Part shown: piece by piece, positions 1-64,000 of the stretch
How positions within the stretch are numbered: the first letter of the stretch is position 1
Layout of the letters: the number at the start of each line of letters is the position of its first letter
Sequence record: PP993145.1
From: Escherichia phage phiP4
Direction: 5' to 3' (one strand)
DNA: 64,000 bases
Translations under genes and position numbers: made by a program
The notes under the pieces: model-generated
Databases searched by the model: none
Told to the model about the DNA's origin: nothing
What the model saw: the letters and a program-made list of their open reading frames with translations, nothing else

Positions 1-1522
1 TTAGGATGCACTGTAATATGCCACCAGACACCTGATTTGCATCGGAAGTTCTTACAAGATTAAGAGCGTAGAATTGTGGAGTACTTGTCCAATCATACGA
101 TTGAAAAATCTTCCACTCGGTCCAATCCCAGCCAGTTGTCGAGGATTGCTTGATGTATTGGCGCATATAGAATGAACCATTAATGGAGTTGTATGGAAAA
201 TACAACTGGGTAGCCCCCTGCGGACCATTAGCGTTATTCTGCATTACAAGTAGTGCACCAGCACTATTTACAGGAAAATGACTTGCTGATGTAGCGCCGG
301 TATTGGCACCTTGATGATAAAAACCTGCTCTAGTACCATCAAGCATGTTAAGGTCCATACCGCCAAGATCTGCTTTTTGGTCCCTCATTGCATTAAGATT
401 GGTTAACGCAGAATTATAGTCACGTGCGCCAGTACCGCCCTGCTCTATTGCTAATGGCTTCCAATTTTGATCAGCTGGACTGTAATATCCCCATCTTCCG
501 CTAGCATCAAGCTGTAAATAACACCCTGTGCTTTTATCGTCAGATGAAAATATAACTGTTCTTTCGCCGGAGCTATGACTGAATCTCGAAACCTCATCTT
601 TTCTTGCGTGTCGAGTCCATTGTGGGCCTGTGCCTGTGCTCCAACGGTAAGTATAAAGCGATCTTGAGGCCCATCCTTGAAATATACCTGTATACCCAGG
701 TGTTCCATCCATCCGACTAATAAAACCAGTAAGGTTACTTTCACCTGATGCAATAGAAGGAAAACCTGTAGCATTTGAGGGGATGGATATAAAGCCAGTA
801 TAATTGGATGGCTCGCCGGAAATATCAGTGCAATAACGTGGGGATGATCCCAGGCCGATAGAAGCTTTCATACCAGAAGCTACACTTTCGGCTTTAGTAG
901 CTGAGGCGGCCGCATTAGTTTCCGAAGTTTTAGCATTAGTTTCTGATACTTTAGCAGCACTAGCACTGTTAGCAGCAGCAGTTTTACTACTATTAGCGTT
1001 AGTTTCAGAGGTTTTAGCGGCAGAAGCAGATGCAGCAGCATTAGTTTCTGAGGTTTTTGCTGCGGAAGCAGATGCAGCAGCAGCAGTTTTGCTACTATTA
1101 GCATTGGTCTCAGAAGTTTTAGCCGCTGTTTCACTAGCTTTTGCGTTAGTTTCTGAAGTTTTTGCAGCCGTCTCACTAGCTTTTGCATTAGTCTCAGAAG
1201 TCTTAGCAGCTTTAGCGCTATTAGCAGAAGCAGTAGCAGAAGAAGCAGACTGAGTTGCAGATTGCTGGGAAGATGCTGCGGAAATTTCTGCTTCATTCTC
1301 GGAATCTTTAGCGTTTAGCTCTGACTGTTTAGCATTAATCTCTGATTGTTTAGCTGCTGCAGCAGAAGCTTTAGAGGATTCTATAGCAGTAGTTAGTTCT
1401 CCTGCCGTAATAGAGCTAATAGAATTAGAAAGCACAACTGTATACTTAGGATATTTGCTTGCAGTTATGCTATTCTGGTCCATGGTGACCATTTGCTGTA
1501 AAATTATTTTAGTTATAGCCAT
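1..1522 (-). CDS. ltf: L-shaped (side) tail fibre protein, pb1-like, partial (3' end runs off window start)
   Basis: Hand translation from ATG at 1522-1520 gives an open frame to position 2 (>=507 aa) starting [16 protein letters not shown], with AKTSETNAKASETAA-type repeats; lies downstream of collar gene as in T5. Not in ORF track because no stop in window. Confidence 0.65.
   Translation of the reverse strand, partial: MAITKIILQQMVTMDQNSITASKYPKYTVVLSNSISSITAGELTTAIESSKASAAAAKQSEINAKQSELNAKDSENEAEISAASSQQSATQSASSATASANSAKAAKTSETNAKASETAAKTSETNAKASETAAKTSETNANSSKTAAAASASAAKTSETNAAASASAAKTSETNANSSKTAAANSASAAKVSETNAKTSETNAAASATKAESVASGMKASIGLGSSPRYCTDISGEPSNYTGFISIPSNATGFPSIASGESNLTGFISRMDGTPGYTGIFQGWASRSLYTYRWSTGTGPQWTRHARKDEVSRFSHSSGERTVIFSSDDKSTGCYLQLDASGRWGYYSPADQNWKPLAIEQGGTGARDYNSALTNLNAMRDQKADLGGMDLNMLDGTRAGFYHQGANTGATSASHFPVNSAGALLVMQNNANGPQGATQLYFPYNSINGSFYMRQYIKQSSTTGWDWTEWKIFQSYDWTSTPQFYALNLVRTSDANQVSGGILQCIL
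880..1300 (-). repeat. In-frame tandem nucleotide repeats inside tail fibre gene (encode SETNAKA/SETAAK repeats)
   Basis: Repeated 'gcattagtttctgaagtttt...gcagc' units visible; ORF-track 138-aa poly-Leu ORF is the wrong frame of this repeat. Confidence 0.7.
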
Positions 1523-1944
1523 TATTGAGTTACCCCATCACTAATATAAACCTTGCCTTCCATAATGCGGAAAGAACTAGTAGCACTACCAACAGCTGTT
1601 CTAGTAATAATTACATCATAGTATCCAGCCAACCTTTGTCTAGGGTTATATCTATCTCTTTCTTTAGATGCTTTGGAAGCAATAGTAGTTACGGCATTAA
1701 CAGGTAGACTTATAGATGCTACTCCTTGATTCGCATCAATAATAGATGTAGTAAAGGATGCTAAAGTTTCAGCTCCATCTTCTAAGCTACTTTTAATACT
1801 TCCTCTAAGAGAGAAGCCAGTAAGATCTACTGGCTTAGATGTAGCAGGATAAACACTATCATCTACATCCATAAATTGCATAAGTAAACCATAAGGTACG
1901 TTCTCATCTACTACTAAATCAATAACTCTATTTTCTGTACTCAT
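1522..1944 (-). CDS. tail collar protein (T5 p132-like), 140 aa
   Basis: 140-aa ORF immediately upstream of tail fibre gene; size and position match T5 p132. Confidence 0.5.
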
Positions 1945-1948
1945 TATT

Positions 1949-4069
1949 TTACCTTATATGGATATACCCGTTTTGCAGGTCTATCTTCATTTTGTAAGAT
2001 CCCTCTGGATTAGAGGATAGTGCTGCTGCACGATCATATATAATATTTACACCAATTTGTGATAAGAAAGCATTATTAGCAACAATTTTACTAGCAGTTA
2101 CCGTACCATTAACTATCATATCACCATGTAAAACCATTGCAGGGCTAGCCCATGCTGAACCATTCCACTGCCTAGTAAACGCTGTTCCTGGTGCCCCACT
2201 TTTATACTCGGTTAATACATCATATTTAACAGGACCAGTACCAAAGTTAGATGTAAAAAACGAATTAGCCTGAGAATCATTCCATGCGGTTAAATTTGCA
2301 ATAGCAAGAGAATACATTCCGGGACCACGTTGTCCATCTGCTCCTGGCCGCCCATCAGCACCTGGTTTTCCATCAGCACCTGGTCTACCATCAGCACCTG
2401 GTCTACCATCAACACCTTCAGTACCACTCCATTGAACTACATCTGACCAACTGGTTCCAGATACTAATTGATTAGTAACAGGGTCCAGAGTACCAGTAGA
2501 GCAGTAAATATTCTGAGTATTAGATGTTCTATTCGGGGGAGTTTTAGACCAACCAGAAGGTGGATATGCAGGGCTTGTTGGTTTAGCAGGTAATGAAGTA
2601 TCTAGAATATAAATAAATACTGTTTGTTTACCTTGTATACCTGTCTCTATATCGATGTCACCGTTAGGTGTGCCAATTACAACCCCACTAGAGATTCTTA
2701 ATGTATCACCATCATAACGAATGTACTGTGTAGCGTTACCAATGTCCAATTTTGGCTTTGCAGTAGCATTATCCATGCCCATCCAAATACCAGATTTTGT
2801 ATCTCCCCAAGTTTTACCCTGAGTATATATTGCTGGATTATCTTGACCAGTCAAATTAGTCATGACAAAGTTCGCAGCATTAATGGTTTTAGTTATTACA
2901 CTTCCATCAACGTTAACTATCTTTTTAATAGGGTCAAAAGATATTGGTGCTTTTCCTTCGGCATCTAGAAGACCTATATTAATAGCACCGGTGGCAGCGT
3001 CTATTAAAAAGGTTTGTTTCCAGGTAGATCCATCTTTAATCTTACCCTTAATATACGCGTAATTTACCTCTATACCAGTTTCGTTAACAAAACTATTATC
3101 TAATGGTGTACTTTCGTTTAGTATAAAGGTCTGTACTGTAGAATCAGTAATACTTTGAGCATCTGGTCCCCAGGCAATAGATGACACTTTAAATTTATGC
3201 TCTACTTTCCATGGGAATGATATAATTGTTGCAGACTGAGCAGCCCCTACGTTGATTTTTTGTGCCTTAGTCCATCCAGTTCTAGCAAATTCTGCTGAAT
3301 CTATATAAGATAGAACGAACTCACGAACGTTAGCACCTGTACCCCTATTCCAATCCCATTGTACACGTAAATCATAACGTTCTTTACCATCAGCTATACG
3401 TGCAGCTTTAAATACAACATTAATAGGGGCTGTAGGAGGTACAAAGTTATATCTAACTTCAAAGACAGTAGGATACTCATAGTATCCAGATGAATCAATA
3501 GTTACTCCATCTGGTAGAGATATTTGTCCAGAAATTCTTACCTTATAGGATCCGATTGGCACACCACCAAACATAATAGTTGGCATCAACGCACCAACGT
3601 AATATTTAACCCACGGATTATTAGCATTAGAATTATTTTTTAATTCTATAGTACAATAATCAGCTTCTCCTGTAGTATCTATATAAACTATTGGCGCTCC
3701 AACACCTACGTCTACAGGCTCTGATTCACATCTAGCACCTGTAATTCTAGGTGCTGACTTCATTTTAAAAGTTTGTTTGTCAGATAGATTAATACCTATC
3801 TGAGCATTAAGTAGTTCAGAGTCTATTATAGAATCATAAAATGCACCCTGAACTTCATAAGTTGTTGTAGGTTTTAGGTTATTAATAGTTACAGAGAAGG
3901 TATCAACTCCAGTAAAATCTCTACGAGTAACGTTGCTACCTTCTTTAAGCCAAAAAGACCTGCCTATAACGTCATAATCAGAATAGATAGAATGCTGGAT
4001 ATACGCCAACGTATATCCAGTTAAGACGCTATTTAGGACCATTTTAGCTGGTGCATTATTTGAAATCAT
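1949..4069 (-). CDS. baseplate/central fibre protein (pb4-like) with collagen-like Gly-X-Y repeats
   Basis: 706-aa ORF downstream of pb3-like gene; [25 protein letters not shown] repeat. Confidence 0.55.
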
Positions 4070-6919
4070 TTAAATAGTAGCCCAACCAACAGATTGCTCA
4101 CCATTTTCCCCTTCTGCTCTAATCCTGAATCGTATTTTACGATTAATTCCTAAAGCACCAGAGTTTAATAGTGCAAAATCCGCCTTATTATATGTTAATA
4201 GATAGTCATAGGTATAGGCATCCTCTATCCTAATACTACGAAGCATTCTATCCTGAGAATCATGTATTTCTAGAGTATAATAAATTTCTGGAATTATTTC
4301 TTCTTCAGGTATTTTATCCCAAGCAAGTTTCACGTCCGGGCCCACAAATTCGGTTACATCTCCAGAAGCTGTATTAGTTACTCTGAAGTTACTAACTACA
4401 CTCAAGTTTCTAGCAGAGTTAAGATCCACGGAAAGAGTAACAGGAGAACTACGTCTACCGTTAATATCAACAGCACGTAATTCAAAAATAGCTAAACCAG
4501 CAGGCTCACCTATAATCTCCTGAACCATCCTTTCATTAGGATTATTCTCTAATTGCTGAATTATGTAAGGGTCTACATGACCTGAATGAGCTATAGAATA
4601 ATATACTACGTTATTAGTAAGACTAGGTAGCCAAGATAGTTCCCCATTTTTACCTATAGCACCTATCATACCGCCAGGAGTTGGTGTATACTTAAAGTCT
4701 CTAGGAGGAAGAACATTATTACTAATATCTGGAATATCATTACCACTATTATCTACTTGATCAGAGTTGATAAATACATCTTCACCATACTCTTGTAGTG
4801 TTAAATTAATCTTACCATCACGAGTATTTTCTACTTCATCTACTAAGAAGAACTTGTCTTTCCACCCATAACGCTCATAAGTAAAAGCAATCGGGTCATT
4901 TGGCTCTATACCAATAAATTTATATGGTACTGAGAAGCTAAGTGTACGTGAGTACCTGGACTTTTTAAGCTCTCTATCAGCGTAACTACGAGCGGTGTAG
5001 TAGTTAGTAATATTTGCAAAAGATAGCTGAAGTTTTTTATCCAAACCCTTATCTTGTTCTTTAAACTTAGAGTTATAGAATGTAATAGAGTTTGTTTTCC
5101 AACTTAGCGCAGGGTCTACTAGGGATGCTTGTACTGAGTTAAACTTATTTCTACCAGTAGTATCAGATAAGTCTAAGTCCCCATAAGTATCTAGAAAACT
5201 TATCTTCAAAGGAGTTGTAGAATGCTTCTCTACAGTTATTCTATACTCGCCAGATAAGTTATTTATAGCTCCGCCAAAAGAATCCAGTACTCCTTGAACA
5301 TTTTTAAATACTGATTCGGAGGTATCTAATATAGTATTTAACTGAACTACTTGGCGATGTTCAGAAATAGAATCACTCCAACCAACATATCTCCAATAGG
5401 GTTGCCAGCTAACCTGATAAGATTCATCAATTATATCTAGAATTTTTGCTTCTGATATAATCTTTTGTAGTGGGAACTGATCTAGAGTTATATTAGCTCC
5501 ATAACGTTCAGAGGTTAGATAGTCCATGAGCTGCCAGATACCATTAAGGCTGGTTTTATCTGCTTTAACAGACCCATCAGAGTTATATACTTTGACTTTC
5601 TTACCTTGTACTTCGGCACTAATTTCTGGAATTTCAGTTCTATTCTCGTTAATAGTAAATCTAACTACAGCATAGGCTGTGTCTAAGAGCTTATAACGAG
5701 AATCCCAGTATTCTGGACCGTTGCCATTTTGATTCTGTAAATAGAAACCTCTTCTTTTAGCAATATCTACTAGTACTTGAGCTGCTGTCTGGTCTGGTTT
5801 GCCATGAAAAGTCCATATTCTTATATCACCATTACCATCGTTATACTTGTACTCCTGGCCATGAACGGAGGGCTGAGAAGTACTTGTACCCGCAGCTAAT
5901 CTATGCATTGTATCGCCCACTAGTTTCTTACGGCCGAAGCAGGTTCTAGCATTGGAATCCGTTTCATCGAAACAGATCATTGGGCTATCACCAATATAGA
6001 AATCTAGAAATCCGTCAATTTCTCCTTCCGAAAACGCATAGACTACATACACTATATTAGGGTTATTTAGCTCAGTATCTGCAAAAATAGGGATACCAGG
6101 AATTTTCTGAACCCCATATACAACAGGTATGAATTTAGCAGCTAAGTTAAAGTCTAAATCAACTTCTTTAGTTACAGTCTCATAATACTTTTTAAGACTG
6201 TAACTTCTTGATAGCCCAAAAAGTTTCTTCTTGGACTGAAGTTTATAGCGTTCTTCTTTTACCTGATATTTAGCTAATATAGTAGTACTTTTATTAGAGT
6301 GGAAGAAACCATAGTCTTCTTGATATTCAGGACGTTTAGCACCATTTGAAGGCTGAAGAGTCCCATTAACAACTTCAAGACCTCGGTGAGAAGCATCATC
6401 AGTATAACGACCATTCACTCTATCAAAATCATAGAACTGGTTAGAACAGTTCCATGTTATAACAGAAGTTCCTATACCGGAAGTACTAACATTATCCTTT
6501 ATTCCTCCACCAGTAATTTTACCACGAAAGAATAGTAAAGGTCCATTAGTATCAGGATCTACAGGAAGAATATTACCTTCTTCATCAATTATAGCTTGAT
6601 GTATAGTGATAGTTCTATCTAAGAAAGATACTCCATTTTGAACTAGTTTTAATACTTCATCTTCTGCTGTACCAGTTATGGTAAAAGATAGGCTACCAAT
6701 AGATAGTTCACGGTTTTGTTTATGAGAGCCGATACTTTTTACTTTACCAGATCTATATAAGATTCCGTTATAAGTAACATCTCTAAAGTAGTCAGTTAAA
6801 TAAATATAAGTAGCAGCAGAGCCTGATGAACTAGGAAGCTCTAAAGCTATAAGACAAGCTGTTTTTAGCTTGTCATGAGTATTAAGATATGTTTTAGCAC
6901 TATCGAGTATCTGCTTCAT
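4070..6919 (-). CDS. baseplate hub protein (pb3-like), 949 aa
   Basis: 949 aa, same length as T5 pb3; follows distal tail protein gene. Confidence 0.7.
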   Translation of the reverse strand: MKQILDSAKTYLNTHDKLKTACLIALELPSSSGSAATYIYLTDYFRDVTYNGILYRSGKVKSIGSHKQNRELSIGSLSFTITGTAEDEVLKLVQNGVSFLDRTITIHQAIIDEEGNILPVDPDTNGPLLFFRGKITGGGIKDNVSTSGIGTSVITWNCSNQFYDFDRVNGRYTDDASHRGLEVVNGTLQPSNGAKRPEYQEDYGFFHSNKSTTILAKYQVKEERYKLQSKKKLFGLSRSYSLKKYYETVTKEVDLDFNLAAKFIPVVYGVQKIPGIPIFADTELNNPNIVYVVYAFSEGEIDGFLDFYIGDSPMICFDETDSNARTCFGRKKLVGDTMHRLAAGTSTSQPSVHGQEYKYNDGNGDIRIWTFHGKPDQTAAQVLVDIAKRRGFYLQNQNGNGPEYWDSRYKLLDTAYAVVRFTINENRTEIPEISAEVQGKKVKVYNSDGSVKADKTSLNGIWQLMDYLTSERYGANITLDQFPLQKIISEAKILDIIDESYQVSWQPYWRYVGWSDSISEHRQVVQLNTILDTSESVFKNVQGVLDSFGGAINNLSGEYRITVEKHSTTPLKISFLDTYGDLDLSDTTGRNKFNSVQASLVDPALSWKTNSITFYNSKFKEQDKGLDKKLQLSFANITNYYTARSYADRELKKSRYSRTLSFSVPYKFIGIEPNDPIAFTYERYGWKDKFFLVDEVENTRDGKINLTLQEYGEDVFINSDQVDNSGNDIPDISNNVLPPRDFKYTPTPGGMIGAIGKNGELSWLPSLTNNVVYYSIAHSGHVDPYIIQQLENNPNERMVQEIIGEPAGLAIFELRAVDINGRRSSPVTLSVDLNSARNLSVVSNFRVTNTASGDVTEFVGPDVKLAWDKIPEEEIIPEIYYTLEIHDSQDRMLRSIRIEDAYTYDYLLTYNKADFALLNSGALGINRKIRFRIRAEGENGEQSVGWATI

Positions 6920-7530
6920 AGACTTTCCCTCAAGGAAAGTGAAATACCAGAGTAAGTACCATTGTTATTTAATGTAGAACCAAAAGAATCAGCATTCATT
7001 AGCTTAGTTCTAAATAAGATACCATTAAAAACTGGTTTTTCACTACCCGTAGTAGTAATAAATAGGTCAGGGTATAAGGATAAGTTCCATACATTTCCTG
7101 AGCTAGTAAAATTTGTTATTTTATAGACTTTTGGGTGATTTGATAATTTAAATAGATCTCCAGCTTTTGGTAGTCCTGTCAAGGTTCCATTAGTATTTAG
7201 TATAATCTGAGAACCTTTCTGTCCTGCTGGTATAGTAACATTTTTAGTATCACCACGTACTCTAAATGCTTCATACTGAGGTAGAAGTACTTCTAGATAA
7301 TCTCCAGTTCTTTTATATTCTAAAATTTTAGAATCTAGGAACGCATATTCATCTGGGAAAAGTTCCGGGTATGATATATTAATTCCCCAGTATTGAGCAG
7401 ATATTTTAACCTCTTTGACTTTACCATTAGGTAATTCATCACGAATCATAGGGTCATTATCTACTACGTTGACGCTTTCAAAACCTAACCCTGGGTATTC
7501 TGGGTTCGTGTATGGATCTGGTAGTCTCAT
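6916..7530 (-). CDS. distal tail protein (pb9-like), 204 aa
   Basis: 204 aa, immediately downstream of tape measure gene; matches T5 pb9 size and position. Confidence 0.65.
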   Translation of the reverse strand: MRLPDPYTNPEYPGLGFESVNVVDNDPMIRDELPNGKVKEVKISAQYWGINISYPELFPDEYAFLDSKILEYKRTGDYLEVLLPQYEAFRVRGDTKNVTIPAGQKGSQIILNTNGTLTGLPKAGDLFKLSNHPKVYKITNFTSSGNVWNLSLYPDLFITTTGSEKPVFNGILFRTKLMNADSFGSTLNNNGTYSGISLSLRESL

Positions 7531-7639
7531 AGTTAATTTCTCCTCTTTAATAACAATATTATAATAGTATTGGAAAATTTTATCAAGAAATTTTTATTTT
7601 TCCATAAAGAAAAGGAGGACATAAAGTCCTCCTCCAATA

Positions 7640-10600
7640 TTACATATTACCAAGAGATTTAAGGGTGGATCCATTCTCGTTAAGAGCCAGTTCCACGGCA
7701 TCTCTTAAAGCAGTGCTGTTATTCGATGCAAAATCTCTAAAGCTAGCAGCATCCATTGTGCTAATATTCAGAATGATTGGTCTTCCAGAGGTAGTCTTTG
7801 ATCCATCGGAAAGCTGATCATTAGGTGTGGCTTTCATAGGAACCATAGGAGTTACTACTTCGGTACCGTGCTCACCCATTTGATAGCTAACTCCAGGGTA
7901 CATCATACCACCCTCAGCACGCGGAACAAATGAATTGGCATTACCAATACCCTTATCACCACGTAGGTAGGATAATTCTCCTGAACTAGCTTGCATAGAT
8001 ACATCAATGTTCTTCTGTCGCTCACCTAAAGTTAGGTACTGAGTAGTATCTGCTCCAGAATCTGCAATAGAAGACATACCAGATGCAGAAGATGCTTGAG
8101 CAAGAGCTAAGGCACCTGCCAAACCTGCCGCCACCATCAAAGGAATAGAGAACGGGTATGGTACAGCTGTTGCCGCTTGCATTACTGCTACTGCTGTCTG
8201 GATAATAATTTGTTTCTTAGCTGCATCTTGCTGAATTTTTAACTTTTCAGCTTCTAACTTTTTCAGTTTAGCTTTAGATGCTTCAGATTTACCATCTCGT
8301 TTCTGTTCTGCTGCAATAGCCTGGTCAATCGCACTAACCTGCTGACTAGCACTATACTGAATCACAGAAGATACAGCTTGCATACCTGCTGCGATCGTAG
8401 AAGTAGTATCTAAAGACCCCATGGAGAACTGAATCATAGCATTGGTTAAATTACCCATGCTTTGAGCCACAGCAGTTGCTTCGGAGTTTAGCTCAGATAA
8501 CTTAGAGATTGCCTGATCATAAGAAGCCATTCTATTTCCCATATCAGCAAAATCTTTGTCTTTTCCAGATAGTCCAGTTGTAGGAGTATACACAGCACCT
8601 AAAGAAGACCCAACAGAAGCTTGCATTTGAGCATTACGTTGTGCTGTTAAAGCCGATATCTGAGCCCTTGTCTTGGCTATTTCAGCATTCCAACGCATCT
8701 GCTCATTAGCATTACCCTTAGTAAGTTCCTTCATCTGAGTATAAAAGTCTAACTGCATTTCCATTTTTTGCATTTCCCCTGCCAGAGGGAACATGGAAGT
8801 TAGGGTATTTTCAAAGGCTTCTTGCCTTTTACTGGTCATTTCAGCTTGCTGGTCCTGACGGAATTTCCATATTTCACGTTCAATTTGGGCTTGAGAACGT
8901 CTAGACTGTTCAGCCTCTTTCTGTTTGTCCGCTTGTTTTGTATACCATTCGTACTTCTCTTTTTCAATGGTCAATTCAAGATTTAACTGCGCTAGACGAT
9001 ACTGAGTATCTGTCATAGTACGGTTATTTAAGAGAGCTATCTCACGATCTACACCAAGAATTTTATCTGTGTAATCCTTGACCTTCTTCTGAGCTTCCAT
9101 ACCCTGATTGGTAAGTTTAAGTTTCTCCAGCTGAATTTTTTCAATTTCTTTCTCAACAGCTTTATTTCCCTGGTTTGTTTGAAGAACACGGCGTAAAGCA
9201 GCTTCTTGCTCTTCTAACTGTTGGAGTTCTAAACGCCTACCGGCTTCCTGTGCCTTTTCTTTATCTTTAGTTTGGTTGTATACGTCAGCTATCTTCTGTT
9301 GAACTGCTAACTGGTTCTTAGTCTCATTACCAGTTAGTTTAACGTACTCAGATAAGGCCTGAGACGCAGTTTTCATTTCAGACAGAGTGTTAAACCCTAA
9401 GTTGAGACTTTTAACATACTCATCCGCACTCTTACCAGTTCCTGCGGAGAGAGATTCTACATTTCTAATTACCTCTTCAAAAGTTGCACTAGTTTTAGCA
9501 GCGGTATCTGTACTATTAGCTATATTTTGAAAGTCGTTAGCTAAATCACTAGACGTTTTCTTAGTTTGGTTATATGCTTTTTGTTGCTCTGTCAGACCCT
9601 TTAGAGCAGCAGAATTAAAATCATATACAGCATCTGGGTCATATACATCTTTCTGTAGATTAATCTGTTTCTGGAACTCCGGATTAGCCTTTGCAGCAGC
9701 AGCTCCTGCAGTTTGGAAGGCTGATTTCCAAGCAGTAAGATTCTCTGTAGAATCTTCTACTTCTTTATCTAATCTACTTACTTGTAGTCCCATAGCGGCA
9801 GTTTCTGCTACAAATTGTTTATTAGCTTCCGAAGCACCTGCTGCTGCAAGACCAACAGGAATACCTTCACCAACTTGACGTATAGCTAATTTTGTATAGA
9901 AATCTGCTTGTTCCATTCGTTTATCGAACTCAGATTTTAGCTTATTACGCTTATCAAGAGATTCCTTATACATATCTAGAGCTTTATTATAGCCTTCTTC
10001 AGAAGCAGCCAAACTTAAAGCAACAGCACCAACGTTGGTAGGGTCTATCTGTCTATTAGTTTTTTCTTGAGCTCTAGCTGCTTCAGCAGATACAGAAGCC
10101 TGAGAAGTATAAAATACTGTGTTGATAGCATCAATTACTGGTCCTAAGTACTTAGCAGCAGCTTGTTGTATTGTTCTTAGTGCAGCATCTGCGTTAGCAG
10201 CAAACTGCTCCCACGGAGTAGCACGTAAAACTTCATCTAAGTAACCAAAACGTTTAGTAGATTCTGCTATAACAGCATTAGCATACGCTTGCTGTTTCTG
10301 GAAGGTAGTAAGGCTATTAATATTATATGTTATACCTGTGTTTGCAGCATTTAACTGTTTAACGTAATCAGCATAAGCATCGTTAAGACGAATAGTAACA
10401 CCAAGTTCATCCAGAAGTTCGATTTCTTGTTTAGATACACCCTTAATTACACGGTTAAGTGCATCAGTCATATCAACACCAAGAACAGCAGCAGCACGAC
10501 GAGCTACTAAACCAAATTTATTAAGTTGTTCGGCATCAAATCCATAAGCGGACGCTGAAGATGCCTGTCTCATTGCTTCTTCAAAAGAAATAGCATATCC

Positions 10601-11323
10601 AGCAGCTTCTTGTAGTGATCTAGCAAGGGACTGAACAGGAGTACCTGTCTGAGTACCTACTATAACACCAAATTTTTCAAGACGATTTAACTGATCACCT
10701 AGTTTAAGTTGTTCGAATGCAGATTGCAAAACGAAGATGTTGGAAGCAATAGCAGCGTATAACAGTGGTAAACCGCCACCTACCTTAGCCATTGCCGCAA
10801 AATCACGAGTTGCACCACGTGCTGAACCAGAAGTATTACCAATGGCTCTAGAAGCTCTACCAGCGGCACCAGCAGTATCATTAAAACCTCTAGCTGTACC
10901 ACCTAAAACTCTATTGGTGTCATACAGCCTATCTTGAACTTTCTCTGTTGCAGCTGCAACATCATTACCCATTGCTTTAACAGATCTAGAAACTCCATCG
11001 AATCCAACTTCTAGTTTATCCGTTACTTCAATAAGCTGGATAGCCAGGTAATCTAGCTTATCACCAATACCATCAATGGATTTAGTGATACCAGCCATAC
11101 CCCTACTAGCTTGCATTTTAGTAAGACTTTTTGCTGCCCTATCCGCTGCCCTCTCAATGGAGTAAAGGGTTTTGGGCATTTTACCTAACTGCTCATTTGT
11201 CAGTTCGGAAGCAGCAGCAGCGTTTTCCAACGCATCAGATACGTTTTCAATAGACTTTGCAGTACGAGTTGCCCCCTTCTGCTTAACATCTATTAATAAT
11301 TCTCGTATTAGCTTATCAGTCAT
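7640..11323 (-). CDS. tail tape measure protein (pb2-like), 1227 aa
   Basis: Very long alpha-helical/coiled-coil ORF with Ala/Gln-rich repeats between chaperones and distal tail protein. Confidence 0.85.
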   Translation of the reverse strand: MTDKLIRELLIDVKQKGATRTAKSIENVSDALENAAAASELTNEQLGKMPKTLYSIERAADRAAKSLTKMQASRGMAGITKSIDGIGDKLDYLAIQLIEVTDKLEVGFDGVSRSVKAMGNDVAAATEKVQDRLYDTNRVLGGTARGFNDTAGAAGRASRAIGNTSGSARGATRDFAAMAKVGGGLPLLYAAIASNIFVLQSAFEQLKLGDQLNRLEKFGVIVGTQTGTPVQSLARSLQEAAGYAISFEEAMRQASSASAYGFDAEQLNKFGLVARRAAAVLGVDMTDALNRVIKGVSKQEIELLDELGVTIRLNDAYADYVKQLNAANTGITYNINSLTTFQKQQAYANAVIAESTKRFGYLDEVLRATPWEQFAANADAALRTIQQAAAKYLGPVIDAINTVFYTSQASVSAEAARAQEKTNRQIDPTNVGAVALSLAASEEGYNKALDMYKESLDKRNKLKSEFDKRMEQADFYTKLAIRQVGEGIPVGLAAAGASEANKQFVAETAAMGLQVSRLDKEVEDSTENLTAWKSAFQTAGAAAAKANPEFQKQINLQKDVYDPDAVYDFNSAALKGLTEQQKAYNQTKKTSSDLANDFQNIANSTDTAAKTSATFEEVIRNVESLSAGTGKSADEYVKSLNLGFNTLSEMKTASQALSEYVKLTGNETKNQLAVQQKIADVYNQTKDKEKAQEAGRRLELQQLEEQEAALRRVLQTNQGNKAVEKEIEKIQLEKLKLTNQGMEAQKKVKDYTDKILGVDREIALLNNRTMTDTQYRLAQLNLELTIEKEKYEWYTKQADKQKEAEQSRRSQAQIEREIWKFRQDQQAEMTSKRQEAFENTLTSMFPLAGEMQKMEMQLDFYTQMKELTKGNANEQMRWNAEIAKTRAQISALTAQRNAQMQASVGSSLGAVYTPTTGLSGKDKDFADMGNRMASYDQAISKLSELNSEATAVAQSMGNLTNAMIQFSMGSLDTTSTIAAGMQAVSSVIQYSASQQVSAIDQAIAAEQKRDGKSEASKAKLKKLEAEKLKIQQDAAKKQIIIQTAVAVMQAATAVPYPFSIPLMVAAGLAGALALAQASSASGMSSIADSGADTTQYLTLGERQKNIDVSMQASSGELSYLRGDKGIGNANSFVPRAEGGMMYPGVSYQMGEHGTEVVTPMVPMKATPNDQLSDGSKTTSGRPIILNISTMDAASFRDFASNNSTALRDAVELALNENGSTLKSLGNM

Positions 11324-11338
11324 GTTTTATTTTTCCCA

Positions 11339-11371
11339 ATAAAAAAGGCTCTGGGCAAATCACCCAGAGCC
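11339..11371 (-). terminator. intrinsic terminator/attenuator hairpin between tail chaperone and tape measure genes
   Basis: ggctctggg-N7-cccagagcc stem followed by U-run on minus strand. Confidence 0.5.
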
Positions 11372-11406
11372 AAGCCTCATCGTGGAACGCCCATTGGAGG
11401 AAACTT

Positions 11407-11775
11407 TTACCGTGCTCGAGATTTAGCATGTGGCTTAACGTTAGGAATCCTTCCGTTTTGCGGTTTATGCTTCTCAGCACGTTTACGTGCAGCATCTACA
11501 GCTTTAGCATCAAATATATTGATAATGTGTAGAACAAATTCTTTTTCTATAGGATCAGTAATCCCATAAATATCAAATAAAACACCTAGAGCAGCTTTAT
11601 CTTTGCCTATAAAGATAGGAAAGTCACCCGGTATGAAACAGTCAATTAGACTATTATAAATATTCATACTAATAGCTACAATAGGTGGAAAATCTTCAAG
11701 TTCAACAGGCATAGCTTTAGGATCAGGTTCTATACCCATTGACTCACAAAGTATTAAATATTGTTGTTTAGTCAT
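11407..11775 (-). CDS. tail assembly chaperone (putative), 122 aa
   Basis: Small ORF directly upstream of tape measure gene. Confidence 0.4.
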   Translation of the reverse strand: MTKQQYLILCESMGIEPDPKAMPVELEDFPPIVAISMNIYNSLIDCFIPGDFPIFIGKDKAALGVLFDIYGITDPIEKEFVLHIINIFDAKAVDAARKRAEKHKPQNGRIPNVKPHAKSRAR

Positions 11776-11836
11776 TTTAGATGCTGAGCTTTTAATACAC
11801 TTATCAGCAAAGTCAGCAACAGCATCTAATAGTTCT

Positions 11837-12241
11837 TTACGCTTTTGAGCTACGAAAAGTGTCTAAGTGGAACACTGTCTGGTTGATCCAAGAATCAAAC
11901 GCAGCAGAGTTCTGCATAAGCATTACAGCATTATCACGGCTAAAAGGAACCTCAGTAGCAGGATCAGCATCTGTTTCAATCAGCATCAGTTTTTCAACGT
12001 CACCTACGGTCAAGCCAGTCCAGCCCTTAATCGCAGCATCAACGAAGGCTTCAATAAACTTATCATCATCCTGTACCTGAATCAAAGTACCGTTAACCCA
12101 TTCGTCACGCTTAGCAGAAGTGATAACTCGCTTAGAAGTAGCACGAGACATATAATTAAGCTCTAGCTTAAAGTTCGGCATACCTGGGTATGAAAGAGTG
12201 ACAGTACGAGTTTCTAGAGTAATATCTTTTAAGTTAATCAT
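11837..12241 (-). CDS. tail assembly chaperone (putative), 134 aa
   Basis: Small ORF between tail tube region and tape measure gene. Confidence 0.4.
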   Translation of the reverse strand: MINLKDITLETRTVTLSYPGMPNFKLELNYMSRATSKRVITSAKRDEWVNGTLIQVQDDDKFIEAFVDAAIKGWTGLTVGDVEKLMLIETDADPATEVPFSRDNAVMLMQNSAAFDSWINQTVFHLDTFRSSKA

Positions 12242-13137
12242 TATTTTCTTTCTCCAAAGAAGTTTATTTCTACAGGATCTGAATCAGCAGTAGGTATTAC
12301 ATCATACTCTACCTGATACAAATCTGAGAAGTTTAGGCGTTTTGAAATACGTGCTAAAGGGAATGTTATAGAAACATATTTATTTTTAATAATTAGGGGA
12401 GTTCTTGTTTCAGGATCTAGATTCAAGAACTTATCTCCTACCAATCTCTTAACGTAATAGAAAGCTAGCGTTGCGGAAGCATTCATTTCATTGACATAAG
12501 CTCGTTTATTAGTATAAACTTTGTTTATATCAAATATACTTCTATCTTCTCTCCAAGAACATTGTTGTTGGAAGGACATAGATGCTGAAATTAATGCCGG
12601 CAGCGGCGCGCTATTAGTATACACAGCTGGGGGACTATACGGAAGTACTTCACCTTGTGTAATTGTATATCCATCACGGAAAGTAGATACTTCAGAGAAT
12701 TTTCCAGACTCAATACCAACATTTAGAATTGGTACACTCTTATCTAGAGAAAAATCAACTGTTGATACATAACAGTTTTCGAAATAAATACAGCTATTAT
12801 TATAATTAATAATATACATATTGAACATAATAGGTTCAATATTGGGAGTATTTCTTGGCAAAAATAAAGAATTCCCCTCACGCGTGAATCCCATCCAATC
12901 AAAGAAATTAGACTCAATAAGCGTAGTACTGAAATTTATTGCCAATGAAATAGATGAAGGATCTTGAGCATTAATAATAGAGTCTGCATAGTTAGTACGA
13001 TTATGGATAGTACGTCTAAGAGTCTTAAACTCTTGAAAAGACGTACTAGCATCATAGTTAGAGAGGGCATCGAAATGATACCCCCTACCATCGTACTCAA
13101 TAACTATTTTAGACTCTCGCATGAGAGAATAAAACAT
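12241..13137 (-). CDS. tail protein, 298 aa (possible collar p140-like)
   Basis: ORF between tail tube and chaperone genes; function by position only. Confidence 0.3.
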   Translation of the reverse strand: MFYSLMRESKIVIEYDGRGYHFDALSNYDASTSFQEFKTLRRTIHNRTNYADSIINAQDPSSISLAINFSTTLIESNFFDWMGFTREGNSLFLPRNTPNIEPIMFNMYIINYNNSCIYFENCYVSTVDFSLDKSVPILNVGIESGKFSEVSTFRDGYTITQGEVLPYSPPAVYTNSAPLPALISASMSFQQQCSWREDRSIFDINKVYTNKRAYVNEMNASATLAFYYVKRLVGDKFLNLDPETRTPLIIKNKYVSITFPLARISKRLNFSDLYQVEYDVIPTADSDPVEINFFGERK

Positions 13138-13141
13138 TTAA

Positions 13142-14533
13142 TTAACCACCTGTTACAGTAATCTGTTTAGTGCCTTTAACTCCGGAACCATCTTTAGCAG
13201 TAGCTTCCACAGTTACTGCACCAGTTTTACTAGCATTTGCTGTTAGTAACCCTGTTGCGCTGATAGTGGCTGCATCACCGGCAGTAATAGCCCAGGTAAC
13301 ATCCTTATTCCTTGCAGAAGAAGGAGTAACTTCAACACTCATCTGAAGAGTTTGTCCAGTCCGAACAGAAGTAGCCTCACCGGCAGATTTAACAGTAATT
13401 GCAGTTACAGCATCAGTAGCACCATCACCATTAACAATCAAGTTATTAATAGTTGTTTTAGTATATTTACTAGAGAAACCTAAGTAACCCTCATCACCAG
13501 CATCTAGGTCTGACGGAATAGCCTTAAACTCTACTGAAGTACCAAGTACATCATCAGTTTCAATAGTAGGAATATTAACGTGGGCTTGTTTAGCTACTAG
13601 AATAGCTGCAGGACGTTCATTATCGTACTCGCCACCAAGTACTAGAGCGATTTCGAAACGATTAACTACCTTCAGAGTTTTGATAAGATCTTTATACAGT
13701 TCCATGGAACCAAGAGATTTATCATTCAGATAAGCAGTTAATGAACCAGTTAATTCAAAAGCACCAGTAAAGGAACCAATTGGAATAGTAACACGGGACA
13801 TTACATTAGGTGTTAAATAAGTAATGTTGTTGTTAATAGTAAAAGTACCACCGGTAATCGGTATGTCATAAGACTTATTGGTATCCATGTCCTTGATCTT
13901 CAAGATCGTTAGTTTGTTCTTAATATAAGAACCCTGGATAGTCATATAAGTTTCATCATCAATACCTAGCTGATCTGGGTCAAATGGGGCGGAATCCAGA
14001 GGAATAAGCTGATTACCATTACCAGACCAAGTTACACGGCCAATATCTTCGATATCAACGTTAACTTCTGCCTGATTAATCTGACAGGAATCAATATAAC
14101 TCCATGCTTTATCAGTCAGAATATAAATATGTAACATTGCTAACTCATGATAGGAGTTATCTTTGAAGTTAACCATGAAGTTAGTTGTGTTATTGTGTGC
14201 CCCTGTATTACCTTCTAAGTTAATAGCTTTACCACTAGAAAGTGCATGCCATAACATATAGTCAGGAACAATTTGTTTGCTAGTAGTTTTATCTTTATAC
14301 GGTAGGATGTAAGTAGAAAAACTCCACTCAGCTGCGTTTAAAGAGTCGTTAAAACGTTTAGAACCACGAGTTGGACGCGGACCAGCTTCATTAACAGTAA
14401 TATCTGTTGAGTTACTGTCCTGACCCCAAGAAATATCATCCTGAACTAGAATCTCTTGCGTGTTGGTCTTATTATGACCAGTCTTAACCGTAGACACGAA
14501 GATTCGAGTATTACGTAATAGTTGTAAAGACAT
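13142..14533 (-). CDS. tail tube protein (pb6-like), 463 aa, C-terminal Ig-like domain
   Basis: 463 aa (T5 pb6 is 464); C-terminal VTWAITAGDAATISATG...VTVEATAKDGSG Ig-like (Big_2-type) segment. Confidence 0.75.
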   Translation of the reverse strand: MSLQLLRNTRIFVSTVKTGHNKTNTQEILVQDDISWGQDSNSTDITVNEAGPRPTRGSKRFNDSLNAAEWSFSTYILPYKDKTTSKQIVPDYMLWHALSSGKAINLEGNTGAHNNTTNFMVNFKDNSYHELAMLHIYILTDKAWSYIDSCQINQAEVNVDIEDIGRVTWSGNGNQLIPLDSAPFDPDQLGIDDETYMTIQGSYIKNKLTILKIKDMDTNKSYDIPITGGTFTINNNITYLTPNVMSRVTIPIGSFTGAFELTGSLTAYLNDKSLGSMELYKDLIKTLKVVNRFEIALVLGGEYDNERPAAILVAKQAHVNIPTIETDDVLGTSVEFKAIPSDLDAGDEGYLGFSSKYTKTTINNLIVNGDGATDAVTAITVKSAGEATSVRTGQTLQMSVEVTPSSARNKDVTWAITAGDAATISATGLLTANASKTGAVTVEATAKDGSGVKGTKQITVTGG

Positions 14534-14559
14534 TTAATTATTTTCTCCTAATCTGTAAC

Positions 14560-15045
14560 TTATCTGCGAAGTGACCTACGTGGAGGCTGATACCTCACTG
14601 TTACATTTATTTCTGCTAAACCATATGGGGCCAGTAGACCCTCATCTGTACTAACTGATGTAATGATCATATCAGTTGCCTCACATGGGAAGGTCGATCC
14701 ATTAGGTTTACTAACAGTATATTCTAAATTTCCACCTGTGTCAATAACGGTTTTTATATCCGCTACGAGTTTTTCAAGTTGCTCTTGAATGTCTGTTTTC
14801 TCTTTATCGTACACCAGGATTGGAAGTTCTAAAAACATCCACTGTTGGCCTGAAGGAAGATACTGCCCAGTTTCAGTTCCGATATGAACTGCCACATAAG
14901 GAAACTCTCGTATTTCCTCAAATTTATAAGTTTGACGAGAAACGTTTCCGTATAGGTTATTAAAATATTCGTCAGGTTGAGAACCATCCATTTGTTTAGA
15001 GATTCGATCAACCATAGCTTGTGCAATACTTGTTCTATGATCCAT
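14560..15045 (-). CDS. head-tail joining/tail completion protein (putative), 161 aa
   Basis: Position between capsid and tail tube genes. Confidence 0.35.
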   Translation of the reverse strand: MDHRTSIAQAMVDRISKQMDGSQPDEYFNNLYGNVSRQTYKFEEIREFPYVAVHIGTETGQYLPSGQQWMFLELPILVYDKEKTDIQEQLEKLVADIKTVIDTGGNLEYTVSKPNGSTFPCEATDMIITSVSTDEGLLAPYGLAEINVTVRYQPPRRSLRR

Positions 15046-15048
15046 TTA

Positions 15049-15816
15049 TTAGGTTCCTTGATTAACCTTAATTTTATATCTGGAGTGAATCAGGTCTCTT
15101 GCAGCCTTTGCTATAGCCTCACCAATAAGTTTTTGTGGGTTTCTAGCGCCAGGATAAGGTCGTAGAGATAATCTTCTGTAGGTAGATACTGCCGGATTGA
15201 ACACAGAATATGGACGAGTCATATAATTATATGTTACGTTCAATTCAGGAGAGCCTTTACTGGTTTCAGAATCACGAAGCATAACATCTTTAATTTTTAA
15301 AGAGTTTGCAAAGCGACCGGTCCTAAATTTTAGTGGTGCTCCCGCTTTTTTCATATCCTTTATTAAGTATTCTTTAGCAACTATCTCTAGTATAACTTTC
15401 ATATTGCTATTAGACACAAAACGTCCAGAAGCACCTGTTACTGCACCAGAGTATCCATCTTCAACATCACTAGGATCACCAAAGTTTACCTGCACTCTAC
15501 CAGTAGAACGTTTTTTACCTACTGAGGATTTTTTACCAGCAGTTGCTTGTATTAGGTTTTCTAGAGCACCTAAATCTCCAGAAAGATCTAAACTAGAGGA
15601 TACAGCTTTTAGTATAGAGGCTGTTCTAACATCAAGAAGATCTTGGGATACAGGTTTTGAAAACTTAAAAGATACTTGAGCAACAGTACCATCTCTGGTA
15701 GGATCTTTTAGCCCTGTTTCAACAGAGTATACAACAGTATTCTTATTATTTTCAGATCGTCCTGCAGTATCTAGCTGCTCTTTAATAATTTGTTTAGCTA
15801 GATCGGAAAGAGACAT
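15049..15816 (-). CDS. structural protein (putative tail terminator/completion), 255 aa
   Basis: Position in head-tail connector block. Confidence 0.35.
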   Translation of the reverse strand: MSLSDLAKQIIKEQLDTAGRSENNKNTVVYSVETGLKDPTRDGTVAQVSFKFSKPVSQDLLDVRTASILKAVSSSLDLSGDLGALENLIQATAGKKSSVGKKRSTGRVQVNFGDPSDVEDGYSGAVTGASGRFVSNSNMKVILEIVAKEYLIKDMKKAGAPLKFRTGRFANSLKIKDVMLRDSETSKGSPELNVTYNYMTRPYSVFNPAVSTYRRLSLRPYPGARNPQKLIGEAIAKAARDLIHSRYKIKVNQGT

Positions 15817-16328
15817 TATACTCTCCTATATACTTCAATAATAGTACGAATATGCTCTGGAATACCAGACTTAGTGCTATTGAAGGTTACTGTTTCCCCA
15901 CCAATTGTTTTAGCTTGGCGGTAATCTTGTTTGTGCCAATGATCTACTAGCATACATGCTGCAAGTTTGAGATCTTCAGGTATTGGATTGAATCCACCTT
16001 GTGTATACGCTACATCCATATAACCTTCTGGAGGATTAAATTTGAGAAGGATAATACCGTCAGAGTATAGCTTATACTGCTCTGGGTCAATCTCATTATC
16101 GTTAATCGTCACTTTAGTTACGGAGGTAGCAGATGGTGAGCTCAGAAAATATTTTCTACGTGTAGGTTTTGTATTGATTAACTGGTCTACCGCATCAGCA
16201 TCATCCATGCCTAGAAGGCTCGTGATCAGCGCATTGGCAGCAGTAATCATCATTTCTACACCAGATTCTAATTCAGGTCGTTTTAAACCACCATATAATC
16301 TATAATCTTCGGCTGTGATGATTTGCAT
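15816..16328 (-). CDS. head completion/adaptor protein (putative), 170 aa
   Basis: First ORF after capsid-gene terminator. Confidence 0.35.
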   Translation of the reverse strand: MQIITAEDYRLYGGLKRPELESGVEMMITAANALITSLLGMDDADAVDQLINTKPTRRKYFLSSPSATSVTKVTINDNEIDPEQYKLYSDGIILLKFNPPEGYMDVAYTQGGFNPIPEDLKLAACMLVDHWHKQDYRQAKTIGGETVTFNSTKSGIPEHIRTIIEVYRRV

Positions 16329-16339
16329 TTATTTTTCCC

Positions 16340-16366
16340 AATAAAAAAGGAGAGCCGAAGCTCTCC
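16340..16366 (-). terminator. intrinsic terminator downstream of major capsid gene
   Basis: ggagagc-cgaa-gctctcc hairpin plus U-run on minus strand. Confidence 0.6.
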
Positions 16367-16387
16367 TTATCGGCTGAAAAGCCTGTA

Positions 16388-17764
16388 TTAAGATGCAGCG
16401 TAAGCACCGGATACAACGCCATTTTCAAAGTAACGTTGCAGGTTAACACGCTGAGTAACGTAGTACGCGTCACGCTGTTTACCAGCTTGGCGCTCACGTT
16501 CAACAGTAACAGCACGCTGACGCGGCATTACGAAGTTATCTTTGTAAACAATAACTGCGAACTCTGCGGAGGTAGCTTTAGCCGGGAAGAACTCAGAAAC
16601 TACAACCGGCAGACCGTAAATACGACCGACCTGACCTTGCAGTTTAACAGCATCATTACCAACCTGGGCAACATCCTGCCATTCTTCATCTTCCAACAGA
16701 TCGTAATAAGCATCCATAGATACGATCAGTACCAGTTTGCTCAGTTTCAGACCATGACGGCCCAGTTTACGACGCAGTTTAGAGATAGTTTTAGCAGTTA
16801 CCAGAACAGAACCATCAGCTTTAGCTTCAGTAATAACTTTAGCACTATCGCCTTCAGCCAGTTTCAGCAGACCTTTCGGCTTACCAGTACCGTCACCAGT
16901 CATAAACGCTTCTTCGATAGAAACAGCGTGTGCTTCAATCAGACGCTTACGCAGCAGCGGTAGCAGGGAGAAGATTGCATCTTCTTCAGTTTCATCAGTA
17001 ATGAAGGACTTAGCAGCCAGTTTATAGGTTTTGAACTGAATTTCAGTCAGAGCACCTTTAACTTCGTTACCAGTAGTAGTGTCAGTACCATATGTATTAG
17101 CATCTACCCAAGTAGCTTTACCAGCATCTGGTTCAACCAGCATAGTAAGAATTTTGCTGGACATTGGTAGCTCTTCAAACAAAGCACCAACTACTAGTTC
17201 TTTCTGCAGGTCACGAATAATACGCTGGGAGAAAATAGTTTCATAGCTTTCACTAGAAACTTCTACTGAAGAGGACTGGTTTACAGTTTTCAGGTGTCTC
17301 TGGCCATGTTCGGTATCAAATACACCTTTTTCCATCACGTAAGACAGAAGAACCAGTTTTTCAACTTCATCTTCAAAGTTTTCCTGAGTACCGTACAGTG
17401 CTTTAGCTACGCTATCACCAACGAAGGAACGACCTTCACGAGCTGCTAGCAGAGATTTAATTTCATCCTGGAGACCAACAATAGTTTCCTGCTGTTTTTC
17501 TACAGTCTGTGCAAACAGTTCTGCGCTCTTTTTAGATTTTTCATCCAGGGATTTAACCAGTTCCAGAGCTTCTTCTAGCTTCTGACGATCTTCGCCAACT
17601 GCTTTAGAAACTAGATCATTCATACGAGCCAGTTCTTTTTCTTCCTGCTCTTTACGCATACGTTCAGCTTCAGCAGCTTTCTGAGCAGCGGTCAGACCTT
17701 CCAGAGATTTAGCCAGATCACCCAGACCAAGTTCTTCTTTCAGCTTATTAATATCAATAGTCAT
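16388..17764 (-). CDS. major capsid protein precursor (pb8-like), 458 aa
   Basis: 458 aa (same as T5 pb8), coiled-coil N-terminal delta domain then HK97-like body; follows prohead protease. Confidence 0.85.
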   Translation of the reverse strand: MTIDINKLKEELGLGDLAKSLEGLTAAQKAAEAERMRKEQEEKELARMNDLVSKAVGEDRQKLEEALELVKSLDEKSKKSAELFAQTVEKQQETIVGLQDEIKSLLAAREGRSFVGDSVAKALYGTQENFEDEVEKLVLLSYVMEKGVFDTEHGQRHLKTVNQSSSVEVSSESYETIFSQRIIRDLQKELVVGALFEELPMSSKILTMLVEPDAGKATWVDANTYGTDTTTGNEVKGALTEIQFKTYKLAAKSFITDETEEDAIFSLLPLLRKRLIEAHAVSIEEAFMTGDGTGKPKGLLKLAEGDSAKVITEAKADGSVLVTAKTISKLRRKLGRHGLKLSKLVLIVSMDAYYDLLEDEEWQDVAQVGNDAVKLQGQVGRIYGLPVVVSEFFPAKATSAEFAVIVYKDNFVMPRQRAVTVERERQAGKQRDAYYVTQRVNLQRYFENGVVSGAYAAS

Positions 17765-17781
17765 TTTTAAATAATTCTCCG

Positions 17782-18414
17782 TTATTCTTTAACGTAGCCT
17801 AAAGCTATCGCAAGTTTTTCTAGTTCAGAAAGATTACGTTCTTGAGCTGGGACAGCTTTAGAACTTATTGCAGTAAAAGATTTACGCCATTCAGTATAAT
17901 CATGACCATTCATGCTCTTAGCGAGATTGAATGTCGAGTCCTGATTACAAGGTACAGAAACTACCGAAACTTCGTATAGTTCTAAATCTTTAATAATAAA
18001 TATATCAGTAGCTTCATCCCACTCTGCATCTAGGCAGCGGAATCCGATACTAAAAGTTTTCAGTACACCGTTTTTAATTAGTGAAAAGATAGCCGGATCA
18101 GAACTTTCATAGATCTCGCATTCGATTTCGAGACCCATTTCAGTAGGGTTAAGATCAATACACTTGCCGATTGGACGACGATGGTCGTGTCCGAAAAGAA
18201 TAATCGGGTTTTTCATGTAGTTAGCAAGTGCATTAGATGTTTTCCATGCCGAAGCAGGGATTACATCACCAGCGCGATCTTTACTAATTGTATTAGCGAA
18301 TCCACGGATTTTTACAACACCCTCTTTGGATTCGCTATCAATAGATTTAATATAAGCATCTAAATGAACCGGTGCTGATTTTAACTTGTTATAGTCAATA
18401 GCAGCTTGTGTCAT
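17782..18414 (-). CDS. prohead protease (pb11-like), 210 aa
   Basis: 210 aa ORF between decoration/portal and capsid genes. Confidence 0.7.
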   Translation of the reverse strand: MTQAAIDYNKLKSAPVHLDAYIKSIDSESKEGVVKIRGFANTISKDRAGDVIPASAWKTSNALANYMKNPIILFGHDHRRPIGKCIDLNPTEMGLEIECEIYESSDPAIFSLIKNGVLKTFSIGFRCLDAEWDEATDIFIIKDLELYEVSVVSVPCNQDSTFNLAKSMNGHDYTEWRKSFTAISSKAVPAQERNLSELEKLAIALGYVKE

Positions 18415-18417
18415 TTA

Positions 18418-18909
18418 TTAGCCTCCAACACCGGGATTAACCGTTACTGTACATGCAGTAGAATCCTTACTAACTTTCTTACTATCTGTTACAGTTACTT
18501 TATAAGCTCCAGAATCCCCAGTAGCTGCTGCAGACTTAGTATAGGTAGCATCTGTAGCATCTGGAATAGGAGCACCATCTTTAGTCCAAGCATAAGTATA
18601 CGGACCAGTGCCACCGGTTGCAGTAACAGAAAGTGTTAACGCTGCTCCCTCTTCAACAGACATGCTAGCAGCTAAATCCTTGGAAAGAGTTAAGGGTGGA
18701 GCAGGCGGAGCAGGAGGAACTGCTGCACCATAAGCCTCTACAAATTTCTTCCATACTTTACGGTTAGTATGCGCAGATGAAAGTCCTAGTTCTCTACGCA
18801 GAAAAGCATAGCTAGGAACATATTTATGCGCAGCAACCGTAGCAAAGAAGATATGAGATTCTGGCAGTTTTTCACCAAAAATGGCCTTTAGACCACTATA
18901 ATCAATCAT
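18418..18909 (-). CDS. capsid decoration protein (pb10-like), 163 aa
   Basis: N-terminal domain, PPAPPAPP linker, C-terminal Ig-like domain. Confidence 0.6.
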   Translation of the reverse strand: MIDYSGLKAIFGEKLPESHIFFATVAAHKYVPSYAFLRRELGLSSAHTNRKVWKKFVEAYGAAVPPAPPAPPLTLSKDLAASMSVEEGAALTLSVTATGGTGPYTYAWTKDGAPIPDATDATYTKSAAATGDSGAYKVTVTDSKKVSKDSTACTVTVNPGVGG

Positions 18910-20123
18910 TCTTTATCTCCCTCGGTGGAACCTTGAGGTCTACCACCTTCTTGACCGGATACACCTGTTGCAGAACCAGCAACGTTAGCAGGAATACGAA
19001 TCTTATTCATCTGCTCATCATCTAAAGGTTCAAGGTTCAGCTCTAAACGAGCTTCATTACCAGTTATAATACCATTATTAACCAATGAGGTTAAATGTTT
19101 AGCCTCAGATTCTTTATCTGGTGTTAATGCAGCTACTTCCTTAGTATTAGGAGTAATCTTATAACCAAAAAAGAAAGTAAGAGAACTAGTCAGTTTGTTC
19201 AGCATAGGGATGATAGTCATGTAATAGAACAGCTCGATATTTGGTCGAATGTTCGCATTATTACCACCATCAAGTAGCACTTGCGGAACACCAAAGGCTA
19301 GACAGATGGATTTATTAAATCCTTCAATGTCTTCCTTAAAGTCTAGATCTTTAAAAGAGGATATTTGGGAGTACGGTTTAGCTTTCATACCACCATCTAG
19401 AATCAGGACAGAGGACTGACCAGTACTAGGATTATAATCTAGTTGTAATTCTTCTTGTTTACGCTCACGCAATTTCTTGTTCAGGATTTCATCCGTCTCA
19501 AGAATAAGACCAATCACGGTTCCGTTATCAAGGAATTTCTCTTTAAAGTTAAGCATCTTAGAACGCTTCTCAAGAGAATCAATAACAGTAGCAACACGAG
19601 ATTGTCCAGAAATTTGAGAATTTGTGCCACACACGTAACTGTTATCCTTTATAAAGATAATCTCATCTACGCGATAGTCTATCTGATTATTAAATATAAA
19701 TTTTTTGATAAACTTATTGGCATCTGCCTCTACTTGCACTAGTGCAGCAGGGACATGGTAAAGTGCTGTGCCATCCCAATAGATGTATGCACAACCTTCA
19801 AAAAGTAGGTCAGTGACTACAAGTCTACGGAATGTGCTTATATCCATGAATGGATTAGGTCGTACATTTAAGAGAGTGTCTAGAGTCTTTGTCTTGATGC
19901 CATTAGCATACGTGACAATATTATATTTATCTCCGACAGTATAAGAACACTCCGCCGCACTATCTATAACCATATTAGCAGTTCTATTGAGAATCTCAAT
20001 TTTACTGTAGGCTTGTCCAGTGGTAAAAGGCTTACGGTTAGTGCGATGACTAACTGGTTCCATGTCTCTTATAATACGTTGACCCGGATTTAGCTTTTCA
20101 GTAATCCAGCTTTTAAAACCCAT
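18906..20123 (-). CDS. portal protein (pb7-like), 405 aa
   Basis: Position between terminase and protease; size. Confidence 0.75.
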   Translation of the reverse strand: MGFKSWITEKLNPGQRIIRDMEPVSHRTNRKPFTTGQAYSKIEILNRTANMVIDSAAECSYTVGDKYNIVTYANGIKTKTLDTLLNVRPNPFMDISTFRRLVVTDLLFEGCAYIYWDGTALYHVPAALVQVEADANKFIKKFIFNNQIDYRVDEIIFIKDNSYVCGTNSQISGQSRVATVIDSLEKRSKMLNFKEKFLDNGTVIGLILETDEILNKKLRERKQEELQLDYNPSTGQSSVLILDGGMKAKPYSQISSFKDLDFKEDIEGFNKSICLAFGVPQVLLDGGNNANIRPNIELFYYMTIIPMLNKLTSSLTFFFGYKITPNTKEVAALTPDKESEAKHLTSLVNNGIITGNEARLELNLEPLDDEQMNKIRIPANVAGSATGVSGQEGGRPQGSTEGDKE

Positions 20124-20647
20124 TATAAGAACCTTGCGAATCCTGATTTTGTTTCAGTCTTGACTTGTGTCTTTTCTTGAGGATTCTGTAATTTGTCTTT
20201 CTGCTTTTGAACCCACACTTTTTGCTTATTAGCAGAAAATAAGGGAGGTTCTTTTGTGTAAACCTTATGTAATAATTGGTGATGGTGTACACAAAGGGTA
20301 ACAGTGTCTTCTACTAGCTCATGCCTATATCGATCATAGAATGCCGTCCTATTTGAGAGGACTGTTTCTTCGTCAGTGAAATCCAATTGGAGTTCTTTAG
20401 CAAATTTTTTAACTAGTAGAGACACCGTATGGTAATGATGAAGTTCTAATTCTTCAGCACAACCGCAGATAGCACATTGAGAGTCTTTTTTATATTGACT
20501 TTTTATTCCGTCTCTCATAAGGGATATAGCATCGCGTTTATATTTTACATTGCTTGCCATAGTGTTCTCCTCAACTGTATGAATATAGTATACATAATCG
20601 TATCGAATTTGTAAAGGGGATTTTAAAATGCAGGAATGGGATACCAA
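20123..20647 (-). CDS. HNH endonuclease-like protein, 174 aa
   Basis: Cys-x2-Cys and HH motifs (CAICGCAEELELHHYH); sits between terminase and portal. Confidence 0.5.
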   Translation of the reverse strand: MVSHSCILKSPLQIRYDYVYYIHTVEENTMASNVKYKRDAISLMRDGIKSQYKKDSQCAICGCAEELELHHYHTVSLLVKKFAKELQLDFTDEETVLSNRTAFYDRYRHELVEDTVTLCVHHHQLLHKVYTKEPPLFSANKQKVWVQKQKDKLQNPQEKTQVKTETKSGFARFL

Positions 20648-20674
20648 CTGAGTAGTATCCCATCCTATACTTAT

Positions 20675-21991
20675 TTATTTACCACGGGAAATAGAGTAAA
20701 TTCCATAGCGCAGCGCATCACAAAGGTGAGAGTTAGCATCATGACGTGGTTTTTCACGTGATAATTTTTCTTCACCTTCTTGGAAATCCCACTTATAGTT
20801 CTGCAATGCATGAATTAATGAGGAACATGAAGCGTCTACAATAATCTTACCCTGCTGGAATAGCGCTTGCAAGCATGCTAGGCCATCTAGGACAGATTTC
20901 TTAGCGGGAGCAGAGGCAATTTCATGTTCATAAGCTAAGTCCTGACGGAACTGAGCTGCTGCAGAGTCAACGAAGATACGATCTACATTATAACGATCTA
21001 TACAGTGCTGAATATACGCAGCATGCTGAGCTGTGGTTTTCTCAGCCTGCTGGTACTCTTCTAATACATAGTAAGTATCTGTATCATAGTGATACTTGAT
21101 AGTAAGAACTGCTGTAGGATCACGATAACCAACGTCAATGCCAAGCAACGTTTCGAATGCTTCATCATCTTTAAAGAAGTGACGCATACCTTTAAGGTCT
21201 TTAACATGATCAATAGCATTAAAGGTATCAAAGATCTGACCTTCGAATACAGAGAAGTCAGCCTCGTATTCTTGGCGGAAGTAGTTTTTACTAACAGTAC
21301 GACGTGCCTCCTCAATATCATTCAGGTCAGCACGTGGATTATCACGATATGTACCATGAATAGATACCCAGTTAGGCAACGTATCATCAAACCCATAGGC
21401 ATAAAATTCTTTAAACCAGTTACCACCACGAGGAGTAGAGATAAACAGAGCCTTAGAATTAGGTTTATCTAGGGTAGGACGCAACTGAACTCTAAAGGCA
21501 TCACCACCTACATCGGAAATTGCCGCCTCGTCAAAGATGATAAAGTCATATGAACGTCCAACCGCGGAGTCGGCCTGCGCCGCGGAAGCTAGTTTAAACA
21601 GCGAGCCGTTTGCCAGCTCAATCTCTTTATCTTTAGCATTCTCACGTTCGGTTTGCAATCCATACTTCTTAATAAGACCACGAATCTGAGACCATCCGAT
21701 GTTGGCTAGTGAATAGTTAGGAGCAACTACTAGTACTTTTACATTAGGTTCCAGCAATTTTAGGAACCCAAGCGTATATGCTATGAAGGATTTACCTACA
21801 CGGCGTGATACACACGCCGTTACAAAACGATGTCTAGGATCTTCTAGCGCATTGATAATTGCTATTTGAGGACCATTAGGTGTAATACCTTCTTGTGCTA
21901 GTATTCCCGAAACAGGTAGACGAAAGAAACGTTTATCTATTCCGAAATCTATAACATCTACTGTATTAACGTAGGGTCTTGATACTTCCAT
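20675..21991 (-). CDS. terminase large subunit, 438 aa
   Basis: Walker A-like RRVGKS, C-terminal nuclease-like region, position upstream of portal. Confidence 0.8.
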   Translation of the reverse strand: MEVSRPYVNTVDVIDFGIDKRFFRLPVSGILAQEGITPNGPQIAIINALEDPRHRFVTACVSRRVGKSFIAYTLGFLKLLEPNVKVLVVAPNYSLANIGWSQIRGLIKKYGLQTERENAKDKEIELANGSLFKLASAAQADSAVGRSYDFIIFDEAAISDVGGDAFRVQLRPTLDKPNSKALFISTPRGGNWFKEFYAYGFDDTLPNWVSIHGTYRDNPRADLNDIEEARRTVSKNYFRQEYEADFSVFEGQIFDTFNAIDHVKDLKGMRHFFKDDEAFETLLGIDVGYRDPTAVLTIKYHYDTDTYYVLEEYQQAEKTTAQHAAYIQHCIDRYNVDRIFVDSAAAQFRQDLAYEHEIASAPAKKSVLDGLACLQALFQQGKIIVDASCSSLIHALQNYKWDFQEGEEKLSREKPRHDANSHLCDALRYGIYSISRGK

Positions 21992-22473
21992 TACTTCTTA
22001 CCTCCAGTAGCTAGGGAAGTAATTAAGTCCATGTAGTTTTGATCCCCAGCTCCAGCAATAATATTATTCTGGATATTGGTCTGATTAGCAGGAGCACGGA
22101 CGGCAGCTTTAGCTTTTTCTAGTTCCACCATCATTTTCATCTCTTCCATCTTCATTTTATGTGCCTTCCAGAGAATATCCATAATATCCTGGTCAGAACC
22201 CATGCCAGTTTCTTCCAATTCCTCTAGCTTACGTTTAATAACTTCATCTAGAACACCGAACAAACGATCTCTATTACGGAAACCACTTTCCATAAAAATA
22301 TCGTTTAAGTAGTTCTTAACCTCACTACGATTCATAATATCTCGGAAAGCAATTTCGGACATTCCAAGACTACGTGCGGCAGAAGGCACATCACTGCCAC
22401 ACTGTAAATAAGCTTCAATTACATCCATCCCTTCAGGGGACATAAGATCTGGTACTAATACATCATTTGCCAT
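21991..22473 (-). CDS. terminase small subunit (putative), 160 aa
   Basis: HTH-like N-terminus, start overlaps stop of large terminase gene region. Confidence 0.45.
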
Positions 22474-22483
22474 ATTTCCTCCT

Positions 22484-24271
22484 TTAGGTAAGGCGTTGAA
22501 CTGTTACTCGTAGTCTCGGTAAGAAAACTGCAGCGGATTCATTTGCATGTATAACTACACCTAACTCAGCGTTACCGTTACCCAAATTTTTAATAGTATA
22601 AATAAATCCACTTCTAGTGAATGTTAAATCATCAGGTCGACTAGCCCACTGCTGTGTATAGCTATAAGAAGCTGTAGTATGGAAGGGCACCAACTGATTG
22701 GGTGGTAAAGTTAATATTTGATGGAATACCCCGTCACCACCTGTATAACTTTGTTGTCTTCTACCTTGCACCTGCCACGCAGTACCACCATATGTTCGTA
22801 TAGGACCTCCTGCTGTATTAAGATTTCCGGCAACTACTTCAGTAGTTAGGATTACTGTAGAGTTTGCATTAGGTAATCCAAGACCTACTGTAGATAGGGC
22901 TACATACTTATTCCCTGTACCTGGATAAGAGGGGTTTATGTCATCACCTATGTAAGTACTAGCTACGTTATTTGGTAGTAATCGTAAAGGTACTGAAGAA
23001 GGTCCCCAAACAACTCCATGCTCATTACCTATAGTATTATTATTGGAATTAACATACCATTGTTTACCAGCAGAGAATTTGTAAATACTTATCTGAGACT
23101 TAGAACCTCCATAATTTACAGGCGACCATAAAGAACCTTTGTTAGAGCCTACAATTTCACATCTTGCTGTAGTATCTCCAAAGACTCCGGTATAAGCAAC
23201 GTTATTACCAATATATTCCATATCAGGTCTAGATGATAAGTTACCAAAAGCATTCTGATTAATGAATTTGTAACTGGTGTTTGGAAGACTAACACCTTTT
23301 ATAGTAAAGTTAGAAGGACTTATACGAATATCAGACCCAGTAAAAGGATTACTAGCAACGCTCATACTACCATTAGAGTATCTAAGATTCAGCACATACC
23401 AAATAACTTTGGTCGGAGTAATATTATAGCTATCTTGAACATACTTCTTCTTTGCTGCCTGTGATGCTAAATTAGATGTCGAGCCCCTACATACATAAAC
23501 CTTATTCGGATAGGTCGAAGAATTATATAGTACACTCACATTACTTGGCGTAGTGCCTTTTTTACCCGCGTATCCACGTATATTGGAGTTACAAACATAA
23601 AACCAATTATGACCCCTTTTCCCAGCCCCTATAGGGGCTTGCCAATTAGGGTGCCAGAAGTCAACATTACCACTATTTATAGATACTTTAGACGCCCCAG
23701 CTGGAAATCCTGCTAAAGTCCATGCTCTACCGATAGCTTCACCGGCATATGCCCCTCCAGGTCTGTATAAGTTAAATCCAGAAGCCTGTGATATAGTACC
23801 GCCAGTACCCTGTCTAGCTATTGACTCTTCATGGCCCAGACTAGAGTTATAAGTATAAGTACCATGTGCTAAACTATTACCAGATGCAAAAGCTGACGTA
23901 AGACCTAATTCAGCACCAGCCCTACCAATAGGGGGGTCTTCAAAAAATGCAAGAAATTGTCCAACCTGGGATTGAGTACCATTAAGAAAAGCTCTATGTG
24001 TACCATTTATCTCAACAGCGGTTAGTATAACCCTACCAGGATCATTACTCTTTAGGTTAGCTATTACAGAAGGCATCTGACATACAAAAAACCCATTTCC
24101 AGCGCTACTTAATGCACTTTCATAAGTACTCTCAACTAGAACAAAGGGCATATCAGAGTGAAATATAGTATTGGCATTAGGAGTTTTGTGAGCATTAATA
24201 TCCCCACCATTCACTTTGTTTAGTGATAATACAGTTTTACCATCACTATATTTTCCAGCGAAAAAACCCAT
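22484..24271 (-). CDS. receptor-binding tail protein (pb5/Oad-like), 595 aa
   Basis: N-terminus MGFFAGK...LSL...GGD.N.H..P...TIFHSDM resembles T5 pb5; divergently paired with llp-like gene. Confidence 0.65.
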
Positions 24272-24356
24272 ATAATCTCCTATTATAAAAATGTATTTGC
24301 TTTCATCTCTCTATTTTGCTATAATATATTCATAAATTAGAAATGGAGAGATAAAT

Positions 24357-24623
24357 ATGAAAAAGTTTGTGATTGCACTAGTTGCCACAGTTATGTTATC
24401 TGGTTGTGCACCTGCTCCCAAACCATTTTGTACGGGATTTGTAAAATCTTTTGGTGGTGCGGGAGAAGAACATTACGGTCTCAAGGTTCAAAAAGTTCGT
24501 ATTAAGGGAGATCGCTTTCCAGTAGTACAGCTCCGTACTAAGTTTGGATGGTGGGATCTCAGTCAGTTTGACCTTAAATATGGTGATTGTAAATTTAAAC
24601 TAGAACAATCTAATTACTTGTAA
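24357..24623 (+). CDS. llp: Llp-like lipoprotein (lytic conversion / receptor-blocking), 88 aa
   Basis: Signal peptide with lipobox LSGC; divergent from RBP gene as in T5. Confidence 0.55.
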   Translation: MKKFVIALVATVMLSGCAPAPKPFCTGFVKSFGGAGEEHYGLKVQKVRIKGDRFPVVQLRTKFGWWDLSQFDLKYGDCKFKLEQSNYL

Positions 24624-25017
24624 TTAGTATAAAACAAAAAGACATCCAAGTAAACTAAATTTTTTATTTCTTGGATGGTGTACTGGCAGAAACCACTATG
24701 TAAGAAAATTAGAAGTCCTTCTAGAAAGTCACGAGTATGGTTGGTTATGCACAAATTATAAAATATTTATTGGAGCACGAAATATATGTCAAACAAAAGA
24801 AAGAACAGACGCGGAGAAGTGTACAATAGCTGGATAAATAGTTTTGGGTTCGGAACTATCTTATTCCTAGTCTTCGTAGGTTTTTGGTTAGCAGCTATGG
24901 TGGGGTGGATTTAATGGAATGGGTAATTATTGCACTGCTGGGGATTGTGATTATTGGGCAGTGTATTCTAGATAATCACTTAGCTAGAATTGAAACCTTA
25001 CTATCGGAGAAACGTAA

Positions 25018-25212
25018 ATGATGGAAGCGGCAGTTACACTAATAGTAATATTAGTCTGGGTAATCCTCATTGTCTCTCGTATCGTGTATCTCCGCCTAAA
25101 AACTCTAGAGGCTCAGGTAAAACAACAACAAGTTATTATAGAAAAGCTAGTACTACTGCAACGTTGTGATAGCACCCGTATTCTGCAAATTGAGAGGGAA
25201 TTAGATGTTTAG
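25018..25212 (+). CDS. small membrane protein, 64 aa
   Basis: Single hydrophobic helix; at left edge of repeat block. Confidence 0.3.
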   Translation: MMEAAVTLIVILVWVILIVSRIVYLRLKTLEAQVKQQQVIIEKLVLLQRCDSTRILQIERELDV

Positions 25213-25450
25213 TATTATAATTGCTTTTATTATCGGGATACTCGCGGGGGTTTTCGGGACGACTGCGGCAATCAATAAGCACCGGAAATATATTGCGGGA
25301 GTGTCGCGGGAGATTGCGGAAAGGGAGCGGAAGTTTGACGAGAAACGTGCGGAGTTTGAGAGGGAATGGTCGGATGGATCTCGGGCGTCGCGGAAGAGAT
25401 TCCGTGAGTTCAGACCAGAACACAGGTTTGATGACCCTTCTATGCGCTAA
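25205..25450 (+). CDS. small membrane protein, 81 aa
   Basis: N-terminal TM helix then charged tail. Confidence 0.3.
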   Translation: MFSIIIAFIIGILAGVFGTTAAINKHRKYIAGVSREIAERERKFDEKRAEFEREWSDGSRASRKRFREFRPEHRFDDPSMR

Positions 25451-25601
25451 TTTGACTTTTGCCAAATTTCATAAGATTACACATGGAGGTGTGTCCAGTG
25501 GCCTCCCGGATGAGAATGAGTCTCATTACCGCCTGGTACTTAGCAAGCTAATAGTCACGATATGCAATGATAACATACCGTGACTATTTCAATTTTAATT
25601 A

Positions 25602-26336
25602 TTACGCGACTTTTAATTTCTCAATATATTGTTGCGGGCTGCAACTATATTCTGCGCGTTCTTCCTCGGTCATACTTTCCCAACATAATTTCAATCGGTC
25701 CGCTAGGAACTGATAATCATTATCATCATCAAGCGATTCATCAATAAAGGTTCCGCCTATCAATGCCACGCCGATTGATAGAATATCATTAACGGCTTGC
25801 GCATCCAGCGTTTTAAATCCGTATGATGCCGCCGCCGCCAATACTCCTTTATGGTCATCAATCATTGTAAAATCAGCGTTCGGGTATAATTGTTTGAATA
25901 GCTCGAAATAATAACTTTTATATACTGCATCCTTGCTGTGGTATATTTCGCTAACCTTATCAGCCGTAAAATATTTGTGAAGTGTATCGCGGGAAAATAC
26001 ACGGATATTGGTATCCCCACGCCCGCGCAATCCTTGTTTGCGTAGGAAGTAATAATCTGACTTGCTCATCAGGCGAGCGGTGCAAATAATGTTTAAAGTA
26101 TTTGCGTCATTCATGCATTGGCGCATATATTCCACCAAAGGCAATAAAGTATCTTGCATTATTAAATGATGCTTGCAAGCCTCGTTTTTGTATTTATTTA
26201 AATCTAAATTCCCGTCGCTATCAAAGCAAGGCGCTACACGATGGAATGAATTAACGATAGTGCCATCAAGATCCCAAATCATGACGCGGGAAATATGCGG
26301 AAAATTACGGGTAATATTCGTTTTAACTTGATTCAT
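25602..26336 (-). CDS. dmp: 5'-deoxyribonucleotidase (HAD family), pre-early
   Basis: HAD motif I WDLDGTIVNS; start chosen at internal Met with GGAG RBS (244 aa); ORF-track start is 26378. Confidence 0.65.
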   Translation of the reverse strand: MNQVKTNITRNFPHISRVMIWDLDGTIVNSFHRVAPCFDSDGNLDLNKYKNEACKHHLIMQDTLLPLVEYMRQCMNDANTLNIICTARLMSKSDYYFLRKQGLRGRGDTNIRVFSRDTLHKYFTADKVSEIYHSKDAVYKSYYFELFKQLYPNADFTMIDDHKGVLAAAASYGFKTLDAQAVNDILSIGVALIGGTFIDESLDDDNDYQFLADRLKLCWESMTEEERAEYSCSPQQYIEKLKVA

Positions 26337-26416
26337 TTTGTTACGTTCTCCAATAAAGGGATCTAGTTTATCCAGCATTGCCCGCTATTTATAAGCGGGC
26401 AATAATAAATCAACTA

Positions 26417-26809
26417 TTAAAGGCCATAAGCCAACGCATCAGCGATAAAACTAATATCCTCGCCAGATACACCGGAACGAATACCAGCACAAGTATATAC
26501 TTTCGCGCTAGATAGCTGATCATCAAAGCAAGCTGGGCAAGGCGCGACAACTGCAAACGCAAGGCCAGCTTTCACGGCGTCGATGATAATCGTTTCCTGC
26601 TTCACCGTATCAACATAAACGCCCGCGGCCTTGATGTGACTACTTGCGCGGCCTTGCGTATAGGCGAAAGTCGTGATCTGTAGCGCCTCATTAAACTCAA
26701 TTAAGTCATCAACAACGTGACCGGCCTCAACGTGATACCGCTCACCATTTGAATAAACCAGAACGATTGAGGACTGAGCGCGATCGAATGGAATATTTTG
26801 CTTTTTCAT
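26417..26809 (-). CDS. cytidine/deoxycytidylate deaminase-like zinc-binding protein, 130 aa
   Basis: H-x-E (YHVEAG) and PCxxC (APCPAC) motifs typical of CDA-fold deaminases. Confidence 0.45.
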   Translation of the reverse strand: MKKQNIPFDRAQSSIVLVYSNGERYHVEAGHVVDDLIEFNEALQITTFAYTQGRASSHIKAAGVYVDTVKQETIIIDAVKAGLAFAVVAPCPACFDDQLSSAKVYTCAGIRSGVSGEDISFIADALAYGL

Positions 26810-26881
26810 ATTTATAAAACTCCAATTAATTTAATAAACTTTTATAGCGGCTATATTTCAAGCCGCTGGGGAATAATTTAA

Positions 26882-28546
26882 TTACGCGAAAAATTTGCCG
26901 TTTTTAAAGTCAATCAAAGTGCGCTGCCCGTTCGCATAGGTAATTAAATGCGTTTGCGTCCAACTTGACGCGCCAACGTTGTAACCCATATCCAGACTAC
27001 CAGCAACGCCAGCGGTATAAACGCCGCCGTAAATGCTGGCGGTGTGGGTGTGCCCCGTGTTTAATTTGCCCAATTTCTTAAACTGCTTCGGATTACCACG
27101 GCTGCCGTTAATGCCGTTGTGACCGTGTACGCCGCATTCAATGCCTGCAATTTTAAATGATTGGTCAGTGGTCAGGAAAATTGCGTTAAACTCGCAACCT
27201 GCGACGTCACGCAGCGCATAATCCAGCACGTTGAAAGTATCGTCATGATTACCGATTGCCGCGTAAATCGCAGCATTAAGGCGGTGATATAGTTCCGCAT
27301 TGGCTGGATCGTCTTTAATGTTAGCATTGCGATCATCAAGCCAACGGGATAACGCCAAATCGTGGTTTGATTCGACAATGATCGTTTGACTAAAATCGCG
27401 CTCCATTGACTCCAGCACGCGCCCGGTATCGATCAGATCATCCAGAACTTTATCACGTCCGGCTGCATACTGTTTCGCTAGGAATACACCAGAGGCGCGA
27501 TTATGATGATTGCGCGATGTAAAATCATGCACGTCATGCACAAACTGATATTTAGGCTTGAGAATATCAAGCAAGCTGTTTTCGCCAGCCCATGACGCTG
27601 CGGCGCACTCCTCATCTAATTTCTCGGCGTGTACGTCGCCATATTGCAAGCCTAAAACATGCCCCGACGTTTCAAAACATCCGGCGGGAGTGGCGCAAAT
27701 ATTCAAATCGTAAAACATGCCGCTTTCGTCCATCGTTTCAAGCTGGCGAACAAAAAATTCCCCGTCCTCGTCGAACTCAACAATCAGCGCACCGTAATTA
27801 TGCAGCGCCTCCGCTTTTTGCCCTGCTTTTTGCTGAATGTAGTTTTTGAGCGTTGCCGTTCCGGTTGAGTACATGCGGCGTACTACTTCACCTTTGAGAG
27901 CTGGCACGCTTTCAGCGGTGATTTTAGCGTGACCAATTGCCAGACCTTCCAGATTAAGCGCGGTTGCAGTTTCAGCAAATCCAGATAGCGGATAATCTGC
28001 CGTTGGCAAAACATTAATTTCAGCCATGAAAGCAAAACGGCGATTGTTTAAAAACACGTTTTTGCTGCAAATATATTTATCAAACGCGGAATCATATTTT
28101 ACACCGTCTGCGCCTTCTCCGTTCTGAAAACCGTTTTTATTATAAATATACTTAGAAACAAGCAAATCAGCGCCGATAAATTTAGCATATTGTTCAAGCG
28201 AGGCTAAAAAGTTTTTATGCGGGAAAGTATTGTTCTGAATTGATGTAATAATAAAGCGTTTGCCCTGTTTTACTTCCCACTGTTCCACCGTGCTGGAAAT
28301 AATTCCAGCCGCCTCGGGGCGCTCGTCGTTTTTAATGGCTTTTGCTACTTTCGCCGCTTTTGGTTTTGCTGGTTTATTTGCTTCCAGCCAATCACAAATC
28401 GCGGTCGAGTGTTTCGTTGTATCGTAGACCGCTTTTGATATATCGTCGCAGACTTCCAGCTTAGTAGCGCGCAGACGTTTACCGTAGAAATTAAAGTCAG
28501 CGGCCAGCTTCAGGATAACGGTTTGTTTTTCTGCGGAAATAATCAT
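26882..28546 (-). CDS. A1: A1 protein (calcineurin-like metallophosphoesterase), pre-early
   Basis: GDVHAE and GNHD metallophosphatase motifs; start set at internal Met with GGAG RBS (ORF track extends to 28636). Confidence 0.6.
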   Translation of the reverse strand: MIISAEKQTVILKLAADFNFYGKRLRATKLEVCDDISKAVYDTTKHSTAICDWLEANKPAKPKAAKVAKAIKNDERPEAAGIISSTVEQWEVKQGKRFIITSIQNNTFPHKNFLASLEQYAKFIGADLLVSKYIYNKNGFQNGEGADGVKYDSAFDKYICSKNVFLNNRRFAFMAEINVLPTADYPLSGFAETATALNLEGLAIGHAKITAESVPALKGEVVRRMYSTGTATLKNYIQQKAGQKAEALHNYGALIVEFDEDGEFFVRQLETMDESGMFYDLNICATPAGCFETSGHVLGLQYGDVHAEKLDEECAAASWAGENSLLDILKPKYQFVHDVHDFTSRNHHNRASGVFLAKQYAAGRDKVLDDLIDTGRVLESMERDFSQTIIVESNHDLALSRWLDDRNANIKDDPANAELYHRLNAAIYAAIGNHDDTFNVLDYALRDVAGCEFNAIFLTTDQSFKIAGIECGVHGHNGINGSRGNPKQFKKLGKLNTGHTHTASIYGGVYTAGVAGSLDMGYNVGASSWTQTHLITYANGQRTLIDFKNGKFFA

Positions 28547-28635
28547 AATAATAAACTCCATTAAAGGGATAAGGTTAATAACGGCAATATTGCCAAATAT
28601 AACGCCTCCAATAATAGGCGTTATAATTTGCAACA

Positions 28636-28881
28636 TTAATTTAAAGGCATCAGGCTAGAACTAACACCACAAACAACGGCGGCAATAAAACAAATCAGGC
28701 CCAAACGCTTCGCTAACTTAGATTTGCGTTTAAAATAATACGAATCTAAATCATTTTGAAAATATGCGAACAATAACGAGGCCGCCATAATAAATAAGCC
28801 TAGAATCAACGATTCAGTAGGGTAAAAGATCATTTTAATAACTCCAGTTAAAGGGAAATTATAGTGGGGAATAATCCCCAC
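28636..28881 (-). CDS. small membrane protein, 81 aa
   Basis: Two predicted TM helices. Confidence 0.4.
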   Translation of the reverse strand: MGIIPHYNFPLTGVIKMIFYPTESLILGLFIMAASLLFAYFQNDLDSYYFKRKSKLAKRLGLICFIAAVVCGVSSSLMPLN

Positions 28882-28890
28882 TATTTAAAT

Positions 28891-29298
28891 TTATTCACCT
28901 GCGGCCTGTTTTACTTCATCGGCAACGCCTAACAACTGCGCCACGGCGTCCAGCGTTTCCAGCTTCGCGCTTTCAAGGCTTGCCAGATCATCGGCGTCCT
29001 TGATAATGCCGGAATCAATAGCGTGTTTTGCAATCACTCGCACGTAATGAGCTTTGCGGATTGAACTACCGCCGCCAACTTTGCGCGGCTTATCGCTTTT
29101 TTGATATGCTTTCGCGCTGGTCAATTTTGAGCGAACTGACACGGGAGAAGCCGCGCCAACTGCTTTCGCAATCTCTTTCAGGCCGTCGCTATTTGCGAAA
29201 TCTAAACCGTTTTCATTGATTAACTGCTGATACATGGTAACAGCTTTTTGGGTGTTTTCTTCGTTCCAAGAAAATTTTGCGGTTTTTGCGTTAGTCAT
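28891..29298 (-). CDS. A2: A2-like pre-early DNA-binding protein, 135 aa
   Basis: Size and position upstream of A1 as in T5; basic C-terminal region. Confidence 0.45.
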   Translation of the reverse strand: MTNAKTAKFSWNEENTQKAVTMYQQLINENGLDFANSDGLKEIAKAVGAASPVSVRSKLTSAKAYQKSDKPRKVGGGSSIRKAHYVRVIAKHAIDSGIIKDADDLASLESAKLETLDAVAQLLGVADEVKQAAGE

Positions 29299-29398
29299 GG
29301 TAAAAACTCCAATTAATTTAATTTAAGGGATTAAATGATTAACTAATGTTAATCGTTATATGCCCCGAACTACTGGGGCATATAAAGTTAACACTATA

Positions 29399-29650
29399 TT
29401 ATAAAACGGCTTCCCATTTTTCGTTACGTTGAACAACCTTTACAACGTCGCCGGATTTAACGCGAACGCTAAAAACGGTTTTTCCGTTGTTACTGCGCTC
29501 ATTTTCAGCGTATACCGCGTCGATTGTATCAAACGGCATAAGCGCCGCGCCTTTAATACGTTCGGCTTTTCCGGTTAATTCATCCGTTTTAGTAACGAAA
29601 GGAATAAAAACAGATTGACCAATTTTCGGCGCGGTAATAACGTTTTGCAT
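29399..29650 (-). CDS. hypothetical protein, 83 aa
   Basis: ORF with upstream RBS. Confidence 0.4.
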   Translation of the reverse strand: MQNVITAPKIGQSVFIPFVTKTDELTGKAERIKGAALMPFDTIDAVYAENERSNNGKTVFSVRVKSGDVVKVVQRNEKWEAVL

Positions 29651-29883
29651 AATATAAACTCCAGTTTATTTGATGGATTGTTCCGCATTATCTGCTAGAA
29701 AATACTAGCAGATAATAAGAAGAAATCCGCTCGCCATTATAAAATCAATTTAAGGAACTCCACGCGGGCCGCTATATCCCAGTTAGGGGGCGGGATGCAT
29801 TATGGTAAGCACCGACCGTCAAATTGTATCAAGTTATCGCTCTTATCGAACTGGGTACATCTTAAAGCCTATCGGCTAGGTTG

Positions 29884-30087
29884 TCAAACTATTTTTTGCA
29901 GTTTTTTATGATTTTCCTTCAGGTCGATCATAATATTTCGCCAGATCATTTCTAGTCCTTGCTGGCGGCCTTTCTTGTACTGCTCAAATCGATATTTTAC
30001 CGATCTTTGCGCTACTGTCAATAAATTTTTTGTTTTGCTATCCAGTGCCTTGCTAGGTTTACCAGTGATCAATAAAGTTTGTTTCAT
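29884..30087 (-). CDS. hypothetical basic protein, 67 aa, bracketed by 17-bp inverted repeats
   Basis: ORF flanked by tcttaaagcctatcggc (29855-29871) and its reverse complement (30118-30134). Confidence 0.3.
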   Translation of the reverse strand: MKQTLLITGKPSKALDSKTKNLLTVAQRSVKYRFEQYKKGRQQGLEMIWRNIMIDLKENHKKLQKIV

Positions 30088-30780
30088 ATCGTCGATTCCT
30101 TATAATGAATAAGTTTACCGCCGATAGGCTTTAAGATATACCCAATTTTTAAAGAGCGCGGCGGTAAACTCCCCGCCGTGTAGTTCGTCATTGCCGCCCT
30201 ACGAGATAAATAATAACAAACAACGAAAAAGGCGCAACCTTATATTTGTAAAGAAATGTAAAGACAAACGCCACCGGACACCGTGCGGCGACCTGGGCGC
30301 GGCGCATTAAAATTAAAAGAAACGGGCGCGCGAATACCACAAAACACAGCAGATAGGCAAGTAATTTTTTCATTTATATTTGCTTTGCCCTACTTGACAA
30401 AATCTAAAAAGCTCGTGGCAGCGATAAACGGCTTATCCCCTTATGATGGGATGGCTAAAAACTTTATTGCGTTCTGGGGCGTTTTAGGCCGCCTATTTTC
30501 GACTTAACAAATCATTAACAAACGCAAAATTGAAAAATAGTTGGAAAAGGTCTTGACTTTTAAAAATCAAGATCAAATGACTTATTTTATAAAATAAATT
30601 AATTGACTTTTATTTGTTAGTATGCATCGGAAAGATAGCAGACTATTAATCACTAGAAGGATGATCATGCTGGTGGATTGTAACGGCCTGAATTATTAGC
30701 AGACTATTAATCACGGAAAAACTCATTAGCCAACTAACTATTTCATGATATATAATATACTTATAAATTAATGAGAAATA

Positions 30781-30863
30781 ATAACTATAAGAAATCATCA
30801 CCATTATAATAATAACTATAAGAAATCATCACCATTATAATAATAACTATAAGAAACTATCGG
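30781..30863. repeat. 31-bp tandem direct repeat, about 2.7 copies
   Basis: ataactataagaaatcatcaccattataata repeated head-to-tail. Confidence 0.8.
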
Positions 30864-30890
30864 CATAAGTGAGAACCACTATCATTTAAG

Positions 30891-30998
30891 TTATCCACAA
30901 TGTTATCCACAGCACAAAATAATTTGACACGATAGGCGGCGATATAAGGGCTTATCCACAGACTTATCCACAGGTTATCCTACTGTATAAATATACAG
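30891..30998. promoter_or_regulatory. DnaA-box cluster (4-5 TTATCCACA-like boxes) including left 40-bp inverted repeat arm (30959-30998)
   Basis: ttatccaca, gttatccacag, cttatccacag x2, ggttatcct read directly. Confidence 0.7.
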
Positions 30999-31263
30999 GG
31001 TAAAAAGGCAGTGTTAACGACTGCAATCAATTTTAAGCGGCCTAAAACGCTTTCTAACGAGCTAAACGCTGTGGGGTAATATTAAAGTAAAGACCCAACG
31101 CGGTGCCCTGGTGGCTTCGCCGTGTTTTGCTCTTTACCGTACCGCTGCGCGGTTATCATAAAAATAGGCGTTAGGCAAGGAAAATAAAAAAGTAAAATAA
31201 TCTTTGCCTATGCTAGAAAATTACCCTTATCATTTACTCACCGATTAACGAGAGGGCCAACAA

Positions 31264-32256
31264 ATGAGGCTATATAAACCAGATAACGCAACCGTCTTAA
31301 AAGGTGCGCTGCGTAACCTGCTGGATGGTAGCAGAACAACCAGCATCCGGCATTTTGTTTTCAATATTGAAACTATTCATCAAAACTTTTTTGATGAATA
31401 TGACGCTTATAATATGAATAGTTTTCTACCGTTATATAAACAAGGGGCAACGCTTGTTTTGTATAATCAGGATTATCAATTGCTCACTAGTCGGGGGCCG
31501 GATACTGATTTCATAATCGTAAAAGGCAACACAGTAAAAGCCTATGATACTGGGGCGGGCTTAGAAGTTTTTTCAATAGAAAACTATGAGGCTAATGATA
31601 ATGATCTTTATGACGTAGAAAATTTTCTTGATTCATTTTGGCGTTATTTATCAGTTGGCTGGAATCGGTCGGATTCTGATGGGTATCGTTTTGCGGCTAT
31701 AATGGCCTTCGATGATAACGGTAATTTTTTGCTACCGTCGGAACTATGCCCGTATGTTTATAATGATCTGATACAGGAGGCCGGTTTTACTTTCTGGAAA
31801 GATGAGGATCAGATTATTAACAGTATAGAAAAACATGCTGTAAATTCTAACACTCAAAGCGTTATCACTCAAACTACTGAAAATAAAGGAAAAAACACTA
31901 TGACCAAGATCGCTAACATCGTTGCCGCCAATAAGTCTGCCGTTGTAAACGCTGCAAAACTGGAAGCGGGTAAAATTGCACTAACTCAAATCACGAAAGT
32001 AGCGGCTAAAAAAGCACCGTTCATGATCAAAGGTTATATCGATACGCCGATTGGTCGCGTAGTAATCGCTAACCTGCTGAGTGTAGCGGTTGACCAGTAC
32101 GCCCCGAGTAACCAGAAAGCGAAAGCGGTAGCGGGGGCGGCTATGGAAGCGGCAATGTTGGAAATGGTGCAAAGTTTTAACATCGCTGAGATGATCGATG
32201 AAATGGTAAAAGGTATCGATATTTCTACTTTTACCAATAACACCGAAAACGAGTAA
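31264..32256 (+). CDS. hypothetical protein, 330 aa
   Basis: First gene of plus-strand cassette between the inverted repeats; no recognisable motif. Confidence 0.45.
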   Translation: MRLYKPDNATVLKGALRNLLDGSRTTSIRHFVFNIETIHQNFFDEYDAYNMNSFLPLYKQGATLVLYNQDYQLLTSRGPDTDFIIVKGNTVKAYDTGAGLEVFSIENYEANDNDLYDVENFLDSFWRYLSVGWNRSDSDGYRFAAIMAFDDNGNFLLPSELCPYVYNDLIQEAGFTFWKDEDQIINSIEKHAVNSNTQSVITQTTENKGKNTMTKIANIVAANKSAVVNAAKLEAGKIALTQITKVAAKKAPFMIKGYIDTPIGRVVIANLLSVAVDQYAPSNQKAKAVAGAAMEAAMLEMVQSFNIAEMIDEMVKGIDISTFTNNTENE

Positions 32257-32377
32257 TAACTAGCCCATTGTAAAGTTTTGTAAAGGCCGCCTTTTATGGT
32301 GGCCTTTTTTGTTATAATGCCTTTACACCGTTTGAGGACGGTTGAAAATTTTCCCAAAAAATTTTGGAGGCTTAAAA

Positions 32378-32607
32378 TGGTTGCTTTTTCTTCTTCTGAC
32401 GCTCTTTTCACTGGAAAAGGCTGGGTATCAAATCGCTGGATTATTCAGGAAATGGTGCAAGAGTACGGCATTGCTAAAACTTATACTACCATTCAGGCGC
32501 TTTATGATAATGATCAAATCGATCAGCAAACGGCGGGCTTTTTACTGGATACCCTGAAGGCGGAACACTGTACCAAAAAACAAGCCGCTAAAATTGTTTT
32601 AATGTAA
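32378..32607 (+). CDS. hypothetical protein, 76 aa
   Basis: Start set at Met preceded by GGAGG RBS (ORF-track start 32296). Confidence 0.4.
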
Positions 32608-32656
32608 TTAATAACGGGGCGAAAGTATCGCCCCACTAACTAGGGGAGTATCACAA

Positions 32657-32839
32657 ATGATTATTTTTCGAGCTTTTTTAGCGGGTATCTTGGGAGCTAT
32701 TTTGACCCTTTTCGCCACCGCTTACGGTATTCAGGATTCCTATTGCGGTTTGGTAAACACAAAACCTATGGTTACTATAGGCGCTGGTATCGCTGTATTT
32801 TCTTATCTGCTGGGCTGCATGAATAGTAAAGGAGAATAA
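32657..32839 (+). CDS. small membrane protein, 60 aa
   Basis: Two hydrophobic segments, RBS present. Confidence 0.4.
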   Translation: MIIFRAFLAGILGAILTLFATAYGIQDSYCGLVNTKPMVTIGAGIAVFSYLLGCMNSKGE

Positions 32840-32841
32840 AA

Positions 32842-33054
32842 ATGATCCGCAACGTTTCTCTTGCACGTTCGAAAGGTTTTAAGCTGGTGGACGCTAACAC
32901 GTTCGAGCGTCCAGATTGCAAGATCGAATATGTAGCACGTAATAAAAATGCCTTTCGTGTTACCGAGAAAAAATTTGATAAGCGCGGCAACGTGATCCTT
33001 GAAACGGTTAGGCACTTTGCCACCTTTTACGCTGCATTTCGTGGGGTACTATGA
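32842..33054 (+). CDS. hypothetical protein, 70 aa
   Basis: RBS AAGGAG upstream. Confidence 0.4.
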   Translation: MIRNVSLARSKGFKLVDANTFERPDCKIEYVARNKNAFRVTEKKFDKRGNVILETVRHFATFYAAFRGVL

Positions 33055-33290
33055 AAAGCGTTATTGTTGTTATCCTTGCAATGGCTGGCGGTTTTATCGC
33101 CACCTTATTTAAGAATGATCCCACTTCGTTGGGTATCTTTATGCTTTTATCGGGCTATCTGATCGGGAGGTTGTCAAATGATAGCGCAAATTAAAACGGC
33201 TTTTCGTTTTTGGGGCGTCCTGCCTTCAATTGGTTTTATTCTGATAATCATTAGTCAGCTAATGATTATCGTTGGCGTTATCTGGGAGCT

Positions 33291-33641
33291 ATGCAAATGA
33301 TCATTTACGAGGGCAATCGCTTTGTTGCTAATTGCCGCCCGGCATTGTTAGCAAACTATTTAAACCAGCTTTCACCAGCTTATAAGGGCGTTATTAATAT
33401 TTACGAGGGCAAGGCGCATTATAAAATCAATGCGGTCGTTGCCCGTGAACTAGCGTTTCAATTTTTAACCTTTGCATCTTGCGACGTTCAGGTTATGGGT
33501 GAGGCGTTAATTGCAGAAAATGAAGACGATTTTATTAATATTTTCCGTAAGGTATGCACCGAGCGCCTGATAATCAAAGGCGCATATATTCAATCCACGG
33601 CTGATAGTATTGAAACAGCGTTTCGAAAGGTGGCGCAATGA
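33291..33641 (+). CDS. hypothetical protein, 116 aa
   Basis: ORF; last sizeable gene of plus-strand cassette. Confidence 0.4.
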   Translation: MQMIIYEGNRFVANCRPALLANYLNQLSPAYKGVINIYEGKAHYKINAVVARELAFQFLTFASCDVQVMGEALIAENEDDFINIFRKVCTERLIIKGAYIQSTADSIETAFRKVAQ

Positions 33642-33793
33642 AACGATGGTTTAATCACTGGTACAAGCGGTTTTTAGTACGCCGTCGCAAGTCTAGGCAT
33701 CAAGATGAGTGGCGGGAGTGGGCAAAGCGTAACGGTTGCCCACTAATATAATAATCACGGGGCGCAACTATCAGGGAGTGCCCCCAATTTTCA

Positions 33794-34370
33794 AATGATA
33801 ATCATTCTCATTTGACCGCGCCCGCGATGGTTAGCCTGCTAATGGTTCGGGTGTTACGTGTCGCCTTGTGTGATCGTTAGCTCGCTAACTAATTTTCAAG
33901 CCTCCTCCAATTTTGCCCTTGTTTTAGTATCCCCACCAAAATTAAACGCGTTAGAATGCGTTTGAGAGCGTTTTAACGCTATATTAGAATTATTCGCTGC
34001 GTAGGAATACTGTATATTTATCCAGTAGGATAAGCTGTGGATAAGTCTGTTAATAACGCCTCAAAATGGCTAGGGTTTTGTCAAGTCAAATCGTGCTGTT
34101 AATAAGTCTGTGGATAACTTAAATAACAGTGTTTCTCACTTCCGTTCTTAAATGAGAATCATTATCATTTGTATTTCACTATCTAACTAATAATCATTCC
34201 ACTATCTAACTAATAATCATTCCACTTTCTAAATGAGAATCATTCCGCTTTTTAAATGAGAATCATTTCACTTTTTAAATGAGATTGATTCTCATTTCAC
34301 TTTCTAAATGCGAATTATTATCATTCTCATTCCGCTTTTTAAATGAGAATGATTCTTATTATCATTCGTA
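33794..34370. promoter_or_regulatory. array of at least 7 Fur-box-like AT-rich palindromes (AAATGAGAATCATT family)
   Basis: 33794-33814 aaatgataatcattctcattt matches 16/19 of GATAATGATAATCATTATC; 34148-34166 matches 15/19; further copies 34231-34366. Confidence 0.45.
34010..34049. repeat. right 40-bp inverted repeat arm with DnaA boxes (partner of 30959-30998)
   Basis: Reverse complement equals left arm with 3 mismatches; extra tgtggataac box at 34103-34112. Confidence 0.75.
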
Positions 34371-34374
34371 TTTA

Positions 34375-34396
34375 GCGCAGAGCAATTGCTCTGCGC
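34375..34396. repeat. perfect 22-bp palindrome gcgcagagcaattgctctgcgc
   Basis: Read directly. Confidence 0.85.
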
Positions 34397-34400
34397 TTTT

Positions 34401-35000
34401 GTGCAAATCCGACATTGCTCCACGGGTGTTACGTGCGGGCGTGTATGTGCGAATCCGACAATTTTTGGTAGTGTGCAAATCCGACCCGAAAAATTTTTAT
34501 AGTGTGCAAATCCGACAATGAATTTTCCTAAAAACTCCAGCAATCCGATGCTGCGCATCAATCCTGTGGAATTAGCTAGAGTATGTGCAAATCCGACATG
34601 GGTTTATTTGTGCGAATCCGACAAGATTTTTGTGACTTCGATTGGAGGGTGTGTGATTGTGTGGGTTTGGGGAGAAGTTGAGAGAGCGAGAGAAAATAAG
34701 AGGAGAAGCTAGAGGGGCAGCAGTGGTGGCGTGCAACGCCTGATTTGCTGCGTTTTTGGGGAGAGTTGAAAAGATTTGGGTTAATTTGAGATTAGTGGAG
34801 ATAAAGTAAAATTTTATTAGCAAAATGGGGCAAAATAGCTTGACAAGTGAAAATTTCTGTGGCTCTAAAAACTCAGGCAATCACGGGCCTTCGGCCCGAA
34901 ATAATGCTGCCATTTTCAGGAGATTATATGTTCCTAAAAACTTAGGCAATTGTGCAAATCCGACCATAAATTTCTAGAAACACAATGTGCAAATCCGACA
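34401..35000. repeat. eight dispersed copies of GTGC(A/G)AATCCGAC(A/C) motif plus AACCGCC and ttcctaaaaac repeats; injection-stop-signal-like noncoding region
   Basis: Copies at 34401, 34447, 34473, 34503, 34585, 34610, 34953, 34987. Confidence 0.75.
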
Positions 35001-35473
35001 GTAATTTCTGGAAATGTGTTTTCAAAAAATGTCTCCTAGAAATAACCGCCCTCCCCATAACCGCCCTGTATTAAACCGCCTAGTATATGTTCCTAGAAAC
35101 TTGGGAGAACCGCCCACTAGAAGCGTGAGATCTCGTGAGTATTTCGTGAGAACTCTGGAGTTTCTAGGAAAGTGTTGTGCCATCCTAGCAGATGAGCGGC
35201 AACCGGTGTATCATCTTGAATGTAAATTATGTGGTCAAAAGTTTTACCTTTAATTTAAGTATAAGATCCCCCAAGATTGGAAGAGATGCTCCACCCCTGG
35301 GATACGAATTGCGTGAGATGGTACAAAACTTCTTAAGATTTCCCTAGTCCTTCGACAAGCTACGGGGGAAATAGAAGTTTCCCATCCACCATCCGTATCC
35401 GGGTGGATCTCTTTATTCTATGTTATTTCATAGAGTTATTATAACATGCAGAAATCATAACGTCAAGTAGAGT

Positions 35474-36364
35474 TTATTCATCGAACATGAGATTTCCTTT
35501 CATCCCCATCTCCGCATACTCCATGAGTTCTTTGATGGATCTCACGGGGTAATCTACTTTACTAAAGTTATCATAGATCTTACATGAACTCTCATACAAC
35601 TCGTTAGGTATCTGCAATTTGTTATCTGTTAGCTTCTCATAACGTGCAGAAGAATTTGTACCGTCAAACAGAACTGCGATAACTGCGGCGATTTGTTTAG
35701 TAAGATCATCTGCTCCTAGAATTATTCTATTAATAGCAATCGTTACTTCATGCTTAGGTTTAGCAGGTGGAAGGATAGGTTTGAGATCCTTAGGTAAAGG
35801 TTCTGTTCCTAGGAATCCTTCTTTTGTGCGGAACCAATAATTATCTAGATCAGATATCGTCTTAGACTTATTCCAAATAGTGAAGCAGGGTTTATTTCCT
35901 TCACGATCTCTGTATTCACGAATTGGAAGGTAATGATCAGGGAATGAATTGAGTGCATCATGCATCGGTGAGCCTGTCTTTTTGAATGACAAACCATACA
36001 ACTCATTATAATTCATAACTTCATCTTCGTAAACATGGAAATCTTTATATGCTGGAAGATTAAACCATTCCTGAAGTGAATGAACTGCAAAACGTTGTGC
36101 CCAAGCATGCATCACTAGAACTCTGTATTCTTTTACTTCATCTTTTGGAGAAGTACCTTTAGCTGTTCTAGCTGAACGAATACAGAACATCTCAACAACA
36201 CGTTTCTCATTTAAAGAGAGTTCAGAATAACAACGTTCATGGCAACCTTCTAGCATTTCTAGAAGTTCACGTAGTTTCTCTACATCGACCGGTGGAAAAG
36301 GTCTTTCTTCAACTGCGAATTTACCAGTTACACCTTTTGGTTTTCTATTACTATAAAATCCCAT
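35474..36364 (-). CDS. hypothetical early protein, 296 aa
   Basis: First ORF after repeat block. Confidence 0.5.
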   Translation of the reverse strand: MGFYSNRKPKGVTGKFAVEERPFPPVDVEKLRELLEMLEGCHERCYSELSLNEKRVVEMFCIRSARTAKGTSPKDEVKEYRVLVMHAWAQRFAVHSLQEWFNLPAYKDFHVYEDEVMNYNELYGLSFKKTGSPMHDALNSFPDHYLPIREYRDREGNKPCFTIWNKSKTISDLDNYWFRTKEGFLGTEPLPKDLKPILPPAKPKHEVTIAINRIILGADDLTKQIAAVIAVLFDGTNSSARYEKLTDNKLQIPNELYESSCKIYDNFSKVDYPVRSIKELMEYAEMGMKGNLMFDE

Positions 36365-36966
36365 TAATTACCTCTCTTATCTTCATTAATAGCAGCTCCC
36401 AACGCTTCAAGGATAGCATCACTCATACTCCCAGGCTTAAGATTATTAAAGTGAGTAACATAAATGGGACTTCTAAAACCCTTAGCATCCGCAGGTGCTA
36501 CGCTTCGCATATCAGATTCAAAAGCTTCTTGAGTGTGTTTCAACTGTACAGAAGGGCCGTAATCTTCCCCAAACTTATATGACTGCGTACTACTTACCAC
36601 ACTCCCACAAGGAACATTGTGCAAATCCGGTGATTTATTTAGCATTGAGATTGTCCCTGACTGCCACGGATCTCTAATAGTCACTGGAGTACTAGGGCGG
36701 TTCACCTCAGTCTTCACAAGTTTATATCCTGCATCGATTAATACGTTAATTAGATTATCAGCTGGGATGCGAGCCTTACCAAAAATCTTACGAGCATCTT
36801 CGAGCTTATCCTCAAGATCTTTACACGCTCTAAGGTCAGTGTGTGCAAATGTTAGCTTCATGGATTTGAATTGTACAGTAGCAGTTAGATCTTTAAAGCT
36901 ATAATCCCATGTGTTCAGTTCATGGTCTGGTACTACTTGAATAGATTGTTGTACATTAAAAGTCAT
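36364..36966 (-). CDS. hypothetical early protein, 200 aa
   Basis: ORF, start overlaps previous stop. Confidence 0.5.
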   Translation of the reverse strand: MTFNVQQSIQVVPDHELNTWDYSFKDLTATVQFKSMKLTFAHTDLRACKDLEDKLEDARKIFGKARIPADNLINVLIDAGYKLVKTEVNRPSTPVTIRDPWQSGTISMLNKSPDLHNVPCGSVVSSTQSYKFGEDYGPSVQLKHTQEAFESDMRSVAPADAKGFRSPIYVTHFNNLKPGSMSDAILEALGAAINEDKRGN

Positions 36967-37151
36967 TATTTATTCTCCAGTTTGTCTAATAGCTTATGAG
37001 CTGCTAGATTATATTGTTTGAGTTCACGATTAAGGATTTGATTCTCACACTTTAGCTCTAGATTCTTATTATTAAGAATATTGCAGATTAGTAGAAGTGC
37101 TAATATTAGTAACAGAGAACCTACGAGCATTAAAAGAAAAAGAGTTTCCAT
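36966..37151 (-). CDS. small membrane protein, 61 aa
   Basis: Hydrophobic N-terminal helix. Confidence 0.35.
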   Translation of the reverse strand: METLFLLMLVGSLLLILALLLICNILNNKNLELKCENQILNRELKQYNLAAHKLLDKLENK

Positions 37152-37693
37152 TATTTTATCTCCATTCTTAACTTTGAAAACTTATTATACCAAACTATAT
37201 GATTATCGTCAATTACAAATTTATGATAACATGCTGGTACGGTATAAGTTCCATAATCTGTGACACGCTGCACAACCTTGTGTGCACACAGTCGACAACC
37301 ATGCCCTTCTAAATGAGATCTAGCAGTTTGCCAGTAATAACCATCATGATCTGGACAATAGATCTCGACTTGCTGTTGCATTGTTTTGTAATTTACACGC
37401 TCATATCCAAAGAAAGCTCCATGAACTGCAACAGCTTTCTTGATAAATATAAGGTTTAGTGCTTCTTGTTGAAAGTCGGGATGTAGCTGCTTAATCTTAG
37501 TTCTATTAATAGATCCATCCGATTTGATGAACCTATTTATTGGAAAGTTGTTAGCTTCCTCGATTAGTAATTCATTTACTTTTTCTCTCATATTATATAC
37601 TCTCACAGCTAAGGTAAAAACATTCGTAAGCATCACCAGTAAACTCTTTATCTTGTAGTATACATTTAGCCTGGTCTTCTGGTACTCCGGCAT
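37151..37693 (-). CDS. hypothetical protein with Cys/His cluster, 180 aa
   Basis: HLEGHGCRLCAH motif. Confidence 0.4.
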   Translation of the reverse strand: MPEYQKTRLNVYYKIKSLLVMLTNVFTLAVRVYNMREKVNELLIEEANNFPINRFIKSDGSINRTKIKQLHPDFQQEALNLIFIKKAVAVHGAFFGYERVNYKTMQQQVEIYCPDHDGYYWQTARSHLEGHGCRLCAHKVVQRVTDYGTYTVPACYHKFVIDDNHIVWYNKFSKLRMEIK

Positions 37694-37850
37694 CTAATAA
37701 TTGTTGTTTACTTGGCTTTTCAGCGAATACTTTTACAAAATATTCACCATCCTGATTATACTCATTTATATCTCTAGTAAGGACATATAATTGCATCTGA
37801 AGTTCCTTGAAACACAAAAGGCCAGAACAATTAAGTCCTGGCCTCTAGAA

Positions 37851-38222
37851 TTAATGAAGTTGTTTACCACTTCTTAAAATAGTGGCCGTTTCCATAAGAT
37901 TTAACGTTGTATCACGCTTTTTGATTTGTTTGTCGAGTTCATCGGTACGTTTGCCAATGTAAGCGTTAATAGCCATATTCATAGCGGAGGCGAGATCTTC
38001 TTTGGTTATCTCTTCGTCATCTAAGGCTAATTTAGCCAAAGAATCGAAAGTACTAGAAAGTCCTATAAGATCAGAAGCTTCCCCAGCCAAAATAGGGTTA
38101 ACATTATCTATTGTTACTTCTAGCATAGAGTTAACAATATCTTCTCCGTCTACTAGACCAGATTCAATATTACTCTCCCATTCCTTCATCTGCTCCAGCA
38201 ATGGATTTTTCTTTTCTGTCAT
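37851..38222 (-). CDS. hypothetical protein, 123 aa
   Basis: ORF. Confidence 0.4.
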   Translation of the reverse strand: MTEKKNPLLEQMKEWESNIESGLVDGEDIVNSMLEVTIDNVNPILAGEASDLIGLSSTFDSLAKLALDDEEITKEDLASAMNMAINAYIGKRTDELDKQIKKRDTTLNLMETATILRSGKQLH

Positions 38223-38631
38223 GGTAGAGGTTTCCTGTGTCAGTTGGTAAGAAGGACGATTGAGCTTTAGGCGGATGTTGTTTAGTAATCCAGTTAAGAA
38301 TCAGTACACGACTAGGAACAATATCAGTGTTGCACCAAAAATCATGAACCCATTGACGAGCATCCTCAAACTTACCAAATTTATATGCTTTCTTAAATAA
38401 TTCAAACCCAAAACAATCTGGTGTAAAGTCTACTTCACGATATTGAATTACTTTAGAACCAGTTAGGTCTTGGATCGCTGCATTAATTTCTGTATGCGAG
38501 AATTTTGTTTCGTGAAACTTATTAAAGAATCGGTAGTTGAAGCGTCCGTTCGTTTCGACAAACAACTGGATGAAGAGATCGTTAAATTGGTTATCAAACC
38601 AGTAATTCTGTAGTTGTTGTAGTGCTGTCAT
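38170..38631 (-). CDS. hypothetical protein, 153 aa
   Basis: ORF. Confidence 0.4.
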   Translation of the reverse strand: MTALQQLQNYWFDNQFNDLFIQLFVETNGRFNYRFFNKFHETKFSHTEINAAIQDLTGSKVIQYREVDFTPDCFGFELFKKAYKFGKFEDARQWVHDFWCNTDIVPSRVLILNWITKQHPPKAQSSFLPTDTGNLYHDRKEKSIAGADEGMGE

Positions 38632-38828
38632 TTACGAACTCCGTTAATTGCCACGATGATGCCTTCGTACATAAAAGGAAGTAGCCCAGAAGTATAGAAG
38701 ATATTTTCCGTTATTCCTAGATGTCGAAAAAGTATATTAAATAACGCTGTTAGAAATACAATCTGAGGCAGTAATACAAAATATTCAGTTACAATCTTTG
38801 GTGCCTGATAAACAAGACGTTTTATCAT
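38628..38828 (-). CDS. small membrane protein, 66 aa
   Basis: Hydrophobic. Confidence 0.35.
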   Translation of the reverse strand: MIKRLVYQAPKIVTEYFVLLPQIVFLTALFNILFRHLGITENIFYTSGLLPFMYEGIIVAINGVRK

Positions 38829-38927
38829 TGTTTTTAAGTCTCCTTATTACTTTGGCCTGCTCCACAATAATAAAAACTGCAAGCACTAATAGTGCTATTA
38901 GCCCAGCAGTAACTGGTACTAAATCAA

Positions 38928-39254
38928 TCATGGGAGACGCCACACGTAATTAGCTGTCTGTAGGATCTTAGTGGTATCATCATGGTACATTACTACAGAC
39001 TTTGGTGAATAGCTATCAGCTAGTTCTTTACGAATCATTTCACACTCTTCACCAGTATCAATATTTTTAACTATCACTTTCATATTAAGTGGTGTTAATA
39101 CAGAAAGTGGTTTCCAAGAGTCCTCAATTTCAATCCCTACCTTTTTCTCGATTAACATGAGGACTTCTAATGTATCGTCCGGAATACTAATATTATTATT
39201 CACAAACTGTAATATCTCATGTAAGGTATTTAATTCATTAAAATTAAGCTTCAT
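38928..39254 (-). CDS. hypothetical protein, 108 aa
   Basis: ORF. Confidence 0.4.
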   Translation of the reverse strand: MKLNFNELNTLHEILQFVNNNISIPDDTLEVLMLIEKKVGIEIEDSWKPLSVLTPLNMKVIVKNIDTGEECEMIRKELADSYSPKSVVMYHDDTTKILQTANYVWRLP

Positions 39255-39489
39255 CTTTAAGAATATCCTCTACCATATCACAAGACTGTTGCAATTCATC
39301 CGCAATTCGTTTAATATCGGTTTTTGTTACTTTACCAACTAACATCACCAGTAACATAGAAAAGATAATAAGTGGAACTGGAATAACAAATAAAGCTACC
39401 TTAACAACATTCTTTGGTGCCCATGTGTGGTACTTAGTAACCAGTACACCAACCACAATTAGATAAAACGCTAGAATAAACATCATCAT
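39244..39489 (-). CDS. small membrane protein, 81 aa
   Basis: Two TM helices. Confidence 0.4.
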   Translation of the reverse strand: MMMFILAFYLIVVGVLVTKYHTWAPKNVVKVALFVIPVPLIIFSMLLVMLVGKVTKTDIKRIADELQQSCDMVEDILKDEA

Positions 39490-39767
39490 TTTTTAATCTC
39501 CGTAATTATCTGTGCACGCATTACTTTATTAGGTAATTTTGTATTCCCAGCTATTGCTTCAATATTGTTTAGTTTTTCTTTTAGAATATCTGAGCGTCTT
39601 TGCGCTAGTTCAATATCTTGTTCTTGTTCTATTAAGCGACAGTGGAGTCCACTATTAGTAATAAGCATACTCTCCATGTTTTTTCGTATGCTTACAATAC
39701 CAATAACCCCACCAATCGCTGCTAGTGTCATAAGCACTAGCAATCCAATGAGAATTTCAATTAACAT
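39486..39767 (-). CDS. small membrane protein, 93 aa
   Basis: N-terminal TM helix. Confidence 0.4.
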   Translation of the reverse strand: MLIEILIGLLVLMTLAAIGGVIGIVSIRKNMESMLITNSGLHCRLIEQEQDIELAQRRSDILKEKLNNIEAIAGNTKLPNKVMRAQIITEIKK

Positions 39768-39930
39768 TAAATACCCCTACATTTTTCGTTATCCGGGACT
39801 AATTTACACATTTCTACATTTAACTCATGGAGAGATTTGTCTACCTCAGTTAAGTGTACGTTAAGAGCAACTATATTATATATTAGTGTTCCTATAAGGA
39901 ATGACAGTATTGAAATTGATACCCTTTCCA

Positions 39931-40200
39931 TTATTTCTTACCTTTCAGTTGCTTAACTTCACGCTCAAAAGATGCTGCACGACGTTCGGCAGTTGCCTGA
40001 TGTTCTTTCGCAAAACGTGCTTCCTGTTTTGCTAGGTTGAACGCCATAGCATTCTTATTCAGGGAATCATACATCTTTTTCATTGCCGGGATAGACATCT
40101 TCATGAGCTGGCCTTCAAAACCCTGCATGTCGAGGAGAATTGCCAGAACGTTAGCCATTTCATTTTTAGTCATGTTTTCCATTAGAATTTCCTCTCTCAT
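39931..40200 (-). CDS. hypothetical protein, 89 aa
   Basis: ORF behind promoter at 40215-40243. Confidence 0.45.
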   Translation of the reverse strand: MREEILMENMTKNEMANVLAILLDMQGFEGQLMKMSIPAMKKMYDSLNKNAMAFNLAKQEARFAKEHQATAERRAASFEREVKQLKGKK

Positions 40201-40214
40201 TAACTTATGAACTT

Positions 40215-40243
40215 ATTATACAGAATTTTAAGGCTTAAAGCAA
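40215..40243 (-). promoter_or_regulatory. sigma70 early promoter (TTGCTT-17-TATAAT)
   Basis: Minus-strand -35 at 40243-40238, -10 at 40220-40215. Confidence 0.6.
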
Positions 40244-40260
40244 CTGAATTTTTTAATTAC

Positions 40261-40689
40261 TTACCAATCGTTAACGAAACCTGAGAACTCAGAAGCCAAT
40301 ACTTGCTCAAATTTTTCTGCAATTTCAGGATGATTTTTGCAAATCAGTTCAATGCACGCTTCTGGCGTCATCCCATCATCTTCAGGATTACCATAGTATT
40401 TATCCCAAAGATCATCAGGAATGATGCGTTCAGCGAGGTCTTGGAAATAAACTGCCTGATACCGTGGAGCCTCTTCAGCAAAAAGTTCTTCGATCTCTTC
40501 GTCTGCCTCACCTCTGTAATCTGCCATTAATAGGGCATCAGTTGCGTAACATTCCCAGACCATCAAGCGTTCAGAGATAGGGTTAGACTTATCCTGAACG
40601 TAGGACTGGAACAAGGTTCGGAAAGTTGCCTTAACTTGTTCAAACTTATCTGCTGCTGCGAAAACTAGAGCTTTATCAACTTTGTTCAT
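40261..40689 (-). CDS. hypothetical acidic protein, 142 aa
   Basis: ORF behind promoter at 40720-40748. Confidence 0.45.
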   Translation of the reverse strand: MNKVDKALVFAAADKFEQVKATFRTLFQSYVQDKSNPISERLMVWECYATDALLMADYRGEADEEIEELFAEEAPRYQAVYFQDLAERIIPDDLWDKYYGNPEDDGMTPEACIELICKNHPEIAEKFEQVLASEFSGFVNDW

Positions 40690-40719
40690 TTTGATTCCTT
40701 CTAATCAATTTATAAAGTA

Positions 40720-40748
40720 ATTATACAGAAACTTAAGCATTTTAGCAA
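40720..40748 (-). promoter_or_regulatory. sigma70 early promoter (TTGCTA-17-TATAAT)
   Basis: Hexamers read on minus strand. Confidence 0.6.
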
Positions 40749-40856
40749 ATAAAACTTTTAATTAAAATGCCTAATCCCGTGCCAATAGCAATACAAATGA
40801 TTATAAGTATTGCTATCGCTTGTATGACTCGTTTAATAATAGCCTCAGCTATATAC

Positions 40857-41378
40857 TTAGACATTTAACATCCAGCTAGTTTTATCATGTGAGGTATACT
40901 TACCACTCATGATGTCTTCCAGACGTACTGGTGATTTTGCATATTCGACACAAACGTTAATATAACGAGGATCCCCCATTAGCTCAAAGTGAGTATGCCC
41001 ATGTAAATTCTTCTTACCTCTCAGCTCCCCATGGTGTATTGGAGCATGGGAAAGCCAGAAGTTTTTATACTTAACTAGTGATTGTACGTTATCTACAACC
41101 CCTATTAAGTCTTTGAAAGATAATCCTTCTCGTTCTAAGTCGTGGTTTCCCAAAACTAACGTAGTTCTAACATTGCCAAAGAGTTTTTCGAACTTTTCCA
41201 AACCATTTCTAGATACAAATGCGTCTCCTAAAATATAGAATACTGTACGCTTATCTTTCACGGATGTAATAGTATCCATAATAAATTCGTCATGCTCTTC
41301 CATAGTAGAGAAGATTGGTCTGAATTTAGTAATATTTGCATGCCCCAAGTGGAGATCACTCCAAAAACAAACTTTCAT
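40857..41378 (-). CDS. calcineurin-like metallophosphoesterase, 173 aa
   Basis: DLHLGH, GDAF, GNHD, HGHTH motifs. Confidence 0.6.
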   Translation of the reverse strand: MKVCFWSDLHLGHANITKFRPIFSTMEEHDEFIMDTITSVKDKRTVFYILGDAFVSRNGLEKFEKLFGNVRTTLVLGNHDLEREGLSFKDLIGVVDNVQSLVKYKNFWLSHAPIHHGELRGKKNLHGHTHFELMGDPRYINVCVEYAKSPVRLEDIMSGKYTSHDKTSWMLNV

Positions 41379-42253
41379 TAAAGAACCCTCTGTACACCAC
41401 AGCTATCTTCCCGGAGTGTAGTAAATGTGGTGATTTTGCCCGTTTCATCGTTAACTTGCGCAACCGTCAACTGCCCGTTGAAAACACCGCCAGTATCAAG
41501 ATAAACACGGTTTTTATAGAGAAGTGGATAAGGAACCCCAGTATGTCCGTGAAACACGAAATCTACCCCTTTAACTTCTGGTACTTCTACCGTGTATTTT
41601 TCTTTAAATCCTGCGTAACGCTGGAAATATGGGTGTTCTTCTCCATTTTTGGACAAGTGGAAGCCTATTTCTTGGATTACATCTCGATCCCATAAATATG
41701 GCTCAACATGGTATCCAGGATGGTCATGTGGGTCTTCCTTAGCTGCTTCTACTTGCGCAATAAGATTATCCCATACTGGGGTTTCTACCTCATTACCACA
41801 TTCTTTGTATGTAAAAGGTACACCACCGTGAACAACACCAAATTTCTTACCACGATGTCTAACAGTTAGGAATATTGGCATTTTTTCAGCCATATCTTCG
41901 GCAATATTTTTAATGGTGTCTGCATCCAGCTCATTCATAGCCCACATACCACCGTTATACATCCAATTAGCCCAATCTCCCACAATCATAAATTGATCAT
42001 GATTACCACGGACACTGATAAAACGTGGATTATACAGGAATTTGGCTAAAACTTGTAGGTTTTGTGTGCCTCGGTCTATTAAGTCTCCGACACATACTAC
42101 GCAATCTTTTTTGCTATTATACCCAGCTAATTTCAACGCATCTTCTAGCAAATCATTGCATCCATGAATATCACCAACGAAAAACAAGTTGGCCTCATCC
42201 GGCACTACTAGAGTTTTATGTACATTAAATTCTTTTTTCATAATTATTCCCAA
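41378..42253 (-). CDS. Ser/Thr protein phosphatase (PPP family), 291 aa
   Basis: GDIHG, GDLIDRG, RGNHD, HGG motifs. Confidence 0.7.
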   Translation of the reverse strand: MGIIMKKEFNVHKTLVVPDEANLFFVGDIHGCNDLLEDALKLAGYNSKKDCVVCVGDLIDRGTQNLQVLAKFLYNPRFISVRGNHDQFMIVGDWANWMYNGGMWAMNELDADTIKNIAEDMAEKMPIFLTVRHRGKKFGVVHGGVPFTYKECGNEVETPVWDNLIAQVEAAKEDPHDHPGYHVEPYLWDRDVIQEIGFHLSKNGEEHPYFQRYAGFKEKYTVEVPEVKGVDFVFHGHTGVPYPLLYKNRVYLDTGGVFNGQLTVAQVNDETGKITTFTTLREDSCGVQRVL

Positions 42254-42517
42254 ATAACAGTTAAAATAGTTGTGCCATAGTCATTAGATAGTTGGAGAGT
42301 ATAACCCTCTTTATAGAGGGCTTTTATAGCTTCATAACTAATTTCATCACGATTAAACTGCACAAAAGAACCCCCCAATCCCCACAGAAGAAACTATTCT
42401 CTTTTTAACATACTTATATGGTTTCTTTCTGCTATTAAGAAGTGCAGCTCTATTTATCCTGGCTAAACGTTTTGCTTGTTCCGCTAACATTTAATCCTCC
42501 AATCAATTTATATAACT

Positions 42518-42546
42518 ATTATACCAAAATTTTTAGCAAAAAGCAA
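42518..42546 (-). promoter_or_regulatory. sigma70 early promoter (TTGCTT-17-TATAAT)
   Basis: Hexamers read on minus strand. Confidence 0.55.
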
Positions 42547-42548
42547 GT

Positions 42549-42580
42549 AAAATAAAAGCCTGATCAGCTAAGATCAGGCT
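42549..42580 (-). terminator. intrinsic terminator (hairpin agcctgatc/gatcaggct)
   Basis: 9-bp stem with U-run, downstream of 42588 gene. Confidence 0.55.
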
Positions 42581-42587
42581 TTGTTTA

Positions 42588-42878
42588 TTAGTCCTCTGGA
42601 TTATCATCCAGGAAATTTTTAATAGCTTCGTGCATAGTTTCTTTACGAAGCTGACGTCCAATCAGAATATGATTAGCTTCTACTCGACCATTGGGTAAAC
42701 GATCCGCCAGAACTACTACAGGAACTTGGCGCACACCAAATTTCTGCATTAATTCTGTATTATCAGTCTCTTTATGGATTTCCAAATTATAGTCACTGAC
42801 TACTTTATCAAATACTGGCTCAAACATTTTGCAAGGGTTGCAAGTGGAACCTTTCAATAGATATACTAATTTACTCAT
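42588..42878 (-). CDS. thioredoxin-like protein (CxPC active site), 96 aa
   Basis: CNPCKMFEP resembles thioredoxin WCGPCKMIAP. Confidence 0.5.
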   Translation of the reverse strand: MSKLVYLLKGSTCNPCKMFEPVFDKVVSDYNLEIHKETDNTELMQKFGVRQVPVVVLADRLPNGRVEANHILIGRQLRKETMHEAIKNFLDDNPED

Positions 42879-43302
42879 AGTTATTAATGGCCTCTAAGAA
42901 GTTTTTCATAGTTTTTACGGTTGCGGTGCTTAGATCAAGATTTACACCCAAACACTCGGTTAATGCTTCCTGATAAGGAGCCTTCAATCTGCCTTCTGGG
43001 ACTTCTACCTTTTTATACTCTTTATTTTTGACCTTTTTAATCATAGTCTCTAGTACAAGAAGCGGTAATTTAGCACCTTCAATATCAGTACCCAAAAGTT
43101 CAGTTAAAATTTTATTAAGATCAAGACGAGTTAACTTTTTGCCCTTAGACATAGATGCACCTACCTTTGTATCAATAGATTTTTCCGCTTTCTTTTCGAG
43201 CTTTTTGTACTCAGGAGAGTCATGATCACGGAGTGCAATGTTTAGCTCGTAATGTGGTATACGAAAATGTTCCGCCATTTGAGTATAGAAACGATCAGAC
43301 AT
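42871..43302 (-). CDS. hypothetical protein, 143 aa
   Basis: ORF behind promoter 43336-43364. Confidence 0.45.
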   Translation of the reverse strand: MSDRFYTQMAEHFRIPHYELNIALRDHDSPEYKKLEKKAEKSIDTKVGASMSKGKKLTRLDLNKILTELLGTDIEGAKLPLLVLETMIKKVKNKEYKKVEVPEGRLKAPYQEALTECLGVNLDLSTATVKTMKNFLEAINNYE

Positions 43303-43335
43303 AATATATACCTCTCTTAACTAATTTATGTATAT

Positions 43336-43364
43336 ATTATATAATAACTAGGGCTAAAAGTCAA
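43336..43364 (-). promoter_or_regulatory. sigma70 early promoter (TTGACT-17-TATAAT)
   Basis: Hexamers read on minus strand. Confidence 0.55.
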
Positions 43365-43377
43365 CTACTTTTTTATC

Positions 43378-43794
43378 TTAATCTACTACATGTATAAATC
43401 TTTTCCTAACTAGATACATAGTTATTGGGTAAATTGAGTACATAAGTATCGGGGAGAAAAGGGTGAAATACGCTGTAACTCCCCCAGCTAACATCAAAGG
43501 TATTAATGCTAGAGTAAGGGCCATAAGAATCATGCCGAATGAAACAGCCAAAGCTATGGATATAGGATTCTCTAGTTCCATCCATAACCAACAATATTTC
43601 GTATCTCTATGGCAATTGCATTTACAAACGCCGAATGAACCCATAATTATATACTCTAGTCCGTGAATAACCTTTATTAATAAGCTATTTCGGGTAGTTA
43701 ATGCAAGGATAGTAAAGACTATCATTAAAACGAATACTACTAGACTTATTTTCCAGATACCTAGCAGCATCATAGTGAATAGTTCTGCAAACAT
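43378..43794 (-). CDS. multi-pass membrane protein, 138 aa
   Basis: Several hydrophobic helices. Confidence 0.45.
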   Translation of the reverse strand: MFAELFTMMLLGIWKISLVVFVLMIVFTILALTTRNSLLIKVIHGLEYIIMGSFGVCKCNCHRDTKYCWLWMELENPISIALAVSFGMILMALTLALIPLMLAGGVTAYFTLFSPILMYSIYPITMYLVRKRFIHVVD

Positions 43795-43871
43795 GGCTTT
43801 CTCCTATCTTTAAAAATTATTAAAGCCCCCTTTGCCTAAAAAGGCGGGAATATTCCCGCCTCAGTTATTAA

Positions 43872-44285
43872 TTAAACTAGTTCGACATGACCGCCATCAT
43901 AGGTACCACGTTTTATTTCATCGTGGTAATCTCCCGAAGCATTCCAATCAGCACCAAAACGAAGTTTAATGCCTAGTTCTTTACCAGCTTGTTCAAAAGC
44001 CTTTTTAACTGCCCAAAATGCTTCTAAATCATTCCAATCAATTTTGCCATTAATGTATGGAGCAAAATCAAGGGCATCCCCAGTAATATGCTTGCTTTTA
44101 CTAGGATCTTTTAAAAATGAAGTACCATTAGCAATATTCTGGGCACTTTGTGCTACTGTACGAATACCCTGTACGATTGTGAAATCATATGGAGATAATT
44201 CTAAAGCTCTACGAGCTACTTTTTGTAGCTCTGGCTTAACGGTAGCTAATTGTTTTTCGCTATTTTTACCAAATTTAAAACTCAT
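43872..44285 (-). CDS. endolysin, L-alanyl-D-glutamate peptidase (M15 family), 137 aa
   Basis: SKHITGDALDF zinc-peptidase motif; sequence matches my recollection of T5 EndoT5. Confidence 0.75.
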   Translation of the reverse strand: MSFKFGKNSEKQLATVKPELQKVARRALELSPYDFTIVQGIRTVAQSAQNIANGTSFLKDPSKSKHITGDALDFAPYINGKIDWNDLEAFWAVKKAFEQAGKELGIKLRFGADWNASGDYHDEIKRGTYDGGHVELV

Positions 44286-44938
44286 ATTGATCTACCTAAA
44301 GATCTCTGTTGTGGGGAACAGAGCTTTGTTAAATACTCGTTAAATTTCTCAGAATCGGCTGCATCTACAGGATTATCTTTCCAAGCAATACCAATATATC
44401 CAGCATAGATATTGTTTAGATTGAAATACGGACAAGTGTATATGTAATTAAAAGTAACGTTCTTAAACGCAGGTATATTTAACCCCATATATTTATTTAC
44501 TTTTACACTTAAATCCGATGCGTAGTTAAAGCCTTCCAAGTGACGTCTATATAGCTCAGACGTTTTATTTACCGCTTTATCGGCCAAGTCAGCCCTATCT
44601 AATTGCGCATTGCTTTCCCATGCAATAATGTTAGAATAATCATTAATGGCATCGGGTTTATACTTGACGACAAAAACAGCATCCGCACCCGTTTGAGAAA
44701 AGAGTACCATGCTCTTTTCTCTAGCTACATTAGGAAAGTTATCTATCCTTTGAGTTTGAACATCCTGTAGAACCGCAGACGTGGAGAAAGTCTTTAAGAA
44801 TGACATCACCTCGCTAGTATTACTAACAAATAAGAAAATAATGACAGCAACTAAGATAGTTAGCAGACGTTTAAGAAGCGATGCTGGATCTTTCGCTTCT
44901 TGGAGCAGTACCGTTAATAATTGTAAGAACTTTTCCAA
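44282..44938 (-). CDS. holin (putative), 218 aa
   Basis: Directly upstream of endolysin gene with overlap; N-terminal TM segment. Confidence 0.5.
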   Translation of the reverse strand: MEKFLQLLTVLLQEAKDPASLLKRLLTILVAVIIFLFVSNTSEVMSFLKTFSTSAVLQDVQTQRIDNFPNVAREKSMVLFSQTGADAVFVVKYKPDAINDYSNIIAWESNAQLDRADLADKAVNKTSELYRRHLEGFNYASDLSVKVNKYMGLNIPAFKNVTFNYIYTCPYFNLNNIYAGYIGIAWKDNPVDAADSEKFNEYLTKLCSPQQRSLGRSI

Positions 44939-45051
44939 TTGTAACCTCCTCTAACCAGTACCATTATACTAATTTTGGAGGAAAATTACAATGTGTTTTT
45001 AAAGATCACTTCTGGAGCATAAAATTTTGTCGTTGTCAAGAAGAATTTTAG

Positions 45052-45085
45052 ATAAAAGAAAAGCCAGGGTCGTTAAACCCTGGCT
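45052..45085 (-). terminator. intrinsic terminator (agccaggg/ccctggct hairpin)
   Basis: Hairpin plus U-run downstream of 45095 gene. Confidence 0.55.
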
Positions 45086-45094
45086 TAAAACTAC

Positions 45095-45694
45095 TTACTC
45101 TTCTTTATGCTCCTCTGATTGAGGTAACTGGGCTTTATTATATTGCTCAGATCGATATTTTGCCAAGATTTCAATACGCTTATGGATTTCTTTGCTATCT
45201 AGATAGATATTTTTGTTGTCTTTTACCATCTCGTCGATTTCGTCTATTGAGAAGAACGGATAGTAGACATCTAGCATCATATCTTCTACGAACTTGTTGT
45301 AAGATTCATAGGCTTTCTTGATTTCTTGACCCTTCTCACAGAATCCGCCAGAGAACGTGTGTCCCATTAGCGTAGCATGTGGATGTACTACCCACCCATG
45401 GCAGGATAAGAAAATTGTGCAGTAAGCAGAAGCACTAGGACCAACCAGATGTCCTATAACTGTTCCACGGCAATTAGCAATTAAGTTAGATAACTGTGCA
45501 GCAGTATCAACATAACCACCCGGGCCATTAATCATCAGATTAATTTCGTCGTCCTCATGTGCCTGCATAAGTACCATTGATAAATCACGGTATTCATCAG
45601 GTGGACCTAATTCTTCATCAAAGAAAAAGGTATACTCATTAGATTGGCGAATGGAGTGAAACAGGTTAGTCTTTTCTTCTTTTTTATTAGTCAT
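45095..45694 (-). CDS. ClpP-like serine peptidase, 199 aa
   Basis: INGPGG...GPSAS...VHPHATLMGH arrangement resembles ClpP. Confidence 0.5.
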   Translation of the reverse strand: MTNKKEEKTNLFHSIRQSNEYTFFFDEELGPPDEYRDLSMVLMQAHEDDEINLMINGPGGYVDTAAQLSNLIANCRGTVIGHLVGPSASAYCTIFLSCHGWVVHPHATLMGHTFSGGFCEKGQEIKKAYESYNKFVEDMMLDVYYPFFSIDEIDEMVKDNKNIYLDSKEIHKRIEILAKYRSEQYNKAQLPQSEEHKEE

Positions 45695-45706
45695 AGCGAT
45701 CCTTGA

Positions 45707-46459
45707 TTATCCAACTAGTGGTTCTAGCTCTAAGTCACAGAAGTTATAAACTTCTAGTTTAAGGTTATTGATACCATCGAATTTATTAACTAATTCGTGA
45801 GTAATATATTTTGCAGGAATACCACTTTCAGATGGATGATCTGATTTAATAGTGAACTTCTGCTCAGCGGGCACTACATTTACTATCAAAGAATCCATAT
45901 CTAAATGGTTTGTTTCTCTGAGTAACTCTCCTTCATTGGGGAATCTAACATCTGTTATTACGGCGACATCTGGGTCGTCTTTAGCGATGGATTGCTCCAG
46001 AATTATGAGCCAAATGCGTTCATGCACCAGCTGCCTTCCTAGCTCTGTCCCTACGAGCTGTAACATTTTTCTCGGAGAAATAAATAAACTATAAAGTCCG
46101 TCTTCTTTATTCTCTGAGATAAGTTGTTGAGGATTAAGGTATTTTTCCTCAAAAATAGGCCAAACGTACGAGAAGTCTTCAAACTTATCGATACCGTACT
46201 TAAACCATACATCTCTGGCTCGCTCCAATTGAGATTGTGTGACCGTAAACCATTGGTCAATCTCTTTTCCTCTGCGCTCTCCTAGAAACTCTGGAGTTAC
46301 ACCGAGGATTACGGATGCAAGTTCATAAACTGGCTTAGCAAAACTATAACGACGAGAAAAACACGTTGGATACGTGTCATTACACCAATCGATAATTAAT
46401 TTTGCAACGGTATCTTTTCCCGAACCAGCTTCACCATGTAAACCGACTAATACTGACAT
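45707..46459 (-). CDS. deoxynucleoside monophosphate kinase, 250 aa
   Basis: P-loop GEAGSGKDT; size matches T5 dNMP kinase. Confidence 0.65.
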   Translation of the reverse strand: MSVLVGLHGEAGSGKDTVAKLIIDWCNDTYPTCFSRRYSFAKPVYELASVILGVTPEFLGERRGKEIDQWFTVTQSQLERARDVWFKYGIDKFEDFSYVWPIFEEKYLNPQQLISENKEDGLYSLFISPRKMLQLVGTELGRQLVHERIWLIILEQSIAKDDPDVAVITDVRFPNEGELLRETNHLDMDSLIVNVVPAEQKFTIKSDHPSESGIPAKYITHELVNKFDGINNLKLEVYNFCDLELEPLVG

Positions 46460-46812
46460 TAATCTTTCCTATTGTTAATTGGTGGATAATATACTAAACA
46501 ACGTTTTTCTTGCAAATCTTGACGATAGAAGCAAACCATACTTGTCAGTCGTGAAATATATGAATATTCTGCCTCACGGCATTTTGCCAACATATTCCAA
46601 TCTTTATATGGTACAACAACTACTACGCCATCTTCTCCATTTGTAGCTAATTTCTTTTCAAACTTAAAGTCAAAGCTACAAGGTTGAAGTCCTTTAGGCC
46701 AATCTACATGAGCTGTTGGTAACTCATGTGAGGGTTCTGACTCTATTTCTTGTGCACAGCCTGTGATTGTGATTGCGGCTGCGAGCAGTATTCCAAGTTT
46801 CCAGTTAAACAT
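46459..46812 (-). CDS. lipoprotein, possible o-spanin-like, 117 aa
   Basis: Signal peptide with lipobox ITGC; overlaps upstream gene by 70 nt. Confidence 0.35.
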   Translation of the reverse strand: MFNWKLGILLAAAITITGCAQEIESEPSHELPTAHVDWPKGLQPCSFDFKFEKKLATNGEDGVVVVVPYKDWNMLAKCREAEYSYISRLTSMVCFYRQDLQEKRCLVYYPPINNRKD

Positions 46813-47192
46813 GCTAATCTTTCCTCGAACTCTTTACTCTGCTTTTTAGCAATTAATGTTACCAATCCAGGCTTTGCAGCTATAATGTCTTGACGACTAA
46901 GTGCTTTATCAAGCTGACTAATTTTCTTATCTAAGTCTGCTTGAGAAATATTATTCATCGTGAAATACTGATTCATTCTAGTCTCACGAAGTTCACTTTC
47001 AGCTTTCACCTTATTAAGGGAAGTCTCTAGAGAAGAAATCTTTTTAGTAGCTACTGCAAGATCTCCCGCTAAAGTCTCCACTTTATCTACTAAGTGATAA
47101 GCACCGAATCCGATGCCTATCGCTAGACCTGCTCCCAGGATATACCACTTACCGTGCCATATTCCTGAAAGAAGTTTTTGTATCAAATCCAT
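46743..47192 (-). CDS. membrane-anchored coiled-coil protein, possible i-spanin-like, 149 aa
   Basis: N-terminal TM then coiled coil; overlapping-gene architecture. Confidence 0.35.
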   Translation of the reverse strand: MDLIQKLLSGIWHGKWYILGAGLAIGIGFGAYHLVDKVETLAGDLAVATKKISSLETSLNKVKAESELRETRMNQYFTMNNISQADLDKKISQLDKALSRQDIIAAKPGLVTLIAKKQSKEFEERLACLTGNLEYCSQPQSQSQAVHKK

Positions 47193-47847
47193 GCGCTGCT
47201 AACCTGTCTTTATCTGATACTTTAATCATATCAGGCTCACCAGTTCCTAGTACACCGAAGATATACTGTTCGAGAACTTGGTGTAAACGGTATAAGTTAC
47301 TTTCAATTTCCTGCCACGGAATACCTGACTGATGGAAACGAATGTTAGTCTGAATTACGAAGTTACGAACATCATCGTTATCGTTCTTTTTAATACCTTT
47401 CACATATGCAATCGGTACGCGCAGTTCGGATAAGATACGTTCTGCTTTAGGTTTTGCTTCAGCTAGCAGATCACGCATTGTTTCACGAACATCTCCACGA
47501 CTCTTATCCATTAAGTAAGAGCGAGCATGCAATCCCATCTCTTCCATTTTATCGAACATAGTGTCGAGATTAAACGTTTTGAAGCTAAATGCTGGATGCC
47601 AGCAGTACAGCTCGTGTAACCAGTAAACTTCACCTGCAACAAACAGTGGATTTACGAAGTATTCGAAATCACCACGGAAAGATAGTGAACCATCACGAAA
47701 TACCTGGCGAGTATGCACAATGTTCTTTTCTGCATCATCGGTTACTTTAACCAGCAACTCCTCAGTTTTACGTTCCCACACACGATCTGGGTCGAACAAA
47801 CTGTTCTGCAAATCATACACATCGGCGAACTTAGAAATAATCCTCAT
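47149..47847 (-). CDS. hypothetical protein, 232 aa
   Basis: ORF behind promoter 47869-47897. Confidence 0.45.
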   Translation of the reverse strand: MRIISKFADVYDLQNSLFDPDRVWERKTEELLVKVTDDAEKNIVHTRQVFRDGSLSFRGDFEYFVNPLFVAGEVYWLHELYCWHPAFSFKTFNLDTMFDKMEEMGLHARSYLMDKSRGDVRETMRDLLAEAKPKAERILSELRVPIAYVKGIKKNDNDDVRNFVIQTNIRFHQSGIPWQEIESNLYRLHQVLEQYIFGVLGTGEPDMIKVSDKDRLAAHGFDTKTSFRNMAR

Positions 47848-47868
47848 ATTTAATCCTCTTGCCTCAAT

Positions 47869-47897
47869 CTATAAACATATTATACAAAAGTTTGGGC
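47869..47897 (-). promoter_or_regulatory. sigma70 early promoter (TTGCTT-17-TATAAT)
   Basis: Hexamers read on minus strand. Confidence 0.55.
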
Positions 47898-47920
47898 ATC
47901 TAAGCAACTAAAATTTTATT

Positions 47921-47957
47921 ATAAAAATAGCCCAGTCGCAAAAGTGCAGGCTGGGCT
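47921..47957 (-). terminator. intrinsic terminator (agcccag/ctgggct hairpin)
   Basis: Hairpin plus U-run. Confidence 0.5.
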
Positions 47958-48001
47958 TTGTCATTATTTGCTTTTGCTAGTAAGTTGATTTAGTATCAAT
48001 C

Positions 48002-48382
48002 TTATGTAATATTAGTTTCTCTAGCTTTGCGTAGTACCCCTGCGTTTCTCCACAATTTGATGTCAGCAACTGTTTCTTTATATGGAGCAATGGTAGAACC
48101 AATTGGGCCAGCAACTAATAACCCAAAGAACCCTACAATACGCATGTAGAACAAGCATTCTTTGGCTGTCATATTATTTACTGCTTTTTTCTGCTTTTCA
48201 TCTTTAAACTTCTGTTCTTGATCATCAATACGTAGATACTTAATAAACCATTCAGCAGAATATTCGTCCAAATGTCTAATAATAGCTATCGCATATACAG
48301 CACCGATTAAAAACCAAGTTGTAACAAGAATTAGTAATATAGTCATATTATCTCCAGTTATGGCTAGCAGCCACCTCACCAC
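48002..48382 (-). CDS. membrane protein, 126 aa
   Basis: Hydrophobic helices. Confidence 0.4.
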   Translation of the reverse strand: MVRWLLAITGDNMTILLILVTTWFLIGAVYAIAIIRHLDEYSAEWFIKYLRIDDQEQKFKDEKQKKAVNNMTAKECLFYMRIVGFFGLLVAGPIGSTIAPYKETVADIKLWRNAGVLRKARETNIT

Positions 48383-48456
48383 TTACCGCACTAAGGGGCA
48401 CGACTCCCTTATCCGTAACAGTTGCAGGTGACGCAACTCGGTCCTACGCGAGTTCT

Positions 48457-48741
48457 TTAAGTATTCTGCATTTCAGCTTTAAATTTTTTCATATTACGAG
48501 TTTTTCTATAAAAGAAAAACACAGATGTTGGGCCTAGAAGAATATCTACAATAAATATCATAGATCTAGCACATCTGAGTAATGTTTTATCATCAAGAGG
48601 TGGCAGATCTAACGGTCGAGTTTTATGTATAACGTATAATATTACATCTTTATTCTTAGAAATATACAGATCATCAACCAAGCTGTAAATAGCAACCACA
48701 GATCCAATGACGAACCAAAGAGCAAATGGAGAGATAATCAT
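48457..48741 (-). CDS. membrane protein, 94 aa
   Basis: Hydrophobic helices. Confidence 0.4.
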   Translation of the reverse strand: MIISPFALWFVIGSVVAIYSLVDDLYISKNKDVILYVIHKTRPLDLPPLDDKTLLRCARSMIFIVDILLGPTSVFFFYRKTRNMKKFKAEMQNT

Positions 48742-49034
48742 TTCAGATCCTTTTCATTAATTAGAATATTAGTAAACAGTGGAGTAAATCCTAGACTCAT
48801 AGTGGGTCCAAAGGTTTTCATAGCTACCCATAACTGCAGGGTAATCATCCCATCTTTAATCTCTGGATCTTTATATTCACCAATACGTTTTTTGGCAAAG
48901 GCAACTACATCTGGGTTATTTTTATTTTCCTGAATATAGTCATGCCAAAACTGAGTATTCTCACTACGTAGGAATGTTAAAACATCCTTAGTTGCTGGGA
49001 TCTGCACTGTGCTGTTGATGTTTAGTCTTTTCAC
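48738..49034 (-). CDS. hypothetical protein, 98 aa
   Basis: ORF. Confidence 0.35.
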   Translation of the reverse strand: MKRLNINSTVQIPATKDVLTFLRSENTQFWHDYIQENKNNPDVVAFAKKRIGEYKDPEIKDGMITLQLWVAMKTFGPTMSLGFTPLFTNILINEKDLK

Positions 49035-49431
49035 GTTCTTCTCTCCGACGTTTACTTTCTTTCATCATATGAGCTGCTACAACTTCATGGTAGTAGTCAT
49101 TAATGTTACCTTCTGGCAAGAAATGCTTAATAGTCTCTAACTGACAAATAACTCGATGAAGATGGTTATTTGGTAGACACAATTTTATACCTGCAACAAA
49201 TCCTGAGAAGCCTGGAATACTGAACATGGGTTTGGCTTCTACTCTACCTTCAGAGTTGATGTTAAGCTCAATTGAAATACCCATTTTCATGCTATAAAGC
49301 TGGCAATATTCTCCATTACCAGACCTTGACCAAACAGTGAAGTCCTCATCAATTTGATCTTGGATTTCTGTAATTGCAAATTTAATTCTAGGGTCTAAAT
49401 TATTCATCTTCACCTTCAAAGTCGCAATCAT
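48988..49431 (-). CDS. hypothetical protein, 147 aa
   Basis: ORF. Confidence 0.35.
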   Translation of the reverse strand: MIATLKVKMNNLDPRIKFAITEIQDQIDEDFTVWSRSGNGEYCQLYSMKMGISIELNINSEGRVEAKPMFSIPGFSGFVAGIKLCLPNNHLHRVICQLETIKHFLPEGNINDYYHEVVAAHMMKESKRRREEREKTKHQQHSADPSN

Positions 49432-49786
49432 AACGACAAGTAAAAGAATCAGAACTATTAGTACGTTGAGTGGTTATTTCACCGCGTTTGCTAATAGTAA
49501 CGGCTGGAGTAGAGAAGTTTTTATTAGTATATATTTCTACTTTACCATTACGTTCCTTAACATCACGAACTTTACCATACTCGGTAATAATGCCGTTCTG
49601 TTGGACTTTAACATTACCATTTTTCATAGAAACTTTGGTAGACGCCAGAGAACCGAAACTAACTGCGGAGATCATCAGTGCAATAATAAACTTATTCATC
49701 TTCATCCTCCCCACTACAATCACGACATACATCATAATCGTTGAAAGAACGTTCGTGGGCTTCACACCACCAAGAACAAGAATCAC
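49400..49786 (-). CDS. secreted protein with signal peptide, 128 aa
   Basis: Signal-peptide-like MKMNKFIIALMISAVSFGSLAS downstream of N-terminal extension. Confidence 0.35.
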   Translation of the reverse strand: MILVLGGVKPTNVLSTIMMYVVIVVGRMKMNKFIIALMISAVSFGSLASTKVSMKNGNVKVQQNGIITEYGKVRDVKERNGKVEIYTNKNFSTPAVTISKRGEITTQRTNSSDSFTCRYDCDFEGEDE

Positions 49787-49973
49787 AGAGAAACATTTCG
49801 GTTTTCTCCAGTGCTTGACCTAAAAGATCATCAGCTTCCTCAGCAGTAATCTTCAATCCGCACACATCTGCCACACGTTCTTTAATTAAACGACCTGCTT
49901 CGTGGTAAGACATACAGGTTCCCGCAACATCATGTTCAAGAACATGAACAGCACAGTCTAGACGAGTTTTCAT
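49692..49973 (-). CDS. Cys-rich acidic protein, 93 aa
   Basis: CDSCSWWC...CRDC cluster; behind promoter 50004-50032. Confidence 0.4.
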   Translation of the reverse strand: MKTRLDCAVHVLEHDVAGTCMSYHEAGRLIKERVADVCGLKITAEEADDLLGQALEKTEMFLCDSCSWWCEAHERSFNDYDVCRDCSGEDEDE

Positions 49974-50003
49974 TTCAAACCTCTCTCATCAATTTATAAA
50001 CAT

Positions 50004-50032
50004 ATTATAGCAAGAAAAGAGAGGTTTAGCAA
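50004..50032 (-). promoter_or_regulatory. sigma70 early promoter (TTGCTA-17-TATAAT)
   Basis: -35 at 50032-50027, -10 at 50009-50004 on minus strand. Confidence 0.6.
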
Positions 50033-50049
50033 ATGAATTATTTCAGAAT

Positions 50050-50397
50050 TTAGTCATAGCACCACCATAACCCACGTTTACGCATGTCATGATCGCGATT
50101 ATAATCATAATTTTCTGGATCTTTCATCACGCGGTGGAGTTCTTGACGATTCCCTTGACGAACCATTTTATTAGAATGCCACTTAACATTCTTACTAATA
50201 GAATTCCAGTTATAACCATCCTTTTTCTCATTACGAATGGTTGCTTCCTTCATTTCTTTTTTGATGTCGTCCCAGGATTTGGCATAAATAACACGAATCC
50301 AGTAGCCATTTTCTTTGAGGAAAGAATATTCTTGAGAGAATTGTTCTTTAGACTTCCACCACTGATCACCAGATTGTCTACGATAAGTACGGCTCAT
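50050..50397 (-). CDS. hypothetical basic protein, 115 aa
   Basis: ORF. Confidence 0.4.
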   Translation of the reverse strand: MSRTYRRQSGDQWWKSKEQFSQEYSFLKENGYWIRVIYAKSWDDIKKEMKEATIRNEKKDGYNWNSISKNVKWHSNKMVRQGNRQELHRVMKDPENYDYNRDHDMRKRGLWWCYD

Positions 50398-50462
50398 ATT
50401 ACCTCCATTAAGTCTTTTAAATTAACCTAATGTGGATGAATTTTATTATACATATATTATGT

Positions 50463-50499
50463 ACCTTTATACAGAAAAACCCCAGACTACTTATTCAAT
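50463..50499 (-). terminator. intrinsic terminator (aaccccag/ctggggtt hairpin)
   Basis: Hairpin plus U-run. Confidence 0.5.
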
Positions 50500-50518
50500 A
50501 GCTGGGGTTTGTTATTAA

Positions 50519-50824
50519 TTACAGATCGGGGCGTTCATCTTCGAACGCTACGAAGCCATCAAATTCATCATTTGAAATACCACCAGTATAGGTGATGTCC
50601 GCAATCATCGCTTCCATTTTCCTGATCTCCGAGGTTTTCATACCTGCTTTACTATTCTTATAATATTTGCGAGGGTTCCCACACATCCAACAAGAACAGA
50701 TGCAAGGAGTAGTAGTGATAATACCTAACCGCTTAGGGCTTTCTTCATGTGGAAAGACTGTCCAATACTTCTTACGGTTGTTCTTCACACGTTGCCGGTG
50801 ATGGCGTCTTAATGCTCGATCCAC
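50519..50824 (-). CDS. hypothetical protein with CxC cluster, 101 aa
   Basis: ORF. Confidence 0.4.
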   Translation of the reverse strand: MDRALRRHHRQRVKNNRKKYWTVFPHEESPKRLGIITTTPCICSCWMCGNPRKYYKNSKAGMKTSEIRKMEAMIADITYTGGISNDEFDGFVAFEDERPDL

Positions 50825-50905
50825 ACATTTCTCCTAAAACTTGGGAGATAAACGGAGTTTGCTCGACTACCTTGCGTAGCTGGGAGAAATCGTATCCAAA
50901 CCCCA

Positions 50906-51274
50906 TTACATCGCCTGAGTAAATGTACGACTAATAACGTCGTTCTGTTGTTCACGAGTCAGTGCATTAAATCGAACAGCGTAGCCAGAGACACGGATGG
51001 TCAACTGAGGATATTTTTCAGGATGTTTCTGCGCATCCAAAAGCTGATCACGGCTTAACACATTGACATTTAGGTGCTGACCACCTTCGATTTGAGGGAC
51101 GACTTCCACCTTAACTTCACGGAAGGATTCAGGATCGAATTGCGGTGTGATACCTTCTAGATCTTCAACTAGAACTTTCTGTTTAAGTTCACCGTTGTCG
51201 GAGTATAGCTGAATAATCTGATTTTCATGAACAAGGTTAATTACGCCAGATTTAAGATTTTGATATGCTTTCAT
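50906..51274 (-). CDS. grcA: autonomous glycyl radical cofactor (GrcA/YfiD-like), 122 aa
   Basis: C-terminal [11 protein letters not shown]...[20 protein letters not shown] closely matches GrcA glycyl-radical domain. Confidence 0.75.
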
Positions 51275-51316
51275 TAGATCTCCCCGATGTTAGAATTTGG
51301 CTCAGCTTTTTATTCT

Positions 51317-51511
51317 TTATACTTTTCCATAGTATACGGAAACTGTCTTACCAGTTTGGTTCATGACATATGCTACTTCATCTTCTTTTAAAAAGATGGC
51401 TTGGTCTACTCCAACTATAGCCAATCTTTTATTTCTAGGATTAAAGCTTACACTTTTGCCTGTATGAATCTGTTCCCCATTCTTGGCTGACATTATTTTA
51501 ATTGTTAACAT
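51317..51511 (-). CDS. hypothetical protein, 64 aa
   Basis: ORF. Confidence 0.35.
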   Translation of the reverse strand: MLTIKIMSAKNGEQIHTGKSVSFNPRNKRLAIVGVDQAIFLKEDEVAYVMNQTGKTVSVYYGKV

Positions 51512-51549
51512 AGCTGCTCCTAAATTTAGCTATCTCTAGCTATTTTAAT

Positions 51550-51625
51550 GGTAGTTAGTAGTGGATTTGAACCACTGTAATCGCTCCGTATGAAGGAGGT
51601 GCATAACCGCTCTGCCAACTAACTA
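51550..51625 (-). tRNA. tRNA-Met/Ile2 (anticodon CAT)
   Basis: Hand fold: acceptor AGTTAGT/ACTAACT, T-arm AGTGG-TTCAAAT-CCACT, loop TTCATAC, CCA encoded. Confidence 0.65.
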
Positions 51626-51720
51626 TTATGTTTTACTAGACTAAGTAAGTATTCTTTATACTCTTTAGTCCAATTAGCTTTTTTAAACTTTCCTGGACGC
51701 ATAGTCTTAATTCCTAAATT

Positions 51721-51797
51721 TGGTACTCCGGGAGGGATTTAAACCCCCGATCTCTCGGTTATCAGCCGAGTGCTTTAGATCGCTAAGCTACCGAAGT
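51721..51797 (-). tRNA. tRNA-Ile (anticodon GAT)
   Basis: Anticodon stem CTCGG/CCGAG loop CTGATAA; CCA encoded. Confidence 0.7.
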
Positions 51798-51798
51798 A

Positions 51799-52026
51799 TT
51801 AACATTTTACAGCAGAACGTTTGCCATTTCTAGGCGCACCTGGAAGTCGTGCACGTTCTGCCATTATTCGCTTAATCTTTGAGATATTTTCTAGTGTTTG
51901 TTTTTCAGGCTTAATACCTGAAACACTACACCACTGACTACCATCCCATGCGGTAATGATCATAACACCATTACTCATGATCTTTTCTGTGAAAGTAATC
52001 CTCATTATAGCAACTCGTCTAAGCAA
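51799..52026 (-). CDS. hypothetical protein, 75 aa
   Basis: ORF between tRNA genes. Confidence 0.3.
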   Translation of the reverse strand: MLRRVAIMRITFTEKIMSNGVMIITAWDGSQWCSVSGIKPEKQTLENISKIKRIMAERARLPGAPRNGKRSAVKC

Positions 52027-52298
52027 GAGGTATATTTAAGTTTACCATCTTTATCTACTTTGATTTCGACTTCCGCTCGTGGTACTTGACGAACTACACC
52101 ATGAATCATCTTATAGCGAATGCCTTTAGCTGGTTCATGCTCTTTTGGAAATACTTGCTTAACCGTTACTACCTTGAAACCCTCACGCGGTGTTAACACT
52201 ACTACTTGATCACCTTTTTTGATCTTCCAAGAGCTAGGAAATTCATAGGTATAGCGTTGACCACCAGTTTGGAACACAACAGAAAGATAACGTTTCAT
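52005..52298 (-). CDS. hypothetical protein, 97 aa
   Basis: ORF behind promoter 52329-52357. Confidence 0.4.
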   Translation of the reverse strand: MKRYLSVVFQTGGQRYTYEFPSSWKIKKGDQVVVLTPREGFKVVTVKQVFPKEHEPAKGIRYKMIHGVVRQVPRAEVEIKVDKDGKLKYTSCLDELL

Positions 52299-52328
52299 TT
52301 GGTTTCCCTCTCATTAATTTATATAAAT

Positions 52329-52357
52329 ATTATAACAAGAAATAAGAGAGAAAGCAA
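52329..52357 (-). promoter_or_regulatory. sigma70 early promoter (TTGCTT-17-TATAAT)
   Basis: Hexamers read on minus strand. Confidence 0.55.
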
Positions 52358-52365
52358 ATGAATTT

Positions 52366-52560
52366 TTAATAGAGTTTAGTCACTTCATAAACTATACTAC
52401 GAGATTCTTTATTACGTTCTATTAAATTAGCGTATGCTTTTTCAGCTTCGTTTTTAGTATTAAAGTCTATAACGTGGGAGGTATTAGCTCTGTTTGATTG
52501 ACTATACCAGATAACTACTAGGAGTTTAAACATACTAGTCCTTAAATTGGTGCTGGGCAC
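52366..52560 (-). CDS. hypothetical protein, 64 aa
   Basis: ORF; 3' end overlaps tRNA by a few nt. Confidence 0.3.
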   Translation of the reverse strand: MPSTNLRTSMFKLLVVIWYSQSNRANTSHVIDFNTKNEAEKAYANLIERNKESRSIVYEVTKLY

Positions 52561-52634
52561 AGGATTCGAACCTGCAGTGGGATTACTCCTCCTGATTACA
52601 AATCAGGTGCATTCAACCATTCTGCCAACCCAGC
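52548..52634 (-). tRNA. tRNA-Thr-like (anticodon TGT), 87 nt with 15-nt variable arm
   Basis: Acceptor GCTGGGT/GCCCAGC, A73, stem CCTGA/TCAGG loop TTTGTAA, GGA-GTAA-TCC hairpin in variable region. Confidence 0.5.
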
Positions 52635-52799
52635 AGAACCCGTTATTTCAACGGGATTTCTTTTTCAATAACAGGAGACTTATCAGTCATAACTGTCATT
52701 GCCATTTGTTGTAGAAATTCAAAGGTGAAGGCTACACGTTCTTCACCAATCTCTACTTCTACACGTTTCTTTTGTTTATCGATCTTGACTTTTAGGTTA

Positions 52800-53021
52800 T
52801 CAGCCATCTTCGGGTTCTCGTTGCTGTGCTACTTCTAGCCAGTCTGGTAGAAGAAACTTTGTACGAAATTCTTCGTAAGTTTCTTTGGGATAAAAGCTAA
52901 AACCTCCTTTCTCATCATTCAGGATAACAGAGCCGTCCGTTTGTTCGTATGCTCGGTATGTTTCTCCAATAACAATAACTCGTTTATCGGTACTTTTATT
53001 ACGAAACTCAAAAACGTGCAT
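52800..53021 (-). CDS. hypothetical protein, 73 aa
   Basis: ORF. Confidence 0.35.
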   Translation of the reverse strand: MHVFEFRNKSTDKRVIVIGETYRAYEQTDGSVILNDEKGGFSFYPKETYEEFRTKFLLPDWLEVAQQREPEDG

Positions 53022-53037
53022 AACGTTTCCTTAAAGT

Positions 53038-53113
53038 TGGAGCGGCTAGAGGGAATCGAACCCTACTCAGCGAGGCTTGGAAGGCCTGCGACACAACCCG
53101 TGTGCTTAACCGC
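53038..53113 (-). tRNA. tRNA-Gly (anticodon TCC)
   Basis: 76 nt, T-loop TTCGATT, anticodon loop CTTCCAA, CCA encoded. Confidence 0.6.
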
Positions 53114-53121
53114 TTATTATT

Positions 53122-53197
53122 TGGCTGGAGAAGGAGGAATCGAACCTACCATTAACGGAGTCAAAGGCCGTTGTGCTAACCGTTACACTACTCTCCA
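53122..53197 (-). tRNA. tRNA-Gln (anticodon TTG)
   Basis: 76 nt, loop CTTTGAC, acceptor TGGAGAG/TTCTCCA. Confidence 0.65.
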
Positions 53198-53203
53198 ATT
53201 GTT

Positions 53204-53279
53204 TGGCTGGGATGCCACGGATCGAACGTGGAACCTTCGGAGTCAGAGGCCGACGATCTGCCAATTGATCTACATCCCA
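53204..53279 (-). tRNA. tRNA-Gln (anticodon CTG)
   Basis: 76 nt, loop CTCTGAC, acceptor TGGGATG/CATCCCA. Confidence 0.65.
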
Positions 53280-53288
53280 AGAATGCTA

Positions 53289-53525
53289 TTAGCTAGATGC
53301 TGTTTCTACTGGCTGAGAAACAGCAGGCTGTTCTAACGTATCTGGTGCTGATACAGAGAAAAGAGCTTGTAATGCTGCAATATCACGCTCGTAAGTATCA
53401 ATACGAGTAGTAAGAGTATCTACCATCTGTTTATGGTAGGATAAGTTATTCTGAGATTCATCTCGAAGAGTTTGCAGTTCTGCAAGACGTGTTAACATAA
53501 TTTCACTAATTAAAGCATTACTCAT
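53289..53525 (-). CDS. hypothetical coiled-coil protein, 78 aa
   Basis: ORF. Confidence 0.35.
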   Translation of the reverse strand: MSNALISEIMLTRLAELQTLRDESQNNLSYHKQMVDTLTTRIDTYERDIAALQALFSVSAPDTLEQPAVSQPVETASS

Positions 53526-53715
53526 TTGTTTCTCCTAAGTTTTCCTGTTCTTCTAAACGTTTGCCTTCATGATCTACTCGAATAACTCCGCATCCTTCGC
53601 AAATCACAACTGCACCATAACCTTCTTTGACCTCAGCTTCTGTAATCAAACCAGAAAGATCACCAGTATCTCTGCCCCACATATCAATGGAGCATTGTTT
53701 GCAGAAATCAGCCAT
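53518..53715 (-). CDS. hypothetical zinc-ribbon-like protein, 65 aa
   Basis: CxxC...CxxC pairs. Confidence 0.35.
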   Translation of the reverse strand: MADFCKQCSIDMWGRDTGDLSGLITEAEVKEGYGAVVICEGCGVIRVDHEGKRLEEQENLGETNE

Positions 53716-53740
53716 ATTTTATTTCCTATTTAAGTTAATT

Positions 53741-53817
53741 TGGGGTGGCTAGTGGAATTCGAATCCACATAGGCCTGATTCACAATCAGGATCATTAACC
53801 AATTATGATATAGCCAC
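53741..53817 (-). tRNA. tRNA-His (anticodon GTG)
   Basis: Stem CCTGA/TCAGG loop TTGTGAA, acceptor GTGGCTA/TAGCCAC, discriminator C. Confidence 0.75.
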
Positions 53818-54380
53818 AATTGAAAACTCGCAGGGTTAGCGAAACCTTCCTCAATTAGCATGTTCTAGAATACTAATCAAGTTATCTCCTATTGCACGCA
53901 GCTCAAGACGAGTACGAATTTTCAATTGTGGCGGCTCTCAGAAACTCTTCTACTCTAGCTTTAGCAGCTTACTCCCGAACGCATGTCGGGGAAGTCTTAC
54001 CAAGAGCATCAAATAGCACCGTTACACTTTGAGCCATAGATGTATCAAGAAGCAGAAGGATTTGAACCTTCACGAGATAGACCAGTTATCTCAGCCGCTT
54101 TATGAGGTATGTTGCAGGGAGTGGATGTTCCCTATAAACCTTTTAGGCAGCCCCGTCTACCGATTCCGGCATACTTCAAGAATTTTTTATAAACCAGCAG
54201 AAGCCTCATTTAAAGCATCAACAATAGCTTCACGTTGGGTCATTCCATACCCGGTGGAATCTAGGTGTGGCAAATAAGCCATCCATCCCTTATCTGTTTC
54301 ATGAAGACATGCTTTAAATTTTTTACCATCCTTCATTGTTACAGTAACTGTTTTGCTCATAAGATTTCCTTATAGTTAAT

Positions 54381-54470
54381 TGGCAGAAGATAATGGAGTC
54401 GAACCATCACCGTATCGCTACAGCGGGCTGGTTTTCAAGACCAGTTACGTACCACTACGTCCTATCTTCT
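54381..54470 (-). tRNA. tRNA-Ser (anticodon TGA), class II
   Basis: 90 nt, stem CTGGT/ACCAG loop CTTGAAA, long variable arm. Confidence 0.7.
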
Positions 54471-54483
54471 AGTATTTATTATA

Positions 54484-54831
54484 CTAATAGTCACTCGTAC
54501 TAGTGAAGTTTTCTACTTTTCCACAGATTTTACAAGTCCTACGATGATAGTAGGTAATTTTTACTTTAGACCAGCCATCGTGATCATTACCTAGGTTTTC
54601 TGTTACTCCCCAAGTATGAGAACACTCATTTTCAATTTGCTTAGTAAGAGCGTTATAGCGAGTATAAAACTCCTCCTGAGCAATAGCAAATTCTTTCTGT
54701 AGTTTATCACGAGCAATAATAGCACGTTCCAGATATGTTAAATCAGGCATTCCAGCTTTTTCAGCAACATCTATAATCTTATCTTCATCTAAAGATGCTA
54801 AAAACTCTAGAGCTTTATCTTTTGTTAGCAT
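54484..54831 (-). CDS. hypothetical protein with C-terminal CxxC pair, 115 aa
   Basis: ORF. Confidence 0.4.
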   Translation of the reverse strand: MLTKDKALEFLASLDEDKIIDVAEKAGMPDLTYLERAIIARDKLQKEFAIAQEEFYTRYNALTKQIENECSHTWGVTENLGNDHDGWSKVKITYYHRRTCKICGKVENFTSTSDY

Positions 54832-54850
54832 TATTATTACCTCAAGTGTT

Positions 54851-54941
54851 TGGCGGAAGAGGAGAGATTTGAACTCTCAAGCCGTTTTACCAGTCAGCCA
54901 CTTTCCAAGCGGTTTTCGTCACCAATTCGATTTGCTCTTCC
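54851..54941 (-). tRNA. tRNA-Ser (anticodon GGA), class II
   Basis: 91 nt, T-arm GAGAG-TTCAAAT-CTCTC, loop TTGGAAA. Confidence 0.6.
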
Positions 54942-55043
54942 AATAATAAGATGATGCCTCTATCACACCAGGCAGTTACGCCTCGCTGGGATTCGAACCC
55001 ATTAAAACAGCTCAACCGAGATAGTAGGTTTAATTTACTCTGA

Positions 55044-55120
55044 CCATCAAATTTGGTGCGTGACAAGGGATTCGAACCCTCAAAACCCGACTTCTAAGGA
55101 CGGTATGTATGCCAATTCCA
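55044..55120 (-). tRNA. tRNA with anticodon TAG (Leu codon CUA) but class I short variable loop
   Basis: 77 nt, acceptor GCGTGAT/GTCACGC, A73, loop CTTAGAA, 5-nt variable GTTTT; covaries with tRNA at 59288. Confidence 0.55.
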
Positions 55121-55135
55121 TCAATCACGCATATT

Positions 55136-55214
55136 TGGTGGAGAATAACGGAATCGAACCGTTCTGATGTCCTCGGTGCAAGCGAGGTGTCCACTCCATG
55201 CAGACCCATTCCCC
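55136..55214 (-). tRNA. tRNA-Ala (anticodon TGC) with G3:U70
   Basis: Stem CCTCG/CGAGG loop CTTGCAC; G3-U70 wobble in acceptor. Confidence 0.75.
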
Positions 55215-55229
55215 AAATTCTTTAGTTTA

Positions 55230-55411
55230 CTAAGGCTATTAGCTCGGCGTAACTACAGCACCTTCGCTTCGAGCGGAAGGAACTGCGTCATCTCGCAAAC
55301 CCAATACACTATTCAGTTGCCGCTGAATCTAGTGGACCAATCTAGAACTTCTCCCGAATCAGGGGGATCGTGCTTTTTGGCAGCCAGTCCTAGGTCGAGC
55401 TAATACCTTAG
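55230..55411 (-). ncRNA. candidate structured small RNA closed by a 16-bp terminal helix
   Basis: 55230-55246 pairs with 55396-55411 (one bulge); internal hairpins; promoter at 55453-55481 on same strand; no credible ORF. Confidence 0.4.
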
Positions 55412-55452
55412 TGAACTATGATGAGGATTTCTCCTCATCAATTTATATAAAT

Positions 55453-55481
55453 ATTATAACAAGAAATTAAGCATCAAGCAA
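55453..55481 (-). promoter_or_regulatory. sigma70 early promoter (TTGCTT-17-TATAAT) upstream of ncRNA candidate
   Basis: Hexamers read on minus strand. Confidence 0.55.
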
Positions 55482-55500
55482 CTGCGTTTTTTCTTGAAAT

Positions 55501-55579
55501 TGGTAGATCGCCTGGGACTCGAACCCAGAACCTTCCGATTAAAAGTCGGATGCTACTAAACCTATTGAGCTAGCGATCT
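55501..55579 (-). tRNA. tRNA-Lys (anticodon TTT)
   Basis: Stem TCCGA/TCGGA loop CTTTTAA, acceptor AGATCGC/GCGATCT. Confidence 0.7.
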
Positions 55580-55768
55580 ATTAGTAACCATTATACACTT
55601 CTTTAATAGAGTGGACTTTTAAGTAAGGGTGATTAGTACTAAACTCTACCATTACTTCATCCCAATTTTTACCATAATGAGCAAGTAAGGATTTTGATGT
55701 ATTCTTACCTAATCGTTTATCACTTACTACTAATCGAAATACTTTCATTTCGAAATCCTCTATTAAAA

Positions 55769-55846
55769 TGGAAGCGGGTGCAGGAATCGAACCTACCTCT
55801 TTCTAGCTTATGAGACTAGCGATCTCTACCAGAGATCTAACCCGCG
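55769..55846 (-). tRNA. tRNA-Met (anticodon CAT), C1-U72 mismatch
   Basis: Loop CTCATAA, acceptor CGCGGGT/ACCCGCT with unpaired 1-72. Confidence 0.6.
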
Positions 55847-55852
55847 ATTATT

Positions 55853-55928
55853 TGGTCAGTGCGGCAGGACTCGAACCTGCGACCCGAAGCATCCAAGGCT
55901 CCCACGCTACCAACTGCGCTACGCACTG
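55853..55928 (-). tRNA. tRNA-Pro (anticodon TGG)
   Basis: 76 nt, loop CTTGGAT, acceptor CAGTGCG/CGCACTG. Confidence 0.7.
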
Positions 55929-55959
55929 TTAATTTTTGTTAACTCACTTTATAAGATAT

Positions 55960-55988
55960 ATTATACAGAGAATTAAGCAGAATAGCAA
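55960..55988 (-). promoter_or_regulatory. sigma70 promoter (TTGCTA-17-TATAAT) driving tRNA-Pro/Met unit
   Basis: Hexamers read on minus strand immediately upstream of tRNA-Pro. Confidence 0.55.
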
Positions 55989-56380
55989 ATGAATTTTTAA
56001 TAAATTTACTTATTGTGTAGGCCACCTAGAGGCTATGAACCCCACGGCTGACAAAGAAGTTTGCGAGACTTCTCTTAAATGCCAGAATAGACCCGCCGAT
56101 CTATCGGAACCTACATAATAAGTAAACTTTATAGTGTCATTCTAGACAGGACTCGAACCTGTTATCACTTGTGCGGACTTACGAGAACCATTCTTTCACT
56201 CGAATCGAACGAGCTTCTGCCCTCGCCAAGCTGGTTTCCCCATCAACCACGCTAGAATGTTTGATTGTTTTCAGTGCAAGAGTCCGAGTCTTGGACACGA
56301 CCGCTTCGCAAGTACATAGGCAGCTTATCATGAGTCAGCACTTCCGAATTGCTAGCTCCGTGTTCTGCACTGAAATTTTA

Positions 56381-56728
56381 TTAGTTTAACCGTAAAGTAT
56401 TATCTACTTCACCATTAATTGTTCGGCATTCTTCTGGGATTGCCGGGGTAGCCTTATATTCCCACCACTCAGCACCATCATATTCCCCACGTTCTAACCA
56501 AGTTCCATCGGCAAACCATACATTACCATAAAGTAATTGTCCACCGTATCCAGAATCATATTCAAAGTCTAGGTTATTAAGAAAATCCTCAATATCTTCT
56601 TCTGTATAACCTAAAGGTAATACCCAAACTTTTTTATCCCCATAATACCCGAATTCTATTTTAATACACTTAACTTCAGAATTAGTATTTTTTAAGGCAA
56701 GTAACAACTCTTCTTTAGCATTACGCAT
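56381..56728 (-). CDS. hypothetical protein, 115 aa
   Basis: ORF. Confidence 0.4.
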   Translation of the reverse strand: MRNAKEELLLALKNTNSEVKCIKIEFGYYGDKKVWVLPLGYTEEDIEDFLNNLDFEYDSGYGGQLLYGNVWFADGTWLERGEYDGAEWWEYKATPAIPEECRTINGEVDNTLRLN

Positions 56729-56753
56729 AATATATTCTCATACTGAATTAATT

Positions 56754-56830
56754 TGGCGCGACCGATGGGATTCGAACCCACATTCTCTCCCGTGACAGGG
56801 GAGTACCATTACCAAGCCAGCCCCGGTCGC
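56754..56830 (-). tRNA. tRNA-Asp (anticodon GTC)
   Basis: Stem CTCCC/GGGAG loop CTGTCAC, acceptor GCGACCG/CGGTCGC. Confidence 0.75.
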
Positions 56831-56839
56831 ATGATCTGT

Positions 56840-57025
56840 TTATTCAGCTTTGAGTTTTTCAATAGCTGCATTAAGTTCTTTAAGAAACTCTTTTCGTACA
56901 TTAAGACGATTGAGACTTACTAGTATATCATGTTTAAGTTCTTCGATGTATTTCTTCTCAACTTCAATATTGTTGATAGTGCTATCACGATGAACTTCTA
57001 ACTGTGCAATTACATTCTTGGACAT
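56840..57025 (-). CDS. hypothetical coiled-coil protein, 61 aa
   Basis: ORF. Confidence 0.3.
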   Translation of the reverse strand: MSKNVIAQLEVHRDSTINNIEVEKKYIEELKHDILVSLNRLNVRKEFLKELNAAIEKLKAE

Positions 57026-57126
57026 GCTTATTTCCTCAGTTATTAATGAAAATGGTATCTGTGGCTGAATTCGATGTCAGCAATGATAGCTGGTTGGCTA
57101 CCGGTTTACTTAACTCTACACAGAAT

Positions 57127-57209
57127 TTGGCGGGCCGTGTAGGATTCGAACCTACGTTGTCTTTCGACATGGATTAACAGTCCACCGCCAAACCGCTTGG
57201 CTAACGACC
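57127..57209 (-). tRNA. tRNA-Asn-like (anticodon GTT), 83 nt with 13-nt GNRA-capped variable arm
   Basis: Anticodon arm GGACTGTTAATCC as in E. coli tRNA-Asn, G73, Ser/Tyr-like D-arm AGCCAAGCGGTTTGGC, variable GTC-GAAA-GAC. Confidence 0.5.
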
Positions 57210-57362
57210 CTAAATTTATATTGCTGACTAGGATTTTCACCTAGACGGAGTTAGCACCGTAGCGTGTAGCGGCATACCTCTCCAAACCGTGCCTCATCTT
57301 TCAATTACGGAGACAGTGTTCCTACGCGTGCCTGAATTGATTTAACAATTCTTTCAGCAAAT

Positions 57363-57438
57363 TGGACGACCGCATGAGATTTGAACTCACATAAAAAGGA
57401 TTTGCAATCCTTCGCCTAAGCCATTCAGCCAACGGTCG
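57363..57438 (-). tRNA. tRNA-Cys (anticodon GCA)
   Basis: Stem AAGGA/TCCTT loop TTGCAAA. Confidence 0.7.
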
Positions 57439-57505
57439 ATTTATTATCTTTCATAACGTGCAGCTACATGGTCGGAACCACAACACTTAAATCTAACTAA
57501 TCGTT

Positions 57506-57748
57506 TCATTTAACACGCTCCGGTAGATCTTCTAGTTTATATTCAGTAGCCACATTAGCAGCATCTAAAAGTAATCCCATGTGTTTAAGGATTTTAGTGA
57601 TAGATTCGCCTTTGGCTTCTTCTACGAAAGAACGTAGATGAACAAAGTCAATTCCACCGTCCATACCAGAGAAAATATTTAGTAAGCGAAGCATTACCAG
57701 CTTACGTTCATTCAATTCTTGTTCTGTCATGTTGCTTCTCCAGTTCAA
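57506..57748 (-). CDS. hypothetical protein, 80 aa
   Basis: ORF behind promoter 57760-57788. Confidence 0.4.
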   Translation of the reverse strand: MNWRSNMTEQELNERKLVMLRLLNIFSGMDGGIDFVHLRSFVEEAKGESITKILKHMGLLLDAANVATEYKLEDLPERVK

Positions 57749-57759
57749 TTTATATAATT

Positions 57760-57788
57760 ATTATACAGAACTTTTGGAAACTAAGCAA
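57760..57788 (-). promoter_or_regulatory. sigma70 early promoter (TTGCTT-17-TATAAT)
   Basis: Hexamers read on minus strand. Confidence 0.55.
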
Positions 57789-58068
57789 CTACATTTTTTA
57801 AGAATTTGATGCCTTTCTTTTTCTTCTTATATTTCCACGTTAAGGGATTCTGTCGATTATGAACGCTTGAGATCTTCGTCTCGTCAAAGTTCTTCAATAT
57901 CATGTAATCACAAGATAATTGTTCTAGTGGAATGTGATCACCGTCAAAAGCGTATACATAAGGCTGTTGACTAGCACGATAATGATAGACTTTGTTAATT
58001 CTACGTTTCAGCGACTTATCCGCGCAGTAAATAAAGAAGTTTTCAGGATGCATCAGCAGCTCCTTCAA
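57781..58068 (-). CDS. hypothetical protein, 95 aa
   Basis: ORF. Confidence 0.35.
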   Translation of the reverse strand: MKELLMHPENFFIYCADKSLKRRINKVYHYRASQQPYVYAFDGDHIPLEQLSCDYMILKNFDETKISSVHNRQNPLTWKYKKKKKGIKFLKNVVA

Positions 58069-58135
58069 TTTGGTGCACCCTGTTCGTATCGAACGAACCT
58101 CTCAAGCTCTTCAGGCAAGCGCTAATCCATCTCAG
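58061..58135 (-). tRNA. tRNA-Phe (anticodon GAA), U-U mismatches in anticodon stem
   Basis: 75 nt, D-stem GCTG/TAGC, loop CTGAAGA. Confidence 0.5.
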
Positions 58136-58142
58136 CTAAAGG

Positions 58143-58219
58143 TGCAAATTTTTGGCAAACCTACTAGGACTCGAACCTAGACCGTACGGTTTTGGAGACC
58201 GACATGCTGTCCAGTAACA
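58143..58219 (-). tRNA. tRNA-Trp (anticodon CCA), two U-U mismatches in acceptor stem
   Basis: Loop CTCCAAA as in E. coli tRNA-Trp; T-arm CTAGG-TTCGAGT-CCTAG. Confidence 0.5.
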
Positions 58220-58227
58220 CTCTAGGA

Positions 58228-58304
58228 ATGCAGGAATTGGCGTCCTGTGAGGGGATCGAACCCGCAAATCCTACCTTGAAAGGGTAGTGACTTTACCAGT
58301 TTGT
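58228..58304 (-). tRNA. tRNA-Glu (anticodon TTC)
   Basis: Stem CTACC/GGTAG loop CTTTCAA, acceptor GTCCTGT/ACAGGAC. Confidence 0.7.
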
Positions 58305-58310
58305 CTAACA

Positions 58311-58398
58311 GGACTTAAATTGGTGGGGAAAGATGGAGTCGAACCACCCGAGTCGCAATGACAACTGATTTACAGTCAGCTCTGCTACCACTTACAGA
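58311..58398 (-). tRNA. tRNA-Tyr (anticodon GTA), class II
   Basis: 88 nt, loop CTGTAAA, long variable arm, acceptor GGGGAAA/TTTCCCC. Confidence 0.7.
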
Positions 58399-58539
58399 AT
58401 ATTTCCCCATATTTAGAAGTATTCAAAAAATTCTCATTTAAACACTTTTAAATATGTTTCCAAATTAGATAAATATTATATCAAGTTTTATAGCACTGAG
58501 CAAGTCAAATTTTAAAGAACTTGCTCAGTGCTGTATTAG

Positions 58540-58815
58540 TTAGTCGAACTTAGGAGTGACAGTTAAGGAGAATGGAAGTTCGAAAACTTCTTCACCCTCA
58601 TCACTAACAGTAATTACACGACCTTTAAGTTCAGACATTGAAATATCAATATCAGCTTTTGCATCTGGAGCCATGCCAGCTTCAACACATTTAGCTTTAA
58701 TTTCCGGTAGAAGTTCTACATCGTAGAAATAAAGCCATTCAATCTCACCTTCCCAGCCTTCCCAGGATTTACAGATTGCACTTTCAATACCAGCTGCTAT
58801 AACACGATTTTGCAT
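58540..58815 (-). CDS. hypothetical acidic protein, 91 aa
   Basis: ORF behind promoter 58845-58874. Confidence 0.4.
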   Translation of the reverse strand: MQNRVIAAGIESAICKSWEGWEGEIEWLYFYDVELLPEIKAKCVEAGMAPDAKADIDISMSELKGRVITVSDEGEEVFELPFSLTVTPKFD

Positions 58816-58844
58816 TCGTTAACTCCTCCATCAATTTATATAAC

Positions 58845-58874
58845 TATTATACCAGAAATTTAAAGCAAAAGGCA
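58845..58874 (-). promoter_or_regulatory. sigma70 early promoter (TTGCCT-18-TATAAT)
   Basis: Hexamers read on minus strand. Confidence 0.45.
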
Positions 58875-58905
58875 AGTACATTTTTAAAAATTCTGTTTGG
58901 AAGAG

Positions 58906-59112
58906 CTAAACTCCAGACTCTTCAGCCAAGTCTAGACTAATAAGAGATATAGCCATAATTGCTGCTCCATGTTCTTTTTCTCCAGTTTCTTTAGCTAGAG
59001 TTATAATATCAAGAAATTGCTTATGAAAATCTGCAACCTCTTGAGTTAAACCCGCCTCAGCAATCATACCTTTAAGCATGAAACGTTGTGCGGTAATTTC
59101 AGGATTAGCCAT
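58906..59112 (-). CDS. hypothetical protein, 68 aa
   Basis: ORF. Confidence 0.35.
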   Translation of the reverse strand: MANPEITAQRFMLKGMIAEAGLTQEVADFHKQFLDIITLAKETGEKEHGAAIMAISLISLDLAEESGV

Positions 59113-59287
59113 GTTGTTTCTCCAGTTTCATCTTTAATAGTCTACAAATAAAATCAATGTCTTCATCCGTGCCTAGATCTCTATCTTCAAGAGTTGCCTT
59201 GAAGTTTTTAGTCAATTCCATGAGAATAACTTCTCTAGAACGACGTGTTGGCGGAGGTGGATGTCTATACATCTTATTTCCTTAATT

Positions 59288-59364
59288 TGGTAGGGGTGGT
59301 GGGATTCGAACCCACAAAACCTGAATTTTAAGTCCAGTACCTATGCCAATTCGATTACACCCCC
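59288..59364 (-). tRNA. tRNA with anticodon TAA (Leu codon UUA/UUG) but class I short variable loop
   Basis: 77 nt, loop CTTAAAA, A73, variable GTTTT; compensatory changes vs tRNA at 55044 support the fold. Confidence 0.55.
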
Positions 59365-59465
59365 ATGTAATCAGTTTATTAGTTGATACATATTATAGCC
59401 TAGTGAAAATCCTACTACTAATCCCACAAACCAACCAATATAATAATCTTTTAGTTTCACAGGTA

Positions 59466-59651
59466 TTATCCTCGTTCAATATCTAGGGAAATACCGCAGT
59501 TAGGATTAATACCTGTACCATTGCAATTTGCGCAAACCCAGATATTGCAAAAAGTATCTCCTGCTTCTGCATCAGAACTTTCACCAATTCCCCTACACTC
59601 AGGGCAGGCACATTCCTCTAGCTCTTGCTTGAGTTCTTGAAACTTGGACAT
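59466..59651 (-). CDS. zinc-ribbon protein, 61 aa
   Basis: CPEC...CANC Cys pairs. Confidence 0.4.
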   Translation of the reverse strand: MSKFQELKQELEECACPECRGIGESSDAEAGDTFCNIWVCANCNGTGINPNCGISLDIERG

Positions 59652-59659
59652 ATAGTCTC

Positions 59660-59848
59660 CTAGTTAATTACTTTTGAGGCTTCTAAAGCATTGACGTAGT
59701 AAACATCTTCTACATTATACATATAGTCTACTACTTTGTCCATAGCATGGAGTTCAGATGTAGCCTTTACTAGTCTGTACCCTTGCTTAAACTCGTCCGA
59801 ATGTTCTCTATCTTGTGCAAATTTAACAGAAACTATGAATAATTCCAT
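59660..59848 (-). CDS. hypothetical protein, 62 aa
   Basis: ORF. Confidence 0.35.
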   Translation of the reverse strand: MELFIVSVKFAQDREHSDEFKQGYRLVKATSELHAMDKVVDYMYNVEDVYYVNALEASKVIN

Positions 59849-59867
59849 TAGTTGTCCTTATTTAATT

Positions 59868-59945
59868 TGGTGGCTCCCCGAGGATTCGAACCTACGTACC
59901 TTCCGGTTATGAGCCGGGTGCTCATACCATATGAGCTTGAGAACC
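59868..59945 (-). tRNA. tRNA-Met (anticodon CAT), initiator-like anticodon arm
   Basis: CCCGG-CTCATAA-CCGGAAGG resembles E. coli tRNA-fMet. Confidence 0.6.
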
Positions 59946-59951
59946 AAAATC

Positions 59952-60040
59952 TGGCGGAAGAAGTGGGAATCGAACCCACAAGGCTATATTTCAAGCCGAC
60001 AGATTAGCAATCTGCTGCAATACCGTTATGCTATTCTTCC
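59952..60040 (-). tRNA. tRNA-Ser (anticodon GCT), class II
   Basis: 89 nt, loop TTGCTAA, variable arm GGCT...AGCC. Confidence 0.65.
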
Positions 60041-60055
60041 GAATTTATAAGATAT

Positions 60056-60084
60056 ATTATATTAGAAATTTAGCTTCATAGCAA
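60056..60084 (-). promoter_or_regulatory. sigma70 promoter (TTGCTA-17-TATAAT) driving tRNA-Ser/Met unit
   Basis: Hexamers read on minus strand upstream of tRNA-Ser(GCT). Confidence 0.55.
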
Positions 60085-60580
60085 GAAAATTTTTCAAGTT
60101 TTCGGTAGACATCTCATCCACATCTACAGGAGAAACAAAGCCGTTTAATTTTCTAGCAAATTTTTCACCTGCAGGGTCATTATCCCCGACAGCTACCAAT
60201 TTAAAAGGTAATAATTTCAGTTGCTTTAATAACGCTTTTCCTGGAGAAGAACCCAACATTGCCAGGGCTGGATAACCAGCGTTATGTAACGCAACTGCCT
60301 TAAATACAGATTCAGCAATCAATACTACTTTTTCATCTCCATTGAGAGTTTCTAGTCCCCATACACACTGGATAGTAGAATAAGTAAAATATTTAGCTTC
60401 AAATGGGCACTTACCATGACCTTTTGGAGCAGAAGGATTATACGTCTGATAGCCTCTCAACATCCCAGAGAAGTCATACAACGGGACTGTTAGCCATCCT
60501 TCCGGACTTAACCAGCAATGATATTTATCTGTATCAAATCCTCTAGATAAGAGGTGCTGTGTTAGCTCATCAACATTCAT
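60062..60580 (-). CDS. Toprim-domain protein (putative), 172 aa
   Basis: IAESVF (Glu) and GDNDPAGEK (DxD) motifs; start moved to internal Met with GAGAGAGG RBS because promoter lies inside ORF-track N-terminus. Confidence 0.4.
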   Translation of the reverse strand: MNVDELTQHLLSRGFDTDKYHCWLSPEGWLTVPLYDFSGMLRGYQTYNPSAPKGHGKCPFEAKYFTYSTIQCVWGLETLNGDEKVVLIAESVFKAVALHNAGYPALAMLGSSPGKALLKQLKLLPFKLVAVGDNDPAGEKFARKLNGFVSPVDVDEMSTENLKNFLAMKLNF

Positions 60581-60610
60581 ATTTGGTTCCTCTCTCAAAT
60601 TTATAGATAT

Positions 60611-60639
60611 ATTATACAGAGAATTTAGCATTCAAGCAA
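60611..60639 (-). promoter_or_regulatory. sigma70 early promoter (TTGCTT-17-TATAAT)
   Basis: Hexamers read on minus strand. Confidence 0.55.
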
Positions 60640-60755
60640 TCAAATTTTTTAACTTTTTAGAGGAAAATCATATGGCACTTAAGGGTAGCAGATAAGTGGT
60701 GAGGACCAAAATTTGTGACCCCACTAAAAATCCGGGGGTAATTTTTAAAGACCCC

Positions 60756-60784
60756 TTGACATTTTCTCGGGGGTAGTGTAAAGT
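60756..60784 (+). promoter_or_regulatory. sigma70 promoter (TTGACA-17-TAAAGT) for plus-strand operon
   Basis: Hexamers read on plus strand upstream of 60847 start. Confidence 0.5.
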
Positions 60785-60846
60785 ATACGTTATGGATGAG
60801 TGATCAAAGAGACACACATTTTCTATATACTAGGAGGTGTCAAAAA

Positions 60847-61833
60847 ATGACAGAAGAAGTAGCTAAGAGTCCTGAGACCGTCGCTAGCGTTGCAGCAGAA
60901 CTGCACCGTCACGAGGAATCGGATAAGAAAAAGTGGGAGAAGGTCAGAGCCTACGAAGAGAAACATCGCGAACACGACGATGAAGAAGATGACGATGATG
61001 AACATTGTCATAAATATGGAAAACATAAAATGCAAGAACCAGTAAACGTATTCACTAGTGGCTTCCCTGGCCTACTGGGTGGTTACCCAGCAAACGCAGG
61101 TGCTTTCGGTGGTGAAGGTATGGGACTATTCGGAGCTATCCTAATCGGTGCTCTATTAACAGGCGGATTCGGTGGTTTCGGTGGATTCGGTGGACGTGGT
61201 GTAGTTGGTGATGGTACCGCAGTTGATGCAGTACTTCAGAACCAAGATACCGCTAGTATTCTAGCAGCTATTAACACTACTCGTACAGAAGCTAACCAGG
61301 GTACTGGAGCTGTTTTAAGCGCAGTTAACAATGGTTTTAGCCAGACATCCCAAAACCAGAGCCGTGATACTCAGTCTGTACTAACTACGATCTATGGTAC
61401 AGGTGCTAATCTGTCTAATCAGATCTGCCAGGAAACTCGCAACGTTATTCAGGGTCAGTTCGATCTTTCTCGCCAGATTGATCAATCTTTCGCAGCTAAC
61501 CAGATAGCTCGTGCACAAGATAAGTTTGATTCTGCACAGATCGCTTTCCAGCAGACTTTACAAACTAATAACCAGTTTGCCGCTGTTCAGGCTCAGATGT
61601 GTGCTAACCAGAACTCTCTGGAACGTCAGATCGCTGAATGTTGCTGTGAACTTCAGACTGCGATCGCTGGTGTAACTACTGCGCGTATCCAGGATGAGTT
61701 AGACGCATGTCGCCTACGTGAAGCAATCGCTGCTGGTAGCGGTGCTAACGGTCAGGTAATTAATCAAATCGCTTTAAGTCTTGGTGCTATCACTCAGACT
61801 CTGGCTGGTCTGCAGGCTAAACTGCCGGCTTAA
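60847..61833 (+). CDS. membrane protein with glycine-zipper TM segment and Gln/Asn-rich helical domain, 328 aa
   Basis: AGGAGG RBS before ATG 60847; GLFGAILIGALLTGGFGGFGGFGG; acidic N-terminus. Confidence 0.5.
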   Translation: MTEEVAKSPETVASVAAELHRHEESDKKKWEKVRAYEEKHREHDDEEDDDDEHCHKYGKHKMQEPVNVFTSGFPGLLGGYPANAGAFGGEGMGLFGAILIGALLTGGFGGFGGFGGRGVVGDGTAVDAVLQNQDTASILAAINTTRTEANQGTGAVLSAVNNGFSQTSQNQSRDTQSVLTTIYGTGANLSNQICQETRNVIQGQFDLSRQIDQSFAANQIARAQDKFDSAQIAFQQTLQTNNQFAAVQAQMCANQNSLERQIAECCCELQTAIAGVTTARIQDELDACRLREAIAAGSGANGQVINQIALSLGAITQTLAGLQAKLPA

Positions 61834-61854
61834 TATTAAGGGGAGGAGCCCATT

Positions 61855-62259
61855 ATGAGTAAATATGGTTTTGTAAATAACGGACTTAATCAAAGTATGG
61901 GCTCCCAGCAGCCCATGCCGGGTCTGGATAACCCCTACTTACAACAGTTGCAACAGCGTTTAGCAGAAGCGCAACAGATGCAGCAACAACTCCAGCAAAA
62001 CCCTGGAAGTGTGAGTCCTATGCAAATGATGCAGCAAATGAGCGGGCAGTCGCAAATGCCTCAACAAATGCAGCAACAGGTGCCGCAGCAGCAAACCCAA
62101 CAACCGCAGGTTTCTGCGGAAGGACAGGCAGTACTAGCCCTTTTCGAAGACTTCGCAAAGACAGAGGATGGGAAACAGCTTGTATCACTTATGGGTAAGT
62201 TTAATAGCTTCTGCCAAAGCCAAGTTGCAAAAGCTCAAAATGGTGGTAATAACTCCTAA
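61855..62259 (+). CDS. Gln-rich low-complexity protein, 134 aa
   Basis: GGAGG RBS; QQ-rich repeats. Confidence 0.45.
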   Translation: MSKYGFVNNGLNQSMGSQQPMPGLDNPYLQQLQQRLAEAQQMQQQLQQNPGSVSPMQMMQQMSGQSQMPQQMQQQVPQQQTQQPQVSAEGQAVLALFEDFAKTEDGKQLVSLMGKFNSFCQSQVAKAQNGGNNS

Positions 62260-62268
62260 GGAGGAATT

Positions 62269-62463
62269 ATGTGTTGCAGAAAATCTGTTTCGTGCTGCCC
62301 AATGCCTGTAACACGTTGTTGCTCTCCAGCAATGTTTACGCAAATACCGGCGTTCAATCCGTTTGCCTTTAAACCTATTCTTATCCTGCCCCCTAGAGTA
62401 GATTTTCAGTCAAGATTGGCCTCCCGTATGGGTGGTTGCTGTACACCGAGAGTGTGGTTCTAA
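62269..62463 (+). CDS. Cys-rich small protein, 64 aa
   Basis: Four CC doublets; RBS AAGGAGG upstream. Confidence 0.4.
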   Translation: MCCRKSVSCCPMPVTRCCSPAMFTQIPAFNPFAFKPILILPPRVDFQSRLASRMGGCCTPRVWF

Positions 62464-62475
62464 ACCAAAAAACAA

Positions 62476-62510
62476 AAGCCCCTGCCGAAAGGTAAGGGGC
62501 TTTTTCTTTT
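62476..62510 (+). terminator. intrinsic terminator of plus-strand operon
   Basis: agcccct...aggggct hairpin followed by T-run. Confidence 0.65.
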
Positions 62511-62520
62511 GCCTTAAATA

Positions 62521-62554
62521 CAGAAAAGCCCGCGCTCTCGGAGGAAACGCGGGC
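62521..62554 (-). terminator. intrinsic terminator after SPFH gene
   Basis: gcccgcg...cgcgggc hairpin plus U-run on minus strand. Confidence 0.6.
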
Positions 62555-62579
62555 TTGGTTCGAAGATTACGTGTAACTA

Positions 62580-63527
62580 TTACTTGTTACGCATATCCAT
62601 GATCATTTGACCATCGTAGCCAGTACCTACCACAGTCTGAGGCACACCACCTTGATACTTCTGAGCACGAATCATTTCAACTTCCAGTTGCTTCCAGCGA
62701 ATCATCTCAGGAGTAATGGTACGTTGCAATGCGGCGTTAGCTTCAGCTTCTTTTTTAGCTGCGTACAGTTTAGCATCTGCGTCACGTTCGTTAGCAATAG
62801 CCTGGTTATTACGGGCTTCACGGTCTGCTTCTGCCTGTTTAACTTTTTGCTGTGCTTCTTGTTCAACACGAGCCAACTCAGCTTTTGCAGCATTAACTTG
62901 CTCTTCACGAACTTTGGTATTCTGTACCTGTTCCATGATTACTGGTGGCAGAGTAATATCCTGAAGGAATACCTGCTTAACTGTGTAACCATATGGGCGT
63001 GCATACTCTTCAACTTCTTGTTGAATTGCAGTTTGCAATTGAGCCTGAATTTTAGCATCAAACAAATCTTGTGCTTTAGGTACAGACTTACCAAACTCAC
63101 GAATAGTAGACAGTAATTTTTCAGTTACATATTTGTCTAACGCTTGATCCTGAGTACCCGCATTAATACGGTTAATCGGTGCCTTAGAACCATCAAACTG
63201 CAACATAACAGTCAGGTCAACAGTGGATTTAAACTTATCCTGGCTAGGAACCTGAAGTTTATCTAATTTTACAGCAATATCTTTTGTACTAAAAGTATCG
63301 AAAGATGCAAATGGGTTTACAAGATGGAAACCCGGTAATACTGGGTTAGGATCTACTTTACCCAGAAATGTTTGGGTTTTAACCGTACCATCAGAAACAA
63401 TAGTATATGAATTAAAGGCTAGAATCAAGCCTGCTAAACCAACTACAGCACCAATACCCCAACGTTTAATAGTACGAATTACTTTCTGCTCAGAAGTCAG
63501 TTCTTTCATATTTTTAGTATTAAACAT
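62580..63527 (-). CDS. SPFH/band-7 (stomatin/HflK-like) membrane protein, 315 aa
   Basis: N-terminal TM helix, central domain, C-terminal Ala/Glu/Lys/Gln coiled coil typical of SPFH proteins. Confidence 0.55.
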   Translation of the reverse strand: MFNTKNMKELTSEQKVIRTIKRWGIGAVVGLAGLILAFNSYTIVSDGTVKTQTFLGKVDPNPVLPGFHLVNPFASFDTFSTKDIAVKLDKLQVPSQDKFKSTVDLTVMLQFDGSKAPINRINAGTQDQALDKYVTEKLLSTIREFGKSVPKAQDLFDAKIQAQLQTAIQQEVEEYARPYGYTVKQVFLQDITLPPVIMEQVQNTKVREEQVNAAKAELARVEQEAQQKVKQAEADREARNNQAIANERDADAKLYAAKKEAEANAALQRTITPEMIRWKQLEVEMIRAQKYQGGVPQTVVGTGYDGQMIMDMRNK

Positions 63528-63561
63528 ATATTTCCTTTGTTTTAGTTACAGTTAATAAAAT

Positions 63562-63636
63562 TGGCCGAGGTGACAGGATTCGAACCTGCATAAAGGAATT
63601 TAGAAGACTCCTGCCTCTCCCTTAGACTACACCCCG
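63562..63636 (-). tRNA. tRNA-Arg (anticodon TCT)
   Basis: 75 nt, stem GGAGT/ATTCC loop CTTCTAA, acceptor CGGGGTG/CACCTCG. Confidence 0.65.
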
Positions 63637-64000
63637 TTTAAGTATTTTTAAGAACTCTCGTAAAAACTCTTAAAAATACAGACGATACCGGGAGAGTCAT
63701 AAGTCTCACTCATTAAGTATTTCAAGACAAAATACAGTAACGTCTATTATTTTCCAGTTTAAGTCAAGGTGACTTAGTGGTTATGTCCTGCGGTATATTG
63801 AGGACTCGGTTAGGCTTGGGGTCATGACTTCCCGCCTTTTGCTGCTACTCAACAGGAGTTATCGCGAATTACCTGTGCTATTGTGCACCATTAGTGACAT
63901 CTCTCATGTCAGCATTTCCCACTTTGTGGATAGCTTGAAAAACTACTCCGATATGGAGAAAGAACTTCACTATCCTAGAATACCTTCTAAAGTTCTTCTT

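What the first reader, a model, noticed from the sequence alone, without database searches (positions are those of the whole stretch)
33794..34370. Dense array of Fur-box-like palindromes in the noncoding part of the repeat block
At least seven AT-rich palindromes of the AAATGAGAATCATT family occur within about 580 bp. The best two match the 19-bp E. coli Fur box GATAATGATAATCATTATC at 16/19 and 15/19 positions. On first-injected DNA, such an array could titrate Fur and de-repress iron-uptake receptors, or it may serve as binding sites for a phage protein at the injection stop. I do not recall this being described.
Basis: partly seen in the sequence, partly recalled or inferred. Interest (0 to 1): 0.6.

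Follow-up and report, generated by a model that had tools for sequence, protein, structure and literature searches.

The report
Host-repressor landing pad at T5 injection stop
The AT-rich palindromes are real, are as good as E. coli's best Fur (iron repressor) operators, and form the long-known but unexplained repeat block of the phage T5-type "injection stop signal"; related phages carry arrays of MetJ operators at the same spot, so host repressors probably bind there, which turns a 50-year-old question into simple experiments.

Summary
Observation confirmed. The window is a T5-like phage. The finding lies in the untranslated injection-stop (iss) region at the right end of the ~9.4-kb terminal repeat. 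It is homologous to T5's annotated DRC repeats and palindromes E-I, whose function the literature calls unknown.

I built a Fur matrix from 15 E. coli K-12 Fur promoters. It gives 14 positions of at least 16 bits in the 64 kb. Nine lie in 33791-34363 (best 23.1, 22.1, 22.0, 21.5 bits), the same range as fhuF, sufA and ryhB operators. None of 2000 composition-matched shuffles or 2000 column-permuted matrices comes close. The array is conserved in every T5-like locus examined.

The titration idea is not supported. One array can hold only a small fraction of the cell's Fur, and host DNA is destroyed within minutes.

The new evidence is comparative:
- At the same position, Vibrio, Aeromonas and Providencia T5-like phages carry 9-16 in-phase MetJ met-boxes.
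- All lineages carry an SOS-box-grade LexA site next to the known DnaA boxes.

The iss therefore looks like a cluster of operator-grade sites for host DNA-binding proteins. Binding itself and its role in the stop are inferred, not shown. I found no report of this in the searchable literature.

The parts
25492..34865 (+). Approximate extent of the terminal repeat (first-step-transfer DNA) in this collapsed assembly
   Evidence: The left end was placed by homology to the first bases of T5 (TGTCCACTGCCTCC versus window TGTCCAGTGGCCTCC). The right end was mapped from T5 AY587007 position 10139 by local alignment. All 14 Fur-PWM positions of at least 16 bits in the 64-kb window fall inside this interval.
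33791..33815 (.). Isolated Fur-like palindrome CAAATGATAATCATTCTCATTTG, just after the last pre-early ORF and a terminator-like hairpin
   Evidence: Scores 22.1 bits (+) and 20.6 bits (-), as a pair 6 bp apart like natural operators. Present in most of 40 T5-like loci but absent from T5 itself.
33814..33826 (+). GACCGCGCCCGCG, a conserved GC-rich tail of the isolated palindrome
   Evidence: The same palindrome plus GACCGCGCC(C)G module is found in Aeromonas phage AhSzw-1 and Vibrio phage pVp-1; Ceto has a variant, TTTCGGCGCGCCCG. Function unknown.
34008..34027 (.). LexA (SOS) box-like palindrome TACTGTATATTTATCCAGTA, equivalent to T5 palindrome D
   Evidence: Matches the LexA consensus 18/20 and scores 25.0 bits on a PWM built from real K-12 SOS boxes (recA scores 23.9). 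It is the best match in the window; the next best outside the two repeat regions is 14.6 bits. Conserved next to the DnaA boxes in all lineages.
34036..34056 (-). DnaA box pair TGTGGATAA-GTC-TGTTAATAA (one consensus box and one variant box)
   Evidence: Pattern search. Described for T5-like phages by Davison 2020.
34097..34117 (-). Second DnaA box pair TGTTAATAA-GTC-TGTGGATAA
   Evidence: Davison 2020.
34129..34139 (+). GTGTTTCTCAC, the conserved end of inverted repeat C' that marks the left border of the array
   Evidence: Found in 42 T5-like loci and used as the anchor to extract arrays.
34148..34172 (.). Array box 1: TTAAATGAGAATCATTATCATTTGT (hexamers forward-forward-x-reverse-reverse)
   Evidence: 21.5 bits (+) and 22.0 bits (-); 7-1-7 match 13/14.
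34183..34223 (+). Two degenerate 23-bp units (CTAACTAATAATCATTCC, twice)
   Evidence: Direct repeat families D1 and D10; Fur score below 10 bits.
34229..34270 (+). Two half-strength 23-bp units, TAAATGAGAATCATTCCG and TAAATGAGAATCATTTCA
   Evidence: 12.6 and 13.3 bits. Each unit reads TTAAAT-GAGAAT-C-ATTCCG plus a 4-bp spacer, which is the classical 19-bp forward-forward-x-reverse arrangement (read directly from the sequence).
34275..34299 (.). Array box: TTAAATGAGATTGATTCTCATTTCA
   Evidence: 15.9 bits (+) and 17.6 bits (-).
34304..34334 (.). Array box: CTAAATGCGAATTATTATCATTCTCATTCCG (forward-forward-x-reverse-reverse-reverse)
   Evidence: 16.7 bits (+), 17.5 and 11.4 bits (-).
34339..34375 (.). 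Array box: TTAAATGAGAATGATTCTTATTATCATTCGTATTTAG (two forward and five reverse hexamers)
   Evidence: 16.8 bits (+), 23.1, 13.1 and 11.2 bits (-); 16/19 to the consensus.
34374..34397 (.). Perfect palindrome AGCGCAGAGCAATTGCTCTGCGCT (T5 palJ). CTCTGCGC at 34389-34396 is homologous to the T5 7.9% major nick site
   Evidence: T5 annotation 'major single-stranded nick 1, 7.9%' on CCCTGCGC.
34401..34998 (+). Eight copies of the DRD repeat GTGCRAATCCGA
   Evidence: RGTGCRAAWYCGA-like repeats follow the array in all lineages examined.
30865..31000 (.). Inverted copy of the module in 'Repeat Region 2': a Fur-like box (30865-30889), four DnaA boxes (30891-30972) and a LexA-like box (30981-31000)
   Evidence: Fur 15.4 and 13.1 bits. 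DnaA boxes. LexA 17/20, 22.8 bits, with a perfect CTGT-N8-ACAG.
25512..25530 (-). Fur-like palindrome about 20-40 bp from the inferred left genome end (the first DNA to enter the cell)
   Evidence: 18.7 bits. A homologous box lies at positions 14-38 of the Pectobacterium phage My1 record, and downstream of dmp in the Aeromonas and Vibrio phages. Absent from T5.
25706..25730 (.). Fur-like site inside the 3' end of the dmp gene
   Evidence: 20.3 and 21.2 bits. Conserved in T5 (20.3 bits), GZ8 (24.1 bits) and nearly all 40 loci. It may be held by coding constraint.

Best explanation
The array is this phage's version of the DRC/DRE/palE-I repeat block of the T5-type injection stop signal.

It is built from 6-bp units (NNGAAT / ATTCNN) arranged like Fur operators, and it is operator-grade for host Fur.

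Most likely reading: when the first-step-transfer DNA enters, pre-existing holo-Fur (Fur-Fe2+) coats this roughly 225-bp stretch cooperatively. It does so beside LexA bound to the palD SOS-like box and DnaA bound to the four DnaA boxes. Together they form a host-protein complex on the last DNA inside the cell, immediately left of the 7.9% nick and shear point.

The role is architectural: to hold, stiffen, insulate or block the DNA at the pause. It is not to change Fur-regulon expression. The stop happens without phage protein synthesis, so it needs pre-existing factors.

One concrete form of this idea, which is inference only: membrane-associated DnaA tethers the DNA next to the pore, and the repressor sheath makes the short tether-to-pore segment too stiff to loop, so transfer stalls until A1 and A2 release it.

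Shown here: the sequence grammar, its statistics, its conservation, and its replacement by operator arrays for other host proteins in sister lineages.

Inferred: actual binding in vivo and any effect on DNA transfer.
For: 1. PWM scores equal the best chromosomal Fur operators, and the matrix is specific on 126 kb of E. coli DNA. Shuffle and permuted-matrix controls are 0 of 2000.
2. The hits show the same paired pattern, 6 bp apart on opposite strands, as natural operators. The ryhB operator segment AATCATTCTCATTCGC is identical to a phage unit. Chen et al. 2007 report the 6-bp spacing and chromosomal clusters of 19-142 bp.
3. The array is present in all 32 distinct arrays from 42 T5-like loci, despite copy-number turnover (151-340 bp), and also in Sugarlandvirus, My1, and L193/L194.
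4. At the same position, between the DnaA boxes and the GCGC nick, other lineages carry in-phase met-box arrays:
   - Aeromonas phage AhSzw-1: 16 units, 101/128 matches.
   - Vibrio phages pVp-1, Ceto and Quinn: 9-10 units.
   - Providencia phages PR1 and PSTCR5: 9 units, 61/72 matches.
   - Metagenomic phage L198: 10 units plus two Fur-like boxes.
   - The best 6-unit score is 37-42 of 48 in these loci, against 21-27 (one 31) in about 228 control loci. Real E. coli met operators reach 21-24 of 32.
5. LexA boxes of SOS-box grade flank the DnaA boxes in all lineages. The window boxes score 25.0 and 22.8 bits; recA scores 23.9.
6. All Fur hits of at least 16 bits in the window lie in first-step-transfer DNA.
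7. [quoted passage not shown]
8. A2 divergence does not track array type.
Against: - No binding data exist. Everything rests on sequence.
- The phage unit has conserved features that Fur does not need: the T-rich flank TTTYT, G at hexamer position 3 in 74% of units, and a left half more conserved than the right. A second or different reader of the sequence is therefore possible.
- fur mutants are classically T5-sensitive (from memory), so Fur cannot be essential for plaque formation.
- Some lineages have arrays I cannot assign to any host factor: L254, L257 and the Proteus 46-bp repeats.
- A protein coat inside the cell does not by itself explain how pressure-driven entry is halted.
- No convincing promoter overlaps the boxes, whereas 83% of chromosomal Fur clusters overlap one.
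Confidence: 0.5

Rival explanations
1. A phage-encoded protein (A2, another pre-early protein, or a virion protein) is the true binder. The array would be an iteron or centromere-like handle used to restart or stop DNA transfer, and the resemblance to Fur boxes would be incidental or only tolerated.
For: [quoted passage not shown]
- The array lies exactly at the first-step/second-step boundary.
- The units are 23-bp direct repeats with a conserved non-Fur flank and an asymmetric conservation profile.
- The array motif differs between distant lineages, as co-evolving protein-site pairs do.
Against: - An incidental match of 20-23 bits to Fur has a chance of about 5e-7 per position.
- An independent match of 9-16 in-phase units to the MetJ box in other lineages is very unlikely for sites of a phage protein.
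- A2 is about 40% identical to the window's A2 in Fur-type (L193), Met-type (Ceto) and other-type (L257) lineages alike.
- The A2 model is all-helical, tri-helical HTH-like. It resembles neither the Fur winged helix nor the MetJ ribbon-helix-helix fold, although the model is low-confidence.
- The stop itself needs no phage protein synthesis.
- The DRD repeat, conserved in all lineages, is a better match for a conserved phage protein.
Confidence: 0.2
2. Regulatory or checkpoint version. Binding depends on co-repressors (Fe2+ for Fur, SAM for MetJ, intact LexA). The cluster would couple pre-early transcription, or the release of the pause, to the host's physiological state, rather than acting as a passive architectural element.
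For: - All three candidate host proteins are signal-responsive repressors (established knowledge).
- Fur-like boxes also occur near the pre-early promoter region (30865; AhSzw-1 hits of 19-21.6 bits upstream of A2).
- A1-dependent host DNA degradation could plausibly trigger RecA-mediated LexA cleavage. This last step is inference.
Against: - No strong sigma-70 promoter overlaps the array. The best match is 9/12 inside the array and 10/12 at 33962, and that one is not conserved in T5.
- There is no ORF or known RNA to regulate nearby.
- There are no experimental data on iron or SAM dependence of T5 transfer.
Confidence: 0.15
3. Protein-independent DNA element. The AT-rich palindromes would form cruciforms or hairpins, act as bent or easily melted DNA (a DUE-like partner of the DnaA boxes), or physically hinder passage through the tail or pore.
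For: - Many palindromes with arms up to 41 nt at 71% complementarity.
- Array GC content is 27%.
- The array lies next to DnaA boxes, as in oriC.
Against: - The arms converge on one specific sequence rather than co-varying. Perfect (GCGAAT/ATTCGC, GCAAAT/ATTTGC, ACGAAT/ATTCGT) and mismatched arm combinations occur side by side.
- Many units are half-sites with no partner arm.
- The GC-rich met-box arrays at the same position are not easily melted.
- In vitro ejection is complete, so the DNA alone does not stop transfer.
Confidence: 0.08
4. One reading: the array titrates Fur and de-represses iron-uptake receptors such as FhuA and FepA.
For: The boxes are operator-grade. Cloned on a multicopy plasmid, they would very probably score positive in a FURTA assay.
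Against: - Capacity is a few dozen dimers, against thousands of Fur molecules per cell (from memory).
- Host DNA is degraded and host synthesis is shut off within about 5 minutes.
- The array is shared by T5-like phages that use BtuB as receptor, and BtuB is not Fur-regulated (from memory).
- Sister phages use MetJ boxes instead, which has no link to receptors.
Confidence: 0.03

Closest known systems
T5 injection stop signal, 'Repeat Region 3': DRC copies 1-4 / DRE1-2 and palindromes E-J (Heusterspreute 1987; Wang 2005 annotation in AY587007; Davison 2015, 2020)
   Same: It is the homologous element. The order is the same: terminator, palD, DnaA-box inverted repeat, GTGTTTCTCAC, array, GCGC nick palindrome, DRD repeats. 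The unit sequences are near-identical.
   Different: This phage has more units (272 versus 222 bp from anchor to first DRD) and an extra isolated box at 33791 that T5 lacks. The literature describes the block only as repeats and palindromes whose function 'is impossible to guess'. Fur, LexA and MetJ are not mentioned.
E. coli Fur operator clusters (fhuF, ryhB, fepB-entC, aerobactin iucA long operator; Chen et al. 2007; Escolar hexamer model; Baichoo-Helmann 7-1-7 model)
   Same: Same 19-bp matrix scores. Same overlapping sites 6 bp apart on opposite strands. Same GATAAT-type hexamer grammar. There are 16-nt identities to the ryhB operator.
   Different: It is not at a promoter. At about 225 bp it is longer than the largest chromosomal cluster (142 bp). 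It is organised as 23/29/35-bp tandem units with a conserved T-rich spacer. G is preferred at hexamer position 3. It is carried on phage DNA.
Davison's DnaA-box model of the T5 injection stop (bioRxiv 10.1101/866236)
   Same: The same idea that a pre-existing host DNA-binding protein recognises the iss. The DnaA boxes are confirmed here.
   Different: That model uses only DnaA and treats palD and the DRE/DRC block as unexplained. Here these are read as LexA and Fur (or MetJ) operators.
MetJ operators (tandem 8-bp met boxes AGACGTCT; metJ/B, metF, metA, metE, metC)
   Same: Arrays in the Aeromonas, Vibrio and Providencia T5-like phages match the consensus as well as or better than real operators, and they are in phase.
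   Different: 9-16 boxes, against 2-5 in chromosomal operators. Not present in this window (best 25/48). They occupy the slot that Fur-like units occupy here.
Host-factor sites in other phage cis-acting regions (for example IHF sites at lambda cos and attP; from memory)
   Same: Phage noncoding DNA that recruits abundant host DNA-binding proteins to build a nucleoprotein structure.
   Different: Here the recruited proteins would be metabolite- or damage-responsive repressors used in long arrays, at a DNA-entry pause site.

Membership tests
Fur operator (Fur box cluster) | Match to the 19-bp Fur matrix at the level of experimentally regulated sites | tested here: met
   Five positions at 20.6-23.1 bits, against 13-24 bits for 15 real sites. 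0 of 2000 shuffles reach the observed count.
Fur operator (Fur box cluster) | Overlapping sites spaced 6 bp apart (hexamer or 7-1-7 architecture) | tested here: met
   Paired hits on opposite strands 6 bp apart at every strong box; a lag-6 autocorrelation peak; 7-1-7 matches of 13/14; compare Chen 2007.
Fur operator (Fur box cluster) | Overlap with a sigma-70 promoter that Fur occludes | tested here: not met
   Only weak 9/12 promoter-like matches inside the array, and no downstream gene.
Fur operator (Fur box cluster) | Metal-dependent binding of Fur in vitro or in vivo | not testable with these tools
   Needs EMSA, footprinting, FURTA or ChIP.
T5-type injection stop signal (Repeat Region 3) | Untranslated block at the right end of the terminal repeat, in the order palD, DnaA-box inverted repeat, DRC/DRE array, 7.9% nick, DRD repeats | tested here: met
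T5-type injection stop signal (Repeat Region 3) | Cis-acting arrest of DNA transfer at this site | not testable with these tools
   Known for T5 only from shear mapping; never dissected genetically.
Transcription-factor decoy or titration array | Site capacity comparable to the cellular pool of the factor, and a host regulon that can respond | tested here: not met
   225 bp against thousands of Fur molecules (from memory); host DNA is degraded within minutes. This is an estimate, not a measurement.
LexA SOS box | CTGT-N8-ACAG palindrome scoring like real SOS boxes | tested here: met
   34008-34027 matches 18/20 (25.0 bits) and 30981-31000 matches 17/20 (22.8 bits). For comparison, recA 16/20, sulA 17 and umuD 18. 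In 153 kb of E. coli DNA, matches of at least 15/20 occur only at the SOS boxes of the five SOS genes fetched, plus one site next to hokE, which I recall is LexA-regulated.
MetJ operator (met-box array) | At least 2 tandem in-phase 8-mers close to AGACGTCT | tested here: not met
   Best in the window is 25/48, which is background. The feature is met in related phages at the homologous position, at 37-42/48.
Iteron or centromere-like array bound by a phage protein | Tandem direct repeats plus a cognate element-encoded binding protein | tested here: inconclusive
   The direct repeats are present. No cognate protein was identified. A2 divergence does not track array type.

The most novel reading that the evidence does not exclude
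T5-like phages assemble their injection-stop region from interchangeable arrays of operators for host signal-responsive repressors. These are Fur in Escherichia, Salmonella, Klebsiella and Pectobacterium phages; MetJ in Vibrio, Aeromonas and Providencia phages; and LexA plus DnaA in all of them. Pre-existing host repressors would then physically gate two-step genome delivery, and might couple it to host iron, SAM or DNA-damage status.
Probability: 0.3. Interest if true: 0.9.

Novelty: new variant of a known kind. Interest (0 to 1): 0.75.

Why it matters
How T5 stops DNA injection at 8% without making any protein has been open since the 1960s, and the repeat block at the stop site is explicitly called uninterpretable in the field's own reviews.

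Reading that block as operator-grade sites for named host proteins turns the problem into cheap, decisive experiments:
- Fur, MetJ and LexA gel shifts and footprints.
- First-step-transfer assays in fur, metJ, lexA and dnaA backgrounds, or under iron chelation.
- Array swaps using the existing T5 reverse genetics.

If confirmed, it would be a new way for a virus to use host transcription factors: as structural parts of a genome-delivery checkpoint rather than as regulators. It would also give a sequence rule for recognising such regions in other phages.

Tried and rejected
- Exact 14-mer AAATGAGAATCATT scan of IMG/VR. It returned mostly single chance matches in unrelated contigs and was not informative. 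I replaced it with protein-anchored locus retrieval.
- Promoter and terminator scan of 33600-35400. No convincing promoter in the array. The 10/12 match at 33962 is not conserved in T5.
- Zur as an alternative Fur-family reader. The consensus, recalled from memory, matches at most 14/22. Rejected.
- Pfam, PHROGs and PDB sequence searches for A2 and other pre-early proteins. A2 is only a 'DNA binding protein' PHROG with no solved relative.
- Single-sequence AlphaFold model of A2 (pLDDT 76, pTM 0.40) and Foldseek search. Only weak tri-helical HTH hits. This tells us A2 is not Fur-like or MetJ-like, and nothing about its specificity.
- Vibrio phage 70E34-1a (L019). No recognisable iss architecture in the region I read, so it was not usable as a test.
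- Davison 2015 review (PMC4743489 / DOI). Not held in the library, so I could not check whether it mentions Fur. The same author's 2020 preprint does not.
- Hairpin or cruciform covariation was judged by eye on 32 arrays. Perfect and mismatched arm pairs are mixed. I ran no formal pair-count test.
Full report
**What the window is and where the finding lies.**
- Megablast of 33600-35200 finds 451 phage records. All of the listed best hits are T5-like Salmonella or Escherichia phages, the best at 93% identity.
- In records that start at the physical left end, the match falls at about 8.7-10.5 kb.
- AY587007 itemises its contents: palindromes C and D, inverted repeats D' and C', direct repeats B, direct repeat C copies 1-4, palindromes E-J, the 7.9% major nick, and nine copies of direct repeat D.
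- The T5 sequence of DRC/palE-I is visibly the same family as the window's palindromes.
- By homology to the T5 ends, the terminal repeat spans about 25492-34865 in this collapsed assembly.
- The finding is therefore the repeat block of the T5-type iss: the last part of the first-step-transfer (FST) DNA, immediately left of the nick and shear point.

**Checking the observation.**
- I did not rely on the consensus alone. I fetched 15 Fur-regulated promoter regions of E. coli K-12.
- From these I derived a 19-bp matrix. It converged in one iteration to the textbook consensus. Real sites score 13-24 bits, and 7-22 bits when each is left out in turn.
- The matrix is specific. In 126 kb of E. coli DNA, hits of at least 14 bits are almost confined to Fur promoters. 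The four 'extra' hits include the known fur and fecA boxes.
- In the 64-kb window, 14 positions reach 16 bits. Nine lie in 33791-34363, with 23.1, 22.1, 22.0, 21.5 and 20.6 bits at the top.
- Controls:
  - Dinucleotide shuffles of the region give 0.02 such hits (0 of 2000 reach nine).
  - Column-permuted matrices never match the observed count (0 of 2000).
  - The chance of at least 20 bits under the array's own 27% GC composition is about 5e-7.
The 7-1-7 motif is matched 13/14 twice. A Zur consensus fits poorly, at 14/22 or less.

**Anatomy.**
- The 580 bp are not one array. An isolated palindrome (33791-33815) follows the last pre-early ORF.
- Next come:
  - a LexA-like box (34008-34027);
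  - two pairs of DnaA or DnaA-like boxes (34036-34056 and 34097-34117);
  - the conserved GTGTTTCTCAC (34129-34139);
  - a 225-bp array (34148-34375).
- After the array come the perfect palindrome that carries the nick motif (34374-34397) and eight DRD repeats.
- The array unit is 23 bp and reads TTAAAT-GAGAAT-C-ATTCCG plus a 4-bp spacer. This is the classical forward-forward-x-reverse Fur box.
- Some units are lengthened by one or two extra ATTNNN hexamers, to 29 or 35 bp. Autocorrelation peaks at lags 6, 23, 29 and 35.
- Strong boxes give paired hits 6 bp apart on opposite strands, as do the ryhB, fhuA, sufA and fecI operators.
- Chen et al. 2007 describe this as the signature of Fur clusters. 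In the E. coli genome those clusters span 19-142 bp, and only 42 contain a site above 17 bits.
- The GZ8-type phage unit AATCATTCTCATTCGC is identical to the ryhB operator over 16 nt.

**Conservation.**
- Anchoring on A2 retrieved 40 T5-like loci from IMG/VR.
- Counting the window, T5 and GZ8 as well, 42 loci gave 32 distinct arrays of 151-340 bp.
- Copy number turns over, but the unit grammar does not. Every locus that includes the region has 3-9 positions of at least 16 bits there.
- The same holds for Klebsiella phage GZ8, Pectobacterium phage My1 (five boxes), and the unassigned L193/L194.
- A logo of 96 distinct units correlates with the Fur matrix (mean column r = 0.70-0.73) only in the correct register and its 6-bp shift.
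- The logo also shows phage-specific features: a conserved TTTYT flank, G rather than T at hexamer position 3 (74%), and a better-conserved left half.
- Three further Fur-like places recur in the terminal repeat:
  - the isolated palindrome;
  - a site in the 3' end of dmp;
  - a box 20-40 bp from the left genome end.
- All 14 hits of at least 16 bits in the window are in FST DNA, which is 15% of the window.

**The comparative result that changes the interpretation.**
- In Aeromonas phage AhSzw-1 the overall architecture is kept: LexA-like palindrome, DnaA boxes, one palE-like Fur box, then the GCGC motif and DRD-like repeats.
- There, however, the array slot holds 16 in-phase 8-mers (GGACGTCT AGATGTTT AGACGGCT AGAAGTCC ...). 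They match the MetJ met-box AGACGTCT at 101/128 positions.
- Real E. coli operators that I extracted score lower:
  - metJ/B 24/32;
  - metF 22/32;
  - metA 22/32;
  - metE 21/32;
  - metC 13/16.
- An A1-anchored retrieval of 80 more loci gave a bimodal picture. The best six-unit score is 21-27 of 48 (one 31) in about 228 loci, but 37-42 in 11 loci from seven phages.
- Those phages are Vibrio phages pVp-1, Ceto and Quinn, Providencia phages PR1 and PSTCR5, AhSzw-1, and an unidentified metagenomic phage.
- In each, the met-box array lies between the DnaA boxes and the GCGC nick motif. The metagenomic phage has two Fur-like boxes followed by ten met boxes.
- T5's palindrome D is an SOS box. Against real K-12 SOS boxes (recA 16/20, sulA 17, umuD 18, lexA 15/14, recN 16/15), the window's 34008-34027 scores 18/20 (25.0 bits).
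- The copy in Repeat Region 2 (30981-31000) scores 17/20 (22.8 bits). The next best site in 64 kb is 14.6 bits.
- Every lineage has such boxes beside its DnaA boxes.
- One Aeromonas-like contig (L187) even fills the array slot with eight 17-bp LexA-box-like repeats.
- Some lineages have arrays I cannot assign: L254, L257 and the Proteus 46-bp repeats, which still contain 16-bit Fur-like sites.

**Interpretation.**
- Two different host-operator grammars (Fur and MetJ) occupy the same slot in sister lineages.
- Beside them, in all lineages, lie LexA and DnaA sites.
- Coincidence or a phage-encoded reader explains this poorly.
- It fits a region that recruits pre-existing host DNA-binding proteins.
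- That in turn fits three facts from the literature:
  - the stop needs no phage protein synthesis;
  - FhuA proteoliposomes allow complete injection in vitro;
  - the field regards the responsible host protein as unknown.
- Fur and MetJ share one property (from memory: Le Cam 1994 for Fur; Phillips 1989 for MetJ). Both polymerise cooperatively along tandem short repeats.
- This suggests an architectural role: a sheath, stiffener, roadblock or anchor on the last intracellular DNA.
- The co-repressor dependence also leaves room for a physiological checkpoint.
- I rate 'host Fur binds and this is the selected function' at about 0.5.
- The specific tether-plus-stiffener mechanism is conjecture.

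**The Fur titration model.** It is rejected on four grounds:
- capacity (dozens of dimers against thousands of Fur molecules, from memory);
- the rapid destruction of host DNA;
- the presence of the same array in phages that use BtuB, which is not Fur-regulated (from memory);
- the MetJ substitution in sister lineages.

**The main rival: the phage protein A2.**
- A2 is essential for second-step transfer and binds DNA.
- It has no Pfam family and no solved relative.
- A low-confidence single-sequence model is all-helical, with weak homeodomain or Myb-like matches. That makes it neither Fur-like nor MetJ-like.
- Its identity to the window protein is about 40% in Fur-type (L193), Met-type (Ceto) and other-type (L257) lineages alike.
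- By the same conservation logic, the DRD repeat (RGTGCRAAWYCGA, present in all lineages) is the better candidate for a conserved phage protein. This is inference only.

**Novelty.**
- The repeat block is known. Its reading as Fur operators is not, as far as I could search.
- 'Fur' and 'iron' occur zero times in Davison 2020, and 'LexA', 'SOS', 'MetJ' and 'repressor' also zero times.
- Full-text searches for phage T5 plus Fur box, for Fur plus T5-like plus injection stop, for MetJ plus T5-like, and for LexA plus T5-like plus terminal repeat found nothing relevant.
- The 2015 review and the 1987 and 2005 primary papers are not in the library, so prior mention there cannot be excluded.

**Limits.**
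- All evidence is sequence-based.
- The matrices come from small sets: 15 Fur sites, 9 LexA sites (two of them doubtful), and a consensus only for MetJ.
- The met-box and LexA resemblances were noticed after the fact. The bimodal score distributions and the calibration on E. coli DNA make chance unlikely.
- The hosts of the IMG/VR contigs were identified only where a GenBank twin exists.

Noticed in passing
L020 about 3110-3250 (Aeromonas phage AhSzw-1); L189 5517-5588 (Vibrio pVp-1); L190 5106-5185 (Vibrio Ceto); L021 12-91 (Vibrio Quinn); L221 3818-3889 (Providencia PR1); L232 3784-3855 (PSTCR5); L198 4174-4253: Arrays of 9-16 in-phase 8-mers matching the MetJ met-box AGACGTCT, at 71-85% identity to the consensus (57/80 in Quinn to 61/72 in PR1). 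They occupy the position that the Fur-like array occupies in this window. They are longer than any E. coli met operator I extracted, and most match the consensus at least as well.
   Followed up: yes
window 34008-34027 and 30981-31000; homologous sites in every related lineage: T5 'palindrome D' and its copy in Repeat Region 2 are SOS-box-grade LexA sites (18/20 and 17/20; 25.0 and 22.8 bits). They are the two best LexA matches in the 64 kb, and each lies next to a cluster of four DnaA boxes.
   Followed up: yes
window 25512-25530: A Fur-like palindrome (GGTAATGAGACTCATTCTC, 18.7 bits) about 20-40 bp from the inferred left genome end, which is the first DNA to enter the cell. A near-identical box lies at positions 14-38 of the My1 record and downstream of dmp in the Aeromonas and Vibrio phages. 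T5 has lost it.
   Followed up: partly
window 25706-25730 (inside dmp, 25602-26378, minus strand): A 20-21-bit Fur-like site within the acidic C-terminal coding part of dmp. It is conserved in T5 (20.3 bits), GZ8 (24.1 bits) and nearly all 40 loci. I cannot tell whether this reflects coding constraint or a real site.
   Followed up: partly
window 33792-33826; L020 about 4776-4800; L189 and L190: The isolated Fur-like palindrome is followed by GACCGCGCC(C)GCG. This two-part module is conserved from this phage to the Aeromonas phage and Vibrio phage pVp-1 (Ceto has a variant tail), although the flanking DNA is unrelated.
   Followed up: partly
window 34401-34998 (8 copies); all related loci: The DRD repeat RGTGCRAAWYCGA, on the second-step side of the nick, is the one repeat family conserved in all lineages whatever the array type. 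That makes it a candidate site for a conserved phage protein such as A2.
   Followed up: no
L187 about 7240-7340; L254 and L257; L018 6700-6870: Other fillings of the same array slot: eight 17-bp LexA-box-like repeats (L187); four 30-bp CTAAATTAGCTAGAACTAATAAAGGTAAGG repeats (L254); CTAATTWAGC at a 15-bp period (L257); and 46-bp repeats in Proteus phages. L257 also has the 22-bp perfect palindrome TTGACGTTTACGTAAACGTCAA, and L198 has partial copies of it. None of these is assigned to a factor.
   Followed up: no
window 33237-33282: An inverted repeat TGATAATCATTAG-TCAG-CTAATGATTATCG (Fur scores 11.8-17.6 bits) inside a 40-codon ORF (33178-33300).
   Followed up: no
window 30767-30854: Two 31-bp-spaced copies of CATTATAATAATAACTATAAGA (10-13 bits on the Fur matrix) in the pre-early promoter and repeat region, left of the DnaA/LexA module.
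   Followed up: no
window 35040-35120: Several copies of AACCGCC(C/T) (T5 direct repeat A family), just beyond the inferred right end of the terminal repeat.
   Followed up: no

What the first reader, a model, noticed from the sequence alone, without database searches (positions are those of the whole stretch)
34375..35120. Eight copies of GTGCAAATCCGACA plus a 22-bp perfect palindrome: injection-stop-like protein-binding region
The repeated 14-mer occurs in both perfect and one-mismatch forms at irregular spacing, together with AACCGCC repeats and ttcctaaaaac repeats, all noncoding and at the right edge of the presumed terminal repeat. In T5 this position corresponds to the injection stop signal region. 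The specific 14-mer is a good candidate recognition site for A1/A2 or a host protein.
Basis: partly seen in the sequence, partly recalled or inferred. Interest (0 to 1): 0.55.

Follow-up and report, generated by a model that had tools for sequence, protein, structure and literature searches.

The report
T5 "direct repeat D" array
The eight 14-base repeats are real, but they are the already-annotated "direct repeat D" array beside the end of the terminal repeat of T5-like phages; no one knows which protein binds them, and the phage's A2 DNA-transfer protein is a reasonable, directly testable candidate.

Summary
Eight same-strand copies of GTGCAAATCCGACA (four exact, four with one mismatch; 0.33 expected by chance) and a 22-24-bp perfect palindrome lie in a ~1.7-kb stretch with no credible gene.

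The window is a T5-like phage. The copies have the same spacing as "direct repeat D" (DRD) copies 1-8 in the T5 GenBank record. The palindrome is T5 "palindrome J" and carries the 7.9% nick site.

Transferring the T5 terminal-repeat (TR) end places it at window 34865|34866. Copies 1-6 are therefore inside the repeat and copies 7-8 outside it.

The two-cluster layout around the repeat end recurs in Klebsiella, Pectobacterium, Pantoea, Vibrio and Aeromonas relatives. The motif drifts half-site by half-site in some lineages and is lost in a Proteus phage. The neighbouring DnaA boxes stay constant, which argues for a co-evolving, phage-encoded binder.

The predicted A2 fold is a Myb/GcrA-like helix-turn-helix, which suits an asymmetric site. 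I favour an A2 landing array at the boundary between first-step transfer (FST) and second-step transfer (SST) of the DNA, at about 0.3. The main rivals are a packaging signal and origin iterons.

The element is already known and its function is unresolved. Interest is moderate to low.

The parts
34374..34397 (.). 24-bp perfect palindrome AGCGCAGAGCAATTGCTCTGCGCT (22-bp core at 34375-34396) followed by TTTT. It is the homologue of T5 'palindrome J' and has the shape of an intrinsic terminator for the rightward pre-early operon.
   Evidence: maps to T5 9650-9666; hairpin -22.3 kcal/mol, z -5.3.
34389..34396 (-). Homologue of the T5 'major single-stranded nick 1, 7.9%' site. The minus strand reads A/GCGCAGA against the consensus R/GCGCRGG. 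A GTTACGTGCG element lies 31 nt downstream, as at the four T5 nick sites.
   Evidence: consensus from PMC3517423.
34401..34414 (+). DRD copy 1 (exact)
   Evidence: equals T5 DRD copy 1.
34447..34460 (+). DRD copy 2 (GTGCGAATCCGACA)
34473..34486 (+). DRD copy 3 (GTGCAAATCCGACC)
34504..34517 (+). DRD copy 4 (exact)
34585..34598 (+). DRD copy 5 (exact)
34610..34623 (+). DRD copy 6 (GTGCGAATCCGACA); the last copy inside the terminal repeat.
34640..34830 (+). Purine/G-rich tract between the two DRD clusters (GC skew up to +0.63). The equivalent tract is present in every relative examined.
34840..34865 (+). Conserved TTGACAAGTGAAAATTTCTGTGGCTC block ending at the predicted right end of the terminal repeat (34865|34866, ...GTGGCTC|TAAAAAC). 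This stretch is what BLAST aligns to the Klebsiella Sugarlandvirus records listed (window 34799-34871).
34952..34965 (+). DRD copy 7 (GTGCAAATCCGACC), outside the terminal repeat.
34987..35000 (+). DRD copy 8 (exact), outside the terminal repeat.
35044..35114 (+). Four AACCGCC(C) repeats. The same motif follows DRD cluster 2 in the Sugarlandvirus, My1, Pantoea and Aeromonas relatives; in the Proteus phage a single copy lies just upstream of the TTGACA block.
34036..34117 (-). Upstream context: two pairs of DnaA/DnaA* boxes 3 bp apart (TGTGGATAAgtcTGTTAATAA and TGTTAATAAgtcTGTGGATAA). This is T5 IRD'-spacer-IRC', Davison's preferred iss candidate.
   Evidence: bioRxiv 10.1101/866236
34140..34372 (.). 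Upstream context: AT-rich (27-30% GC) tandem and palindromic AAATGAGAATCATT repeats (T5 DRC/DRE, palindromes E-I). The estimated T5 FST shear point maps to 34348.
25494..34865 (+). Inferred single collapsed copy of the ~9.37-kb terminal repeat (dmp, A1, A2 and other pre-early genes). The left end is inferred from the T5 and NBSal003 genome ends.

Best explanation
The eight 14-mers are the 'direct repeat D' (DRD) iterons of T5-like phages: an array of recognition sites for one sequence-specific, phage-encoded DNA-binding protein. They form two same-strand clusters that bracket the right end of the terminal repeat, immediately downstream of the point where first-step DNA transfer halts.

The binder I consider most likely is the pre-early protein A2, acting with membrane-bound A1. 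A2 is made from the first 8% of the genome. It would load onto the DRD copies, which are the very next DNA to enter, and so capture or ratchet the stalled DNA and restart second-step transfer.

Shown here: the repeats exist; they are homologous to T5 DRD copies 1-8; their position relative to the nick site, the shear point and the repeat end; their conservation and half-site drift across the family; and the predicted helix-turn-helix fold of A2.

Inferred, not shown: that any protein binds them, that the protein is A2, and that binding restarts transfer. The adjacent palindrome is a separate element. It is terminator-shaped and carries the 7.9% nick site.
For: 1. Identity with T5 DRD. Start-to-start spacings are 46, 26, 31, 81, 25, 342, 35 in the window and 46, 26, 31, 81, 25, 344, 35 in T5.

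2. Selection on the motif itself.
- Among 15 close relatives the DRD columns are 97% conserved, against 84% for the other columns of 34375-35120.
- In relatives whose flanks no longer align, the motif and the two-cluster layout persist: Klebsiella IME260 5+6 copies, Pectobacterium My1 6+3, Pantoea AAS21 5+3, Vibrio Achelous about 7+2.
- All 49 sites collected from six of the lineages lie on one strand.

3. The binder is probably phage-encoded and bipartite.
- In Aeromonas AhSzw-1 the right half ATYCGAYA is kept and the left half changes to GTACTT/GTAGAA.
- In Vibrio 70E34-1a the left half ATGTGCGAA is kept and the right half changes.
- In the Proteus phage the array is gone.
- The host-specified DnaA boxes stay canonical in all of these lineages.

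4. A2 as the candidate.
- It is an experimentally shown dsDNA-binding dimer required for second-step transfer, and it associates with A1 (bioRxiv 10.1101/866236).
- It is conserved in every lineage examined.

5. Position. DRD1 starts 53 bp beyond the mapped shear point and 5 bp beyond the nick motif.
Against: - There is no binding data of any kind.
- A2's helix SVRxKL is equally conserved in the Proteus phage, which has lost the array, and in lineages with altered half-sites. I could establish no residue-level covariation.
- If the shear point marks the cell surface, DRD1-6 sit in the tail tube at arrest and are out of reach of a cytoplasmic protein until the DNA moves.
- The conserved bracketing of the repeat end by two clusters, kept even where the motif sequence changed, is not explained by an entry function. 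A packaging signal explains it better.
- The estimate of the stop position (7.9%) is imprecise.
Confidence: 0.3

Rival explanations
1. Packaging or terminus-generation signal. The two DRD clusters are binding sites for the small terminase subunit (or another packaging protein) and bracket the site where the right end of the terminal repeat is cut. This resembles the hexamers flanking the P1 pac cut or the R sites of lambda cosB. The left end is ejected first, so the right end should be packaged first, which would put DRD1-6 on the first-packaged end.
For: - The recorded right ends of T5, EscoHU1, L6jm, DT571/2 and My1 all fall at the homologous spot, 26-28 bp after the conserved TTGACA block, between the two clusters.
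- The bracket (cluster 1, purine-rich tract, TTGACA block, cluster 2) is retained in Sugarlandvirus, My1, Pantoea, Vibrio Achelous and Aeromonas, even where the motif sequence has changed.
- 'Last in, first out' is general knowledge of tailed phages, not a T5 result.
Against: - The distance from the clusters to the cut varies widely: 135-351 bp on the left and 87-247 bp on the right.
- No DRD lies near the left boundary of the repeat, which must also be cut.
- The TTGACA block itself is the best-conserved piece and could suffice as the signal.
- Some records place the end elsewhere: chee24 at -206, Kenya-K37 at -29, IME260 at +21.
- The T5 small terminase subunit and its target are unknown.
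- The Proteus phage keeps the TTGACA block but not the array.
Confidence: 0.25
2. Iterons of a replication origin located in the terminal repeat. Host DnaA boxes, an AT-rich repeat block and direct iterons lie in the classical order, and the initiator would be a phage protein such as the UL9-like D2 helicase ('origin binding protein').
For: - The module order is DnaA-box pairs (34036-34117), a 27-30% GC repeat block (34140-34372), then 6 direct iterons.
- Davison notes the resemblance to oriC (bioRxiv 10.1101/866236).
- D2 is proposed as a replication initiator and resembles UL9 (PMC3632103).
- The DRD core GTGCGAA resembles the reverse complement of HSV UL9 box I. That comparison is from my memory and was not tested.
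Against: - The similarity of D2 to UL9 covers only the helicase core (aa 389-533), not the UL9 DNA-binding domain.
- The D2 N-terminal domain is 63% identical in the Proteus phage, which lacks the array.
- Iteron spacings (15-81 bp) show no helical phasing.
- No initiator gene is adjacent.
- Electron-microscopy studies reported multiple internal origins (cited in PMC3632103).
- Copies 7-8 lie beyond a G-rich, not AT-rich, tract.
Confidence: 0.15
3. The array is itself part of the injection stop. A host protein, or a protein packaged in the virion, bound to the DRD copies jams the DNA in the channel or at the portal until A1/A2 relieve the block.
For: - DRD1-6 lie within the iss feature of AY543070 and within measurement error of the 7.9-8.3% stop.
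- From memory, the T5 tail holds roughly 0.7 kb of DNA. That would put cluster 2 and the repeat end near the portal when ~9.6 kb is inside the cell.
Against: - The mapped shear point is to the left of all copies, and Davison assigns the iss to the DnaA-box/DRE block.
- The motif drifts between lineages while the host-read DnaA boxes do not, which argues against a conserved host factor.
- From memory, DNA ejection from T5 in vitro goes to completion without A1/A2.
- No known E. coli regulator consensus that I could recall matches the 14-mer.
Confidence: 0.1

Closest known systems
T5 'direct repeat D' copies 1-9 in Repeat Region 3 of the left terminal repeat (GenBank AY587007, Wang et al. 2005; Davison, bioRxiv 10.1101/866236)
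   Same: Same 15-mer, same strand and same inter-copy spacing for copies 1-8. The flanking elements match too: palindrome J with the nick site, DRC/DRE repeats, DnaA-box inverted repeat and AACCGCC repeats. The array straddles the repeat end in the same way.
   Different: The window lacks T5 copy 9, which lies in a T5-specific segment, and copy 10, found 1.8 kb downstream in T5 and many relatives. Its palindrome is a longer perfect 24-mer. Its nick motif deviates by one base (AGCGCAGA).
P1 pac site and lambda cosB (terminase recognition repeats flanking or adjoining the cut)
   Same: Short repeated motifs in two groups either side of a defined genome-end cut.
   Different: The distances to the cut are longer and vary between relatives. 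All copies are in one orientation. No terminase binding is known, and there is no equivalent at the other repeat boundary.
Iteron-type plasmid origins (P1 oriR/incA, RK2 oriV, pSC101)
   Same: DnaA boxes, an AT-rich block and clustered direct iterons, with a second iteron cluster at a distance.
   Different: The iterons are 14-15 bp with irregular, unphased spacing. There is no adjacent rep gene and no evidence of origin activity.
R1 parC-type centromere (two sets of direct iterons flanking a promoter core)
   Same: Two clusters of same-strand iterons bracket a TTGACA-containing core.
   Different: This is a lytic phage with no partition system. The -10 match is weak, and the core coincides with the physical genome end.

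Membership tests
T5 direct repeat D (DRD) array | 15-mer TGTGCRAATCCGACM, all copies on the same strand | tested here: met
T5 direct repeat D (DRD) array | Copy order and spacing as in T5 copies 1-8 | tested here: met
   Spacings are 46, 26, 31, 81, 25, 342, 35 in the window and 46, 26, 31, 81, 25, 344, 35 in T5.
T5 direct repeat D (DRD) array | Lies in the untranslated region after the DnaA-box inverted repeat, the DRC/DRE repeats and palindrome J with the nick site, and straddles the LTR end | tested here: met
   Alignment and coordinate transfer; no credible ORF.
Injection stop signal (iss) in the strict sense | Located at or to the left of the first-step shear point (T5 ~9618) | tested here: not met
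   The shear point maps to window 34348, and all DRD copies start at 34401 or later. The 7.9% estimate is imprecise, so this is a weak negative.
Injection stop signal (iss) in the strict sense | Falls within the region annotated as iss in a T5 record | tested here: met
   The AY543070 iss feature is 9140-10149, and that record's coordinates run +80 relative to AY587007. It covers copies 1-6 but not 7-8.
Injection stop signal (iss) in the strict sense | Cis-acting arrest of DNA transfer | not testable with these tools
   Needs phage genetics and a blender or qPCR entry assay.
Terminase recognition site (pac/cosB-like) | Adjacent to the physical genome end | tested here: met
   The copies lie 242-464 bp to the left and 87-135 bp to the right of the inferred end at 34865|34866.
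Terminase recognition site (pac/cosB-like) | Fixed geometry relative to the cut across relatives | tested here: not met
   The left distance varies from 135 to 351 bp and the right distance from 87 to 247 bp.
Terminase recognition site (pac/cosB-like) | Bound by the small terminase subunit | not testable with these tools
   The T5 small subunit and its site are not defined.
Iteron-type replication origin | DnaA boxes and an AT-rich unwinding block next to direct iterons | tested here: met
Iteron-type replication origin | Regular, helically phased iteron spacing and an adjacent initiator gene | tested here: not met
   Spacings range from 15 to 81 bp and are unphased. There is no rep-like gene nearby. 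D2 matches UL9 only in the helicase core.
Rho-independent terminator (palindrome only) | GC-rich hairpin followed by a U run | tested here: met
   A 10-bp stem of -22.3 kcal/mol, z -5.3, followed by UUUUGU. The simple terminator scan did not list it.
T5 major nick site | R/GCGCRGG on the nicked strand at the homologous position | tested here: inconclusive
   The window has A/GCGCAGA, a 6-of-7 match, at the position of T5 nick 1. The nick itself cannot be seen in sequence.

The most novel reading that the evidence does not exclude
The DRD array is the long-sought specific DNA target of the T5 A2 protein. A2 would be a bipartite Myb-like reader whose two domains contact the two independently evolving half-sites, GTGCRA and ATCCGAC. 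Its loading on the copies flanking the terminal-repeat end would be the step that converts the stalled first-step complex into second-step transfer. A more radical version is that the same uncut 'end' module acts both as the packaging signal and as the injection stop, which would explain why the first-step DNA is almost exactly one terminal repeat long.
Probability: 0.25. Interest if true: 0.6.

Novelty: already known. Interest (0 to 1): 0.3.

Why it matters
Two-step DNA injection by T5 has lacked a mechanism for more than 50 years. Neither the stop signal nor the DNA target of A1/A2 is known. The DRD array is the most over-represented asymmetric motif at the boundary. It is conserved from E. 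coli phages to Vibrio phages, and it drifts in the way expected of the site of a co-evolving phage protein. That makes a cheap, decisive experiment possible: A2, D2 or terminase binding to DRD oligonucleotides. The repeats themselves have been annotated since 2005, so the finding adds a new instance and a sharper hypothesis, not a new kind of element.

Tried and rejected
1. DRD as part of the nickase recognition site. Rejected. T5 nicks 2 and 3 have no DRD nearby, and nick 4 is 362 bp from copies 11-12. DRD1 merely sits in the spacer of a bipartite nick motif.

2. DRD as the target of the UL9-like D2 'origin binding protein', on the basis of GTGCGAA resembling UL9 box I. Downgraded. The Pfam and PDB matches cover only the helicase core. 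The Proteus phage keeps a 63%-identical D2 N-terminal domain but has no array.

3. T5 DRD copies 11-12 inside the D13 (SbcC-like) gene as a conserved second site. Rejected. They are absent from My1 D13, so they are lineage-specific.

4. A structured RNA. There is no Rfam match above gathering score; the best hit is 26.5 bits against a cut-off of 100.

5. Residue-level covariation between A2 and motif variants. No clean pattern emerged.

6. A known host regulator site (CRP, LexA, PhoB, FadR, LacI-family half-sites). None fits, but this rests on recall only and was not tested against a database.

7. A Foldseek search of the A2 model against the PDB gave nothing significant.

8. The literature search found no experimental assignment of a function to DRD, and no defined terminase site or origin for T5.

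9. Vibrio phage Quinn bases 1-3000 were fetched to read a repeat end, but the record is circularly permuted and was uninformative.

Full report
**What is in the window**

A search for GTGCAAATCCGACA with up to two mismatches returns exactly eight sites, all on the + strand and all between 34401 and 35000. Four are exact and four have one mismatch. Shuffles expect 0.33 sites, and none of 100 shuffles reaches eight. Each copy is preceded by T, so the unit is TGTGCRAATCCGACM.

Immediately upstream, GCGCAGAGCAATTGCTCTGCGC is a perfect 22-bp palindrome at 34375-34396. It extends to 24 bp at 34374-34397 and is followed by TTTT. As RNA it forms a 10-bp hairpin of -22.3 kcal/mol, z = -5.3.

The four AACCGCC copies (35044-35114) and the CCTAAAAAC-type repeats are also present. 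Between 33752 and 35473 there are only short overlapping ORFs on both strands.

**What the region is**

The stretch 33900-35300 matches 450 phage records by megablast (515 by the more sensitive blastn of 34375-35120), mostly Salmonella and Escherichia T5-like phages, at 80-96% identity. The window is therefore a member of the Demerecviridae close to T5.

T5 record AY587007 annotates 'direct repeat D copy 1-9' at 9672, 9718, 9744, 9775, 9856, 9881, 10225, 10260 and 10397. It also annotates 'palindrome J' (9650-9666) and 'major single-stranded nick 1, 7.9%' (9661-9668) just before copy 1, and the LTR end at 10139. The window's start-to-start spacings (46, 26, 31, 81, 25, 342, 35) reproduce T5 copies 1-8, and a three-way alignment confirms base-by-base homology.

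Transferring coordinates through that alignment gives:
- Palindrome J maps to 34377-34394.
- The nick motif maps to 34389-34396. The minus strand reads A/GCGCAGA, against the consensus R/GCGCRGG quoted in PMC3517423.
- The estimated first-step shear point (T5 9618) maps to 34348.
- The LTR end maps to 34865|34866, in ...TTGACAAGTGAAAATTTCTGTGGCTC|TAAAAACTC.

Davison's analysis (bioRxiv 10.1101/866236) describes this 'Repeat Region 3' as conserved among T5-like phages. It lists the nine DRD copies but assigns them no function. [quoted passage not shown] The other T5 record, AY543070, labels a broader interval as 'iss', 9140-10149 in coordinates shifted by +80. That interval contains copies 1-6.

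**The terminal repeat in this window**

The recorded right genome ends of T5, EscoHU1 and L6jm fall at the same position, and DT571/2 ends one base further. My1, which is very divergent, ends at the homologous spot 28 bp after its TTGACA block. Three records differ: chee24 at -206, Kenya-K37 at -29 and IME260 at +21.

The left ends of T5 and NBSal003 map to window 25493/25494. The window therefore carries one collapsed copy of a ~9.37-kb terminal repeat, 25494-34865. DRD copies 1-6 lie 242-464 bp inside its right end, and copies 7-8 lie 87-135 bp outside it. No DRD lies near the left boundary or anywhere else in the 64 kb.

**Comparative evidence**

Among 15 close relatives the DRD columns are 97% conserved, against 84% for the remaining columns of the finding. 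Much of the region is highly conserved at that distance, so the informative comparisons are the distant ones.

| Lineage | DRD motif | Copies (cluster 1 + cluster 2) |
|---|---|---|
| Klebsiella Sugarlandvirus IME260 | ATGTGCAAATCCGAYA | 5 + 6, around the TTGACA block |
| Pectobacterium My1 | canonical | 6 + 3, spacings 17/27/17/27/45 |
| Pantoea AAS21 | canonical | 5 + 3 |
| Vibrio phage Achelous (A1 only 31% identical) | GGTGCRAATYCGAY | about 7 + 2 |
| Aeromonas AhSzw-1 | right half ATYCGAYA kept; left half becomes GTACTT/GTAGAA | 4 + 3 |
| Vibrio 70E34-1a | left half ATGTGCGAA kept; right half changes | 6, in one cluster |
| Proteus M4H10_20 | one degenerate copy beside the GCGC motif | 1; a tandem array of an unrelated 20-mer (about ten copies) occupies the cluster-2 position |

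In the Aeromonas phage the two clusters still bracket the homologous block even though the motif has changed. Across six of these lineages, all 49 collected sites are on one strand.

The same module order recurs throughout:
1. A CTGTATA...TATACAG palindrome with DnaA boxes.
2. AT-rich tandem or palindromic repeats.
3. A GCGC nick-like motif.
4. DRD cluster 1.
5. A purine-rich tract.
6. The TTGACA block and the repeat end.
7. DRD cluster 2.
8. AACCGCCC repeats.

The DnaA boxes, which are read by a host protein, stay canonical in all lineages. The DRD halves drift independently. That is the behaviour expected of the site of a co-evolving, phage-encoded, bipartite binder rather than of a conserved host factor.

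**Candidate binders**

A2 is a dsDNA-binding dimer that associates with membrane-bound A1 and is required for second-step transfer. Homologues exist in every lineage examined: 65% identity in Klebsiella phages, 39-43% in Vibrio, about 40% in Proteus and 33% in Aeromonas.

I could not establish residue-level covariation. The SVRxKL helix is invariant even where the motif changes or is lost.

The D2 helicase, annotated as 'origin binding protein', matches herpesvirus UL9 only over the helicase core. Its N-terminal domain is 63% identical in the Proteus phage, which lacks the array. D2 is therefore a weaker candidate.

**Mechanism**

I commit, at about 0.3, to the DRD array being the landing site of A2 (A1-A2) on the DNA that enters next after the first-step stop, and to its serving to capture or ratchet the stalled DNA and restart transfer.

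The strongest rival, at about 0.25, is a packaging role. The only established property of the central block is that it is the physical genome end, and two clusters of direct repeats bracket it in six lineages. Against this, the distances to the cut are variable and the left boundary has no DRD.

An iteron origin (about 0.15) fits the order of DnaA boxes, AT-rich block and iterons. It lacks helical phasing, an adjacent initiator gene and any mapping data.

A literal 'stopper' role (about 0.1) is disfavoured by the position to the right of the shear point and by the drift of the motif.

The palindrome is a separate element. It is a terminator-shaped hairpin that also carries the nick site.

**Novelty and score**

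The repeats, the palindrome and their conservation in T5-like phages are already in GenBank annotation and in the literature. This window is one more orthologous instance.

What this analysis adds, and which may be new:
- The family-wide two-cluster bracket around the repeat end.
- The independent drift of the half-sites, and the loss of the array in Novosibvirus.
- The Myb/GcrA-like prediction for A2.

These sharpen an old, testable hypothesis but prove nothing. Interest is 0.3.

Noticed in passing
window 34389-34436 and 46270-46316; T5 loci L003, L132, L131: All four unique T5 major nick sites share CCCTGCGC (nick 4: CCCGCGCC), then 28-31 nt, then RTTACRNRTG. The window has the same bipartite pattern at the homologues of nick 1 (34389) and nick 2 (46270), and the Proteus phage has it too. 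This may be the 'additional sequence' that PMC3517423 argued the T5 nicking system needs.
   Followed up: partly
window 35044-35114; T5 left end (L006 bases ~33-48); window 25520-25535: AACCGCC(C) repeats follow DRD cluster 2 in most lineages examined, and the motif is still present in the Proteus and Aeromonas phages, where DRD is lost or altered. An (A/T)ACCGCC also lies about 35 nt inside the left genome end of T5, NBSal003 and the window. This motif is a candidate end-related signal.
   Followed up: partly
window 34840-34872: The terminal-repeat end falls inside the -10 region of a promoter-like element (TTGACA, 17 nt, TCTAAA). The element would be complete only at the LTR/unique junction or in concatemers, and truncated in the right repeat. 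CTAAAAACT-type copies recur at 34528, 34934 and 35092, with an inverted copy at 35160.
   Followed up: no
window 35180-35280: A non-coding block that is 96-98% conserved among relatives, between a possible rightward promoter (34840) and a terminator-like hairpin (35389-35406, + strand). It could be a ~0.5-kb non-coding RNA. Rfam has no match.
   Followed up: no
T5 AY587007 79019-79048 (L131) and nine T5-like IMG/VR loci: Two tandem DRD-like copies (GTGCAAATCCTACAG GTGCAAATCCGACA) lie inside the coiled-coil part of the D13/SbcC-like gene, 362 bp from major nick 4. They are absent from My1 D13, so they are lineage-specific. The region lies outside this window.
   Followed up: yes
T5 12073 (L132) and several relatives (for example L120 at 2364): An extra DRD copy (T5 'copy 10') lies about 1.8 kb to the right of copy 8, inside an early ORF, in T5 and many relatives. 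It is absent from this window at <=2 mismatches.
   Followed up: partly
window 34150-34372, 33800-33813, 25508-25528: The AAATGAGAATCATT / AATGATTCTCATT palindromic repeats look like Fur boxes (GATAATGATAATCATTATC, from memory). A related GATGAGAATGAGTCTCATT sits about 15 nt inside the left genome end.
   Followed up: no
window 30891-30972 and 34036-34117: Eight DnaA/DnaA* boxes in four pairs, each pair 3 bp apart. Four consensus TTATCCACA boxes lie in the Repeat Region 2 homologue. In the Repeat Region 3 homologue there are two consensus boxes (TGTGGATAA) and two variant boxes (TGTTAATAA). This is exactly as Davison describes for T5-like phages.
   Followed up: yes
L135 (Proteus phage M4H10_20), reverse complement of about 3330-3470: A tandem array of AATAGAATGGTGRGGAAT 20-mers (about ten copies) occupies the position where other lineages have DRD cluster 2. 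This may be a replacement binding array.
   Followed up: no

Follow-up and report, generated by a model that had tools for sequence, protein, structure and literature searches.

A GrcA-like autonomous glycyl radical cofactor encoded at the edge of the tRNA cluster of a T5-like Escherichia phage

Only two spare-part proteins have been validated, YfiD (GrcA) from E. coli and Y06I from bacteriophage T4 (PMC8683613, citing Wagner et al. 2001). It has been established in vitro that PFL-AE installs a glycyl radical in these proteins, and that the activated protein then forms a complex with oxygen-cleaved pyruvate formate-lyase (PFL) and restores its activity (PMC8683613), a spare-part role that is likewise assigned to YfiD in a 2026 review (PMC13450708). 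The substrate of PFL-AE is mimicked by the heptapeptide RVSGYAV, which has been crystallised with the enzyme (PDB 3CB8). NMR analysis has revealed that residues 1-60 of YfiD are disordered in solution, yet this region is important both for the binding of cleaved PFL and for the installation of the radical (PMC8683613).

Here we describe a gene of this kind in Escherichia phage phiP4 (PP993145.1), in a stretch of 64,000 nucleotides that we refer to as the window. The original prediction had proposed a phage-encoded GrcA-like glycyl radical cofactor at 50906-51274, and these coordinates delimit exactly an open reading frame, stop codon included, on the minus strand. The features of the locus are the following:

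50906..51274, minus strand: GrcA/YfiD-like autonomous glycyl radical cofactor, complete coding sequence (122 codons plus stop, ATG start)
51095..51274, minus strand: N-terminal half, residues 1-60, from profile comparison and dN/dS
50909..51094, minus strand: C-terminal glycyl radical domain, residues 61-122, from the alignment to PflB 698-759 and to the GrcA C-terminus
50975..50995, minus strand: RVSGYAV motif, residues 94-100, with the predicted radical site Gly97 (codon GGC, 50984-50986)
51280..51285, minus strand: Shine-Dalgarno sequence GGGGAG, 5 nt 5' of the ATG of the GrcA-like gene; a ribosome-binding site is annotated at the equivalent position of phage Lindwurm
51549..51624, minus strand: tRNA-Met(CAU), first gene of the early cluster of 22 tRNAs, upstream of the GrcA-like gene

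Escherichia phage Lindwurm (Demerecviridae, Tequintavirus) shares 99.2% identity with the 4 kb that surround the gene, a region matched by 476 phage records. The gene has its own ATG, Shine-Dalgarno sequence and stop codon, and it is flanked by unrelated small ORFs and tRNA genes; its product is a standalone protein of 122 residues, within the class of about 120-130 residues, and not a piece of a gene for a full-length glycyl radical enzyme. The early tRNA cluster, 22 genes on the same strand at 51.5-63.6 kb, has the GrcA-like gene at its promoter-distal edge, and the gene's own expression is presumably early; this setting differs from that of the T4 gene, which is found in the regB-denV region. 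In T5, the orthologous gene, tRNA-Ile and tRNA-Met all lie between the annotated promoter P11 and a rho-independent terminator. A promoter and terminator scan around the window gene gave no signal above the shuffled background, and no statement specific to T5 on the GrcA-like gene or on its expression timing was found in the literature searched.

Within the tRNA cluster, the gene with a UGU (Thr) anticodon (52548-52634, minus strand) is 84-87 nt long and carries a long, class II-like variable arm; its counterpart at the syntenic position of T5, tRNA-Thr(UGU), measures 75 nt, and in the annotation of Lindwurm the same gene, of 87 nt, is a tRNA-Thr. The tRNA callers disagree at several points of the minus strand between 51500 and 64000. 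The Rfam tRNA at 59871-59945 is absent from the ARAGORN calls, while the tRNA-Ser (54381-54470) and the tRNA-Ala (55136-55214) called by ARAGORN are absent from the Rfam list at the gathering score. Both tRNA-Leu calls are only about 77 nt long in ARAGORN, and one of them is annotated in Lindwurm as 85 nt.

Several small ORFs follow the GrcA-like gene. An ORF of 101 aa directly downstream (50519-50824, minus strand), the orthologue of T5.055, encodes a protein that is strongly basic at its N-terminus and contains the cysteine cluster CICSCWMC. This protein has no counterpart in Pfam and belongs to PHROG 4499, a family without an assigned function; binding of zinc or nucleic acids is a possible role for so small a protein. 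Two further downstream ORFs in overlapping frames (49400-49786 and 49692-49973, both on the minus strand) carry acidic, cysteine-containing tails (…CRYDCDFEGEDE and …CRDCSGEDEDE), and the former also begins with a stretch that resembles a signal peptide (MKMNKFIIALMISAVSFGSLAS). The two fall into PHROGs 4821 and 2855, likewise without an assigned function.

The assignment to the GrcA family is correct, as domain, family and structure matches and the alignment agree. The 122-aa protein matches the Gly_radical domain of Pfam (PF01228, E=4e-18) and the full length of PHROG 1209 (E=1.2e-47, residues 1-122 on profile positions 1-121 of 121), and its best NCBIfam model is that of GrcA, TIGR04365 (E=3e-35, 121.1 bits). 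Among structures, it matches E. coli GrcA/YfiD (PDB 6owr, E=1.6e-30, residues 45-121) and PflB (PDB 1h16, E=6e-27), residues 61-122 aligning without gaps to PflB 698-759. TIGR04365 is a curated NCBI equivalog model with a cutoff of 170 bits, which the window protein misses at 121.1 bits. On this same model, E. coli-type GrcA scores 233 bits, the RB32 orthologue of T4 vs.6 153 bits, and the jumbo-phage and Vibrio-phage copies 135-137 bits. Because the RB32, jumbo-phage and Vibrio-phage copies also fall below the cutoff, the latter marks off bacterial copies from those of phages; it does not sort functional copies from non-functional ones and says nothing on function.

The likeness to E. coli GrcA/YfiD (6owr; TIGR04365 / IPR011140) comprises the size class and the architecture, a variable N-terminal half followed by a C-terminal radical domain that mimics PflB 698-759, as well as an identical string of 10 residues and the conserved linker REV..VE..P. 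Unlike GrcA, the phage protein reaches only about 56% overall identity, 121 against 233 bits on TIGR04365, and no detectable homology in its N-terminal 30 residues; being virus-encoded, it also stands outside the host regulation of grcA.

Identity with a full-length PFL or TdcE was rejected. Only residues 61-122 align to the corresponding model, on positions 683-744 of 744, and the score of 85.5 bits contrasts with a cutoff of 994. Unlike PflB and TdcE, the phage protein corresponds to no more than the last 62 of 760 residues, without the ten-stranded barrel and without the catalytic Cys418/Cys419; for these reasons, the names 'pyruvate formate-lyase' and '2-ketobutyrate formate-lyase' are misnomers. 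Both nonetheless occur in GenBank for this same 122-aa gene, as do 'putative formate-lyase', 'ribonucleotide reductase subunit' and 'hypothetical protein', and Lindwurm_ID115, which is 100% identical to the window protein, is called 'putative acetyltransferase-related protein'. Many records thus mislabel the gene, whose proper annotation is autonomous glycyl radical cofactor (GrcA-like). The record of the T5-like phage slur09 does so with 'grcA: Autonomous glycyl radical cofactor'. The T5 orthologue is T5.056, 'identified by match to InterPro domain IPR001150', and that of T5 st0 is T5p055, described as a 'pyruvate formate-lyase related protein' with a glycine radical motif (PF01228) and as an acid-induced glycyl radical enzyme (COG3445). 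The T5 copy has been annotated for about twenty years, with a glycine-radical or PFL-related label in both T5 records, and the exact protein of the window is already in GenBank. Since GrcA-type spare parts of phages have been known since 2001 and the T5 copy was already annotated, the GrcA-like gene of the T5-like phages is an ordinary one, of an already known kind.

The C-terminal half had been predicted to resemble GrcA closely and to include the RVSGY site, and the alignments bear this out. RVSGY occupies residues 94-98 (RVSGYAVRF, 94-102), with Gly97 as the radical glycine, equivalent to Gly734 of PflB. Out of the 62 C-terminal residues, 49 are identical to E. coli PflB 698-759 (79%) and 48 to E. 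coli GrcA (77%), in a GrcA sequence that agrees over residues 48-126 with the 6owr alignment. Loss of the glycine and a likeness confined to the short motif had been named beforehand as tests of the assignment; Gly97 is kept, and the similarity extends over 62 residues, far beyond chance. In addition, an alignment of 39 phage and bacterial GrcA homologues contains 40 invariant columns, and all 40 are present in the window protein. At the DNA level, every one of the 5426 E. coli genomes searched has a pflB whose 3' end shares 77-78% identity with the domain, and tdcE is a third E. coli locus matched, at 75% identity. The identity to pflB points to an enterobacterial origin of the C-terminal half. 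Q77, Q82 and S115 are common to other phage copies and absent from bacterial GrcA and PflB, which suggests a long residence of the T5-like radical domain in phages. In an AlphaFold model of the protein (mean pLDDT 76), the C-terminal half best matches the NMR structure of YfiD and PFL.

The N-terminal half is less straightforward. Profile comparison with hhalign was restricted to the N-terminal halves of three sets, T5-like, other phage and bacterial GrcA. The halves of other phages and of bacterial GrcA are clearly homologous (E=2e-15), and those of T5-like and other phages match at E=2e-6 over residues 32-61 only, while the direct comparison of T5-like with bacterial halves is weak (E=0.003, probability 11%). 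The homology of residues 32-61 to bacterial GrcA would thus be supported transitively, through the other phage copies, and that of residues 1-31 appears unsupported: no homology to bacterial GrcA was detectable for the first ~30 residues in the N-half profile comparison. Apart from the initial MKAYQ, residues 1-31 are divergent, and from about residue 6 to 31 they form a lineage-specific stretch in the T5-like copies. AlphaFold predicts the N-terminal half of the window protein confidently as beta-rich (pLDDT 80-88). A folded N-terminal domain was considered as a phage-specific trait and rejected, as the control with an E. coli-type GrcA gave the same beta-rich result (pLDDT 83-89), although NMR finds this half of YfiD disordered. 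The prediction does not distinguish the two proteins, since both are modelled with a beta-rich N-terminal half and the same elements in the C-terminal half.

Homologues of the protein are widespread. In tblastn searches, they were found in 1584 phage records; 436 of these, at 80% identity or more, constitute the T5-like group, and about a thousand lie near 52% identity, chiefly in T4-like phages, the remainder including jumbo, Vibrio, Aeromonas and Providencia phages. T4 vs.6 itself (NP_049730), which we take to be Y06I, bears the RefSeq product name 'autonomous glycyl radical cofactor GrcA' and is 52% identical over its full length. Both are standalone phage proteins of about 120 aa that start with MKAYQ, fall into PHROG 1209 and carry a PFL-type C-terminal radical domain. 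The two differ in how close this domain is to that of the host: in the RB32 orthologue of vs.6, 60 of the 62 C-terminal residues equal those of host GrcA when read by eye, whereas the T5-like domain shares 77-79% with GrcA and PflB. Moreover, residues ~6-31 of the T5-like protein align unconvincingly with vs.6. T4 Y06I has been characterised biochemically.

The DNA identity to pflB could also be read in another way, namely that the gene is a non-functional remnant, a 3' fragment captured from host pflB or grcA and drifting in a dispensable region. The tRNA region of T5 tolerates deletions, and a few T5-like records contain split or truncated copies, such as the 67-aa product P0033 and the two-piece match in KKP_3822, all of which would suit a decaying gene. 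Selection was analysed on 31 sequences, namely 30 T5-like loci from IMG/VR and the window copy, among which 29 alleles and 18 proteins are distinct, every protein being 122 aa long. For the 29 alleles, mean dS is 0.37 and dN/dS is 0.069 over the whole gene, with 0.11 in the N-terminal and 0.017 in the C-terminal half. The gene is therefore under strong purifying selection with both halves maintained, including the one that does not derive from pflB, and this constraint on both halves indicates that it is not a decaying pflB fragment. The intact ORF with its ribosome-binding site, the conservation in more than 400 genomes and the retention of the gene in the T5 st0 deletion mutant argue in the same direction. 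The remnant reading was rejected on the dN/dS values, which rule out drift, and we regard it as the least credible of the explanations considered.

As to what the protein does, two roles had been proposed, support of host anaerobic metabolism and support of an anaerobic ribonucleotide reductase. The first, in the form of PFL rescue within host anaerobic pyruvate metabolism, is the best supported because of the homology, at 52% identity, to T4 vs.6, taken as Y06I. We consider it likely that the protein is a GrcA-like spare part that would receive its radical from host PflA and rescue host PflB, and would thereby sustain acetyl-CoA and ATP. The annotation of the Lindwurm genome contains no radical-SAM activase, and a Pfam scan of the ORFs near its NrdD gene detected none. 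When all six frames of this genome were scanned for CX3CX2C, the motif turned up in no more than two ORFs, both small (101 and 91 aa). The first, which is the T5.055-type ORF already mentioned and the only annotated Lindwurm ORF with the motif, was rejected as a phage activase, being far too small for a radical-SAM enzyme and having no Pfam match. As the phage has no activase, the radical must come from one of the host, and PflA is the likeliest because the domain is of the PFL type.

According to the proposed mechanism, hydrogen abstraction at Gly97, within the RVSGYAV loop, would be carried out by the radical-SAM enzyme PflA of the host. Once it bears the radical, the C-terminal domain (~61-122) would insert itself into host PflB that has been cut by oxygen at Gly734, or into unactivated PflB, and the docked domain would restore the conversion of pyruvate and CoA into acetyl-CoA and formate. 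The N-terminal half may aid the binding to damaged PFL and the installation of the radical, as it does in YfiD. Early in infection, T5 degrades the DNA of its host and stops host gene expression, so that neither PflB nor GrcA can be replenished by the cell. The phage copy could in this way keep up the fermentative supply of acetyl-CoA and ATP under micro-oxic, gut-like conditions with fluctuating oxygen, from which the phage would presumably benefit.

The same features of the protein might serve interference with the host enzyme instead of its repair. A decoy or regulator of this sort would titrate PflA away, or sit on PflB, so that host pyruvate and formate metabolism is diverted or slowed, with less formate or acid stress as one conceivable gain; another PFL-type enzyme such as TdcE could be its target instead. 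The DNA match to tdcE fits such a target, and T5-like copies diverge over their first ~30 residues, within a half that in YfiD controls the binding to cleaved PFL (PMC8683613). Against such a function, T4 Y06I restores PFL in vitro and does not inhibit it (PMC8683613). The domain retains its radical glycine and all invariant residues at a dN/dS of 0.017, the pattern expected of a catalytically competent domain, and a protein that only binds would probably tolerate more variation. We hold a decoy or regulatory role to be unlikely. A related and quite improbable scenario is that the T5-like copies have been retargeted towards unactivated intact PflB, TdcE or another activation regime, through Q77, Q82 and S115 and through their first ~30 residues, which diverge from other copies and yet are strongly conserved; the phage would then control the host pyruvate and formate flux after shut-off rather than merely repair it. 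In this scenario, a phage with NrdD, a GrcA-like protein and no activase would rely on PflA and NrdG of the host, and the two enzymes would become host factors for infection at low oxygen.

The second of the proposed roles is not supported. It would make the protein a spare part for the class III NrdD of phage or host, sustaining dNTP synthesis after oxygen cleavage at the glycyl radical. The T5-like phages do encode an NrdD, located in Lindwurm at 50240-52114 (14241-16115 in L003; Pfam NRDD, 5e-172), about 27 kb from the GrcA-like gene and outside the window. In this they are like T4, and T4-like phages that carry a GrcA homologue also encode NrdD (the T4 enzyme bears a glycyl radical, PMC13450708). 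In addition, the same oxygen damage hits all glycyl radical enzymes, and the existence of spare parts beyond PFL is an open question (PMC8683613, PMC13450708). The sequences themselves tell against the idea: BLASTP of the 122-aa protein against Lindwurm NrdD detects no similarity (E=17), and the best local match around the NrdD glycine is 6 of 15. NrdD ends in RRVCGYLG, preceded by a CxxC...CxxC zinc ribbon, while the C-terminal half of the GrcA-like protein has no cysteines and resembles PflB instead, at both the protein (79%) and the DNA (77-78%) level. Besides, NrdD is activated by its own activase, NrdG, and not by PflA. The reading was rejected on the missing similarity and the different C-terminus, and we judge it very improbable. 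As an observation of its own, the T5-like genome that encodes NrdD lacks NrdG, no radical-SAM protein having been found genome-wide in Lindwurm. It follows that both NrdD and the GrcA-like protein would depend on host activases.

The GrcA-like gene is a textbook-style auxiliary metabolic gene, one that reflects the replication of T5-like and T4-like coliphages in a gut where oxygen fluctuates.
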